Below are positions 1 to 32,000 of a stretch of DNA of 32,000 nucleotides, piece after piece (the first letter of the stretch is position 1; each line of letters starts with the position of its first letter). The stretch comes from Nostoc punctiforme PCC 73102. GTDB lineage: Bacteria; Cyanobacteriota; Cyanobacteriia; Cyanobacteriales; Nostocaceae. The position numbers and the translations under genes were made by a program. The notes under the pieces were generated by a model. It was not told the DNA's origin and did not search any database. It was given only the letters and a program-made list of their open reading frames with translations. The stretch is taken from NCBI RefSeq assembly GCF_000020025.1, contig NC_010628.1, positions 1,410,001-1,442,000 on the forward strand, given 5' to 3'.

Positions 1-1
1 C

Positions 2-403
2 GTTAATGAAGTCTTCAGTAACCTTCTTGGTAATGCCTTCAAATACAACGATAAAGCAGAGCAATGGGTTGAGATTGGCTACCTTTCTCAAGAAGAGGGG
101 CAGGGAGTAGGGAGCAGGGGGCAGGGAGCAGGGGGAGCAGGGGAAGCGATTATTCACCAATCCCCAATCCCCAATGCCCCATGCCCAATCTTTTATATCC
201 GAGATAACGGTATTGGCATTCCACAGCATCACCTAGAAACTATCTTTAGATTATTCAAGCGGCTGCATTCTCAGGAAAAGTACGGTGGAGGAGCAGGTGC
301 GGGATTAGCTATTGTTAAGAAGATTGTTGAGCTTCATAACGGCCAAATTTGGGTTGAATCTACCCTAGGCGTTGGCTCGATTTTCTATTTCACGCTGGAA
401 TAG
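2..403 (+). CDS. sensor histidine kinase, C-terminal HATPase_c fragment (5' end outside window)
   Basis: The frame is open from the window edge to TAG at 401-403. Motifs: N-box [11 protein letters not shown]1 IRDNGIGI, G2 [13 protein letters not shown] receiver gene follows directly, as in Cph1/Rcp1-type pairs. Confidence 0.85.
96..188. repeat. GC-rich direct repeats (GGGAGCAGGG-type) plus CCCCAAT (STRR1-like) heptamers lying in-frame inside the kinase CDS
   Basis: Sequence gggcagggagtagggagcagggggcagggagcagggggagcagggg ... ccaatccccaatccccaatgccccatgcccaat, read directly. It encodes [29 protein letters not shown] between the N and G1 boxes. Confidence 0.75.
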
Positions 404-455
404 TTTAAGATAATAACCAAATATGTATTTTTGTTAAGCTCTTTTAAGACCACGA

Positions 456-929
456 ATGACAAAAAAACTTCATGAACCTCTGCTTGTTGTTGAGGACAGC
501 AATGAAGATTTTCGGATGCTACAACGTCTGATGCGGCTCATGTCCGTCCAGAACCCCATACATCGTTGTACTAATGGGGATGAGGTTTTAGAGTTCCTGT
601 ATCAACAGGGGAGTGATGCCCATAGCAAAGGCGAAAACTTACCCAACTCTAAAGTAGCATTACGACCCTCTGTGATCTTGCTCGATCTGAATTTGCCCGG
701 TATTGATGGCCGTGACATTTTAGATCGGCTCAAGCAAGACAAGAGTTTCAAGGAAATCCCCATCGTTGTTTTTACCACATCATCTAACCCCAAGGATATT
801 GAGTTGTGCTACCAAAAGGGCGCAAATGGATATCTGGTAAAGCCGATGGACGCTCAGGAACTAAAAAAGACGATCCAGGCATTTGTGGACTACTGGCTTG
901 ATGCCAATATGCCGCCAGTCTTGGATTAA
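456..929 (+). CDS. single-domain CheY-like response regulator (Rcp1-like)
   Basis: 157-aa ORF. Receiver motifs: LLVVEDSNED, phospho-acceptor context ILLDLNLPGIDG, TTSS and conserved K in YLVKP. It sits 53 nt downstream of the kinase stop. Confidence 0.9.
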   Translation: MTKKLHEPLLVVEDSNEDFRMLQRLMRLMSVQNPIHRCTNGDEVLEFLYQQGSDAHSKGENLPNSKVALRPSVILLDLNLPGIDGRDILDRLKQDKSFKEIPIVVFTTSSNPKDIELCYQKGANGYLVKPMDAQELKKTIQAFVDYWLDANMPPVLD

Positions 930-1205
930 TTTGTTTCTTGCCTGTTGATGAGGCAGTAAGGAAAAAAGGATAATAAAAGAGACGGCTCAGAGGACATTAA
1001 GAAATTTTTCTCTTTGAGTTACTGTATCTATTTGTCTCTGATAGATTCTTTTTCCCCATTTTTGTGTTTTTAGACTATTTCATATTTCTTTAGGATTACT
1101 AAAGAATTTAGATTTTATTTATACTTATTTTATATTATTTTTAGAATTATGCAATAAAACACAATCTGGATAAAAGGGATCTACATAGCTCCCCAATCTT
1201 CATAC

Positions 1206-2930
1206 TTGTATATGTTGGACACATGGACGCTACTCATCATTGATGATTGTGCAGCAGATCGGAAAATCTATCGCCGATATCTGTTGAAAGATCCGCACCA
1301 GTCCTACCAAATTTTGGAGGCAGACTGTGCAGAAGAAGGACTTGCTTTGTGCCAAAAAATCCGATGTGATGCCATTCTGCTGGATTTTTGCCTACCTGAT
1401 ATGAGTGGGATAGAACTCTTCGATCAGATGCAGCAGGAGATATTTAAGACTTCTGTACCTGTGATTATGTTGACAGGGCGGGGTGATGAAGAGGTGGCTG
1501 TGCAAGTAATGAAACGGGGTGCGCTGGATTATTTGGTTAAGCATAATCTGACACAGGATGTACTGCAATTAGCAGTCCGTAATGCCATCAAGCAATCATG
1601 TTTGCAAGCCCAACTCAGCAAAACTCAGGAAAGACAGCGCTTAATTGCGACAACTGCTTTACGAATTCGCCAGTCTCTTAACCTAGAGCAAATTTTGAAT
1701 ACAGCTGTAGCAGAGGTACAGCAACTTCTAAAGTGCGATCGCGTGATGGTGTATCAGTTCGCCCCAGATACTGACGGTAAAATAGTTGCCTCATCAGTTG
1801 AGTCATTCCGCACTGTAGCATTGTGCGATCGCGTCGCGGCTGGGGAAGAAGTAGGGGAACTCTTAGCTGGGAGCAGGGGTAAAATTCCTCTCCTCTGCAC
1901 CCTTCCTCCTGCTCCCCTGCCTAATCCCCAATCCCCAATCCCTTATATTTATGAGCTTGGGTTGTGTAATTGTGTCAGCCTGAAAGAGCAATTTAATACT
2001 AATGCAAATCTAGTAGTTCCCATTAATTTGAGCAACAATGGGAATCCAACTCCCAAGCTTTGGGGTTTGTTGATTGCTCACCAAAATTCTGGAGAACGAC
2101 AGTGGCAAACTGATGATGCCCAAATGCTCAATGAAGTTTCGGTACAATTAGCGATCGCTATCCAACAAGCTGAATTGTTAGCCCAAACTCAAGCAGCCCT
2201 TGCCAAAGAAAAGCAACTCAATGTATTTAAATCTCAAATCATTGCAACGGTTTCTCATGAGTATCGAACCCCGCTAACTTCAATTCTGGCGGCTGCATCA
2301 ACTTTGGCAAAACATAACCAACAACTGGATGAGTCCAAACAACAAAGGTTTTTAGGAATTATTGAACAGAAAGCAAGGTATATGTCCAAACTTGTGGATA
2401 ATATGCTTCTGGTTAACCAATTTGAACTAGAAAAACCCAAATTTAAGCCAATTCCACTAGATTTGCTGCAATTCTTTGCCGATCTTATAGAACAAGAGCG
2501 AGAAACAACAGGCGATCGCCACGAATTGATTTTTCAAATTACTGGGCATACCCAAGGCTTTTGGGGCGATCGCGGACTGTTGCAGCAAATTTTTATTAAC
2601 TTAATGTCTAATGCAATTAAGTACTCTCCAGATGGAGGGACTGTAGAGTTTCACCTGATCGGTAAAGAATCAGAGGTTATCTTTTACATCCAAGATCGGG
2701 GAATTGGTATCCCGATTAAAGATCAAGAAAATTTGTTTCAATCCTTCTGTCGTGGAAGTAACGTTGACACAATCCCTGGTACAGGCTTAGGGCTAGCGAT
2801 CGCTAAAGGTTGTGTAGAATTACATGGCGGCGATATCACCTTATTTAGTGAAGTGGGGCAAGGAACTAAAGTTACAGTCAGCTTACCAAAGGTATTCCCA
2901 ATCGATCAACTTTCCCCATCATCAACTTGA
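1206..2930 (+). CDS. hybrid sensor: receiver - GAF - HisKA - HATPase_c histidine kinase
   Basis: Motifs: receiver LLIIDDCAAD / ILLDFCLPDMSG / YLVKH, GAF-like core DRVMVYQF...LLIAHQ, H-box VSHEYRTPLTSI, N-box NLMSNAIKYSP, G1 QDRGIGI, G2 GTGLGLAIAK. The ORF track starts at TTG 1206; ATG at 1212 is the more likely start. Confidence 0.9.
   Translation: MYMLDTWTLLIIDDCAADRKIYRRYLLKDPHQSYQILEADCAEEGLALCQKIRCDAILLDFCLPDMSGIELFDQMQQEIFKTSVPVIMLTGRGDEEVAVQVMKRGALDYLVKHNLTQDVLQLAVRNAIKQSCLQAQLSKTQERQRLIATTALRIRQSLNLEQILNTAVAEVQQLLKCDRVMVYQFAPDTDGKIVASSVESFRTVALCDRVAAGEEVGELLAGSRGKIPLLCTLPPAPLPNPQSPIPYIYELGLCNCVSLKEQFNTNANLVVPINLSNNGNPTPKLWGLLIAHQNSGERQWQTDDAQMLNEVSVQLAIAIQQAELLAQTQAALAKEKQLNVFKSQIIATVSHEYRTPLTSILAAASTLAKHNQQLDESKQQRFLGIIEQKARYMSKLVDNMLLVNQFELEKPKFKPIPLDLLQFFADLIEQERETTGDRHELIFQITGHTQGFWGDRGLLQQIFINLMSNAIKYSPDGGTVEFHLIGKESEVIFYIQDRGIGIPIKDQENLFQSFCRGSNVDTIPGTGLGLAIAKGCVELHGGDITLFSEVGQGTKVTVSLPKVFPIDQLSPSST
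1840..1943. repeat. small MITE-like/STRR1 element lying in-frame inside the GAF region
   Basis: A 9-bp inverted repeat, gggagcagg (1869-1877) / cctgctccc (1908-1916), is followed by aatccccaatccccaatccc heptamers. It is the same repeat family as 96-188. Confidence 0.7.
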
Positions 2931-3000
2931 TTTGTATAAGTATATAGCACTTATCGTTTATCTGTATTAATTACAATTTTAAAAACAAATATTGTGATTT

Positions 3001-3243
3001 TTACTCTTGAATTTCTATGTTGGTAATCAGCCATTCTTCGATTGTTTTACCGCAAGGCTCAGAACTTTGGCAATCACTAACATTCTCTAGCCCATAAGAC
3101 ATCTTTACTTTTTTATTGACGTATTTCTCTGGCTTGCAAACCTCAAATGTAGCTCCGACACCTTCATATAATTTACCTTTTTCATCAACAACAGTAACAT
3201 AGCATTTTAAGTCTCCATTCTGTATATCTTTGATAGTACCCAA
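3001..3243 (-). CDS. hypothetical protein (probable C-terminal part of a split lipoprotein gene)
   Basis: 80-aa ORF from a TTG start. The same frame stays open upstream to 3354 with no ATG or GTG. No motifs recognised. Confidence 0.45.
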   Translation of the reverse strand: MGTIKDIQNGDLKCYVTVVDEKGKLYEGVGATFEVCKPEKYVNKKVKMSYGLENVSDCQSSEPCGKTIEEWLITNIEIQE

Positions 3244-3344
3244 TATCGGGTTATGGTGAGGTATTTCATTAGTTTTACTATTTTTAATAGGTGTTTTTTG
3301 ATTTGATGTTGGATTACTAGTTTTTTTACCAATTTCGATATTAT

Positions 3345-3509
3345 TTAGTTTCCTTTATTTGCAGAAGTAGATTTAGAATTAGCTAGAGTTTTTGTTGCAG
3401 TATTTGCTTGATTAACTTTATTTTCTTGAGAAGTACTGTTGCCATCACCGCAACTTGCAATCAACATAGAACAAAGAATTAACGTAGTAGTGAAAATTGC
3501 TTTTTTCAT
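3345..3509 (-). CDS. short ORF encoding a lipoprotein signal peptide plus low-complexity linker (54 aa; below the ORF-track cutoff)
   Basis: ATG at 3509. Hand translation: MKKAIFTTTLILCSMLIASCGDGNSTSQENKVNQANTATKTLANSKSTSANKGN*. It has a hydrophobic core followed by the lipobox-like LIASC. Confidence 0.5.
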   Translation of the reverse strand: MKKAIFTTTLILCSMLIASCGDGNSTSQENKVNQANTATKTLANSKSTSANKGN

Positions 3510-3566
3510 TTAATTTATGTTTATAAAACCCTATCGATAATTATTTTGGTAAAAGTATTTTATGTG

Positions 3567-3586
3567 TTGTCACTTATAAGTGACAA
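3567..3586. promoter_or_regulatory. perfect 20-bp palindrome TTGTCACTTATAAGTGACAA in the divergent intergenic region (candidate operator)
   Basis: The sequence equals its own reverse complement. It lies between the minus-strand lipoprotein ORF (3509) and truB (3779). Confidence 0.35.
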
Positions 3587-3778
3587 TGTGGTATTTACTG
3601 TACATACTCGGCGTTATCTGCATTTTGTGTGTATTATTCGGTAAAGTGCTTACAGGATGTCTTGAAGGTGATTAATGTGTATAAATTAATGCTTAATTAA
3701 GCTTTAATTGCTAAATATTAATGCTTTGAGCATTAAATAAGTATTTAATAGAGTTTAGAAGCTGTAAGTATTGATTTT

Positions 3779-4663
3779 GTGTTATTTCAAGGTTTTCTCA
3801 ACTTAAACAAACCATTTGACTGGACTTCCCACGACTGCGTAGCGCGGGTGCGAAAATTGTTGCGCCTCAAACGTGTCGGACATGCGGGAACCTTAGATCC
3901 AGCCGCCACAGGAGTTTTACCAATTGCCCTTGGTAAAGCCACAAGATTATTGCAATATCTGCCAGAAAATAAAGCTTACAAAGCCACTATTCGCCTGGGT
4001 GTGCGTACCACAACCGATGATTTACAAGGTGAAATCATCACTTCTCAACCTTGTACTGGATTGAGTTTGGCAGAGGTAAAAACTGCATTAGCACAATTTG
4101 AAGGCAAAATTGAGCAAATACCACCTATTTATAGTGCAATCCAAGTGGATGGTAAACGTCTCTACGATTTAGCACGCCAAGGGAAAACAGTAGAAGTTCC
4201 AGTGCGAACAGTGGAAGTTTTTCGGATAGATATTTTGGACTGGAGAGAAGGAGATTTTCCTGAATTGGATGTGGCGATCGCTTGCGGTTCTGGTACATAT
4301 ATTAGAGCGATCGCTCGTGACTTAGGTGCAAGCTTAGAAACTGGTGGTACTCTTGCGGCTTTAATCCGTACCGAAAGTAGTGGTTTCAATTTAACCGATA
4401 GCCTCACCTTGACTGATTTAGAAGCACAACTAGAAGCCGGAACATTTCAACTCGTTTTCCCAGATGCGGCTTTACAACATTTATCATCTGTTACTTTACC
4501 AGCAACATCTGCTCAAAAGTGGTGTCAAGGTCAGCGAATTTCTCTAACTTTTGATGTTCCTAGAATAGTGCGAGTTTATGATGAAGAAACTCGTTTTTTA
4601 GGTATTGGACAATTACAAGACGAAGTGTTGATCCCTCAAATGGTTTTTGAACCAATTTCTTAA
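3779..4663 (+). CDS. truB: tRNA pseudouridine(55) synthase TruB
   Basis: 294 aa. It has the N-terminal [17 protein letters not shown] and the catalytic-Asp motif [23 protein letters not shown] typical of TruB. GTG start. Confidence 0.92.
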
Positions 4664-4673
4664 TATCTTAGTT

Positions 4674-4701
4674 ATTGGTCATTTGTCATTGGTCATTTGT
4701 C
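4674..4701. repeat. 2 x 14-bp tandem repeat ATTGGTCATTTGTC (STRR2/TTGGTCA-type)
   Basis: Read directly just after the truB stop. Confidence 0.8.
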
Positions 4702-4828
4702 AAGAAGAATAATATAACGAACGAACTACTATGCAAGAAAGGTTAGGACAGATTGAGGTGATTATAGAGCGGACAGCACAAAGGACTGAAGCGATCGCTG
4801 TGTTCGCTAGACAGGAGAACGGCGTGTC

Positions 4829-5677
4829 ATGAGCGATCGCCATCGTACTACTACTGCACGTCTCAATGTTTACATCCAAGGTCAAGGATTCCCCATATTG
4901 GGCTTACATGGTCATCCTGGTACTGGTCGTAGTCTTTCTGTCTTCACCAATCATCTATCAAAACGCTATCAGACTATTGCCCCTGATTTACGCGGATATG
5001 GGAAAAGTCGGTGGAATGGCAATTTTGCTATGAATGACCATTTAACTGATTTAGAAGCGCTGCTAGATCGCTTAAATATTGAAAAATGCCTAGTATTGGG
5101 ATGGTCACTTGGGGGCATTCTAGCAATGGAACTGGCATTGCGTTTACCAGAGCGTATTACTGGGCTGATTTTGGTGGCGACAGCCGCAAAACCCCGTGGT
5201 AGTCATCCGACCATCACTTGGCAAGATAATTTATATACTGGCATTGCTGCCCTATTAAACTATATAAAACCGAGTTGGCGATGGAATATTGAAACTTTTG
5301 GCAAGCGATCGCTTTTCCGCTACTTAGTTCAACAACATACATCCACAACTTACAACTATATCGCCAAAGAAGCAGTACCAGCTTATCTGCAAACCTCTCC
5401 TGCTGCTACTCGCGCCCTCTATAGTGCCATTCAATCGGGATATAATCGGCTTCCAGATTTGCCACAAATACAATGTCCTAGTTTGGTTCTTGCTGGCGAT
5501 CAAGACCGCCATATCACATCTGATTCCAGTTTACAAACTGCTCAACACCTCCAAAATTCTCAGTGGCAGTGCTATTCAAACACCGCCCATCTTTTCCCGT
5601 GGGAAGTCCCCCAGCAGGTGCTGAATGACATTGACCATTGGCTGGAAGAACATCCGCAGGTAATTGGTATTCAATAG
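4829..5677 (+). CDS. alpha/beta-fold hydrolase
   Basis: 282 aa. Motifs: oxyanion region LGLHGHPG, nucleophile elbow GWSLGG, and a C-terminal His in NTAHLFPWE. Confidence 0.8.
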   Translation: MSDRHRTTTARLNVYIQGQGFPILGLHGHPGTGRSLSVFTNHLSKRYQTIAPDLRGYGKSRWNGNFAMNDHLTDLEALLDRLNIEKCLVLGWSLGGILAMELALRLPERITGLILVATAAKPRGSHPTITWQDNLYTGIAALLNYIKPSWRWNIETFGKRSLFRYLVQQHTSTTYNYIAKEAVPAYLQTSPAATRALYSAIQSGYNRLPDLPQIQCPSLVLAGDQDRHITSDSSLQTAQHLQNSQWQCYSNTAHLFPWEVPQQVLNDIDHWLEEHPQVIGIQ

Positions 5678-5799
5678 TCCCAGAGTTTTTACCTCTGAAC
5701 CACATAATTCGCAATTAGAACTCGAAATTACGTTAGCGTCTCGTAGAGAAGCCCATGACGAATTACGTTAGCGCAGCGTTAGCGAGTCCGCGAGCGTCA

Positions 5800-5838
5800 T
5801 TACGAATTACGAATTACGAATTACGAATTACGAATTAT
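5800..5838. repeat. heptamer array TTACGAA x5 plus a partial copy
   Basis: cattacgaattacgaattacgaattacgaattacgaattatc, read directly. The dispersed motif AGCGTCTCGTAGAGAAG lies upstream at 5735-5751. Confidence 0.85.
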
Positions 5839-5855
5839 CTTGATTTTCGCCTAAC

Positions 5856-6158
5856 TTAAATCTGACCGCCAAAGGCAGGCTGTACTTTGCGGTCAAATCT
5901 TTCCCCCAAGTCTTCAGCAATTGTTAAGGTATTAGGTTTGCAACGTTTGACACGCATAGTAATTCCCGTAGCTCCTTCGACTTCCAAATCTTCTATGTAT
6001 CCAACGCTTGAAAATTTTGCATCAGAAGAAGTCAGAAATGGCCCAAAGTAGTAAGTACACCGGGGATTTTGCGTCACAATCTCTACCCACCAAGCCAGGC
6101 CGATGGAGTCGAATGTGTTAATCAACACTTCCTTGAGGTTATGCCAAAGGGTTTTCAT
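5856..6158 (-). CDS. DUF1816-like small cyanobacterial protein
   Basis: 100 aa. The signature GLAWWVEIVTQNPRCTYYFGPF matches my recollection of DUF1816 proteins. Confidence 0.65.
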   Translation of the reverse strand: MKTLWHNLKEVLINTFDSIGLAWWVEIVTQNPRCTYYFGPFLTSSDAKFSSVGYIEDLEVEGATGITMRVKRCKPNTLTIAEDLGERFDRKVQPAFGGQI

Positions 6159-6244
6159 GTTTTTCGCCGATTTATAAACGTCTACAGGGTGTTAAACGAT
6201 ATGGTGCTTTATTATCTTTTACATTTCTTTATACTCTGTTACTG

Positions 6245-7336
6245 TTATTTTTTCAAAGAAATTTTTTGTACCTTATCTAAGTACAGCGTATTTAGCGATC
6301 GCTGACGATAAATTTCATAAAGCGCCATCCCTGCTGCTACAGAAGCATTTAGGCTGGGAGTCTTACCTTGCAGAGGAATCGATACCAAGAAATCACAGGA
6401 ACGTTGAGTCAACATACCCAGACCTTCGCCTTCTGAACCAATTACCAAAACGATTGGGCCTTTGAAATTGACAGTATGCACGGGTTCACTTCCACTTGCA
6501 GCAGTGCCATAAATCCAAAAGCCAGCTTCTTTTAATTCTTCTAAGGCGCGGCTGAGGTTAACAACTCTAGATACAGTAAAGTTTTCTAAAGCGCCTGCTG
6601 CTACTTTCATAACAGTGGAAGTGATCCCAGATGCCCGTCTTTGGGGAATTACCAATCCTTGAGCGCCTATTGCTTCGGCGGTGCGAATAATTGCTCCTAA
6701 GTTGTGGGGATCAGTAATTCCGTCAGCCACGACAATAACGGGATCGGTTACAGATTTAGACTGTTCAATGAGATCGGCTAATTCGATATAGCCGTAAGGA
6801 GCAGTTTGTGCTGCCACACCTTGATGATTAGCGCCATTGGTAAGATAGTCTAAGCGCTTGGGTTCAACCTCATCAATAACGGTGCCATTTTCCTTAGCTT
6901 GGAGCAGAAAATGGTGAAAGCTGGGATCGTAGCGCAGACGGGTCGTAATCCAGATGCGGTTAAGATTGCGCTGTTTTTGCAATGCACTCAATACTGGATG
7001 ACGACCGTAGATGATATCGTTATCTTCTTCTATTGGTTGTGTAGATACAGGCGACTGAGAGAAGTTGCTATTTCGTTGTCGAGAATTGCCAGAAATGGTG
7101 TTGCTATCTATTTTCCGGGGATTGCGAGTGGGATTAGCAACAGAAATAGGGTTGCTATCTATTTTCCGGGGATTACGAGTGGGATTAGCAACAGAAATAG
7201 GGTTGCTATCTATTTTCCGAGGATTACGAGTGGGATTACTAACAACACGCTTACCCTTAATTTTTATAGGTTTACCACGATTGGGTTCGCCAGTAGAAGT
7301 GTTAGTGCTGATGATTTTTCTCGGTTTATTCTGCAT
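6245..7336 (-). CDS. rlmB: 23S rRNA (guanosine-2'-O)-methyltransferase RlmB (SpoU/TrmH family) with a repetitive N-terminal extension
   Basis: SpoU substrate-binding region [16 protein letters not shown] motifs [28 protein letters not shown] and [22 protein letters not shown]. It is adjacent to mrnC, as in other bacteria. Confidence 0.88.
7090..7242. repeat. 3 x 51-bp tandem repeat inside the rlmB 5' region (17-aa unit [17 protein letters not shown])
   Basis: Units start at 7090, 7141 and 7192 and are near-identical. Read directly. Confidence 0.9.
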
Positions 7337-7431
7337 TTGAGTTATGAATATAGCTTATGGTTGAACATCCCGATTACCTTAATTTCTGGAACCTAATCTA
7401 CTGCTGTACCTATTGTTGTGAAATTGAGCTT

Positions 7432-7911
7432 TCACTCTTTTTCTACATGAAGCATTTGCAACAGTTCGGTTAGACGCTGGTAATCGGTGAGATATAAATA
7501 GCCTATTAGGGTTTCTAGACTAGTTGCCTGTTGATAAATTTCGGGATTAAGTCGCTTAGGGCGGCCTGTCGCGGCGTTTCTACCCCGTCGGACAATTTCT
7601 AATTCGGTGTCCCTCAGATGAGGAGTTAGCGATCGCAAATGTAGCGCTTGTGTTTCTGCTCTTACCTGCTCCACTACCAGACTATGGTAAATTCCCGACC
7701 GCTGCAATGGCAGCAGATAGAACATTCTAACATACAACTCATAAATTGCATCCCCCAAATATGCTAAAGCAGTAGGAGAAATTTGTTGCACTTGTGAGAG
7801 GGAAATCTGTTGGAATGGCCCTGTGGTTGCCAAGAGTGCTTCAGTCCAAGATAAACTCTGCTTGGGAGTTTTATCTTGTCCATCTAATAGCTCTTCCTCC
7901 TGTGACTTCAC
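7432..7911 (-). CDS. mrnC: Mini-ribonuclease 3 (Mini-III)
   Basis: 159 aa. RNase III signature LAYLGDAIYELYVR plus RRGRN. No dsRBD. Upstream of rlmB on the same strand. Confidence 0.85.
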   Translation of the reverse strand: MKSQEEELLDGQDKTPKQSLSWTEALLATTGPFQQISLSQVQQISPTALAYLGDAIYELYVRMFYLLPLQRSGIYHSLVVEQVRAETQALHLRSLTPHLRDTELEIVRRGRNAATGRPKRLNPEIYQQATSLETLIGYLYLTDYQRLTELLQMLHVEKE

Positions 7912-8492
7912 AAATAAATCATTCCTTGACGGGCTAGATTAGGAAGGCATTCTTCGCAAAGACTGATTTTTCTGAAGTATGCCATGATAGTATACTTAGC
8001 ATAATCAATACTATCAAAATTACTTCTTAATTTCATCTTTTTGATTGAGAGTTGGCATTTAAAATCACCCTGATGTCAACGCCTGTAAACCAAATTTCGC
8101 CTACTTCTTGTGGTCTGTGTCTAAGATAGGGTAAAATCTGAACATCAAATACACCCCGTTACTAGATAGCATTGCTATGCTTACTTAGTAAGTGACAATT
8201 TTTAACTATACAGTATCAAGTCAAGTTTATCTATAGACAAATCTGCTAAATTTGTATTTTTTACAACTTTTTCAGACTTAATTATTTGTCGGAATGTTCT
8301 AGTAAGCGATTACACAGCAATCACTTGGTGTACATATTTTTTTGATTGCTCTACTTTAAAGATAATAATAGCGCAACTGGCTTCTTGCCTCTCCCACAAG
8401 GAGAGAGGTTTTCTGCCAGAAGTTTTAAAAATTAAGCTACCCGATGTTGAATCTGGATAGCTGAATTGGTCTCTCGGTTCAAGCAATCAAGA

Positions 8493-8855
8493 CTACTTGA
8501 CGTTTTCTAGAGCTTCTTCAACTGATTTTTGCAGGGAGAGAAACTTCTCTAGACGAACAAGCTTGACTGTTTGAGTTACGCGGGCATTCGTGACAATTTG
8601 CAAAGTGCCTTCAGCCGTTTGAGCCTGCTTGGCTAGCTGCACTAAAGCGCCCAAGCCAGAGCTATCAATAAAGTCGATTTGTGAGAGATCCAAAATAATG
8701 TGCTTAGGGCCCTCTTCGATCTTGCTGCCAAGCACTTTGCGAAATGTGGGTTCAGAAAAGGCATCTAACAAACCTGTGAGGCGGAATAGCTGGCAGTTAT
8801 CCCGGACTTCACGAGTACCCCTCAGGCTAACGGTTAGATTCAGTGGCTCAGCAAT
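8493..8855 (-). CDS. STAS-domain anti-sigma-factor antagonist (start codon uncertain)
   Basis: Motif LDLSQIDFIDSSGLGALV. The in-frame upstream sequence LNLTVSLRGTREVRDNCQLFRLTG looks like the first STAS strands, but it contains no ATG, GTG or TTG. Candidate starts are ATT (8855 or 8858) and CTG (8843). The ORF track uses TTG at 8771. Confidence 0.75.
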   Translation of the reverse strand: MAEPLNLTVSLRGTREVRDNCQLFRLTGLLDAFSEPTFRKVLGSKIEEGPKHIILDLSQIDFIDSSGLGALVQLAKQAQTAEGTLQIVTNARVTQTVKLVRLEKFLSLQKSVEEALENVK

Positions 8856-9017
8856 AATTCCCTCCTCATGAGTTAAAGTGAACGCTCAAGTATAGATGGT
8901 TTTTGAGCAAGTTGTCTACAATCTTTTGGGGCATTGGGCACTTGTACTGAGCGAAGTCGAAGTATTGGGCATTGAAAAACTTTTTCTTAGTCCTTAGCTA
9001 GTACCCATTCCCTATTT

Positions 9018-10184
9018 TTACTTAACCTCGGCTGTTGCGGCTTGACGTGCTGCTTGCATGGCTTGAACAAATTGCTCAAACAAGTAATCGGCATCGTGTG
9101 GGCCAGGACTGGCTTCTGGGTGATACTGTACAGAGAATACAGGTAGAGATTTGTGACGTACCCCGGCAATGGTGCGATCGTTTAAGTTTAGATGGCTGAT
9201 TTCCACAACTGCCGTAGGTAAAGAATCTGGATCAATAGCAAAACTATGGTTTTGGCTGGTAATTTCTACCCGTTGTTGTAAACCCGCAGGCTGATTTAAA
9301 CCACGATGACCAAATTTTAATTTATAGGTTTCTGCACCTAATGCATGACCTAAAATTTGATGCCCCATACAAATACCAAAAATGGGTTTTTGACTTAACA
9401 AAAGCGCTTTGGCAGTTGCAATCCCTCCAGTGACGGCAGCTGGGTCGCCCGGCCCATTAGAAAGAAACACACCATCTGGATTGTAATTGAGGATTTCTTC
9501 TGGTGGCGTATCAGCAGGCACAACAATTACCCGACAACCGTAACTTACTAAGCGACGCAAAATGTTGCGTTTTACGCCAAAGTCAAGGGCGACAACGGTA
9601 AAGGCTTCTCCAAGATTTTCCGCAGCCTCACAGTTGAATTCCCAAGCTGGAATTGTGGGATCTGACCATTCATAAGCCGTTGATGTGGTGACTTCGCGAA
9701 CCAGATTCAATCCCGCCATGTTGGGAGCCGCCTGTACCTGTTCTAGCAATTCCGCCTCATCGAGAATAGTTGTGGAAATGCCACCGTTCATGGCTCCAAA
9801 CATCCGAATTTTGCGGGTGAGGGCGCGGGTATCTATGCCGTAGATCCCTGGTACTTGGTTTTGTTTCAGGTAGTCTGGTAAGGATTGTGTCGATCGCCAG
9901 TTACTTGGTCGTTGACAAATATTTCGGGCGATCGCACCCCGCACTTGAGGGCCATCTGATTCCTCATCTTCAAGATTAATACCAGTATTGCCTAATTCAG
10001 GATAGGTAAAAATGACAATCTGACCACAGTAACTAGGGTCAGTCAGTACTTCTTGATATCCGGTCATGCCAGTGTTGAACACCACTTCTCCGATCGCGGT
10101 TCCTGTAGCACCGAAAGACCAACCGCGATAAGTGGTTCCATCTGCCAGGACAAGTAAAGCAGGTATTGCGTCAGTCAGGGGCAT
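9018..10184 (-). CDS. carA: carbamoyl-phosphate synthase small (glutamine amidotransferase) subunit
   Basis: 388 aa. N-terminal [16 protein letters not shown] and [18 protein letters not shown]. GATase triad region GICMGHQ and [13 protein letters not shown]. Confidence 0.95.
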
Positions 10185-10193
10185 AGTAAGTTG

Positions 10194-10249
10194 GGGAATT
10201 GGGAATTGGGAATTGGGAATTGGGAATTGGGAATTGGGGATTGGGAAAA
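10194..10249. repeat. heptamer array GGGAATT x6 plus 2 degenerate copies
   Basis: Read directly, starting 10 nt upstream of the carA start codon. AGTCTCC/CCCCAGT-type repeats follow to about 10296. Confidence 0.9.
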
Positions 10250-10381
10250 CTTTTCCCCACCTAGTCCCCAGTCTCTAGTCTCCAGTCTCCAATACTGCGA
10301 TTGTTAATTATCCCATGAGTTGGGCAGTTGGGAGTTTTTAGGATCGTTAATTAAAATTAAAAGGGAATTAAACTAGCGGCA

Positions 10382-11458
10382 GTGGATTTGGCAAAGCTTG
10401 GGCAGTTAAAATTAATTATGCTTCAGTCTTTTTTATCCCGTGCAACCCTAATTTTTTTATCAAGCGCTCTAGCGGTTTTGTGTGTTGCCTGTAGTGAAGA
10501 CAAACAAAACACTGCGACTGGTGGCAATGAGCAACCCGCGCCAATTGGGGATCTGGCATCAGCACAGCCTGCCGTCAAACCACGAACACCAGCTGTTACG
10601 CCAGAAGTACAGCCGCTAGAGCCGTCTGAAAGTGAACCCAGTATTTTTGAACAGGGGCTAGACAAAGCGGTTGGCGCTTGGAGTATCAGCCGTTCTGCTC
10701 AATCTCCAGGTGATTGGATTTTGGTGGCGAATCAGTACCAGGATGCGATCGCGCTGATGCAAAGAGTCCGGCGAAAAAGCCCAGAATTTGCGATCGCTCA
10801 AACCAAAATTACTGAATATCGCCGCCAAATTAAATATGCCCAACAACAAGCTACTCCTCGCCCTGTGCGTCTTGCCGAACCAAAGAGAATAGTGGTTGTG
10901 GTGCCCCAAACAACAATTACACCAAAGTATACCTCGCCTCCACAAGAAACAAAACCGTTACCAATAGAGCCAGGTTTGCCCTCATCAGCAGTGGTGATTC
11001 CAGATCAGGAAGTATTTACAGCGCCGATTAAAAGGCGAATTGGTGGAACGCCAATTGTGGAAGTCACTTTCAATGGCCAACGAGAATTTGAGATGATTGT
11101 GGATACGGGAGCCAGTGGCACTGTCATCACCCAACAGATGGCCAATGCTTTGGGAATCGTGACAGTAGGGAGAGCTAAAGCAAATACCGCTAGTTCTAGA
11201 GCTGTAGAATTTCCTGTGGGCTATGTTAATTCGATGGCCGTTGGTGGGGTAATAGTGAATAGAATCCCAGTAGCGATCGCAGGTGCGGAACTAGAAACTG
11301 GACTTTTAGGGCATGACTTTTTTGGCAACTACGATGTCACCATCAAACGTAATGTAATAGAATTTCGCCCGCAATCGCGATCGCAAATTAATTCCCCAGA
11401 AACTCAACTAACTGCTCCAACTTCGTCCAAGCTGCCCCGCTTTGTAGGATATCCTTAG
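10382..11458 (+). CDS. retropepsin-like (clan AA) aspartic protease with N-terminal signal/lipoprotein-like anchor
   Basis: Active-site motif [13 protein letters not shown] and LLGHDFF near the C-terminus. Hydrophobic N-terminus [19 protein letters not shown] at 10418 is a more likely start than GTG 10382. Confidence 0.75.
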
Positions 11459-12476
11459 CGATTTTAATCCCTTGGGCGTGATCCAGCAGTGCGATCGTAC
11501 CTGCTACTTGCAACGCCAACGACGCATTCAACGCAACAGCATCTTGTTGCGCCTGAGTTCCCTTACCTTGGAGTACCGCCTTGAGAATTACTGCATTCTC
11601 TTGGACATCTCCACCCCGAAGCATACCTATGGGAGCAGGTGTTAGATCCAAATCTAGGGGATTAATGGTAGTTACCTGTACTTCTCCATCTGATAAAACC
11701 GCTAAGTCAGTTTCATCTCCTAACCCAGCCTCATCAAGTTTTTCTCGCCCATGCAAAACAATCGCCTTTTCCTTGCCCAAATTGTTTAATGCTTGGGCAA
11801 CAGTCGCCAAAAGTTTGGGAGTAAATAGCCCCACAACTTGCCCACTAGGACGCAAAGGATTTACTAACGGCCCCAGTAAATTAAACACCGTTCTTACCCT
11901 AAGAGTCCGCCGCAATTGGGCAACTGCTTTAAGTGCTGGATGCCAACCAGGTGCAAACAAAAAAGTGATCCCCACCTCTTGTAATGCGGCTTGCACCTTG
12001 TCACTGGATGCGCTTAAGTTTACACCCAAGGCTTCCAATACATCTGCGCTCCCCGTGAGACTTGAAGCTGAACGATTACCGTGTTTAGCAACTGGTACGC
12101 CAGATGCAGCCGCAACAAAAGCAACGGCTGTGGAAATATTAAAGGTTGATGAACCATCTCCACCCGTGCCACAGGTATCTATTACAGTGCTGAGTGCTGT
12201 TGATAGCGGGGCGTTTAGCCCGTGCTGAGTGCTAAGTGGGGAAGATTGGGATTGTAATACTTCAGCCATACCAGTCAACTCATCGGCAGAAATGCCTCTA
12301 AAGTTCAGCGCTGTTAAAATAGCCCCTGATAACTCTGGGGGAACCGCTTCACTAAGCCAACCTTGCATCAATTCAGCAGCTTGAGTACGGGATAAGGATT
12401 GGCCATCTATTAATTGTTGCAGCAGCATATACCAGCTAGCAGAGGCTTCTTGAGCAGAGATTGGAAAAGTTGTCAT
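11388..12476 (-). CDS. trpD: anthranilate phosphoribosyltransferase
   Basis: 362 aa. Motifs: [29 protein letters not shown], and NLLGPLVNP in [13 protein letters not shown]. Confidence 0.93.
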
Positions 12477-12583
12477 AGCTAAGGTTTCTGGTTTGGTAGG
12501 GTGTAGCTAGGTTGAAGGGTATGGGAGCTATCCTACCGGAAAATTGACCGCTATTAAAATTAGGTTGAAATATCAAGGCTCAA

Positions 12584-13450
12584 CTACAAAGCTGGATTAA
12601 CAAGCTTCTGATTTTTTGCTTTTTTATCCAAATAAAGTTTAATTTCGTAGTTAGTAATGAATAGCTCTTTTCCTTTCGCTGCAACACTCTGCTTATAGTT
12701 ATTCATGCCATACTGCAATTCCCATGCTGAGATATTAGCCCATTGAAAATTTTCTCGAATTTGCGATGAGTCGTCGTAGGTAATTAACCAGCGATGATGA
12801 CATTGTTGCAAAAGTTCAGCAAATCTCTTATGTTCAAAAAACGTGTGTAAGTCACCATCTTTACCATATAACTTTGATTTTGTTGCACTAAAATATGGTG
12901 GATCTAAAAATAAAAATATATTTTCTCCTGGTGATTTTAATAGGTGACTGTAATCGAGATTAGTAATTTGGACATTTTCTGATAAGATACCTTCTAATTT
13001 TTCTAATCGGTCTATCGAAGAATTAGTAAATCTTTTATGAAAAGCTTCTTGAGAAAAGCCACCTGATTCTACAGTTCCTGAAAAAGTAATTCTATTAAGG
13101 ACGAAAAAACGAACTGCTCTTTCTAAATCAGATAAACTATTGACATCTACACTAGCTAATTCTGTAAAGAGTAATTTACCATCTCTATATTTAACTTTAA
13201 TATGCCGAATTTCTTGAACTAAGTGAGCCAGATCGCATTGGGCAAACTTCCAAAATAAAAATAGTTCGCGGTTTAAATCGTTAATCCAAATCTTGATATG
13301 CGGAAATTTTTGTCTTAAATAAATAAATACAGAACCACCACCTACAAAAGGCTCTCGAAATTCTGAAAAATTATCTGGCAAGTATTCAGCTATTTGATTT
13401 ATTGCTTTTGATTTACCACCAGGATACCGCAGAGGACTTTTGATAATCAT
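12584..13450 (-). CDS. Dam-family (D12 class) N6-adenine DNA methyltransferase
   Basis: 288 aa. N-terminal LRYPGGKSK, SAM motif EPFVGGGSVF and catalytic DPPY in FLFLDPPYF. Confidence 0.88.
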   Translation of the reverse strand: MIIKSPLRYPGGKSKAINQIAEYLPDNFSEFREPFVGGGSVFIYLRQKFPHIKIWINDLNRELFLFWKFAQCDLAHLVQEIRHIKVKYRDGKLLFTELASVDVNSLSDLERAVRFFVLNRITFSGTVESGGFSQEAFHKRFTNSSIDRLEKLEGILSENVQITNLDYSHLLKSPGENIFLFLDPPYFSATKSKLYGKDGDLHTFFEHKRFAELLQQCHHRWLITYDDSSQIRENFQWANISAWELQYGMNNYKQSVAAKGKELFITNYEIKLYLDKKAKNQKLVNPAL

Positions 13451-13472
13451 TCATTATAAGGACATATTCAAA

Positions 13473-14222
13473 CTATTTCACAGGTGATACTTGTTTAGTG
13501 TTTTTATCAACTATAGTTTCTGGAAAACCATCCCAAGTTCTTCCATCAATTTCTCTACCATATTTTTTCTTTTGAATGCCTCCCCATTGTTTAAAGAAAA
13601 ATGGCACATTAGCTTGTATACACTGCTCTCTAATATCTCTTACCCATTCAATGTTCATAGGACGAGCACCTACACCAGATTCTCCACCAACAATAATCCA
13701 ATGTAGCTCATCTAAAGAAAGTGTTAAAGAACCTAAAAGAGGCTCACAAGATAAAAACCTAATTTTTGCAGGAATCTCTTTTAAAATTTCACTTCTCCAC
13801 ACCCAAGCCTGAGATTCGATACTTACTCCAGCCCAAATATTACTAGGCCATTTCTTTATGGAATTAGCTATTTTAAGCATTCTTTGTGGACGCTTAGTTA
13901 ATACCTGAAACTGATGCCAACTAGCTTCTTCCATTACATTAAATACATCTTTGATAAATTCTTCTGAAATATCATCAAGGAATAAATCACTCATGGAATT
14001 AACAAAAATTAGGCGAGGTTTCTTCCATGAAAGAGGCATTTTAAGTCTTTCATGCCAAGTTTTTACATCAAAACCTTGTTCGTAGGGATGACCAGCAACA
14101 CCTCGCCACCGCTCTGCAAAACGTTCTGCATAACAATTTTTACAACCAGGACTAATTTTATGGCAGCCAGTGGTAGGATTCCATGTAGCTTCTGTCCATT
14201 CTATTGTTGAAGATACTGACAT
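13473..14222 (-). CDS. DUF5131 / phage Gp37-Gp68 family three-Cys-motif protein
   Basis: 249 aa. N-terminal IEWTEATWNPTTGCHKISPGCKNCYAE contains C-x6-C-x2-C and matches my recollection of PF07505. Confidence 0.75.
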   Translation of the reverse strand: MSVSSTIEWTEATWNPTTGCHKISPGCKNCYAERFAERWRGVAGHPYEQGFDVKTWHERLKMPLSWKKPRLIFVNSMSDLFLDDISEEFIKDVFNVMEEASWHQFQVLTKRPQRMLKIANSIKKWPSNIWAGVSIESQAWVWRSEILKEIPAKIRFLSCEPLLGSLTLSLDELHWIIVGGESGVGARPMNIEWVRDIREQCIQANVPFFFKQWGGIQKKKYGREIDGRTWDGFPETIVDKNTKQVSPVK

Positions 14223-14265
14223 AGAATTTTACTCCCCAACTGAAACTAGGTTCACTATATTAGTA

Positions 14266-15561
14266 TTATTGTACTGCTCTAACGTAATTATCCAAAGTTA
14301 AATTGCCTCTTGCGCCCAATTCTTTAGCTTCTATAATATTTTTTTTGTGAAAATCCAGTAAAATCTCTCTATACTTAGGTCTACTTAAATAACCTAGTTT
14401 GCCAATTTCAAGAATAATAAGACTTATTACGTCTTTCAAAGTTATCCAATCTTGATTATTTCTTCGTAAAATCTCAATAATTTCAGGTCTAATTGTTTCA
14501 ATTCGCTCATCATTTTGACGCTCCCATGATTGAGTCAGAAATTTATGATTTTTTCCAGTTTTATCATCTTCAAAGAAAAGCAACTTATTTTCTTCACAAA
14601 AAAATTCGTTTAAAAACTCACCAAAAGCTTTCTGCGGATGGTTACTACCAACTACAATATTGTACTGAGGTCTAGAATCATTGTATGTTTCCTTAATTTC
14701 AAAAATAGCCACTCCTTTAAAGGTACTTTCTTTTTGAAGCCTAGACTTAAAATATTCAAGCGCCCACCTTTCAAATTTTTGTTTTTGTTCTTGATCTTGG
14801 CATTCTAGCCACTTGGGTTTCCAGTCTAAATCAGAGCTATGTCCTAATAAGTTAGTTAAATTTTGTGTGTATGTTTCGGCAGTTTTCTGGTCTTTAGAAT
14901 TTTTATAGCTTGTTTTATATAAACCTGCATGGCGAGCTACTGCGCGGTTATGAAATAGTAAAAATAATTCTCCTTTATATTTACTAACGTAATTGGCAAT
15001 AGAACATATTTGCTCAAAAGTTACTCCCTTAACTCCAAACGCATCCAGAAAAAATAACGTTGGGTATTTGTCCAATTCATTCATTATTTGAGTGAATGCT
15101 TTATCAAATCTTTGAGGTTCATAAACTTTATAGGACAATCCTTCACTTATTAAATTACAGTTACTTTTGAGTTCTTGGTTAAGGTCTTTCTTTTCCTCGG
15201 TAAAAAAACATCTTAAGGTAACACGTTCTTCAAAACTAAATATCTTAGCACATTTAAGAGCTATCAAAGGCGAACCGTCTGTATCCAAAAATTCGGTTTT
15301 GTATCTCTGCCAAAACTTCGATTGATCTACAAAATTTTCAATACCAATCCCTTCATCGTATTTGCCTGCTCCTGCAAAACCATCAACATAGTTAATATAC
15401 ATAGATTGATAGGATTTGCTACCGCCCAAATTATAGCAATAAGCCTGTATATATTTCAGCATTATCCGATGTTTGGCTGCTGACCAAGGTCTTTTACGAG
15501 CAAAAAATTTATTTGAATCTTCTGGTTGTTGATCAAATAGAGATAATTGTTTTACTGACAT
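14266..15561 (-). CDS. tcmP: TcmP-like (three-Cys-motif partner) protein with methyltransferase-like Rossmann motifs
   Basis: 431 aa. Motifs: WSAAKHRIMLKYIQAY, VDGFAGAGKY (motif-I-like FxGxG) and FFLDAFGVKG (Trm1-like LDPFG). It lies immediately upstream of the DUF5131 gene. The family assignment is from memory of TIGR04474. Confidence 0.55.
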   Translation of the reverse strand: MSVKQLSLFDQQPEDSNKFFARKRPWSAAKHRIMLKYIQAYCYNLGGSKSYQSMYINYVDGFAGAGKYDEGIGIENFVDQSKFWQRYKTEFLDTDGSPLIALKCAKIFSFEERVTLRCFFTEEKKDLNQELKSNCNLISEGLSYKVYEPQRFDKAFTQIMNELDKYPTLFFLDAFGVKGVTFEQICSIANYVSKYKGELFLLFHNRAVARHAGLYKTSYKNSKDQKTAETYTQNLTNLLGHSSDLDWKPKWLECQDQEQKQKFERWALEYFKSRLQKESTFKGVAIFEIKETYNDSRPQYNIVVGSNHPQKAFGEFLNEFFCEENKLLFFEDDKTGKNHKFLTQSWERQNDERIETIRPEIIEILRRNNQDWITLKDVISLIILEIGKLGYLSRPKYREILLDFHKKNIIEAKELGARGNLTLDNYVRAVQ

Positions 15562-15854
15562 TGCTGAACCTTCGGAAATAACAAAATATCTGATAGCTTT
15601 GCACTAGGTTAGCAAATACAGGCAAAGCTCGTAAAAATTGCAACAACTCTCCAAAATTTATCGTACCTAGCTGTTTGGCGCGTAGGTTTCTGCTGTAAGC
15701 GATCGCAAACCTATTACCATAAAACTACGCTTCCGTAATATATACTCACTAACTAATTTTTACCTTGATTTTATGTTGCAATCTCGTAAAAATCTGTTAC
15801 ATTACTTTACAGGTAGTTATAACTGTTACAACATAAAAGCTCGGAGTATTATTT

Positions 15855-16034
15855 ATGGCAGACGTTAAGAAGACTACGGGTTCAGTTCCAGAAGATCCTA
15901 ATGCTTTGCGCTGGGGCTTCACTCCTCAGAGCGAAAACTGGAACGGTCGTTTTGCAATGATTGGTTTTTTATCTGCTGTTGCGCTTGAAGTGTTTTCTGG
16001 TCAAGGGATTTTACACTTCTGGGGCATTCTATAG
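15855..16034 (+). CDS. hli: high-light-inducible protein (HLIP/Scp, one-helix CAB family); 59 aa, absent from the ORF track
   Basis: Hand translation: [59 protein letters not shown]. It contains the chlorophyll-binding motif [12 protein letters not shown]. Confidence 0.85.
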
Positions 16035-16074
16035 ATTTCAACGTTTTTACACCTTCATTAGATGATTAGGCAAG

Positions 16075-16107
16075 GCAGCGATATCTAAAATCGTCTGCTT
16101 TTCCTTT
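16075..16107 (+). terminator. candidate rho-independent terminator after hli (could act in both directions)
   Basis: Stem GCAGCGAT / ATCG(T)CTGC (8 bp with one bulge), a 7-nt loop, then TTTTCCTTT. It lies between the convergent hli stop and the stop of the 16122 gene. Confidence 0.45.
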
Positions 16108-16121
16108 ATCAGAAACTTCCC

Positions 16122-17213
16122 TTATCGTGATGAGCGAAATATTACCCGACCTGGGGATTCTTCCTGATTAATTCGCGCATATACTCGAAGACAAGTTAAG
16201 ACTTCGCCAGGAATACCACCACAATCTAGTTGTAAGTCATCCTTGGATGAAGCACAAATATCTGCATAAAGTCCCGATAATTGGCGGATTCGCACTTCAT
16301 TACCTGCATTAATAGCTTCGTCAGCGACTTTCTTCAGGATGCGTCGTGATTCATGTTGTAGCTTTCCCCACCAAGAATAACGTTCAGCCGGTGGTACGAA
16401 TACTAAAGAATGTATGGCTTCGTCCATGTCAATCCAAGCACGGAGAATTGACAGGGGATCAGTGTTTTTTTCAGCTTTTTGGGTGCGTTGGAAGCGATCA
16501 CTTAAAGCATCAATATATTGATCGCGCTGTTCTGCTTTGGAGTGTAAAGAAATGACATCGAAGCTAAAAACGCTCTTTAAAGCATGATGTAAATCGGGGT
16601 CTATTTCAATAAAATTCATATATAAAAATAGGAATGCTGCTGGTAAATCGGATACATTACCTTGGGAAATTTTAGAAGTTGAAAGTGCCTGTTGATACAA
16701 GGTTAATCCCTGAGTTTGAACAGTACCACTAAGGCCGGGGTAGATAATTTCGTCGCGGATAAAGGGAAGTTGATAGAGGTTAGAATTATCTGCGATCGCA
16801 CCAACTTCTTCAGCTAAGTCTAAAGTGCGCGATCGCCAAGTTGCAGCCAAATCTTCTGGTAATCGCAGCAGTTTGCGTTGAATCTCATTCCACAAATCTG
16901 AGTCCGTTGTGCTTTGCAGTTGGGAATTACCCAGATAATAATTAAGTTCTGAGTCAGAATCGAAAGCTTCCCGCAGGTGAATTAGTTTTAAATCATCTGG
17001 CGCATCTTCCCAACCACTATTTTGCTGTGGGGGTGCAGGCTGCAACAGGTTATGAATTTCTTGCAGCACCTCATCGCATATTTTAGATCCTGGATCTAGT
17101 GGAAATTCTGTGCGAGCCTGATTTAAAGTAGCCTCTAGTCCATACAAACTAAACCGCAGTAGTTGTGCTAACTGTGAGTTTTCTATCTCTAATAATTGAC
17201 GCAAGTGCTGCAT
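16122..17213 (-). CDS. hypothetical protein, third gene of the dynamin/Hsp70-like cluster
   Basis: ATG at 17213 lies 5 nt after GGAGGTGA, so I prefer it to the ORF-track TTG at 17228. No motifs recognised in 363 aa. Confidence 0.7.
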   Translation of the reverse strand: MQHLRQLLEIENSQLAQLLRFSLYGLEATLNQARTEFPLDPGSKICDEVLQEIHNLLQPAPPQQNSGWEDAPDDLKLIHLREAFDSDSELNYYLGNSQLQSTTDSDLWNEIQRKLLRLPEDLAATWRSRTLDLAEEVGAIADNSNLYQLPFIRDEIIYPGLSGTVQTQGLTLYQQALSTSKISQGNVSDLPAAFLFLYMNFIEIDPDLHHALKSVFSFDVISLHSKAEQRDQYIDALSDRFQRTQKAEKNTDPLSILRAWIDMDEAIHSLVFVPPAERYSWWGKLQHESRRILKKVADEAINAGNEVRIRQLSGLYADICASSKDDLQLDCGGIPGEVLTCLRVYARINQEESPGRVIFRSSR

Positions 17214-17264
17214 AAATCTCACCTCCAAATATTACTTGTATGTGATTCGTAGTGAATTAAACTT

Positions 17265-17344
17265 GCGTTCCTCTGCGCCCCTTAGCGTTTACTCCGCGCC
17301 CCTCTGCGTTTAAAAATCTTAATTTTTTCAATGCAGAGGAACGC
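17265..17344. repeat. MITE-like element bounded by a perfect 12-bp inverted repeat GCGTTCCTCTGC / GCAGAGGAACGC
   Basis: The arms are at 17265-17276 and 17333-17344. AGCGTCTCGTAGAGAAG follows at 17353-17369. Related copies lie at 20445-20456 and 28191-28200. Confidence 0.7.
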
Positions 17345-17383
17345 ATTCGCAAAGCGTCTCGTAGAGAAGGTTTAATACAAGAG

Positions 17384-20356
17384 TTAATGTATGCCGCAAA
17401 ATGGATCGCGTTCTTTATCAACTTCATTGGGTTGCAATTCTAATTCAGCAATATAAATACATCCCTCTTCTTTTAGGCATTCCTGACTGTTTGATGTCCA
17501 GTAAGGTACTTCACCAGCGTGCATCCGCAGAATGCCTTGATCGTCAAGAGTTACACGATATTGGCAAGGGTAATCTGTTGTCACATCTGGTTTGCTGAGT
17601 GCGCCAATTCGTATCCATTTTTTGCTGTTGGTTTCCGTGTCTGTATGATAAATATAAAAAGTGTGCTGGCCAGTTTGTGGAAATGGAGGCAAGGGATTAC
17701 TAATTAACCCAATTCCTGGCTCCGTCACACCATCGCGCAGATAGTGAAATTTTTTGAACAATTTACTCCCATCATTTCCTACTTCGAATACAAGATGATA
17801 GGCATCTGGTTGATCGACAGTTGCGGACTCAATAACATTGACGGCAATATCACCATCATTTAAATCTTTATTGAAACCTTCAACAGCAATATTCCAATTC
17901 AATTTACCATCAGCAAATAGGGGTGATGTTTCAGAAACAACCGATTCCAAATCAATGCCAGGAATATCAATTAAATAATGGGGATTTCCCTGACAAAGCA
18001 ACACATTAAATTCAAGGGTTTGGTCAATCTCAAACTGAACTTTAATTTTTTTCAGGAACTCTGCCTCTTGCATTCCCAGTTTATTCATGAGGTTTTTACC
18101 GTCGAAGCTACCCCATAGTCGTAAATCTCCATCTTCGTAGTCTTGACGGTAAATAATATTAGTTAATTGGATTCCTTGCCATGCAGTACGAACCTTGGCG
18201 ACAGTTTCCCAAGGTGCAAGTTGATAGAGTTCTTGTCCAGCCTTAAATATGGTTAGTAAATCGTTACTCTGGGTTTTGCGTTTGAAGTTACAAGGCAAAT
18301 AATAAAATAGATTTTTGACATCAATTTCTAGCTGGTTGGCTCCCTTACGCAGCAAGCTTTTTGACTCTTCTGGATCGAATCTTAATCTTCGTAGTTTTTC
18401 GGCATAGCAAGCACCGGCAGAGGTGGCTAATTTGGTAAATTCCAGCACAAAAGTAATTCGTTCTGGATTCCACACAAAATATGGAGACTTACTAAATTCT
18501 TGGTAAATTTGGCGCTGTACTATGTCTAAATTACAAGTTTTTCCAGACAGAATTAACCAATCTACTTTTTGGGAATTCCAAGAATCTTTGGCGATCTCAT
18601 CGGGACGTAAGCGACTTTCCATCAATCCTTTAGCAATACCGATCGCTTCCTTAATTCCTGAAACGGTGGCTCGTTCAAACTGGTAGTTATCTAGAGTAAC
18701 GCAGATGCTATTTGGATCTTTGACTTGCAATTTAATGGCACTTTGAGTGAGCAGTTCAGAAATTTGTTGTTCAGAAAGTGTGAAGGTTAAAAGAGAATTA
18801 TCTGCTGGTGCCTTTTGCCCAAGTTTAAGTTTAGCTGCTTCTGCATGATCCCAGAGAATATAAAAGGATTGCAAGCGTTGGGGTGCTTGTTGCCAACGAG
18901 TGGGTAATACTTTCTCGGCAGTATCTAGGGCATCTTTATAAGCAATATCGCCTTCTGGATTATCTTTATCTAGACATTTTAAAAGACTGCCATTTTTGAA
19001 TTTGCCTTGTTCTAAAAAGCGTTCGTTTAACTCAGAACTAATTAAATCTTCTAGTTTTTCGCTTTCAATATCACCTGTTGTTACTGCTGCCAATAAAAAA
19101 TCTGCGATCACAACTTTTAATAATCTAAAAATTCGCAGTGTAATTAACTCACCACCTAACTGTAAATGACCGGATGAACCTAATAGTTTGGGGGTGAGTT
19201 TATAGTAACGTCCTCCTAAACCCCGGTCTTCATAATCAGCAAAAGTTGGGGTTTTGTCTTCTAAAGTCAGTTCAATTAAAGCTAAGTCTGTGGTTCCGCC
19301 GCCGATATCCAAAACGAGGACATTTTGTGACCATTTATTTCCTACTTGACGGCAACGAGTTTTGAATGACTCGATGCCAATATTCAGATTACCGCCAAAT
19401 TCTCGCCATAAAAAGAATATTGCCACAGAAACGGCTTCATCATAAGCAGTTTGGACATCATCTATCCCCAATTGCTCAACAAATTCCTTAACTTCTTTGC
19501 GAACAACTGGTGGGGCGACGGTGGGGTAGGTGACAACTGCTGTCAAAAAAGTTCCTTCTGAAAATCTACGTTGGGCGCGTTGGCGATAATCTTCAGTTAA
19601 CTCGATTAAATGCGCCCAAGCAGATTGAATCAGTTGATTTGCGGTAATTATTTTTTCTTCACCATCCAAAATAACTGAAAACGATCGCTCCTGACCAAAA
19701 TAGCGTTTGGGTGAATGGTGAAACCTGCTGATAATTTCCTTTAAAGAACTGCTGGTACCTTGAGCGATCGCTTTTTTGCGGTTATCTCTAGCTTCTCTAC
19801 CCATCCGCAGTTTTAAGTCCCCTAACTGCGAAATTTCCAACTCGCTGGGAATTTCCGTATCGCGGCGATCGATATCCAGCACAACTGGGATCAGATTTTG
19901 CGACTCTAGGGTAGGGACGCGGAACACCTCATGATAGATTTGGTAAAGTTTTTTGCTGACAGCACGGCGAAACCTCTCGCTGTTTCCTAAAGAAAGTTCA
20001 ATTTGGCGAATTGCTTCTAAAAAACGCTCTTTATTGTCACTTTCAAAAACTTCACTCAATTTGCTTGGATCTATATCCAGGTTTTTGCTAATTTCTGTGA
20101 TGAATTTTGCCCAATCATCATCGCTAACATCTGGTAAAGCAACTGAAGCGGGAGAACTCAGCCATTGTGATAAGCGATCGCGCAACCGCATTTCTTGTTC
20201 TTTTGGGAGAATTTCTGCGATCGGCACTTCAATCGGATCGAAAAGTGTAACTGTAGAGTTCGATGTACCAAAATCTAAAGCAAACCATCCCGGAAATCTT
20301 TTTTGTTGTTTCTCTGGTTCTTGATCGCTATATTTGTTGAGTTGAAAAGGGTTCAT
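17384..20356 (-). CDS. large Hsp70/actin-fold ATPase-like protein with an unknown ~350-aa C-terminal domain
   Basis: Phosphate-1 motif WFALDFGTSNS (about 20251-20290), phosphate-2 motif VLVLDIGGGTTDLAL (about 19291-19320), and the adenosine-motif-like ILSGKTCNLDIVQRQI. ATG at 20356 is preferred. The GTG at 20446 used by the ORF track lies within intergenic repeat sequence. Confidence 0.8.
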   Translation of the reverse strand: MNPFQLNKYSDQEPEKQQKRFPGWFALDFGTSNSTVTLFDPIEVPIAEILPKEQEMRLRDRLSQWLSSPASVALPDVSDDDWAKFITEISKNLDIDPSKLSEVFESDNKERFLEAIRQIELSLGNSERFRRAVSKKLYQIYHEVFRVPTLESQNLIPVVLDIDRRDTEIPSELEISQLGDLKLRMGREARDNRKKAIAQGTSSSLKEIISRFHHSPKRYFGQERSFSVILDGEEKIITANQLIQSAWAHLIELTEDYRQRAQRRFSEGTFLTAVVTYPTVAPPVVRKEVKEFVEQLGIDDVQTAYDEAVSVAIFFLWREFGGNLNIGIESFKTRCRQVGNKWSQNVLVLDIGGGTTDLALIELTLEDKTPTFADYEDRGLGGRYYKLTPKLLGSSGHLQLGGELITLRIFRLLKVVIADFLLAAVTTGDIESEKLEDLISSELNERFLEQGKFKNGSLLKCLDKDNPEGDIAYKDALDTAEKVLPTRWQQAPQRLQSFYILWDHAEAAKLKLGQKAPADNSLLTFTLSEQQISELLTQSAIKLQVKDPNSICVTLDNYQFERATVSGIKEAIGIAKGLMESRLRPDEIAKDSWNSQKVDWLILSGKTCNLDIVQRQIYQEFSKSPYFVWNPERITFVLEFTKLATSAGACYAEKLRRLRFDPEESKSLLRKGANQLEIDVKNLFYYLPCNFKRKTQSNDLLTIFKAGQELYQLAPWETVAKVRTAWQGIQLTNIIYRQDYEDGDLRLWGSFDGKNLMNKLGMQEAEFLKKIKVQFEIDQTLEFNVLLCQGNPHYLIDIPGIDLESVVSETSPLFADGKLNWNIAVEGFNKDLNDGDIAVNVIESATVDQPDAYHLVFEVGNDGSKLFKKFHYLRDGVTEPGIGLISNPLPPFPQTGQHTFYIYHTDTETNSKKWIRIGALSKPDVTTDYPCQYRVTLDDQGILRMHAGEVPYWTSNSQECLKEEGCIYIAELELQPNEVDKERDPFCGIH

Positions 20357-20767
20357 TACAGTATCCGTTTCTGTTGTTTGGTTAGTAGAGCTTTGCGTCG
20401 TAATGTGAGGAATTGAGGGATGAAATTTAAACGCAAAGATTAGCACAGAGGAACGCAGATTTTTTAGTTTTGATTTTCTATGAATTGAGGAAATCTTATA
20501 CTTAATTTGTGGCTCCTTGAAAATCTGCTGAGGAGCATCCCAATTAGAAAAAATATACAGTACTGATGCAAAAACCCTTTTAAATCTTCTTACCTTTGCG
20601 TCCTACCCTGCGGGAAGCCACTTCGTGTCTATGCGTCCTTTGCGGTTCGTTTTCTCATCCTCCTGGGTAAGTTGCAATCCCCTATGTAAATTAAATTTGA
20701 GTATTTGGCTTAGGGGAAAGATTACAAGTATTATTGAATAATTTATCCCCTATAACCTATTTTCAAA

Positions 20768-23329
20768 TCACGAAATATCTAAGTAAGAAACAGCAGCGAT
20801 TTCTGAAAGAATCTGCAACCAAGTAGGAATCGCTATCTCAGGTGGTAAGTCCCCAGCCGCCAAATATCTCAGCAAAGTTTCTTTTTTTGAAAGGTTTTGT
20901 AAACTAGGAATAATTTGATCCAAAATGCCTGCTATTTCTGAATTAATTTGCTGATTAACTTCGCTAACATACTGCACAAGATGGAGACTAGCGCTAGCAG
21001 TGATTTCATCTCGCAGCCGCAGTACTAAAAGTTGGTGATTGCTCGATCTAGATAAACCTTGGCTTTTTTCTGGTGCCCAGTCAAAGATTTGACCAACGTT
21101 GTGTTTCTCGTCTTGACGCGCTAAAGGAAAGATGGTTTCAGGTGCAACTGTTTTATCTTTACTACTGATTTCCGAGATGATTGCTTCCTTCCATTCATTA
21201 GGATCGCATCCTAGTAATAATTTGTAAAAGAGATCGGCATCTTCAAAACCAAATTTTTCTTCGATTTCTTGTTCCATATCTGGATGGAAAAATACTTGCA
21301 ATTGTTCGCGTTCTGGGGCTACATAATTTGACAATTGGTTCAACAAATCCACCACTGCTTGATGAATGCGATCGCGGGCAAAATCTTCTACTTCTTTAAC
21401 GGTTTTTTCAAATACTGGATAAAAATCATCGCTTTTAGTTGGAAGAGAACTATTTACACGATTTCCTCGATCGAATAATTTCCCTGCTGCACCTTTAGAT
21501 TCTGCCAGAGCGATCGCTCCATTGTTGGCTTTGTTGAAGAGTAAAGTCCACTGGTTCCAATTGAGGATTCTAAAAGTGAGTTCGTCTTTAACTACATCGC
21601 TGACGACAACACCGCGCCGATCTTTAAGTGGTTCTGTCCCTAAATCTTTTTGAAAATTCCTGTAGATTTTATCCAAGCTTTCGACCACAAAGCGCAACTC
21701 GATAAAGGCGGGACTGTCTCCTGTAGGGATGCCTTGCTCATGAATCTCATCTATGATGTCCTTCAGGTGATCTTGTTGCTGACTCACAACATCAGCAGCT
21801 CTGCGAGTATCTTCATACAGTTGCTTCAGACCATGAGTAGCTACGTGGGTTTGAATTAATTCCCGCAACTTACTAAGTCCCCCATCTTGACCAAAGTAAC
21901 CTAGTTGCTTCCCTAAATTACTGCGGGGATCGGTCTCTAACAGCCGTTCACTTAATAGCTCCCATTTATCTTGTAGCCGTTTAGAGCGATCTAGGTAATC
22001 AGGATAGTCCAAGTTAGCCAAAAAATCTGGTGAGCCTGCTTTGACGGTACTAGAACGTTTTGCTAATTCAGCTAGTCCCAACAGTGGCGACAGTAAAACG
22101 ATGCGGTCTTTTTGGGTTGTAAAGGCTTCTGCACCATCAATGGTAGTTTGCAGAACTTTGAGTTTTTGGAAAACGGTTTCCTCTTTTAAATGCGGACTAT
22201 CTTCAATCAGGCGATCAAGTTCTCTTTCGCCACCTTCACTGTCTAGGGGGAGTTGATCGAAACGACCTACACCTACGAGAATTAAATCTTTCAGGTCTTG
22301 TCCAGGTCGCTGCTGCTGCATCATGGTAAAGATTTTATTGGCGCGATCGCTACCGGGAGATTTACCATTTAGCAATACCAAAATTGTTTGTACTTCTGCC
22401 AGTTCCCGCAGTGACAAAAAGGTATCCCTAGCTCCCGAATTAGCAGCTCCCAATCCTGGAAAGTCGATCAGAATAAATTTAGCTGCACCTGTAAAATCCC
22501 AAATTTCCCGTGAGATTTTCACATCGATATCTACGCGACGGATGAGTGGAAAGCTATTCTGCAATAACTTTGTTGGTAGCCTCTGGGGTGGACTTGGTAA
22601 TCGGATATGCGCTGGCGGTAAATCCTCAAATTTCAGATTTTGGATTGCCATTGGCTGTTCGATCAGTTGTAGCCCCTCACGGGCGGTGGTAGCATCAATC
22701 TGGTAGTGCCCACCACACATCACTTCCCCATAAGCTTGATAAGCCCGCAGGAATAATACCAACTCCCGGAGTAAATAACGTAGCTCTAAATTGTTGCTAC
22801 TATTCCAAGCCTCCTCACACCAGCTAATAATATCTTTGCCAGAGTTGAGTTTTGATACTGGTATCGGAGGAAGTCCTGCTGCTGTCGTGCGTTTATGGGC
22901 TTCCCCTAGCATGAAGCGTAGACACTCATGTACCCCTTCGTGAGAAAGATACTCTACAGTGAAATTGCTTAATTGGGTAGTTGCAAAGTCGTCCTGCGGG
23001 ATGATATGTATTGCGGTAACATTACCTGTAGTGGGGTTTTCACTGACTGGTAAAGCATCTGCATATCCAATTAGACTGCCTAAAAGTAAAGTTTTTCCAC
23101 TACTGAATTCCCCCATCACCCCAATTTTGACAGGTGAAGTTGCAAGGTCTACAGTTTTCTGGGCAGCTGACCGCAAACGCAGGAGACAGTCATCAAGACT
23201 AGCTGGAACCCAATCTTCTTGTTTTGAAGGGTGCTGGGGCACAGAATCTATCTTTCGGAGGATGAATTCGCCGTACTCCTTAAAACGGCCCAGTTTATCT
23301 GGTTCCATAAAGTAGTTCCCGCCTAACAT
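20768..23329 (-). CDS. bacterial dynamin-like GTPase (853 aa)
   Basis: G1 P-loop GVMGEFSSGKTLLLGS (about 23091-23120), G2-like TTGNVT and G3 DFPGLGA, followed by a long helical region. An alternative start at 23308 is possible. Confidence 0.8.
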   Translation of the reverse strand: MLGGNYFMEPDKLGRFKEYGEFILRKIDSVPQHPSKQEDWVPASLDDCLLRLRSAAQKTVDLATSPVKIGVMGEFSSGKTLLLGSLIGYADALPVSENPTTGNVTAIHIIPQDDFATTQLSNFTVEYLSHEGVHECLRFMLGEAHKRTTAAGLPPIPVSKLNSGKDIISWCEEAWNSSNNLELRYLLRELVLFLRAYQAYGEVMCGGHYQIDATTAREGLQLIEQPMAIQNLKFEDLPPAHIRLPSPPQRLPTKLLQNSFPLIRRVDIDVKISREIWDFTGAAKFILIDFPGLGAANSGARDTFLSLRELAEVQTILVLLNGKSPGSDRANKIFTMMQQQRPGQDLKDLILVGVGRFDQLPLDSEGGERELDRLIEDSPHLKEETVFQKLKVLQTTIDGAEAFTTQKDRIVLLSPLLGLAELAKRSSTVKAGSPDFLANLDYPDYLDRSKRLQDKWELLSERLLETDPRSNLGKQLGYFGQDGGLSKLRELIQTHVATHGLKQLYEDTRRAADVVSQQQDHLKDIIDEIHEQGIPTGDSPAFIELRFVVESLDKIYRNFQKDLGTEPLKDRRGVVVSDVVKDELTFRILNWNQWTLLFNKANNGAIALAESKGAAGKLFDRGNRVNSSLPTKSDDFYPVFEKTVKEVEDFARDRIHQAVVDLLNQLSNYVAPEREQLQVFFHPDMEQEIEEKFGFEDADLFYKLLLGCDPNEWKEAIISEISSKDKTVAPETIFPLARQDEKHNVGQIFDWAPEKSQGLSRSSNHQLLVLRLRDEITASASLHLVQYVSEVNQQINSEIAGILDQIIPSLQNLSKKETLLRYLAAGDLPPEIAIPTWLQILSEIAAVSYLDIS

Positions 23330-24221
23330 GAATTTCTGTGAGCTTTATAACATATAAAATACGATAGCTAGTCATTGTTGCAACGTGTTGATATCACATT
23401 TAGCATCTCTCTCATTTAATTTGCGATTTTGGAATGAAGCATTTTGAACGGTCAAGACAATTTTGAAAAATCGGGTTTTTCAAGAAAAGTTGAAAAGGAA
23501 TTCAGAAGTCAGAATTCAGAAGCTCAGAATTGTAATGTAGATTTTTATACACAGAATTATAGAAAATCCTTAGTATAGATTTGGGCATTAAATCCTTTTA
23601 GAGCATTGATTTTAAGAGATTTTCTGAAAAAAATTAGGTGAATATAATTCGTTACTACACAAGCAAAGTTTACTTACACGGAAGACTTAAAAAATCAAAA
23701 ATTTCAAACCCACTGACGTTGGTTTTGTATTTCGACTCCGCTCAACACAAGTCTGTATAGTCGTGACTTATAGTCGCCAGGACTTTAATTCATGCTGAAT
23801 TCTTCTTGATAAAAAATCAATATTTATTTGATATGAAATTACCAATTATTATGAATTTCTGATAAAGATGTAATCGCCTCATAGCGACTCATATAGTTTT
23901 TGTGAAGTTAAATAAGGTTTTGAGCGATGTGATTACATAGCTAAGATGAACTTAAAGGTAATTTTAAGAATAAACATAGTCAAATAATTTTCCTGATAGA
24001 TGGATAATTTAAATTTCACCAAAAATCATGAAGTTAATCTTAATGATAACTTCAGCATTTTTTTAATTTATTTACAAGAGAAAAGCAATTGTTGGAGATA
24101 TAAAAATAAATAAAGTATTAAGATAAAATAACAGGCCGCAATCAAGATGATATCCCTTTATTAACAAATTCTATTTTCAGACATATTACCTTAATAATTT
24201 AGGCAGAGCAGGCAGGCAAAA

Positions 24222-27089
24222 GTGTTTTCCAAAAAGGTGCAGAGCTACATTAACGAAATCATGGTTCAAGAGGAAGTAATACCACAGGATGAAAAAGTAT
24301 TTTGCCAGCAGGTAGACACTTCTCCTTTGATGATTTGGATGGCTGGATGCAATGCACTTTATTGCTACTTAAATTCAAATTGGCTGGAATTTACTGGAAC
24401 CCATCTAACAAAAGGCGGGCCTGCATCTGCTCGAGTAGAAGAGATAAGCAAGATCTGGGCTTGTAGCGTCCATCCAGAAGATAGACAACGATGTAAGAAT
24501 ATATACTTAAAAGCATTTGCAACGTATAATTCTTTCCAGAGGCAATATCGCCTGCGTCGGTCTGATGGCAAATATCGCTGGATTTTAGATACGGCTGCGC
24601 CACGATTTTCAGCAGATGGCAGCTTTGCGGGTTACATCGGTTATTGTGTGGATGTGACAGAAGTGCGACCTACCCTGAGAGAAAACTGCTCGGCATCTAC
24701 AAATTCATCTCGTCGTCTTTGCAAATTAACAGAACAAAAACAGGCGGCAAAATTAAAAAAAGCACAAAAGCAACTACAAGCCGAAACTGCAAAACGCCAA
24801 GTAGTTGAATCACAGTTACGCCAAAAGACATCGGAATTTACAGCGATTTTGCAAGTGCTTCCTGATTTGTACTTTCGTATCAATGCTGATGGAAGTATTC
24901 TGGATTACAAACCAGGAAAGATTGGGAACCAATACATTTCAACAGAAGATTGTCAGGGCAAGAGTTTGCTAGAATGCCTACCGACTGCTATCTGCGATCG
25001 CTTCCAGCAAGCAATAACTCAAGTACTAGAAACTCAATCTTCAGTCAGTTTTGAATATACCTTACCGCTCCCACAAGGGAATAATAATTTTGAAGCTAGG
25101 TTATTACCATTACCAGACCAGCAAATCATAGTTCTTGTCGGTGACATCAGCGATACAGTACAAACAGCATTAATAGAAAGCGATACCAAATTTCGCACCA
25201 TTATTGAAAATGCCAATAACGTTATTTTTGCCCTGACACTTGAGGGGATATTTTCTTACGTTTCTCCAAACTGGACTGAAATTTTTGGGCATGAGATTGC
25301 AGAGGTTGAAGGCCAATCTTTTATTCCCTTTGTGCATCCTGATGATGTGCCTATTTGTGCAGATTATTTCCAAAGAATTGCGACAACAACCGAAAAGCAA
25401 GACGCAATTGAATATCGGGTAAAACACAAAAATGGCAGTTGGCGATGGCATACAAGCAACTCATCTGCTATTAGAGATGCCAATGGTAATATTGTAAACT
25501 TCGTTGGTATTTGCTATGACACCACCGATCGCAAACAAGCAGAAGTTGCACTCAGAGAATGTGCCCAACGGGAAGCATTACTCAATCGTCTTTCTAACCA
25601 GATTCGAGCTTCGTTGGATCTCAATTATATTGTGGAAACCGCAGTGCGGGAGATCCGTGACTTATTCCAAATTGATCGCTGCGCCTTCTTTTGGTATCGG
25701 CAAGAGGCTGAAGTTACTCATTGGGAGAAAGTATACGAAGCGAAAAGTTCCTTTTTACCCTGTCTAGTTGACGAGCAAGAAGCAACTAGTGCAGAAATTG
25801 AACTCATCGCCGCCAAAACCTTGAATAGAGAAATTATCCGCATTAATGATGTTGAGACTGTAACCGATTGCACTGCACAGCTATTTTTGCGGGATTTTGG
25901 TTTCACTGCTTTTATGTCGCTACCTGTACACACCAAATCTGGCGAAATAGGCACATTTAGCTGTGGTTCTTGTGGTGGCTTCCGGCCTTGGCTAGACAAC
26001 GAAGTAGAATTACTACAGGCAGTTACAGTGCAAATAGCGATCGCCATTGACCAAGCTAAACTCTACACCCAAAGTCGCATTGCTGCTCAAACTGCCCAAG
26101 ACAAAGCCCAGCAATTAGAAGCAGCATTACTAGAACTTCAACAGACCCAAACGCAACTGATTCAAACCGAAAAAATGTCCAGTTTGGGACAATTGGTTGC
26201 AGGTATTGCCCACGAAATTAATAATCCCGTCAATTTTATCTACGGCAATATTAGCCACGCTCGTGAATATACTAAAGATTTATTGCACTTGGTAGAACTT
26301 TATCAACAGAGTTACTGCCCACCAACACGAGAGATTCACCAACAAATCTACAACATAGATTTAGACTTTCTCAAGCAAGATTTGCCTAAAATTCTGGATT
26401 CTATGAACATGGGAGCCGAACGCATTCGGCAGATAGTCTTATCTTTACGCAATTTTTCTCGCCTTGATGAAGACGGCACGAAAGCAGTAGATATTCATGA
26501 AGGTATTGATAGCACCTTACTGCTGTTGCAAAATCGTTTGAAAGCCAAACTAGGATGTCCCGAAATCCAAGTAATCCGAGACTATGGCAACCTACCACCA
26601 GTAGTCTGTCACGCAGGACAGATGAATCAGGTGTTTATGAATTTGTTAGCAAATGCGATCGATGTTTTAGAAGAGTCATTTGTCACTTGTACTGAGCGTA
26701 GCCGTACCACTTCGTGGAAGCAAGCTACGCGTAGCGTCTCGCAGAGAAGTATTAGTCACTTGTCATTAGTAAATAACTCTAAACAAAGGACAAATGACCA
26801 AGAACAAATGACTTCTCCCCAGATTCGCATTCGCACCCTTATCAAAGAAGACCGTGTAATCATTAGCTTTACCGACAATGGCCCAGGCATGACTGAAGAA
26901 GTACGCAAACGCTTATTTGACCCCTTCTTTACTACAAAATCCGTGGGTAAAGGCACGGGTATGGGTTTGTCAATTAGCTACCAAATTGTCGTCCAAAAAC
27001 ACGGCGGACAAATCCAGTGTATTTCAGCACCAGGAGAAGGCGCGGAGTTTATCATCATGATTCCACTACATGAGCAACCTTCAACATAA
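24222..27089 (+). CDS. multi-sensor (PAS/PAC x3 - GAF) histidine kinase
   Basis: PAC-like motifs YRLRRSDGKYRWILDT and YRVKHKNGSWRWHTSN. GAF region DRCAFFWY...VQIAIAIDQAKL. HisKA EKMSSLGQLVAGIAHEINNP. N-box NLLANAIDVLEE, G1 TDNGPGM, G2 GKGTGMGLSISY. The start is uncertain (GTG 24222 or ATG 24252). Confidence 0.9.
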   Translation: MFSKKVQSYINEIMVQEEVIPQDEKVFCQQVDTSPLMIWMAGCNALYCYLNSNWLEFTGTHLTKGGPASARVEEISKIWACSVHPEDRQRCKNIYLKAFATYNSFQRQYRLRRSDGKYRWILDTAAPRFSADGSFAGYIGYCVDVTEVRPTLRENCSASTNSSRRLCKLTEQKQAAKLKKAQKQLQAETAKRQVVESQLRQKTSEFTAILQVLPDLYFRINADGSILDYKPGKIGNQYISTEDCQGKSLLECLPTAICDRFQQAITQVLETQSSVSFEYTLPLPQGNNNFEARLLPLPDQQIIVLVGDISDTVQTALIESDTKFRTIIENANNVIFALTLEGIFSYVSPNWTEIFGHEIAEVEGQSFIPFVHPDDVPICADYFQRIATTTEKQDAIEYRVKHKNGSWRWHTSNSSAIRDANGNIVNFVGICYDTTDRKQAEVALRECAQREALLNRLSNQIRASLDLNYIVETAVREIRDLFQIDRCAFFWYRQEAEVTHWEKVYEAKSSFLPCLVDEQEATSAEIELIAAKTLNREIIRINDVETVTDCTAQLFLRDFGFTAFMSLPVHTKSGEIGTFSCGSCGGFRPWLDNEVELLQAVTVQIAIAIDQAKLYTQSRIAAQTAQDKAQQLEAALLELQQTQTQLIQTEKMSSLGQLVAGIAHEINNPVNFIYGNISHAREYTKDLLHLVELYQQSYCPPTREIHQQIYNIDLDFLKQDLPKILDSMNMGAERIRQIVLSLRNFSRLDEDGTKAVDIHEGIDSTLLLLQNRLKAKLGCPEIQVIRDYGNLPPVVCHAGQMNQVFMNLLANAIDVLEESFVTCTERSRTTSWKQATRSVSQRSISHLSLVNNSKQRTNDQEQMTSPQIRIRTLIKEDRVIISFTDNGPGMTEEVRKRLFDPFFTTKSVGKGTGMGLSISYQIVVQKHGGQIQCISAPGEGAEFIIMIPLHEQPST
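26676..26812. repeat. composite small-dispersed-repeat insertion carried in-frame inside the HATPase domain
   Basis: Inverted GTCATTTGTCA-type termini at 26676-26691 and 26783-26812. Inside are CTTGTACTGAGCG (also at 8941-8953) and AGCGTCTCGCAGAGAAG (16/17 match to 5735 and 17353). The boundaries are approximate. Confidence 0.7.
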
Positions 27090-27360
27090 ATACAACTTTA
27101 ATCTTTTCTTAATCAAAAAGTTAACCTATTGGTTGTTAACTAAGATTAATTCACTTTTTGCTGCAACATTTGAACCCCCCAAAAACCTAAAATTTACAGG
27201 AATTGGGGGGATTATTTATACTAATATGGGGAGTTAGAGCTAGAAAGATTACACTTTAATTACTCTGTAATGGTAGTACTATCTTTGCGTCGGCATAGCC
27301 CAACCCAGGCGATAGCACCTTTAAAAAAATCCCTGAATACAAGTAAGGTAGAAGGCTGGG

Positions 27361-28083
27361 ATGATACAACCCCAAGGTCAAAATAGTATCACCTACACAC
27401 GCGTTATTCATCTAAGTCACGTGATTGACATAGATATTCCCCAGTGGCCTGGAGATCCCACAGTAGAATTTGAAACTGTGGCTGAACTAAATAATGATGG
27501 CTATTACCTCCGACGTTTAGCCTTGGGGGAACATAGCGCTACCCATATCAACGCTCCTAACAGCTTTCATAGCTATAGTATGGGAATTGACCAATACCCC
27601 GCCCAATCTCTGGTTGTACCTGCGGTGGTCATAGATATTCGTCAAGCCACAGCCGTGAATTCTGATTATGCCCTGACTATTGCTGATGTTGTGGCTTGGG
27701 AAGAAGAATACGGCGAGATTTCTCAAGGGTGCGTAGTTATACTGAATACTGGTTGGCAAAAAAAGTGGTTTGATAAAAGTGCATTCCTAAATCATGATGC
27801 TCAAGGCATTGCTCATTTTCCAGGGTTTGGTAGCGATGTAACTCAATTCTTACTGAAGGAACGGCAAATTGCTGGGGTAGGGATTGATACTCATGGTGTA
27901 GACCCAGGACAGGATAACACTTTTGCTACTAATCGCCTGGTATTGGAAAAACCGCGTATTGTTTTAGAAAATCTCACCAATTTGGATCAGTTACCACCCA
28001 AAGGTACTACTCTAGCGATCGGGATTCTGCGGTTGCGTGGTGGTTCTGGTTCTCCTGTCGGTGTCTTGGCGTTAGTGCCTTAA
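27361..28083 (+). CDS. cyclase family protein (kynurenine formamidase-like fold)
   Basis: 240 aa. Motif EHSATHINAP resembles the HxGTHxDxP cyclase motif; GVGIDTHGVD also present. Confidence 0.7.
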   Translation: MIQPQGQNSITYTRVIHLSHVIDIDIPQWPGDPTVEFETVAELNNDGYYLRRLALGEHSATHINAPNSFHSYSMGIDQYPAQSLVVPAVVIDIRQATAVNSDYALTIADVVAWEEEYGEISQGCVVILNTGWQKKWFDKSAFLNHDAQGIAHFPGFGSDVTQFLLKERQIAGVGIDTHGVDPGQDNTFATNRLVLEKPRIVLENLTNLDQLPPKGTTLAIGILRLRGGSGSPVGVLALVP

Positions 28084-28426
28084 TTTTTATATCGATATTT
28101 GCTTCTCACACCAATTTTTTAAACTTGAGGATAACCTAGAAAGCAAGCAAACTTAGTACAGCTTTGTGTAAAATCTTAGCGTTTTTTAACGCAGAGGAAA
28201 GCCTACGAAAAACCTAACCACCTAACCTCTTTCCCGATGTGGGAAGGGGGGAAATTTAAAGTCTCTCTTCTAAAAGGAGAGAGATTTAGAGAGAGGTTTT
28301 CCAAATACCGTGAAAAATCAGATAAACGCATAGGTACGAAGAGTTTTGCCTTTAATTCGCTAAGAATTAATGAAATGCTGTACTTAGTACACAAGTTTAC
28401 TCGATCGTCAGCCGGGGATTTTTAAG

Positions 28427-29923
28427 ATGACAACTCCGCTATCTTGCCGCAATTACATCAATGGTCAATGGTTGAATGCTGTAGGAGAAGCAACTTTAGA
28501 AAGTCGCAACCCTGCGGACAAAACCGAAATCGTTGCCACATACCCCCGTTCCCAAGTTAATGATGTAGATACAGCAGTAGCCTCTGCCCGTAAAGCCTAC
28601 CGCAGTTGGCGCACAGTCCCGGCCCCAGCTAGGGCAGAATACATCTTTCGCGTCGGGGAAATATTACTCCAGCATAAAGAAGAACTTGCCCAGTTAATCA
28701 GTCGGGAAATGGGTAAACCTCTGACAGAAGCTAGGGGCGATGTGCAAGAAGGTATTGACTGTGCCTTTTACAGTGCTGGCGAAGGACGGCGACTATTCGG
28801 GCAAACTACACCATCGGAAATGTCTAATAAATTCGCCATGACTGTGCGAATGCCTATCGGAGTTTGTGCGTTAATTACTCCCTGGAATTTTCCTGTGGCA
28901 ATTCCTTGCTGGAAAGCTATGCCAGCTTTGGTATGTGGCAATACAGTCATCCTTAAACCTGCCGAAGATACCTCCGCCTGTGCAACTAAATTGATTGAAA
29001 TTTTCCAACAAGCAGGTTTGCCACCAGGAGTAATTAACTTGGTGCATGGTGTAGGAGAAGAAGCGGGGAAAGCTTTAGTTGAGCATCCCAATGTAGATTT
29101 GGTATCGTTTACTGGTTCTTCAGAAACGGGTGCTTTTGTTGGCGCTACTTGCGGACGCACTCACAAGCGTGTCTGTTTGGAAATGGGTGGTAAAAATGCC
29201 CAAATAGTGATGGAAGATGCAGATTTGGAACTTGCCTTAGATGGTGCAGTGTGGGGTGCTTTTGGAACAACTGGTCAACGGTGTACGGCTACCAGCCGCC
29301 TGATTTTGCATCGTGATATCAAAGAAAAATTTACCACCATGCTCTATGAGCGTACCAGTAAGTTGCGCTTGGGTGCTGGCAATGATACCGACACAGATAT
29401 TGGCCCGATTATCAATGAAAAGCAACTTCAACAGGTAAGCAAGTATTTGGATATAGCCCGTGAGGAAGGAGCAAAGGTTTTAATTGGTGGGGAAATTGCC
29501 AGTGAAGGCTCATTGAAAAACGGTTACTTCTTTCAACCAACTATTTTGGATCGTGTAACTCCTGATATGCGCGTCGCGCGTGAAGAGATATTTGGGCCAG
29601 TAGTGGCATTAATTGAGGTTAGTTCCTTTGAGGAAGCGATCGCAATTCTCAACGATAGCAATTATGGTCTTTCTTCTTCAGTTTACACCCGCGACATCAA
29701 CCGGGCTTTTACTGCTATGCGCGACATTGAGGCAGGTATCACCTATATTAATGGCCCTACTATCGGCGCAGAGGTACACTTGCCATTTGGTGGTGTAAAA
29801 CAAACAGGTAACGGACACCGCGAAGCTGGAACTACTGCTTTGGATGTTTTCACAGAATGGAAAAGTGTTTATGTTGACTTCTCTGGAAGTTTACAACGCG
29901 CTCAGATAGATAACCGCAGTTAA
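28427..29923 (+). CDS. NAD(P)-dependent aldehyde dehydrogenase
   Basis: 498 aa. Motifs: [15 protein letters not shown], catalytic Glu in LEMGGKN, catalytic Cys in GQRCTATSR, and EEIFGPV. Confidence 0.92.
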
Positions 29924-29997
29924 TTTCGCAATACAGCGATTTTCAGTTGAGTAGACTATTTAAAAAAGACCTAACCCCCAGCCCCTTCCCTTGTAGG

Positions 29998-30864
<867 letters not shown>

Positions 30865-30945
30865 CCTTGTAGGGAAGGGGAGTAAGGCTTTTAGAAGAGA
30901 GAATCTAAATAACACGCATTGGACTACAAAATTTGTAGTATCCCC

Positions 30946-30974
30946 TTGACATTATGTAGAGTTCGTATTACATT
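30946..30974 (+). promoter_or_regulatory. near-consensus sigma70-type promoter (TTGACA - 17 nt - TACATT) facing the tRNA-like cluster
   Basis: TTGACA at 30946-30951 and TACATT at 30969-30974. TTTGTAGTA repeats flank it at 30932-30940 and 30973-30981, the first within the palindrome ACTACAAAATTTGTAGT. Confidence 0.4.
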
Positions 30975-31055
30975 TGTAGTATGAAAAGAAAAGCCTCCTC
31001 AAAGGCAAAACTAAAACCTCTCACAAGCTAGACAATTGCATAGATGCCACTGTTT

Positions 31056-31136
31056 GGGGCCGCGATTGGTGTTCGACTGCTCCGAAGCCAACAAACGGAC
31101 GGTTGCAGGATTCGGGTTCAATTCCCGACGGCTCCA
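31056..31136 (+). ncRNA. 81-nt tRNA-like element resembling a tmRNA tRNA-like domain (no mRNA-like domain)
   Basis: Acceptor GGGGCCG / CGGCTCC with G3:U70 and discriminator A. The 5' sequence GATTGGTGTTCGAC resembles the tmRNA D-loop analogue. T-arm TCGGG-TTCAATT-CCCGA. The central part is a 4-bp helix plus a 4-bp hairpin with an 11-nt loop, not an anticodon arm. CTA follows rather than CCA. Confidence 0.4.
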
Positions 31137-31172
31137 CTAGACTTGACTGCGGTTGAAGTTGTGTAGAGGCTT

Positions 31173-31379
<207 letters not shown>

Positions 31380-31428
31380 CTAATACGAATTCGTAATGAC
31401 GCTCCTGCGTCGCTAACGTAATTCGTAA

Positions 31429-31650
<222 letters not shown>

Positions 31651-31962
31651 ATTTCCTAGTCATCCGTGCCCTAACAGAAGAAGCATACATACACATTGAT
31701 AACGGCCCTAAGGTAGTAAAGTTCGAGTGATCGGACTAAGCGAAGCATGATTTCTAAGTCTCTTGCAGATTTAGCGTGCGTGCCCACTGCCAATATTTGG
31801 TAAGAGCGGCCGTAGCTGTAAAAAGCTTCTTGAACTTGTACGGAATGATTTAAGACTTAATTCCGCGCCCTAACTTGTAAAGTCTACACACTATCCGGCA
31901 ACGGATCGCAGGTACCCTACGGGAACGCTACGCGAACGATTCCTGTCGCTCCCTTTGATGGG

Positions 31963-32000
31963 AGCGTAGCCAAATTGGTATAGGCAATTGTGAAAACTGC
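31963..32000 (+). other. 5' portion of a further tRNA-like gene, cut by the window edge
   Basis: GGGAGCG-TA-GCC-AAATTGGTATA-GGC resembles the acceptor plus D-arm of Gln/Cys-type tRNAs. Its exact complement CGCTCCC lies 6 nt upstream. Confidence 0.3.

Follow-up and report, generated by a model that had tools for sequence, protein, structure and literature searches.

Resident methylase and autonomous TcmP-DUF5131 module: a composite reading of an AT-rich 3 kb segment in Nostoc punctiforme PCC 73102

The AT-rich 3 kb found between trpD and hli in Nostoc punctiforme PCC 73102 seems to be composite. With somewhat better than even confidence, we suggest that it unites a resident DNA methylase with an autonomous TcmP-DUF5131 module, for which a clamp-tethered, DNA-directed conflict role is proposed. 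An ORF scan of the 32,000-nt window (the whole stretch of DNA that was analysed) placed a trio of minus-strand ORFs between the two anchor genes, with the gaps of 22 and 43 nt originally described. The features to which we refer are the following:

11388 to 12476, minus strand: trpD, anthranilate phosphoribosyltransferase; conserved anchor, downstream of the methylase
12584 to 13450, minus strand: alpha-class D12-family DNA methyltransferase with a DPPY motif (PF02086, E=6e-36)
13451 to 15697, no strand: hypervariable slot, the true accessory segment according to blastn breakpoints; holds DUF5131, TcmP and 136 nt upstream
13473 to 14222, minus strand: DUF5131/phage Gp37-Gp68 protein, putative non-canonical radical-SAM enzyme (PF07505, E=2e-95)
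14133 to 14165, minus strand: C20-x6-C27-x2-C30 motif (CHKISPGCKNC), residues 20-30 of the DUF5131 protein, from the translation
14266 to 15561, minus strand: TcmP, three-Cys-motif partner protein (TIGR04474, 111.8 bits against a cut-off of 53)
15535 to 15549, minus strand: QLSLF, putative beta-sliding-clamp peptide, TcmP residues 5-9, from the translation
15699 to 15706, no strand: HIP1 octamer GCGATCGC, exactly at the hli-proximal edge of the variable slot
15855 to 16034, plus strand: hli-type small protein of 59 aa; conserved anchor at the other side of the slot, divergent from TcmP

The methylase has 288 aa, the DUF5131 protein 249 aa and TcmP 431 aa. Their genes have GC contents of 0.324, 0.363 and 0.323, respectively, compared with 0.478 in trpD and 0.412 in the whole window, so that the claimed AT-richness of the trio relative to trpD (0.32-0.36 vs 0.48) is borne out. 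The motifs quoted in the original prediction (DGFAGAGKY, FLDAFG, C-x6-C-x2-C and DPPY) are all present in the translations, and the three families it had named were recovered by the HMM searches listed above.

The comparison among Nostocales was anchored on trpD, for which 80 orthologues were available (the one in locus L001 carries the domains Glycos_trans_3N and Glycos_transf_3); on the other side, the hli-type protein is 76-100% identical in 35 of 84 compared loci. The methylase gene is placed immediately upstream of trpD in 63 of the 80 genomes, whether the pair is present or absent, and its identity follows that of trpD across loci (r=0.90). This shows that the methylase has long resided at the trpD locus of Nostocales and was passed on there vertically. 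Its GC content is 0.30-0.34 in all 63 loci where trpD adjoins, and low GC is therefore no sign of recent acquisition.

Island borders at 12584 and 15561 had been proposed, but the mapped variable segment is different. In blastn comparisons with six pair-less Nostoc genomes, homology runs from trpD through the entire methylase to about 13443-13458 and resumes at about 15696-15698, the breakpoints coinciding with the methylase start codon and with position 15698. Since homology breaks only after the whole methylase, the variable segment (about 13451-15697) does not include it. Elsewhere this slot contains a Type II restriction enzyme (C2), a PIN+RHH pair (VapBC-like), ZorA/B/C, a dynamin-like gene, a transposase, cytochrome b561 or nothing, and four genomes are among those with an empty slot beside a conserved methylase. 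The TcmP-DUF5131 pair occupies it in five genomes only (the window, L001, L002, L045 and L081), and in L081 two unrelated genes lie between the pair and the methylase. In L031 the final 90 DUF5131 residues remain beside the methylase, and this remnant is a deletion scar.

The pair is also found with no adjoining methylase in six cyanobacterial loci, belonging to Leptolyngbya, Microcoleus, three other cyanobacterial contigs and Anabaena lutea. The adjacency of methylase and pair is an accident of the slot that the pair occupied. It had been suggested instead that all three genes form one recently acquired cassette, similar to a restriction-modification or hypermodification system, in which the methylase marks self and TcmP or DUF5131 is the effector. 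The genes are indeed co-oriented and tightly spaced, no terminator-like site was found between them, low GC is common to all three, and in four cases (the window, L001, L002 and L045) the pair directly adjoins the methylase, at the very position taken elsewhere by the restriction enzyme. Nevertheless, the methylase adjoins trpD whatever lies upstream, empty slots included, the pair occurs without it or separated from it, and the most frequent neighbours in a set of 60 diverse pairs do not include a D12 methylase. The single three-gene unit is therefore largely refuted by synteny and we regard it as highly improbable.

The recent horizontal acquisition that had been claimed fares no better. TcmP is 92, 88, 77 and 70% identical to its orthologues, where trpD is 91, 83, 82 and 74% identical, and dS between the pair and its orthologues is 0.2-1.0. 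Since the divergence of the pair parallels that of trpD and of the host, its acquisition was not recent. With dN/dS values of 0.11-0.19 for TcmP and 0.15-0.24 for DUF5131, the pair is shown to be kept under purifying selection. The dS of the pair is below that of trpD in the comparisons with L045 and L081, so that some lateral exchange among Nostocales may have occurred. To that extent the trio behaves as a native one, which the original prediction had named among the outcomes that would speak against it.

The HIP1 octamer does not occur between 11385 and 15698. The absence reported for the 3 kb is correct, but the flanks had been described as rich in HIP1 and trpD has no site at all. With 2.8 sites expected in 2978 nt, the Poisson probability of finding none is 0.06, and HIP1-free stretches of 3.6 and 2.9 kb exist at other places in the window. 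The pair also lacks HIP1 in 5 of 5 additional loci (four Nostocales orthologues and the Leptolyngbya locus), and only when loci are pooled in this way is its absence from the pair meaningful. The site at the slot border has equivalents in four other loci.

The methylase had been taken for a Dam-type enzyme. This GATC identity is not supported, because the TIGR00571 dam model gave 110.3 bits, under its curated cut-off of 114.85, and among characterised enzymes M.CbeI, which methylates the N4-cytosine of GGCC, is the nearest (PDB 7M6B; E=7e-95, 53% identity over 272 columns). The protein scores 321 bits with M.CbeI, 57 bits with DpnM and 31 bits with E. coli Dam, and the E. coli Dam equivalog NF008152 gave 37 against a cut-off of 441. 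M.CbeI is 57% identical to DmtB, with which it shares DPPY and the GGCC m4C product (PMC3425538), and both enzymes produce GGm4CC (PMC3425538, PMC8616854, PMC6105098). The window methylase is probably of the DmtB/M.Ssp6803II/M.CbeI type and is predicted to modify the N4-cytosine of GGCC, a specificity that rests on the 53% identity to M.CbeI, the member of this type with which it was compared directly.

In about 12 Nostoc genomes a restriction gene, intact or decaying, is placed just upstream of the methylase. Its product corresponds to PADLOC REase_II (4e-57) and is intact in four of the slots and fragmented in five. The methylase looks like the remaining member of an ancient Type II restriction-modification pair, presumably GGCC-specific (HaeIII-like); a tblastn search of the whole window for the C2 restriction enzyme found nothing. 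One could imagine that the pair replaced the lost enzyme and acts as a restriction-like effector which senses GGm4CC in trans and needs the resident methylase. Pair and restriction enzyme share the position upstream of the methylase and are never both in the slot, and DmtB-type methylases are widespread in cyanobacteria, where 234 homologues (PMC6105098) make such a dependence conceivable for the cyanobacterial clade. We nevertheless consider this very unlikely, as Anabaena lutea has an intact restriction enzyme and methylase at its trpD locus and the pair on a separate contig, and as the pair also occurs widely among archaea and in other phyla, near unrelated Type I or Type III systems or without any methylase.

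The DUF5131 protein is matched by PF07505 over profile positions 2-243 of 243 with 319.4 bits (gathering threshold 28.9), by phrog_2045 at 3e-98 and, under its cut-off, by TIGR04471 at 3e-19. Its identity to homologues from archaea and Gemmatimonadota amounts to 62-65%, the alignment contains 75 invariant columns, and the three cysteines of its motif are invariant in 33 of 33 diverse homologues. In RadicalSAM.org, DUF5131 constitutes Megacluster-5-2, whose signature is CX6CX2C, and clusters in Megacluster-5 with spore photoproduct lyase and MJ0683-like proteins (PMC9477430). The window protein has this signature and its AF2 model (pLDDT 82) presents a beta/alpha TIM-like fold, for which Foldseek returned no significant structural match (best E-value 0.013, with radical-SAM enzymes ranking no higher than generic TIM barrels). 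It is therefore best described as a putative radical-SAM enzyme, predicted from its sequence to hold a [4Fe-4S] cluster and to cleave SAM.

TcmP belongs to a family of 3918 cluster representatives whose sequence diverges fast, and TIGR04474 covers its residues 25-310 (E=5e-32). Its AF2 model (pLDDT 88, pTM 0.86) suggests a disordered N-terminus, an RlmJ-like class I SAM-methyltransferase fold at about 25-330 and a C-terminal helical/beta-hairpin domain at about 343-431. The best Foldseek PDB matches are to E. coli RlmJ (E=1e-6, probability 1.0, target-normalised TM 0.53-0.59). TcmP is not a member of the RlmJ/DUF519 family, since Pfam gave zero matches and motif IV reads DAFG, not DPPY; hhalign of TcmP with RlmJ aligned motif I alone (probability 28%, 19 columns). 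Motif IV is DPFG in most TcmPs and DPPY in RlmJ, and the absence of the proline could have modified or abolished catalysis. The C-terminal half had been suspected to be a special effector, but this region aligns throughout the TcmP family of about 380 aa.

The full beta-clamp-binding consensus is QLSLF, the general form being QLxLF (PMC4549789), and the five residues near the start of TcmP correspond to it, within a segment (residues 1-22) that has pLDDT <50 in the model. The strict form QL[SD]LF is present in 36 of 87 TcmPs of the cyanobacterial clade, where 0.25 were expected (about 140-fold over shuffles), and 50 of the 52 relaxed matches in this clade fall in the first 30 residues. In the 121 TcmPs outside the clade the relaxed pattern was matched 22 times, where 2.9 hits were expected, and the interdomain linker accounts for 21 of the 22. 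From consensus, position and enrichment we infer that TcmP may attach to the beta sliding clamp by this peptide, which would favour DNA over rRNA as the target.

Our best guess is that the pair is a clamp-tethered, DNA-directed conflict module. TcmP would be the targeting subunit, its N-terminal QLSLF docking on the beta sliding clamp and so placing the protein at replicating DNA, which its C-terminal domain could touch. The RlmJ-like pocket, which retains the KH, DGFAGxGxY, GSP and E motifs and motif IV as D-x-F-G, might bind SAM and accept a flipped-out base. DUF5131 would then be the conserved catalytic engine, using the [4Fe-4S] cluster of CX6CX2C and SAM for radical chemistry on the flipped nucleotide, and the outcome could be a covalent change in the DNA, or damage to it, that serves conflict with phages or other mobile DNA.

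The pairing of the two families, described in the original prediction as a recognised association, was confirmed: DUF5131 adjoins TcmP at 66 of the 83 diverse loci in which a neighbour could have been seen. The commonest order is TcmP followed by DUF5131 (36 of the 66), which is also that of the co-oriented pair in the window, whose genes are 43 nt apart. The PADLOC B components PDC-M41B and PDC-M30B match DUF5131 over its full length (4e-105 and 8e-103), and the A components PDC-M30A and PDC-M41A give weak and partial matches to TcmP (3.5e-10 and 3.7e-10). By these matches the pair belongs to the families of the candidate phage-defence systems PDC-M30 and PDC-M41. Elsewhere its neighbourhood is rich in restriction, TIR, Mrr, AbiE and recombinase/integrase genes, with three pairs adjoining a Type III, a Type I and a DUF1156/DUF499 system, respectively, and in sister genomes the slot itself holds a restriction enzyme, Zorya or VapBC. 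These matches and neighbours fit the defence-type module that had been suggested. In cyanobacteria outside Nostocales, the pair lies amid housekeeping genes with no defence island. A search of the literature available turned up no experimental work on either family, protection against phage included.

The relation of DUF5131 to spore photoproduct lyase could also indicate DNA repair, with DUF5131 as a radical-SAM lyase that TcmP recruits to clamp-loaded DNA and that reverses a base lesion caused by UV or alkylation. Clamp-binding motifs typify replication and repair enzymes, the conservation of DUF5131 across domains is extreme, and the cyanobacterial pairs are found amid housekeeping genes, the Nostocales pair beside a high-light-inducible gene. 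A repair function is unlikely in our opinion, considering that the distribution is patchy (at this locus the pair is in only 5 of about 80 Nostocales), that TcmP diverges fast, and that the PADLOC matches, the neighbouring restriction, TIR, Mrr, AbiE and recombinase genes and the IMG/VR viral contigs point elsewhere.

These contigs, 26 of which carry TcmP relatives, bring in a further reading, in which the pair would do no more than modify nucleic acids. Acting either as a writer of epigenetic marks or hypermodifications or as an RlmJ-like RNA enzyme, it would help mobile elements or phages to evade host restriction and would have no defensive effector. The SAM-methyltransferase motifs and RlmJ-like fold of TcmP agree with this, as do the phage family to which DUF5131 belongs (phrog_2045) and the frequent recombinases and integrases nearby. 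Against it, zero PHROG families match TcmP, so that true phages seem to carry DUF5131 without TcmP; moreover the clamp motif favours DNA over rRNA, and a mere writer would leave the membership of PADLOC candidate systems unexplained. Modification alone is thus a doubtful but conceivable alternative to the conflict module that we prefer.

When the locus is compared with known systems, the methylase shares DPPY and the D12/PF02086 fold family with M.CbeI, DmtB and M.Ssp6803II (Sll0729), and with M.CbeI full-length similarity. As with these enzymes, its type has been kept throughout cyanobacteria in solitary form (PMC3425538, PMC6105098, PMC6560206). In some Nostoc genomes its orthologue, unlike the solitary DmtB-type enzymes, adjoins a restriction enzyme and hence is not an orphan there. 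E. coli Dam and DpnM have PF02086, DPPY and a comparable length in common with it, but differ in the low scores obtained and in the dam family cut-off that it misses.

The DUF5131 protein shares the megacluster and a three-Cys motif with spore photoproduct lyase, a radical-SAM DNA enzyme, and has weak Foldseek matches to enzymes similar to the viperins, which in prokaryotes are radical-SAM defence enzymes. Its cysteines are spaced as CX6CX2C, whereas those of spore photoproduct lyase and viperins are spaced as CX3CX2C. Viperins work alone on nucleotides, whereas DUF5131 is paired with the methyltransferase-fold TcmP.

For TcmP the closest structural match, RlmJ, is the 23S rRNA m6A2030 methyltransferase (DUF519), and the motifs of the two proteins are colinear (RlmJ/TcmP: ADVLKH/SAAKH, LDTHAGAGRY/VDGFAGAGKY, YPGSPLIA/DGSPLIA, LTE/FTE and IDPPY/LDAFG). 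Unlike RlmJ, TcmP has an additional C-terminal domain, a clamp-type motif and DUF5131 as a neighbour, and its substrate is likely to be DNA and not rRNA. Within TIGR04474, the cyanobacterial clade differs from the wider family in its length (about 430 aa vs about 380 aa), in motif IV (D-[ATSCV]-F-G vs DPFG) and in having QLSLF at the N-terminus and not in the interdomain linker. Finally, as in the TIGR04474/PF07505 pair of PDC-M30 and PDC-M41, the two window proteins match the family models, adjoin each other and share their orientation.

The original prediction had joined three closely spaced minus-strand genes into one recently acquired cassette. The families that it named were borne out by profile scores, which are given with the three genes:

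Genes at 12584-15561 (window positions), with their family models
12584-13450, minus strand, D12-family methylase, 288 aa, GC 0.324 (PF02086, E=6e-36)
13473-14222, minus strand, DUF5131 protein, 249 aa, GC 0.363 (PF07505, E=2e-95)
14266-15561, minus strand, TcmP-like protein, 431 aa, GC 0.323 (TIGR04474, 111.8 bits against a cut-off of 53)

The intergenic gaps are 22 and 43 nt, and for comparison the GC content is 0.478 in trpD and 0.412 in the whole window. This description was largely correct, but the borders of the island were wrong. Nucleotide comparison with genomes that lack the TcmP and DUF5131 genes (the pair) showed that homology spans the entire methylase, ends at about 13443-13458 and restarts at about 15696-15698, so that the accessory segment is about 13451-15697 and the methylase falls outside it. 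We are highly confident that the locus is composite, with the methylase and the pair as separate units.

Around the segment only short, chance-level direct or inverted repeats were found, and no tRNA or Rfam family was detected near it; an integrase-type island, lacking flanking repeats, tRNA or structured RNA, is therefore unsupported and was rejected. The promoter scan was uninformative (15 promoter-like sites against 13.4 expected), as was the terminator scan, which returned no terminator-like sites. Elsewhere in the window, ARAGORN made a tRNA-like call with an odd two-base anticodon, 'tRNA-??? (ct)', at 31232-31303 on the plus strand.

A window scan found 11385-15698 free of HIP1 octamers. 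Nevertheless 2.8 sites are expected in 2978 nt and zero has a probability of 0.06, which led us to reject HIP1 absence as a sign of foreign origin for the window alone. Moreover trpD has no HIP1 either, and the window has HIP1-free stretches of 3.6 and 2.9 kb in other places.

With trpD as anchor, its locus was retrieved from 80 Nostocales genomes. In 63 of them the gene immediately upstream of trpD is the methylase, with 68-90% protein identity to the window copy, and this identity is correlated with that of trpD (r=0.90). Its GC content is 0.30-0.34 at all 63 loci, and the AT-richness is thus a stable trait of an old resident and not the mark of a recent transfer. The argument for recent acquisition from low GC, on which the original prediction had relied, was rejected for this reason, since a vertically kept gene is equally AT-rich in all these genomes. 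The methylase remains at about 0.32 GC in genomes of about 0.41-0.42, beside a trpD at 0.47, its composition undrifted toward the genome average across the order.

The methylase had been called a Dam enzyme, which it probably is not, judging from its closest relatives. It scores 110.3 against the TIGR00571 dam model, under the cut-off of 114.85, and among solved structures it matches 7M6B with 321 bits (E=7e-95, 53% identity), against 57 bits for DpnM and about 31 bits for E. coli Dam. The protein in 7M6B is M.CbeI, which belongs to the alpha class of N4-cytosine methyltransferases and has a DPPY motif (PMC8616854); it protects GGCC against CbeI, an isoschizomer of HaeIII, and is 57% identical to Anabaena variabilis DmtB, the maker of m4C in GGCC (PMC3425538). 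Similarly, M.Ssp6803II (Sll0729) of Synechocystis makes GGm4CC despite its Dam/D12 domains; its homologues in cyanobacteria number 234, and its loss impairs growth strongly (PMC6105098, PMC6560206). This conserved cyanobacterial enzyme has real physiological roles in Synechocystis. The window gene therefore probably encodes a GGCC-specific m4C methyltransferase, and the simplest reading of these similarities is that it is the N. punctiforme orthologue of DmtB. The case illustrates an annotation trap, in which a D12-family DPPY methylase in an AT-rich patch can be taken for Dam in a freshly acquired island.

The segment between the methylase and hli (the slot) was compared across other Nostocales trpD loci and is hypervariable. 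In some genomes it is occupied by C2, a putative Type II restriction enzyme of 377-381 aa, recognized by the PADLOC REase_II model PDLC03572 (4e-57) and by no Pfam, NCBIfam or PDB entry. C2 is intact directly upstream of the methylase in four genomes (L006 at 4875-6020, L007, L019, and L201 at 6001-7143) and fragmented, in visible decay, in five others (L009, L014, L015, L030, L033). This enzyme would be the old GGCC-cutting partner of the methylase. Most of its roughly 2000 homologues bear a hypothetical annotation; the best 120 of these are all cyanobacterial, mostly from Nostocales and chiefly named 'hypothetical protein' or unnamed, and none of them provides a link to CbeI.

Other genomes carry in the slot a PIN and ribbon-helix-helix pair (VapBC-like) or a Zorya-type system, the latter in Nostoc carneum and Calothrix anomala (loci L049, 545-5141, and L056, 644-5272), with matches to ZorA (2.5e-266), ZorB (2.6e-72) and the EH-signature ZorC (5.9e-175) and a 114-aa ORF upstream. 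The slot may also hold a dynamin-like protein, a transposase or a cytochrome b561 gene; the inserted dynamin-like genes, of weak similarity to LeoA, are found at L018, L037 and L066. It is nearly empty (212-400 nt) in four genomes (L028, L040, L043, L048). The trpD/hli locus of Nostocales is thus a defence hotspot with sharp borders, where a restriction enzyme, Zorya, VapBC or the pair is present depending on the strain. This variation across strains offers natural isogenic-like comparisons, and Nostoc punctiforme is genetically tractable.

A HIP1 octamer, GCGATCGC, stands at 15699-15706, exactly at the homology break on the hli-proximal edge of the slot. HIP1 also occurs at the same border in other loci (L028 at 5903, L031 at 5706, L026 at 4538 and L043 at 5705), that is, in at least five genomes, and it may mark or mediate a recombination junction. 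Variation is also seen between the methylase and trpD: at this second site about a dozen Nostoc genomes carry a cassette of about 2.4-3.5 kb (10915-13331 in the Nostoc locus L001, and about 11 other loci) that is absent from the window, with genes for an NAD-dependent epimerase, a ClpP-like protein, a cupin, an AHSA1/SRPBCC protein and an ArsR-type HTH protein.

Other genes of the neighbourhood were also noted. An ORF for a 358-aa retropepsin-like aspartic protease (10382-11458, plus strand) is convergent with trpD (11388-12476, minus strand) and overlaps its 3' end by 71 nt, an overlap that is kept in L001, L002 and L201; its orthologues carry Asp_protease_2 and gag-asp_proteas. Two conserved proteins of 368 aa (16122-17228) and 1020 aa (17384-20446), both on the minus strand, adjoin a dynamin-like gene in L001 and L002, and they matched no Pfam, NCBIfam or PADLOC family significantly, the larger one having only a faint match to SrfB.

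The pair is found at the trpD locus only in the window, in two other Nostoc (L001 and strain ChiSLP01, L045), in Tolypothrix tenuis (L002) and in Sphaerospermopsis (L081), where a cytochrome b561 gene and a transposase lie between it and the methylase. Locus L031 retains only the last 90 residues of DUF5131, adjoining the methylase, which is a deletion scar. Six loci carry close orthologues of the pair (TcmP identity 50-72%) with no adjacent methylase: Leptolyngbya L004, three other cyanobacterial contigs, Microcoleus among them (L196, L197, L199), one IMG/VR contig (L169) and Anabaena lutea L200. In Anabaena lutea an intact restriction enzyme, the methylase and trpD are on one contig (L201) while the pair is on another with unrelated neighbours, and this arrangement is decisive for the independence of the pair from the methylase. 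Although the short gaps in the window would suit the integrated three-gene system of the original prediction, this reading is now highly improbable. D12 methylases are absent from the common neighbours of diverse pairs. A dependence of the pair in trans on GGm4CC would not need adjacency and would agree with the wide conservation of the methylase; we regard it as very unlikely.

The identity of TcmP to its four orthologues is 92, 88, 77 and 70%, the corresponding values for trpD being 91, 83, 82 and 74%. The dN/dS of the pair is 0.11-0.24, which indicates purifying selection, and its dS against orthologues is 0.2-1.0. These comparisons indicate that the pair is not recent. Against L045 the two genes of the pair have a dS of 0.26-0.45 (trpD 0.87) and against L081 one of 0.71-0.90 (trpD 1.69), about half the trpD figure and in both cases also below that of the methylase. 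Besides ancestral presence with repeated loss, a later exchange between Nostocales genomes by way of the conserved flanks is therefore possible.

Among 111 loci encoding diverse TcmP relatives, DUF5131 is adjacent in 66, with the gene order of the window in 36 of these, and is missing from 15 although there is room for a neighbour. The neighbourhood of pairs is also enriched for ResIII (7 loci), serine recombinases (5), SWI2/SNF2 (4), N6_N4 methylases (4) and TIR (3), and likewise for integrases, AbiEii-like AAA proteins and the domains HsdR, Mrr and RE_endonuc. In archaeal and other loci the pair adjoins Type III, Type I and DUF1156/DUF499 systems. The pair is an autonomous two-gene module, under selection and in the company of defence genes. 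In PADLOC, DUF5131 matches the phage-defence candidates PDC-M41B (4e-105) and PDC-M30B (8e-103), and TcmP matches PDC-M30A and PDC-M41A (both about 4e-10). Hence a defence candidate is present, as had been proposed, but the methylase is a bystander and the pair was already catalogued as a two-gene candidate module. A literature search on TcmP, DUF5131 and PDC-M30/M41 found no functional or experimental study.

The DUF5131 protein is conserved to an unusual degree: its identity to homologues from archaea and Gemmatimonadota is 62-65%, with 75 invariant columns that include C20, C27 and C30, the segments SMSDL, LTKR and GGESG, and FFFKQWGG. On RadicalSAM.org DUF5131 is Megacluster-5-2, with the motif CX6CX2C, in a megacluster shared with spore photoproduct lyase (PMC9477430). 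At the sequence level, the protein bears this signature of a radical-SAM subgroup. It scores 3e-19 against the model 'radical SAM mobile pair protein A', under the cut-off of that model, and its AlphaFold model (pLDDT 82) is beta/alpha barrel-like; comparison with PDB structures gave no significant match, radical-SAM enzymes appearing only among the weak ones. DUF5131 also matches phrog_2045, a phage family of unknown function, and TcmP had no PHROG match.

Residues 5-9 of TcmP are QLSLF, in a stretch modelled at pLDDT below 50. The beta sliding clamp consensus is QLxLF; experiments have used QLSLF as the full consensus (PMC4549789). The strict motif QL[SD]LF is present in 36 of 87 TcmPs of the cyanobacterial clade, against 0.25 expected from shuffles, and 50 of 52 relaxed matches in this clade lie inside the first 30 residues. 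The other TcmPs (n=121) have 22 relaxed matches against 2.9 expected, 21 of them in the linker between the methyltransferase-like and C-terminal domains (for example GKQLSLFD and HQLSLFGEP). The enrichment of a short motif that nevertheless shifts from one disordered region to another suggests that docking is a conserved function and hence that the substrate is DNA. Two archaeal TcmP-like partners, convergent with DUF5131 (L085, 6720-7655, minus strand, 311 aa; L086, 6717-7712, minus strand, 331 aa), end in ...GQDTLF and ...GGQTRLF. Their terminal QDTLF and QTRLF may be C-terminal clamp (PCNA) docking peptides, which is suggestive only; together with the move of the motif between N-terminus and linker by clade, such Q-x-x-L-F ends would mean that clamp docking is a family-wide requirement.

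We suggest, with some reserve, that the function of the pair is a conflict or defence role. TcmP would dock on the beta sliding clamp via QLSLF and, as a methyltransferase-fold adaptor, would present a flipped base of DNA to DUF5131 for radical-SAM chemistry, this chemistry on DNA being part of a conflict system. Replication-coupled DNA targeting of an undescribed kind, in which a clamp-riding adaptor and a CX6CX2C radical-SAM enzyme modify or damage newly replicated or foreign DNA against phages or plasmids, is offered as a tentative proposal. If clamp tethering and radical chemistry were both true, cells or mobile elements would have a new means of acting on DNA as it replicates. A pure modification role would agree with the RlmJ-like fold and SAM motifs of TcmP; we consider it unlikely. 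Clamp-recruited repair, to which the megacluster shared with spore photoproduct lyase and the putative docking motif could be related, fits poorly with the restriction and TIR genes near pairs and seems somewhat less likely still. Three features of this widespread pair lend themselves to tests: the resemblance of the TcmP fold to RlmJ, the SAM motifs that TcmP has kept and its enriched clamp-type motif.

The TcmP family comprises 3918 cluster representatives at E<=1e-3, most of about 380 aa and alignable from end to end, which makes the C-terminal region a feature of the family. Sequence searches of the PDB with TcmP and DUF5131 returned nothing below E=0.7. The AlphaFold model of TcmP (pLDDT 88, pTM 0.86) shows a methyltransferase fold, its best PDB match being RlmJ, the 23S rRNA m6A2030 methyltransferase of E. 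coli (E=1e-6, target-normalised TM 0.53-0.59), followed by other class I SAM methyltransferases. This kinship is structural only, as TcmP has no Pfam match and profile comparison with hhalign aligned motif I alone. Nevertheless the motifs of the two proteins are colinear:

Colinear motifs of RlmJ and TcmP
KH motif: RlmJ ADVLKH; TcmP SAAKH
Motif I: RlmJ LDTHAGAGRY; TcmP VDGFAGAGKY
GSP motif: RlmJ YPGSPLIA; TcmP DGSPLIA
Acidic motif: RlmJ LTE; TcmP FTE
Motif IV: RlmJ IDPPY; TcmP LDAFG

Residues K30, D60, G64, S97, P98 and D173 of TcmP are invariant in 40 diverse TcmPs. At motif IV, where RlmJ has DPPY, most TcmPs have DPFG and those of the cyanobacterial clade D-[ATSCVP]-F-G.

Follow-up and report, generated by a model that had tools for sequence, protein, structure and literature searches.

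A three-gene locus in Nostoc punctiforme

The 32,000-nt stretch of Nostoc punctiforme PCC 73102 DNA analyzed here (hereafter the window) carries three large, co-oriented minus-strand ORFs (the trio), in the order dynamin-like GTPase, Hsp70-fold ATPase, and third protein (Table 1). The ORFs proposed in an initial annotation were all recovered, and the four motifs it had named (GEFSSGKT and DFPGLG in the GTPase, DFGTSNS and DIGGGTTD in the ATPase) could each be read in translation, whereas its intergenic gaps of 155 and 320 nt, which followed from taking the longest-ORF TTG and GTG starts, measure 170 and 411 nt from database-supported starts. The GTPase homologues begin at M8 (nt 23308), the likely true start, giving a protein of 846 aa.

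Table 1 Features of the trio in window coordinates
Feature	Coordinates	Strand	Basis and remarks
Dynamin-family (SrfC-like) GTPase gene	20768..23329	-	ORF; 853 aa counted from first ATG
G1/P-loop, GEFSSGKT	23090..23113	-	Translation; G73, G78, K79 nearly invariant across phyla
G3 motif, DFPGLG	22448..22465	-	Translation; D289 and P291 invariant
Candidate G4, GRFD, variant of [NT]KxD	22256..22267	-	Translation; F357 nearly invariant
GTPase/ATPase intergenic gap, 411 nt	20357..20767	-	Sequence; short repeats and promoter-like site
SrfB-like Hsp70-fold (ASKHA) ATPase gene	17384..20356	-	ORF; 990 aa; identical to WP_234711052.1
Phosphate-1 motif, DFGTSNS	20255..20275	-	Translation; D28 and G30 invariant in 49 diverse sequences
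Phosphate-2 motif, DIGGGTTD	19286..19309	-	Translation; D350, G352, G354, D357 invariant
Beta-rich C-terminal domain, residues 672-990	17387..18343	-	DSSP of AF2 model
ATPase/third-gene gap, 170 nt	17214..17383	-	Stable hairpin and GGAGG ribosome-binding site
Third gene, 363-aa conserved partner	16122..17213	-	ORF; identical to ACC79925.1 (Nostoc punctiforme PCC 73102)

Short repeats and hairpins (e.g., TGCGTTCCTCTGC/GCAGAGGAACGCA) occur in both gaps, and neither has an Rfam match or an intrinsic-terminator-like site. The shorter gap folds stably as RNA (-46.6 kcal/mol, z = -2.95) into a stem with no U-tract after it, and its GGAGG lies 8 nt 5' of the third gene's ATG. The longer gap, which in other lineages is reduced to 0-60 nt or replaced by overlapping genes, contains sigma-70-like hexamers (20766-20738, minus strand); tblastn found in it no trace of the N-terminal domain encoded at this place in ATPase relatives.

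From a genomic perspective, the trio appears long resident, as first proposed, since its flanks are syntenic within Nostoc and it is conserved at least as well as its neighbors, flanking housekeeping genes included, with 78-98% identity among Nostocaceae genera in a pattern that tracks phylogeny. The annotated richness in HIP1 sites (GCGATCGC) also held, with seven in the trio against none in the cassette of 0.33 GC (12584-15561), and 30 over the whole window against 0.2 expected by chance. No copy of the trio turned up among 72,556 plasmid or 50,697 phage records.

Architecture of the three proteins

The assignment of the GTPase to the dynamin-like proteins was borne out, with Pfam Dynamin_N matched by 11 of 12 diverse family members and bacterial dynamin-like proteins as the best PDB sequence matches to the family profile: Campylobacter DLP2/DLP1 (5owv; 3.4e-5 and 1e-3) and, more weakly, Nostoc BDLP (0.014) and SynDLP (0.016). 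The N. punctiforme protein itself matches Dynamin_N at 9.9e-7 and 29.4 bits (cutoff 27), in an alignment limited to model positions 1-45 of 168. The protein retains intact G1-G3 motifs, and G1 and G3 lie ~215 aa apart (~100 aa in Campylobacter DLP2), so a large insertion, of roughly 130 aa, separates G2 from G3. GRFD is a candidate G4 motif by its position, which aligns with SRFD/GKFD in relatives and TKFD in SrfC. Throughout the family, both the P-loop and DxPG are nearly invariant; the P-loop is degenerate only in the Micromonospora homologue, where DxxG is lost as well, yet the operon is kept. Nostocales homologues share 77-95% identity and the N-terminus MEPxKL, and cyanobacterial members share a conserved, moderately hydrophobic C-terminal tail, IPTWLQILS, that is not conserved outside cyanobacteria. 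All three trio proteins lack transmembrane and strongly hydrophobic segments, the highest 19-residue hydropathy of the GTPase being 1.36.

Structurally, the ATPase is modeled confidently by AF2 (pLDDT 90.3, pTM 0.89), and the top 50 Foldseek matches in the PDB are all Hsp70s (best 4jn4, E 1.1e-17), the closest being full-length DnaK and BiP at 14% identity, in agreement with the Hsp70 fold first assigned from motifs. Matches to Pfam HSP70 and NCBIfam DnaK span only ~40 residues around DIGGGTTD. D28, K217, E307, D350, G352, G354, and D357 are invariant among 49 diverse sequences, and all ASKHA catalytic motifs are conserved. The phosphate-1 and phosphate-2 motifs are ~186 aa apart in DnaK and 322 aa apart here, the nucleotide-binding domain carrying ~270 aa of insertions, in line with the large insertions originally noted. 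At the position of the Hsp70 substrate-binding domain stands a family-specific, beta-rich domain (mostly strands, pLDDT mainly >85) that closes with the tail RDPFxGxH, kept across the family. This C-terminal domain (~319 aa) is as unrecognizable by sequence as the initial annotation held: a 14-sequence profile found no match in either the PDB or Pfam, Hsp70 substrate-binding domains included. The ATPase family comprises 410 clusters at 50% identity, and most relatives carry an N-terminal domain of 150-300 aa, in one case a TIR domain; loss of this N-terminal domain from the N. punctiforme lineage is newly reported here. In NCBI, many cyanobacterial homologues go under the name "virulence factor SrfB", and the ATPase is labeled "molecular chaperone".

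The third protein had been described as free of assignable motifs, and Pfam, NCBIfam, and PADLOC indeed returned no match. It is family-specific and mostly helical; helices in its N-terminal part give way to a variable linker of low complexity and then to a C-terminal half that is conserved and bears the motifs DEAxHSLVxLPP..SWWG and LRVYA..PGRV; its AF2 model was poor (pLDDT 61, pTM 0.32) and gave no fold match.

Operon conservation and kinship with SrfB and SrfC

Synteny in other genomes was assessed at 16 non-Srf loci from Cyanobacteria, Actinobacteria, a planctomycete, and unassigned metagenome contigs (named members: Nostoc, Rhizonema, Fischerella, Scytonema, Micromonospora, Nocardia, Streptomyces, and Virgisporangium). 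The GTPase and ATPase genes were adjacent in 16/16 loci, and a third-gene homologue adjoined the ATPase gene in 14/16; in actinobacteria the stop and start codons of operon genes overlap, and one locus keeps the trio in permuted order. Because the same neighborhood recurs across phyla, the three genes are not chance neighbors, and the third gene is a conserved partner of the pair, here newly reported. The trio is present in many genera of heterocystous cyanobacteria, and the named hosts are chiefly filamentous (Nostocales, Okeania, Planktothrix, and mycelial actinobacteria). Evolutionarily, these comparisons point to one functional module, encoded by an operon that is ancient and has been passed on vertically in filamentous bacteria.

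The pairing of a dynamin-like with an Hsp70-like protein, initially thought unreported, is already contained in the "Chaperone" clade of cyanobacterial dynamin-like proteins, which have a DnaK-domain gene downstream (Jilly et al. 2018, PMC5827413); orthologues of the N. punctiforme locus are among its members, and the locus itself is an unlisted one. SrfC and SrfB form a homologous pair. The ATPase is homologous to SrfB by hhalign against a four-sequence SrfB alignment (probability 97.5%, E 6e-12) and has a similar phosphate-1/-2 spacing (~316 aa in SrfB); its match to Pfam SrfB (1.6e-5) is below cutoff, and the trio proteins fall under the Pfam cutoffs for both SrfB and SrfC. Homology of the GTPase to SrfC is more weakly indicated (hhalign probability 60%, E 8.5e-5), SrfC proteins being the only non-family ORFs recovered by an iterated GTPase profile and sharing with the GTPase the order G1, G2, a long insert, DxxDFPG, and xKFD/GRFD. 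The srfABC operon differs in gene order, its SrfA has no similarity to the third protein, and the C-terminal domain of the ATPase is extra, with no match to the SrfB C-terminus. New here are these relationships to the srfABC operon, the third-gene partner, the TIR-bearing relative, and the N-terminal loss. Taken together, we read the trio as a single SrfB/SrfC-like operon, with a probability of about 0.85.

Candidate roles of the operon

Functionally, we tentatively favor a role in stress or conflict response, as a constitutive module gated by nucleotides in multicellular bacteria, over membrane remodeling. An NTPase-based conflict system had been among the initial proposals, and the evidence for it is circumstantial. 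One 46%-identical ATPase relative, with an adjoining transposase, bears a fused TIR domain (4e-21), although this fusion is one cluster among ~150 representatives and a scan of seven further members, long or atypical, found no extra domain. Downstream accessory genes are variable (DO-GTPase2, APH/ABC1-like kinase, ADP-ribosylglycohydrolase, AAA_15), a STAND NB-ARC/TPR gene is inserted within the Scytonema operon, and in Nostoc the trio adjoins a Dam/DUF5131/TcmP cassette matching PADLOC candidate systems. PADLOC models themselves match neither the ATPase nor the third protein and give only a weak LeoA match to the GTPase (3.6e-4 over 49 residues), and the N. punctiforme trio proteins contain no recognizable effector domain. 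Against a conflict role stand vertical conservation in Nostocales, unusually high for such a system, and the absence from plasmids and phages.

Somewhat less probable is a machine for membrane remodeling or repair, in which the GTPase would assemble on the cytoplasmic, septal, or thylakoid membrane, the third protein would serve as adaptor, and the ATPase would regulate assembly or disassembly, loosely as Hsc70 does with dynamin and clathrin. The G domain is nearest by sequence to the membrane-active Campylobacter DLP1/2, Nostoc BDLP, and SynDLP, a link of this kind was proposed for the "Chaperone" clade (PMC5827413), strong conservation and vertical inheritance in Nostocales suit housekeeping, and the Streptomyces operon adjoins a gene with a Septum_form domain. 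The conserved cyanobacterial GTPase tail would also fit, but it is not kept beyond cyanobacteria, neither a transmembrane segment nor a strongly hydrophobic paddle is present in the trio, and the Micromonospora operon persists around a GTPase stripped of P-loop and DxxG. Since the operon is also present in a planctomycete and in actinobacteria, which lack thylakoids (Streptomyces, Nocardia, Micromonospora), a thylakoid-specific role is unlikely.

A role in filament development or cell architecture (septum or junction upkeep, or differentiation of hormogonia, akinetes, or spores, with the Hsp70/actin-fold ATPase forming assemblies) seems improbable. Dynamin-like proteins take part in Streptomyces sporulation septation, and the mainly filamentous or mycelial hosts and the presence of the trio in many heterocystous genera would suit such a role. 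The ATPase model, however, resembles Hsp70s rather than polymerizing actins such as MreB and ParM, the recently described actin-like FcmB of N. punctiforme belongs to a different, ParM-derived family, the window shows no link to known developmental genes, and a literature search found no publication tying its genes to development.

Very unlikely is a secreted SrfABC-type toxin or virulence factor against eukaryotic hosts or competitors, for which the SrfB and weaker SrfC homology, the NCBI naming, and the reported cytotoxicity of Xenorhabdus SrfABC with all three parts present (PMC6950479) would speak: the third protein, gene order, extra C-terminal domain, and sub-cutoff Pfam scores all set the trio apart, srfABC is found on 142 plasmid records whereas the trio family is chromosomal across many free-living Nostocales, SrfB and SrfC are themselves without ascribed function (PMC11942329), and NTPase motifs favor an intracellular machine. 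That the ATPase is an ordinary DnaK paralogue, a general folding chaperone beside the GTPase gene by accident, would agree with its NCBI chaperone label and Hsp70-like nucleotide-binding fold, but is scarcely credible and largely refuted by 14% identity to Hsp70s, HSP70/DnaK matches confined to one short segment, a substrate-binding domain undetectable by sequence, the lack of a J-domain or GrpE gene nearby, and GTPase linkage preserved across phyla.

We posit that a stress or conflict-response module would keep its two-NTPase core constant while accessory parts vary by lineage. The GTPase would be a switch or scaffold that self-assembles in a GTP-dependent manner, and the ATPase, judging only from its Hsp70 fold, an ATP-gated clamp whose C-terminal beta domain and RDPFxGxH tail may capture the third protein or the GTPase and let it go again. 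In its relatives, the variable N-terminal domain could be an output or targeting module. For multicellular bacteria such as N. punctiforme, the operon may represent a standing, nucleotide-gated response to stress or conflict, a dedicated thylakoid-biogenesis machine or protein-folding chaperone being less likely.

A conserved three-gene operon

Three genes (hereafter the trio) make up a real operon that is both conserved and uncharacterised; they encode a dynamin-like GTPase, an Hsp70-fold ATPase and a third protein. ORF calls placed the genes at exactly the coordinates of the initial annotation, whose anatomy of the locus was correct, and every motif it had quoted (GEFSSGKT, DFPGLG, DFGTSNS and DIGGGTTD) was found on translation. 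The window is from Nostoc punctiforme PCC 73102, and its third protein and ATPase are identical to ACC79925.1 and WP_234711052.1, respectively. The gap sizes needed revision: the 155 and 320 nt first given derive from the longest ORFs, and become 170 and 411 nt with database-supported starts. Short repeats are dispersed over the gaps, which also contain a stable hairpin lacking a U-tract; no Rfam match and no terminator-like site was found in either. The trio carries seven copies of HIP1 against none in the neighbouring low-GC cassette, in agreement with the earlier remark that the trio, unlike the cassette, is rich in these sites.

Positions of the trio genes and of other features in the window
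Feature	Position (nt)	Strand	Remarks
GTPase gene	20768-23329	minus	853 aa from first ATG; homologues begin at M8, nt 23308
ATPase gene	17384-20356	minus	990 aa
Third gene	16122-17213	minus	363 aa
GTPase-ATPase spacer	20357-20767		411 nt, repeat-bearing
Low-GC cassette	12584-15561	minus	GC 0.33, HIP1-free; Dam-type N6-adenine methyltransferase, DUF5131, TcmP 'three-Cys-motif partner'
Histidine kinase	24222-27089		955 aa, PAS/GAF, divergent
Heptamer-repeat runs	10194-10247, 132-189, 5802-5827		intergenic; GGGAATT, complement CCCCAAT/CCCAATC, ACGAATT
ORF with tandem repeat	6245-7336	minus	363 aa
Tandem repeat	7090-7242		51-nt unit, three copies, 88-100% identical
Inverted repeats	29982-30034, 30828-30880		53 nt, 85% complementary

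Around the trio, the histidine kinase gene lies ~0.9 kb upstream of the GTPase gene, a position retained in two of three other Nostoc loci (L001 and L006 of the compared loci), and its conservation (73-81%) is much below that of the trio. Three other Nostoc genomes (L001, L002, L006) also have Dam beside the trio, one of them (L001) with DUF5131 there too, and the TcmP of the cassette matches the PADLOC candidates PDC-M30A and PDC-M41A. Farther away, the tandem unit inside the ORF at 6245-7336 would encode a 17-aa protein repeat, and the inverted repeats flank ~0.8 kb with overlapping ORFs on both strands, an arrangement resembling a small mobile element or MITE.

Evolutionarily, the trio proteins are 67-98% identical over many genera of Nostocales, where their locus tags are adjacent; the flanks are syntenic within Nostoc, and the trio is conserved at least as well as its neighbours. 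At 50% identity the ATPase family falls into 410 clusters, with hosts that include Okeania, Planktothrix, Nocardia, Streptomyces, Micromonospora, Virgisporangium, Dactylosporangium, Actinocrinis and a planctomycete, among others. A scan of genome contigs was dominated by the generic DIGGGTTD pattern and gave only eight loci, and gene contexts were taken from contigs encoding family proteins. The initial annotation had named a lack of synteny in other genomes as a refutation, and this refutation fails: the GTPase gene adjoins the ATPase gene in all 16 loci with DNA, with the third gene present in 14; the planctomycete lacks the third gene, and in the metagenome contig L020 a TPR protein takes its place. 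One further contig, represented by called genes only, had no dynamin-matching gene beside the ATPase. Because actinobacterial trio genes overlap and gaps elsewhere are ~20 nt, the long intergenic gaps of N. punctiforme are a derived state. The gene alr1404 of Anabaena 7120 was rejected as a counterpart of the locus, being a serine acetyltransferase.

Individual loci hold further genes. Scytonema sp. HK-05 (L005 4098-7424) has an antisense gene for a 1108-aa NB-ARC + TPR protein (a STAND NTPase) between the GTPase and ATPase genes; in Virgisporangium (L013 12914-13990) a separate DO-GTPase2 family gene, seen in this relative's locus only, follows the trio; in Streptomyces (L012 12571-13509) the follower is an APH/ABC1 kinase-like gene; and L020 encodes its TPR protein together with an ADP-ribosylglycohydrolase (6777-10263).

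Part of this arrangement had been described. In a purely bioinformatic study, Jilly et al. (2018, Front Plant Sci, PMC5827413) sorted cyanobacterial dynamin-like proteins into six clades, including a 'Chaperone' clade with 11 tabulated members, all heterocystous, from which N. punctiforme and A. variabilis were omitted. The clade represents the same gene family in the same neighbourhood, with a 'DnaK-domain' gene directly downstream of a dynamin-like GTPase, and for two tabulated members, Cylst_0498 and Nos7524_3124, the gene that follows bears the annotation 'Virulence factor SrfB'. The window locus has this gene order and is orthologous to both; in Cylindrospermum stagnale PCC 7417 the GTPase homologue (P0302) stands at 81% and that of the third protein (Cylst_0501) at 73%. 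The trio is an unlisted member of this bioinformatically known clade, and the initial presentation of the GTPase/ATPase pairing as unknown was overstated, since the pairing was published there, as a neighbourhood remark only. That paper covers neither the third gene nor the non-Hsp70 C-terminal domain, and likewise neither the relationship to SrfB and SrfC (products of the srfABC operon) nor any occurrence outside cyanobacteria; new here are the conserved third gene, the SrfB/SrfC homology, the cross-phylum distribution, a TIR variant and a lineage-specific loss of the ATPase N-terminal domain. Our literature search found no experimental work on the trio genes, no report tying SrfB/SrfC to dynamin or Hsp70, and none connecting phage defence with dynamin and Hsp70 together.

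Features of the three proteins

Pfam Dynamin_N matched the window GTPase with 29.4 bits (gathering cutoff 27) over model positions 1-45 of 168 only, the P-loop region, and also matched 11 of 12 phylogenetically diverse relatives (best 6.3e-9). The G1 P-loop (criterion GxxxxGK[ST]), GEFSSGKT at residues 73-80, is nearly invariant in the family, and the G2 region PTTGNVT and the G3 motif DFPG are kept across phyla; the candidate G4, assigned by position only, is GRFD, an RxD in place of the KxD of [NT]KxD. The G1-G3 distance is ~215 aa against ~100 in Campylobacter DLP2, which points to a large insertion. The best PDB sequence matches of the family profile were the bacterial dynamin-like proteins Campylobacter DLP2/DLP1, Nostoc BDLP and SynDLP, with none past the G domain, and hydropathy revealed no paddle-like or transmembrane hydrophobic segment. 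Compared with Nostoc BDLP (Npun_R6513), Campylobacter DLP1/2, SynDLP, B. subtilis DynA and LeoA/Eleos, the trio GTPase shares the P-loop, G2 threonine region and DxxG of the G domain, but the similarity is limited to roughly 60-100 residues, a 130-aa insert separates G2 from G3, and it is paired with an Hsp70-fold ATPase, not with another dynamin-like protein. Its clade also differs from the 'Tandem A/B' BDLP pair of the same N. punctiforme genome. In Micromonospora carbonacea (L007 7737-9947), the homologue has lost the P-loop (AEGDDDHV replaces GEFSSGKT) and DxxG and carries a large deletion, and is, as read from its sequence, a predicted pseudo-GTPase variant within a retained three-gene operon.

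Structurally, the AlphaFold2 model of the ATPase (49-sequence alignment; pLDDT 90.3, pTM 0.89) returned only Hsp70s as top Foldseek matches in the PDB, first ATP-state DnaK and BiP (E ~1e-17, identity 14%), and the ASKHA catalytic residues, among them K217 and E307, are invariant in the family; the phosphate-1, phosphate-2 and adenosine motifs of the nucleotide-binding domain are present (DFGTSNS, DIGGGTTD, LSGKT). The nucleotide-binding domain of DnaK is roughly 380 aa long; that of the ATPase (approximately residues 20-670) exceeds it by ~270 aa, with main helical insertions at 52-145 and 433-582. Family models recognise little of it: Pfam HSP70 matched through model positions 185-226 only, and the scores of NCBIfam DnaK models, 11-16 bits, fell far short of their cutoffs (331-822). 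Residues 672-990 form a beta-rich region that closes with the RDPFxGxH tail shared across the family, and a profile of these C-terminal 319 aa had no match in PDB or Pfam, Hsp70 included, so that the earlier description of a non-canonical ATPase with no recognisable substrate-binding domain stands at the sequence level. Because the Foldseek alignments run past the nucleotide-binding domain (TM ~0.5), the modelled C-terminal part may bear a remote structural resemblance to the Hsp70 substrate-binding region. An assignment of the 990-aa protein to FcmB, a new N. punctiforme actin-like family (PMC12645912), was rejected, since FcmB is ParM-derived and unrelated.

Most family members carry an N-terminal domain of 150-300 aa on the ATPase. 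The 1130-aa ATPases of Anabaena, Nodularia and Nostoc PCC 7107 have an extra N-terminal domain of ~140 aa (comparison with P0083 and P0115), while the 990-991-aa ATPases of the clade of N. punctiforme and N. commune have lost it and have the repeat-bearing spacer instead, in which no coding remnant was found. On the metagenome contig ERZ27299534 (L014 3391-11868), a 46%-identical ATPase relative bears an N-terminal TIR domain and a long repetitive region, and the gene order is ATPase, third gene, GTPase and then a DDE transposase gene.

The third protein had no match in Pfam, NCBIfam or PADLOC. Its N-terminal part is helical and its C-terminal half conserved, joined by a linker that varies and is often rich in proline. 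AF2 modelled it poorly (pLDDT 61, pTM 0.32), and a Foldseek search of the PDB with this model gave only noise (best E 0.45).

Relationship to srfABC

The trio was compared with srfABC, represented by the canonical operon of Erwinia (L008) and by plasmid copies from Klebsiella, Cereibacter and Gluconobacter (L016, L017, L018). Both are three-gene operons, and their ATPases and GTPases are of similar size, SrfB being a ~1000-aa Hsp70/actin-fold ATPase and SrfC a ~800-900-aa P-loop GTPase. Profile-profile alignment (hhalign) of the ATPase with SrfB gave 97.5% probability (E 6e-12) over 291 columns, core only, and the distance from phosphate-1 to phosphate-2 is an unusual ~320 aa in both; against Pfam SrfB (PF07520) the ATPase scored 23.6 bits, below the cutoff of 27.1, over model positions 509-596 of 992, where a true SrfB scores 1297 bits. 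On the GTPase side, hhalign with SrfC gave 60% probability (E 8.5e-5) over 70 columns, and SrfC proteins were the sole outsiders recovered by the iterated GTPase profile; Pfam Virul_Fac (PF10139) did not match the window GTPase even at E 10, and matched one of 12 relatives (0.0043). The order of motifs in SrfC is that of the trio GTPase, with G1 GxSQAGKS, a long G2-G3 insert, G3 DLLDFPG (DxxDFPG) and G4 TKFD (KFD-type).

The two operons also differ. Gene order is srfA-srfB-srfC in one and GTPase-ATPase-third gene in the other, SrfA is unrelated to the 363-aa protein (hhalign probability 0.2%), and SrfB lacks the ~315-aa beta-rich C-terminal domain of the trio ATPase. Moreover, srfABC is proteobacterial and often plasmid-borne, with vWA, ABC-transporter and SUMF1 genes following it on the plasmids. 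We conclude that the two trio NTPases share ancestry with SrfB and SrfC, but that the trio itself falls outside the SrfABC family. The plasmid srfABC operons continue with a conserved string of genes (hypothetical, vWA, ABC ATPase, ABC permease and SUMF1/EgtB-family enzyme), and the SrfABC unit may accordingly belong to a larger system. No function has been ascribed to SrfB or SrfC (PMC11942329), and SrfABC of Xenorhabdus has been reported as a tripartite cytotoxin (PMC6950479).

Candidate roles

Functionally, we favour, at a probability of roughly 0.4, a conflict or stress module. Consistent with this are the TIR domain (4e-21) at the N-terminus of an ATPase relative within a permuted trio beside a transposase, the variety of downstream accessory genes (DO-GTPase2, kinase-like, ADP-ribosylglycohydrolase, AAA_15), the STAND NTPase gene inserted in the Scytonema operon, and the position of the Nostoc trio next to a Dam/DUF5131/TcmP cassette that matches PADLOC candidates. 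The taxon bias, too, resembles that of the DO-GTPase/GAP1 systems (Kaur, Burroughs, Iyer & Aravind 2020, eLife, PMC7159879), which are enriched in multicellular bacteria and, like the trio, combine a GTPase with an Hsp70-family protein and a constant core with variable accessory or effector parts; their HSP70 is canonical and comes with GrpE and DnaJ, and dynamin is unmentioned there. The trio was rejected as such a system, since no window protein matched Pfam DO-GTPase1/2 or GAP1. Against a conflict or stress role, however, stand the very high sequence conservation and vertical inheritance of the trio, the lack of an effector domain in the N. punctiforme proteins, and the absence of any match when plasmid and phage collections were searched with the ATPase. 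PADLOC likewise gave only a weak LeoA match to the GTPase (3.6e-4 over 49 residues) and none to the ATPase or third protein, and neither Eleos (LeoA/LeoBC) nor another catalogued anti-phage system was recovered from the trio.

Membrane remodelling is possible, though somewhat less probable: the kinship of the GTPase to dynamins and the strong conservation of the trio fit such a role, but no membrane-binding feature is evident, the operon also occurs in phyla without thylakoids, and Micromonospora keeps it with a degenerate pseudo-GTPase. A role in development or cell architecture is unlikely, and a toxin like SrfABC much more so. Least probable is that the ATPase is an ordinary chaperone, for although it shares the nucleotide-binding fold and all ASKHA catalytic motifs with DnaK, BiP and Hsp110, it differs from them in its 14% identity, its ~270 aa of insertions, its RDPFxGxH tail in place of EEVD and the want of a recognisable substrate-binding domain, lid, J-protein or GrpE partner, no J-domain or GrpE gene having been found among the window ORFs scanned.

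We tentatively propose that the trio and srfABC could be two branches of one unrecognised two-NTPase superfamily, with the trio an immune or programmed-cell-death-type module of filamentous bacteria. In each system a dynamin-type GTPase resembling SrfC would be paired with an Hsp70-fold ATPase resembling SrfB, and the superfamily would reach across Proteobacteria, Cyanobacteria, Actinobacteria and Planctomycetes. Sensing or thresholding of a signal would fall to the constant NTPase core, and the output would come from a swappable ATPase N-terminal domain (TIR in one lineage) or from variable downstream genes. Given the bias towards filamentous bacteria and the TIR-fused relative, the trio is a candidate member of the class of regulated NTPase conflict systems that has been proposed to exist in multicellular prokaryotes.

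Should the trio instead have a housekeeping role, as a membrane or developmental machine, bacterial dynamins would gain a new type of partner. The third gene, the SrfB/SrfC homology, the cross-phylum spread, the TIR variant and the N-terminal loss raise the value of the locus as an experimental target, and N. punctiforme, being genetically tractable, gives direct experimental access to this widespread and wholly uncharacterised combination of dynamin-type GTPase and Hsp70-fold ATPase. Through the link to SrfB and SrfC, results on the trio could explain the 25-year-old 'virulence operon' of Salmonella (SsrB-regulated factors) and Xenorhabdus, and the superfamily reading, if true, would provide a mechanistic frame for these long-unexplained proteins.

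Follow-up and report, generated by a model that had tools for sequence, protein, structure and literature searches.

Sequence comparison shows that a tRNA-like domain of the tmRNA type, cut down to 81 nt, exists in cyanobacteria as a real and conserved family of small RNAs, whose pattern of substitution points to purifying selection for the tmRNA-type fold. In the usual view, tmRNA is one housekeeping RNA whose tRNA-like and mRNA-like halves act jointly. The present family shows that the tRNA-like half can be maintained by selection alone, as a conserved RNA that is linked to a stress promoter and consists of nothing but the tRNA-like domain (TLD). We call it mini-tmRNA and describe it in a window of 32,000 nt of Nostoc punctiforme PCC 73102 (NC_010628.1, positions 1,410,001-1,442,000, forward strand), whose coordinates are used throughout. 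The reading that we favour, with a probability of about 0.4, is that of a functional small-RNA gene, a tmRNA paralogue reduced to the TLD, which would act as a stress-induced, alanine-chargeable and tag-less mimic engaging SmpB, EF-Tu and ribosomes. It opens a testable question, namely what an alanyl-TLD does on ribosomes in vivo when no tag follows.

Fold and conservation of the mini-tmRNA

The RNA occupies positions 31056-31136 of the forward strand, 81 nt up to the discriminator A (31136), as delimited by the Rfam tmRNA model, by a covariance model of the family (R1) and by covariation. An earlier note on this DNA had proposed a tmRNA-like tRNA-like domain with a G3:U70 pair at 31056-31139, and both fold and sequence bear this out, with the two ends of the Rfam tmRNA model aligning there. 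The acceptor GGGGCCG/CGGCUCC pairs 31056-31062 with 31129-31135, places G3:U70 at 31058:31133, and is followed by the discriminator A and by CTA, exactly as had been read. The D-loop analogue CGAUUGGUGUUCGA (31063-31076) aligns to the Rfam tmRNA consensus (GG..UUCGAC, without a D-stem) and is thus of the tmRNA type, and the T-arm UCGGG-UUCAAUU-CCCGA (31112-31128), aligned to the same consensus, is canonical, as the note had said of both. Between them, helix P2 joins 31077-31084 to 31100-31108 and encloses a conserved 15-nt loop, AAGCCAACAAACGGA (31085-31099). The parts described as missing are indeed missing: the covariation-supported structure has no anticodon arm; pseudoknots PK1-PK4 are absent, covariation and the minimum-free-energy fold giving a body made of a single interrupted helix and the 15-nt loop; and there is no tag ORF, with 24-32 nt between the two halves of the TLD and neither a tmRNA nor a tag peptide in the ARAGORN output.

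Two of the initial claims stood only in part. The body does contain a short helix, but the inner hairpin UCCG/CGGA with an 11-nt loop has to be rejected, its changes being one-sided only, in favour of CCG/CGG with a 15-nt loop. Pair 28:46 goes from C:G to U:A in eight sequences, which supports CUGC-U-CCG/CGG-UU-GCAG around the 15-nt loop, and the minimum-free-energy fold agrees with the CCG/CGG pairing. Similarly, no CCA is encoded in the window, where the 3' trailer (31137-31139) reads CTA and a CCA would need to be added after 3' trimming, but about a dozen of the 57 copies do encode it (...CUCCACCA); trailers differ among orthologues, being CCA, CTA, TTT or CTT.

Standard annotation overlooks the gene (ARAGORN, Rfam cut-off) or drops it as a pseudogene. 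Both ends of the Rfam tmRNA model (RF00023) match exactly 31056-31139, the 316-nt body of the model shrinking to 24 nt, and the match reaches 46.6 bits (E 5.6e-17 in a 1.4-kb search) where the gathering score is 47, so that a search of the whole window at the gathering threshold leaves it narrowly below the cut-off, 0.4 bits short. Its orthologues in loci L001, L004 and L006 pass the cut-off with 48.0-48.3 bits, and a variant found in tRNA arrays scores 31.9 bits. The tmRNA match is retained under Rfam clan competition, and the locus shows no tRNA-Ala cloverleaf (RF00005), which would have a D-stem and, on its anticodon arm, an alanine anticodon. ARAGORN, run on the window, called neither a tmRNA nor a tRNA at this position. 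Model R1, built from the 29 distinct sequences of the family, gives the window copy 112.7 bits, whereas its best matches outside the family, both tRNA-Ala genes, receive 25 and 21.7 bits.

A number of observations establish the family. First, a scan with a degenerate pattern returned 53 loci, among them 46 cyanobacterial species, from several cyanobacterial orders, in which the copy measures exactly 81 nt; they comprise 29 distinct sequences. Second, base pairing is kept in 99.1% of the cells of the alignment of these 29 sequences, even though seven of the 19 pairs change on both sides, and these pairs are spread over the acceptor, P2 and T stems; pairs 5:68, 6:67 and 7:66 of the acceptor covary, and so does the T-stem. 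Third, covariation scores 0.207, whereas shuffled alignments score 0.068 (none of 500 reaches 0.207) and slid controls at most 0.068. Fourth, residues of alanine identity and of the tmRNA type do not change: G1-G4, U70 and A73 are invariant in all 29 sequences, which shows, at the level of sequence, that the complete alanine identity set is invariant in the family; the same holds for G13, G14 and U18-C22 (UCGAC) of the D-loop analogue and for the T-loop, U17 being replaced by A in the two tRNA-array variants. The 15-nt loop is invariant or nearly so across the family and is probably a docking site for some partner. A scan of metagenomes with a loop-based pattern gave only four loci.

Several candidate interpretations and matches were set aside. 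A permuted two-piece tmRNA has behind it weak matches to Rfam tmRNA_permuted (22.3 and 13.5 bits) that only reuse T-arms. A tag frame starting in the loop (GCC AAC AAA) has ACC instead of GCC in about half of the sequences and runs through the T-arm without a conserved stop. The sole pairing partner of the 15-nt loop in operon RNA or rRNA is a 9-nt match to a strand of the 23S GAC, judged to be chance because it depends on the variable position 32 (A or G). A phage origin finds no match in IMG/VR. The 'tmRNA' that ARAGORN reports in locus L025 appears to combine the 3' end of a mini-tmRNA with a 5' end upstream and is probably an artefact, and the match in L027 overlaps the 3' end of a real tmRNA of 394 nt and lies outside the family.

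Promoter and genomic settings

The mini-tmRNA is shown by sequence comparison to sit downstream of a conserved promoter with a TrcR-type operator, as known from the regulon that responds to translational stress in cyanobacteria. In the window, a promoter scan and a repeat finder delimit this element to 30931-30982 (forward strand): the -35 hexamer TTGACA (30946-30951) and the -10 hexamer TACATT (30969-30974) are 17 nt apart, and the repeats ATTTGTAGTAT (family D6 of the repeat finder) lie at 30931-30941 and 30972-30982. The second repeat contains the box TGTAGTAT (30975-30982), directly 3' of the -10 hexamer, and a further copy of the box lies at 30934-30941. A repeat of this operator type that overlaps the -10 box or start site marks the TrcR regulon of Anabaena, and TrcR is predicted to bind here. 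Footprinting placed TrcR on the box TGTAGTAT in the Anabaena trn operon (PMC10272220), an operon induced by translation inhibitors (PMC10272220, PMC8421152), and rtcB belongs to the same regulon (PMC10272220). The association is general, since the box occurs at most 160 nt upstream of 47 of the 57 mini-tmRNA copies, usually within a promoter about 75 nt away, and most copies without it are inside tRNA arrays. The 5' leader of the primary transcript (30983-31055, forward strand, from the putative start site) is conserved in orthologous loci and would be removed by RNase P.

The family recurs in different settings, and the comparison of loci shows it linked to an operon of Y-RNA-like RNAs and a Ro60 homologue or to stress-induced tRNA arrays. 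In about 40 loci it lies 350-520 nt upstream of the gene for a 66-aa protein (p66), after which come the genes for the Ro60 homologue and ThiF. A variant is found inside trn arrays, on plasmid delta of Nostoc PCC 7120 and on other replicons; of the 26 tRNAs in the PCC 7120 array, 23 carry an amino acid in vivo (PMC8421152). Mini-tmRNA genes that stand alone (L018, L031, L050) are each preceded by a separate promoter of this type, likewise with a TrcR-like box, and in locus L062 the mini-tmRNA adjoins a Tpt1/KptA RNA-repair gene. The resemblance to the Anabaena trn operon (PMC8421152, PMC10272220) is double, as the PCC 7120 array holds a mini-tmRNA variant and the window promoter has the same TrcR box. 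Term searches of these two papers found no mention of a tmRNA-like gene. The mini-tmRNA adds an overlooked gene to a well-studied operon and to the TrcR regulon.

Six of ten fetched operons encoding an identical p66 have no mini-tmRNA, which indicates that it is dispensable there, and when operons with and without it are aligned, the RNA and its flanks form an indel of about 190 nt in the leader. A decayed relic upstream of the promoter in operons devoid of it, suggested by a first MAFFT alignment, did not hold up in local alignments (z at most 1.1 against shuffles). A truncated IS transposase fragment lies about 380 nt upstream (30077-30679), and no integrase was detected near the mini-tmRNA.

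The operon of Y-RNA-like RNAs

The operon headed by the mini-tmRNA encodes a divergent Ro60 homologue, a 66-aa protein ending in glycine, a ThiF/E1 enzyme and about six Y-RNA-like RNAs. It is an unannotated operon, widespread in filamentous cyanobacteria. The first RNA after the mini-tmRNA is a second one with G3:U70, an 'outer' tRNA-like RNA (31173-31379; all features of this section are on the forward strand) with the acceptor GGGUCUG/CAGAUCC, a following A, a D-arm and a T-arm, near-invariant in all 11 loci compared. At the position of its anticodon arm the minimum-free-energy fold of the L006 orthologue has a Y-RNA-like stem (31206-31332), which carries an inner tRNA (31232-31303; ARAGORN, Rfam) whose anticodon is CUA in most species. 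The anticodon of one tRNA unit varies from species to species.

Next comes p66 (MVHIRFEG...RPEAVYG, 31450-31650), identical at the head of the same operon in many Nostocales genomes. Among the 219 representatives of its family nearly all end in RPEAV[YF]G; it matches no Pfam family, and a profile search of the PDB gave only weak matches to uL23 (E 1.4e-3). Some UniRef records label it 'TGS domain'. Unit U2 (31659-31849), whose scaffold is seen in the minimum-free-energy fold of an orthologue, consists of a closing helix (31659-31669 with 31838-31849), a conserved internal loop (5' CCCUAAC, 3' AACUU), a second helix and a cargo. Within the cargo, a 26-nt stretch (31699-31724) agrees at 22 positions with E. 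coli 23S rRNA near helices 69/70 (z about 3.3-4.9), and we do not retain U2 as a mimic of that region, the support being limited to these 26 nt and neither BLAST nor Rfam giving a match. Unit U3 (31859-32000, cut by the end of the window) is of the YrlA type, with T-arm, stem-loop and D-arm, by comparison with L006, whose orthologue has a weak Rfam YrlA match (24.6 bits, E 0.077).

Units U1-U6 share a scaffold, P1 / CCCYRAC-AACUU / P2, and their cargoes are, to judge from their sequences, mimics of tRNAs and of 23S rRNA. One of these RNAs carries both an exact 14-nt sarcin-ricin loop and a 54-nt copy of the L11/GTPase centre that is 83% identical to that of E. coli, cargoes that we did not find in the Y-RNA literature searched.

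The 477-aa Ro60 homologue is encoded 2.1-3.0 kb downstream of the mini-tmRNA in most fetched loci. Its four best Foldseek matches are all Ro60 (E 1.4e-6 to 2.7e-5, the next being 0.059), and phmmer matches it to a phage Ro60 (E 0.007); a profile built from it lost this phage match against PDB sequences, whereas the single-sequence and fold searches kept Ro60. Searches found no known family for the two other proteins, of 240 aa (p240) and 277 aa (p277), and the structure model of p277 is unusable (pLDDT 44).

This arrangement recalls the bacterial Y RNAs YrlA, YrlB and Yrn1, which are encoded beside the Ro60 orthologue Rsr (PMC4201824). [quoted passage not shown] Here too, tRNA-mimicking small RNAs, the mini-tmRNA included, lie upstream of a Ro60/TROVE-family gene, with which they are presumably co-transcribed, and the neighbouring units U1-U6 are built like Y RNAs, combining a terminal stem with a conserved internal loop and a module that varies. 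The mini-tmRNA itself is different: it lacks the Ro-binding terminal stem of Y RNAs (RF02553), its 5' and 3' ends forming instead an acceptor stem with alanine identity, and what YrlA imitates is a tRNA (D-arm, T-arm and acceptor stem) rather than a tmRNA.

What a tag-less tRNA-like domain might do

The likeness to tmRNA (RF00023) comprises the 7-bp acceptor with G3:U70 and A73, the D-loop analogue without a D-stem, the canonical T-arm and the start of helix P2 with its flanking G and A residues. The differences are that a body of about 300 nt has become a 7-bp interrupted helix with a 15-nt loop, that resume codon, tag reading frame and pseudoknots are gone, and that the mini-tmRNA is an accessory gene linked to a stress promoter in some genomes only, whereas ssrA is a universal housekeeping gene. 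It presumably coexists with a normal ssrA. As Jacob et al. reportedly described in 2004, the tmRNAs of jakobid mitochondria lack the mRNA-like region; they would thus be natural tmRNA homologues likewise cut to an alanine-accepting TLD. That RNA, however, is reportedly the only ssrA of the organelle and a product of genome reduction, whereas the mini-tmRNA is a gene family of large bacterial genomes, tied to a stress regulon, to tRNA arrays and to a Ro60-type operon.

The invariant G3:U70, G1-G4 and A73 make a functional alanyl-accepting RNA the best-fitting candidate. If so, the sequence of events could be the following. Impaired translation would lift the repression by TrcR, and the operon would be transcribed; RNase P would cut at G1, and 3' trimming and the CCA-adding enzyme would finish the 3' end; AlaRS would charge the RNA through G3:U70 and A73; and Ala-mini-tmRNA would bind SmpB and EF-Tu and enter ribosomes with an empty A site. 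Having neither resume codon nor tag frame, it could accept the nascent chain but could not tag it, and during translational stress it would therefore either rescue ribosomes without tagging or compete with full-length tmRNA. According to the account that PMC3895274 gives of Shimizu & Ueda (2006), a tmRNA truncated to the TLD alone can act as the acceptor in peptidyl transfer in vitro. That molecule, as described there, is of the same kind but an engineered fragment of E. coli tmRNA, whereas the mini-tmRNA is a natural RNA with a conserved 15-nt loop of its own and a putative activity. Since the TLD alone cannot resume translation, what would be gained by entering ribosomes without a tag is conjectural.

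The main rival holds that the mini-tmRNA is a decoy or bait, one of several mimics of translation RNAs that, under translational stress, would absorb toxins aimed at RNA, RNases or antibiotics that bind ribosomes, or report their presence, while the Ro60 homologue and RNA-repair enzymes would deal with damaged copies. We regard this as rather unlikely, even with much of the neighbourhood in its favour: about six RNAs on a common Y-RNA-like scaffold in the same operon, one of them with the sarcin-ricin loop and the L11/GTPase centre, the species-variable anticodon, the Ro60 homologue, the linkage to Tpt1 in L062 and the place of rtcB in the regulon (PMC10272220); the authors of PMC8421152 proposed the trn-array tRNAs as possible sponges for toxin RNases. 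Moreover, the other RNAs of the operon (rRNA fragments and closed-end tRNA modules) are only binding mimics, which favours the same reading for the mini-tmRNA. However, the mini-tmRNA has no Y-type scaffold and its ends are free and tRNA-like, and a decoy would need an invariant AlaRS identity set and SmpB-contact region only if its target read exactly those. Searching the operon proteins, PADLOC found no defence family besides generic E1 matches, and we know of no toxin directed against the TLD of tmRNA in cyanobacteria.

A wider version of the same idea, more doubtful still, is a 'ribosome-in-pieces' ribonucleoprotein that would combine a Ro60 ring, Y-type mimics of the GTPase site and of tRNAs, and the charged mini-tmRNA as baits for attacks on translation. 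The Y-type RNAs would display the sarcin-ricin loop and L11/GAC, tRNA modules of variable anticodon and an amber-type tRNA, and the free-ended, alanine-charged mini-tmRNA would accompany the divergent Ro60 ring. Ribotoxins, tRNases and antibiotics would be sensed or absorbed, and the signal coupled to the pair of ubiquitin-like protein and E1; the mini-tmRNA could then be a bait for factors acting on tmRNA and tRNA-Ala, or the link of the system to stalled ribosomes.

We think it improbable that the fold serves only as processing punctuation, an entry site for RNase P and RNase Z that would trim or stabilise the transcript and release an RNA without a role. Its position in a long RNA-rich transcript, after the leader and ahead of another RNA, the operons that function without it and the cutting of M. 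smegmatis YrlA by RNase P (PMC4201824) would suit such a role, for which G3:U70, the tmRNA-type D-loop analogue and the invariant 15-nt loop are superfluous; the next RNA has a tRNA-like 5' end of its own, and the stand-alone copies with their own promoter have no neighbour to punctuate.

Very improbable is a role as alanine donor or covalent partner, in which Ala-mini-tmRNA and the outer G3:U70 RNA would feed a non-ribosomal transferase, or the glycine of E1-activated p66 would be joined to the mini-tmRNA. The two RNAs with G3:U70 ends directly upstream of p66, the RPEAV[YF]G terminus in almost every member of its family, the ThiF/E1-like enzyme of the operon and the family-less p240 and p277 would fit, but all of this is context: no transferase domain came to light, the p277 model gives no help, many operons keep p66 and ThiF yet have no mini-tmRNA, and in tRNA arrays and stand-alone loci the RNA occurs with no p66 detected nearby.

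Finally, a dead remnant, which the earlier note had considered as an ssrA remnant or attachment-site relic, be it a pseudogene left by a deletion in the resident ssrA or an island attachment site that was duplicated, is hardly credible: the absent tag frame and pseudoknots, the lack of an ARAGORN call, the IS fragment at 30077-30679 and the practice of the tmRNA Website curators, who routinely discard duplicate calls as pseudogenes or as fragments from integration (PMC4131195), are outweighed by a constant 81 nt in 46 species of several orders, compensatory changes in all three helices (which also contradict recent horizontal copies of one dead sequence), the retention of both acceptor strands and thus of both ssrA ends, a conserved regulated promoter at a fixed position, the recurrence of three kinds of context (operon, tRNA array, stand-alone) and the lack of an adjoining integrase. 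The operon copy of the window may nevertheless be decaying, as suggested by the upstream IS fragment together with lesions in the neighbouring RNAs, namely a 1-nt deletion in the anticodon loop of the inner tRNA and, relative to L006, an insertion of about 25 nt in the T-loop of U3 (about 31914-31938). As for tRNA arrays elsewhere, those of mycobacteria or phages contain genes for tmRNA, RF1 and Pth (PMC5966550), and those of mycobacteria thereby also carry a rescue RNA; PMC5966550 calls the mycobacterial copies simply tmRNA genes.

A family of 81-nt tRNA-like domains

The first and last positions of the Rfam tmRNA model fall exactly on window positions 31056-31139 (GGGGCCG-CGAUUGGUGUUCGA-CUGCUCCG-AAGCCAACAAACGGA-CGGUUGCAG-GAU-UCGGGUUCAAUUCCCGA-CGGCUCC-A-CUA), with the 316-nt body of the model reduced to 24 nt, which bears out the tmRNA-like domain that an earlier note had placed there. 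Of the model checks proposed in that note, ARAGORN made no call at this mini-tmRNA in the window, and the Rfam tmRNA model aligned with it at 46.6 bits (E = 5.6e-17 in a 1.4-kb search), just below the gathering score of 47, which is why a whole-window Rfam search at gathering thresholds did not return it. Orthologues from three other genomes pass this threshold with 48.0-48.3 bits. The window copy reaches 112.7 bits on a covariance model of its own family, on which tRNA-Ala genes rank next after the family members. The mini-tmRNA is homologous to the tRNA-like domain of tmRNA and would work like it. It lacks the tag frame and the pseudoknots that define tmRNA, as had been noticed, and therefore does not count functionally as a tmRNA. 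Its closest counterpart in nature is probably the mitochondrial tmRNA of jakobids, which has lost its mRNA-like region.

One genome per species of the GTDB collection was scanned with a degenerate pattern (a tmRNA 5' end and, after 20-50 nt, a T-arm followed by the 3' acceptor strand containing U70). This gave 53 loci, 46 of them cyanobacterial and each of these with a copy of exactly 81 nt to the discriminator; most carriers are Nostocales, and Pseudanabaenaceae, Leptolyngbya, and Microcoleaceae are also represented. When copies from plasmids and metagenomes are added, the family comprises 29 distinct sequences, and the window copy is identical to the commonest of them. We scored their structure at the acceptor (1-7:74-80), P2 (22-25:50-53 and 27-29:45-47), and the T-stem (57-61:69-73). 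Standard pairs occupy 99.1% of the cells, and two-sided changes occur at 7 of 19 pairs. The covariation score of 0.207 compares with 0.068 for shuffled sequences (none of 500 reaches the observed value) and with at most 0.068 for slid partners. The inner hairpin UCCG/CGGA drawn in the earlier note shows one-sided changes only and gives way to a CCG/CGG pairing, which is also that of minimum free energy and has compensatory changes instead (C:G to U:A in eight sequences). Little or no variation is seen at G1-G4, U70, and A73, at GG and UCGAC within the D-loop analogue, in the T-loop, or in the 15-nt loop AARCCAACAAACGGA. The structure of the mini-tmRNA is thus conserved, together with its alanine identity elements, and we regard it, judging from these sequences, as a gene family and not a relic. 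The window copy encodes no CCA (CTA follows), as had been remarked; this is unremarkable because the 3' trailer varies, with CCA encoded in about a dozen copies and CTA, TTT, or CTT in the rest.

Some tmRNA-like sequences made of the tRNA-like domain only (63-85 nt; L017, L019, L032, L035, L049, L052) lie outside the family, with 40-50 bits on its model. They come from Opitutales, Poribacteria, and a cyanobacterium without classification, and from two GC-rich contigs where neighbouring genes are phage-like (a DNA polymerase of family A; DUF7178). In L027 the match coincides in part with the 3' end of a genuine tmRNA of 394 nt. The viral contigs of IMG/VR gave no mini-tmRNA matches.

A stress-type promoter and the genomic settings

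A promoter scan placed TTGACA-17-TACATT at 30946-30974, upstream of the mini-tmRNA and flanked by two copies of ATTTGTAGTAT. The footprinted operator of TrcR, the repressor of the Anabaena translational-stress regulon, is TGTAGTAT (PMC10272220); its targets, among them the trn tRNA operon, rtcB, and further genes related to translation, are repressed until translational stress relieves them (PMC10272220; PMC8421152). Of 57 mini-tmRNA copies, 47 are preceded by a TrcR-type box at a distance of no more than 160 nt. Among the ten copies lacking it, four (L029, L064-L066) are inside tRNA arrays, three (L018, L031, L036) have near-matches, and three (L041, L042, L051) have neither box nor near-match in the 160 nt examined. 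The mini-tmRNA promoter is, on these predicted boxes, of the stress type.

The mini-tmRNA is linked both to tRNA arrays and to a Ro60-type operon. In the former, a variant has the acceptor GGGGUGA/UCACUCC, with three compensated pairs and the 15-nt loop unchanged. It is found in the trn array of the Nostoc PCC 7120 plasmid delta (L064 3596-3676), between tRNA-Glu(UUC) and tRNA-Tyr, and further arrays contain it too (L065 5225-5305; also L066 and L029); the L065 array also holds a Y-scaffolded tRNA-CUA unit. The PCC 7120 array has been studied experimentally (PMC8421152; PMC10272220), and a full-text term search of these two papers found no mention of tmRNA, ssrA, or tRNA-like genes; on these terms and on suppressor, it turned up neither the mini-tmRNA variant nor the Y-scaffolded unit. 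Stand-alone copies in three species lie upstream of a signal-peptidase-like gene, and each has a promoter of this type to itself, accompanied by a near-match of the box (L018 7418-7498 and L031 6273-6353, both on the minus strand) or by a TrcR box (L050 6751-6831, plus strand). A Leptolyngbya copy (L062 5163-5243) is found with tRNA-Trp and a gene for the RNA 2'-phosphotransferase Tpt1/KptA (Pfam E = 1.5e-52).

The Ro60-type operon and its RNAs

About 40 loci share one gene order in the operon: first the mini-tmRNA, then, 120-180 nt downstream, a second G3:U70 RNA, which is tRNA-like, and genes for proteins of 66, 240, 477 ('vWA'), 277, and 212 (ThiF/E1-like) residues. The mini-tmRNA is present in four of the ten fetched loci that encode an identical 66-aa protein, and in the window. 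In a clean alignment it forms, with its flanks, an indel of roughly 190 nt between a shared leader and the next RNA, and the family model found no copy in operons lacking the gene. The second G3:U70 RNA (31173-31379; acceptor GGGUCUG/CAGAUCC, discriminator A, D-arm, and T-arm) hardly differs among the 11 loci compared, with or without the mini-tmRNA. It has a Y-RNA-like stem and a complete inner tRNA in place of the anticodon arm, and its topology, in which two ends close a tRNA-like domain around a large insert, recalls tmRNA.

The 477-aa protein (L006 11886-13319, in an orthologous operon and outside the window; annotated 'vWA domain-containing / hypothetical') is, by sequence and fold searches, a divergent, unannotated Ro60/TROVE homologue. 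First, phmmer aligns it with the Ro60 of a Thermus phage, whose structure is available (PMC12135203), at E = 0.007 over 370 residues. Second, its C-terminal part matches vWA Pfam models, and in its AlphaFold model, of moderate confidence (pLDDT 64), an N-terminal region made only of helices precedes an alpha/beta C-terminal domain. Third, the best four Foldseek matches of this model in the PDB are all Ro60 (Xenopus, phage, and human; E = 1.4e-6 to 2.7e-5, with low TM-scores of 0.22-0.30), and the next match has E = 0.059. There are 3349 relatives with E up to 0.001; the best 120 of these are all at least 80% identical, come from several cyanobacterial orders, and include none named Ro60 or TROVE by the source. 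The 66-aa protein, p66 (31450-31650), is identical in many Nostocales genomes. Nearly all 219 representatives of its family end in ...RPEAV[YF]G, a few with short tails, and this C-terminus looks like that expected of a ubiquitin-like modifier paired with a ThiF/E1 enzyme, such as the one encoded by the last gene of the operon (L006 15693-16331). The p66 profile has weak uL23 matches in the PDB, and some UniRef records describe a TGS domain. The 240-aa and 277-aa proteins and an optional one of 319 aa have no family.

Each operon has six RNA units, U1 to U6 (L006 9741-9870, 10210-10400, 10408-10552, 11403-11530, 11705-11788, and 14500-14712), with a common scaffold and different cargoes; window units of the same scaffold family lie at 31659-31849 and 31859-32000. 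A closing helix of roughly 10 bp, which differs between units yet stays complementary, is followed by an internal loop (5' CCCYRAC / 3' AACUU), a second helix of 6-9 bp, and the cargo, and minimum-free-energy folds of five units recover this scaffold. U3 has the YrlA order of T-arm, stem-loop, and D-arm, and the Rfam YrlA model matches it weakly (24.6 bits, E = 0.077). The 5' motif GCCCYRA is similar to GGUCCGA and GNCGAA, Ro-contact motifs of Y RNAs (PMC4201824). Because of the scaffold, U3, and this motif we read the units as Y-RNA-like; they look like a family of Y-RNA paralogues and would bind the Ro60 homologue. The mini-tmRNA is located alongside them but lacks the Ro-binding terminal stem, and so is not a Y RNA.

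The cargoes are tRNAs or resemble rRNA. The U1 inner tRNA (window 31232-31303; about 9750-9890 in L002-L010) has the amber-reading anticodon CUA in most species (labelled 'tRNA-Pyl' by ARAGORN), CCA (Trp) in two early-branching operons (Pseudanabaenaceae and Leptolyngbya); a few others have UUU or UCU. The U4 tRNA, after the 240-aa gene (L001-L010 about 11225-11502; L007 12690-12762; many of L011-L069), scores a good 49-60 bits, and its anticodon varies between closely related genomes (GAA, UAA, UGA, CAA, GCA, GCG, GAU, UAU, GGA, CUA), which looks like diversifying change. U6 (L006 14500-14712, outside the window) contains the exact 14-nt sarcin-ricin loop (CUAGUACGAGAGGA) and, about 50 nt later, a 54-nt copy of the L11-binding GTPase centre (53.3 bits on Rfam LSU, cut-off 50; 83% identity to E. 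coli 23S). A sarcin-ricin-loop 13-mer occurs in 20 fetched loci of several genera, 11 of which also have the GTPase-centre copy; a single small RNA is thereby predicted to display both rRNA elements that compose the translation-factor binding site. The U2 cargo (31699-31724) shares 22 of 26 bases with E. coli 23S near helices 69/70 (z about 4.9 against shuffles), a weak resemblance, with z = 3.3 for the L006 copy and nothing found by BLAST or Rfam.

The window operon may be partly degenerate, though its mini-tmRNA is the commonest allele: a 1-nt deletion leaves the U1 tRNA with a 6-nt anticodon loop, the T-loop of U3 is interrupted by an insertion, and upstream there is a truncated IS transposase. 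The insertion is of about 25 nt relative to L006 (accctacgggaacgctacgcgaacg, about 31914-31938), and similar short sequences are variable inserts between operon elements at other loci. The transposase ORF (30077-30679; DUF772 and a DDE-domain tail) separates an aldehyde dehydrogenase gene from the operon promoter, and a 17-nt inverted repeat (30754-30789) comes after it. L001, L006, and L008 share the aldehyde dehydrogenase gene and have, in gene calls alone, none in the gap.

Possible tag-less rescue and competing explanations

On our preferred reading, with a probability of about 40%, the mini-tmRNA would serve in translational stress as a tag-less rescue RNA or compete with tmRNA. It would be induced under TrcR control, matured by RNase P and by 3' processing with CCA addition, and alanylated by AlaRS; it would then bind SmpB and EF-Tu and enter ribosomes with an empty A site. 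Having no resume codon, it would be unable to tag. A truncated tmRNA made of the tRNA-like domain only takes peptidyl transfer in vitro, according to work cited in PMC3895274. The main rival, which we consider rather unlikely, is that the mini-tmRNA belongs as a further decoy to a set of translation-RNA mimics; this reading fits the rRNA-fragment cargoes and variable anticodons of the operon RNAs, as well as the 'sponge' idea proposed earlier for the trn-array tRNAs (PMC8421152). Minor alternatives are an alanine donor or covalent partner of the p66/E1 pair and a mere processing signal. The weakest, a dead ssrA remnant as entertained in the earlier note, is contradicted by the constant 81 nt in 46 cyanobacterial species, the covariation, and the invariant identity elements across the family.

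No account of a cyanobacterial mini-tmRNA, or of this Ro60-type operon, turned up in literature searches. By their own statement, the curators of the tmRNA Website discard duplicate calls as pseudogenes or fragments (PMC4131195), which may explain why the family went unnoticed.
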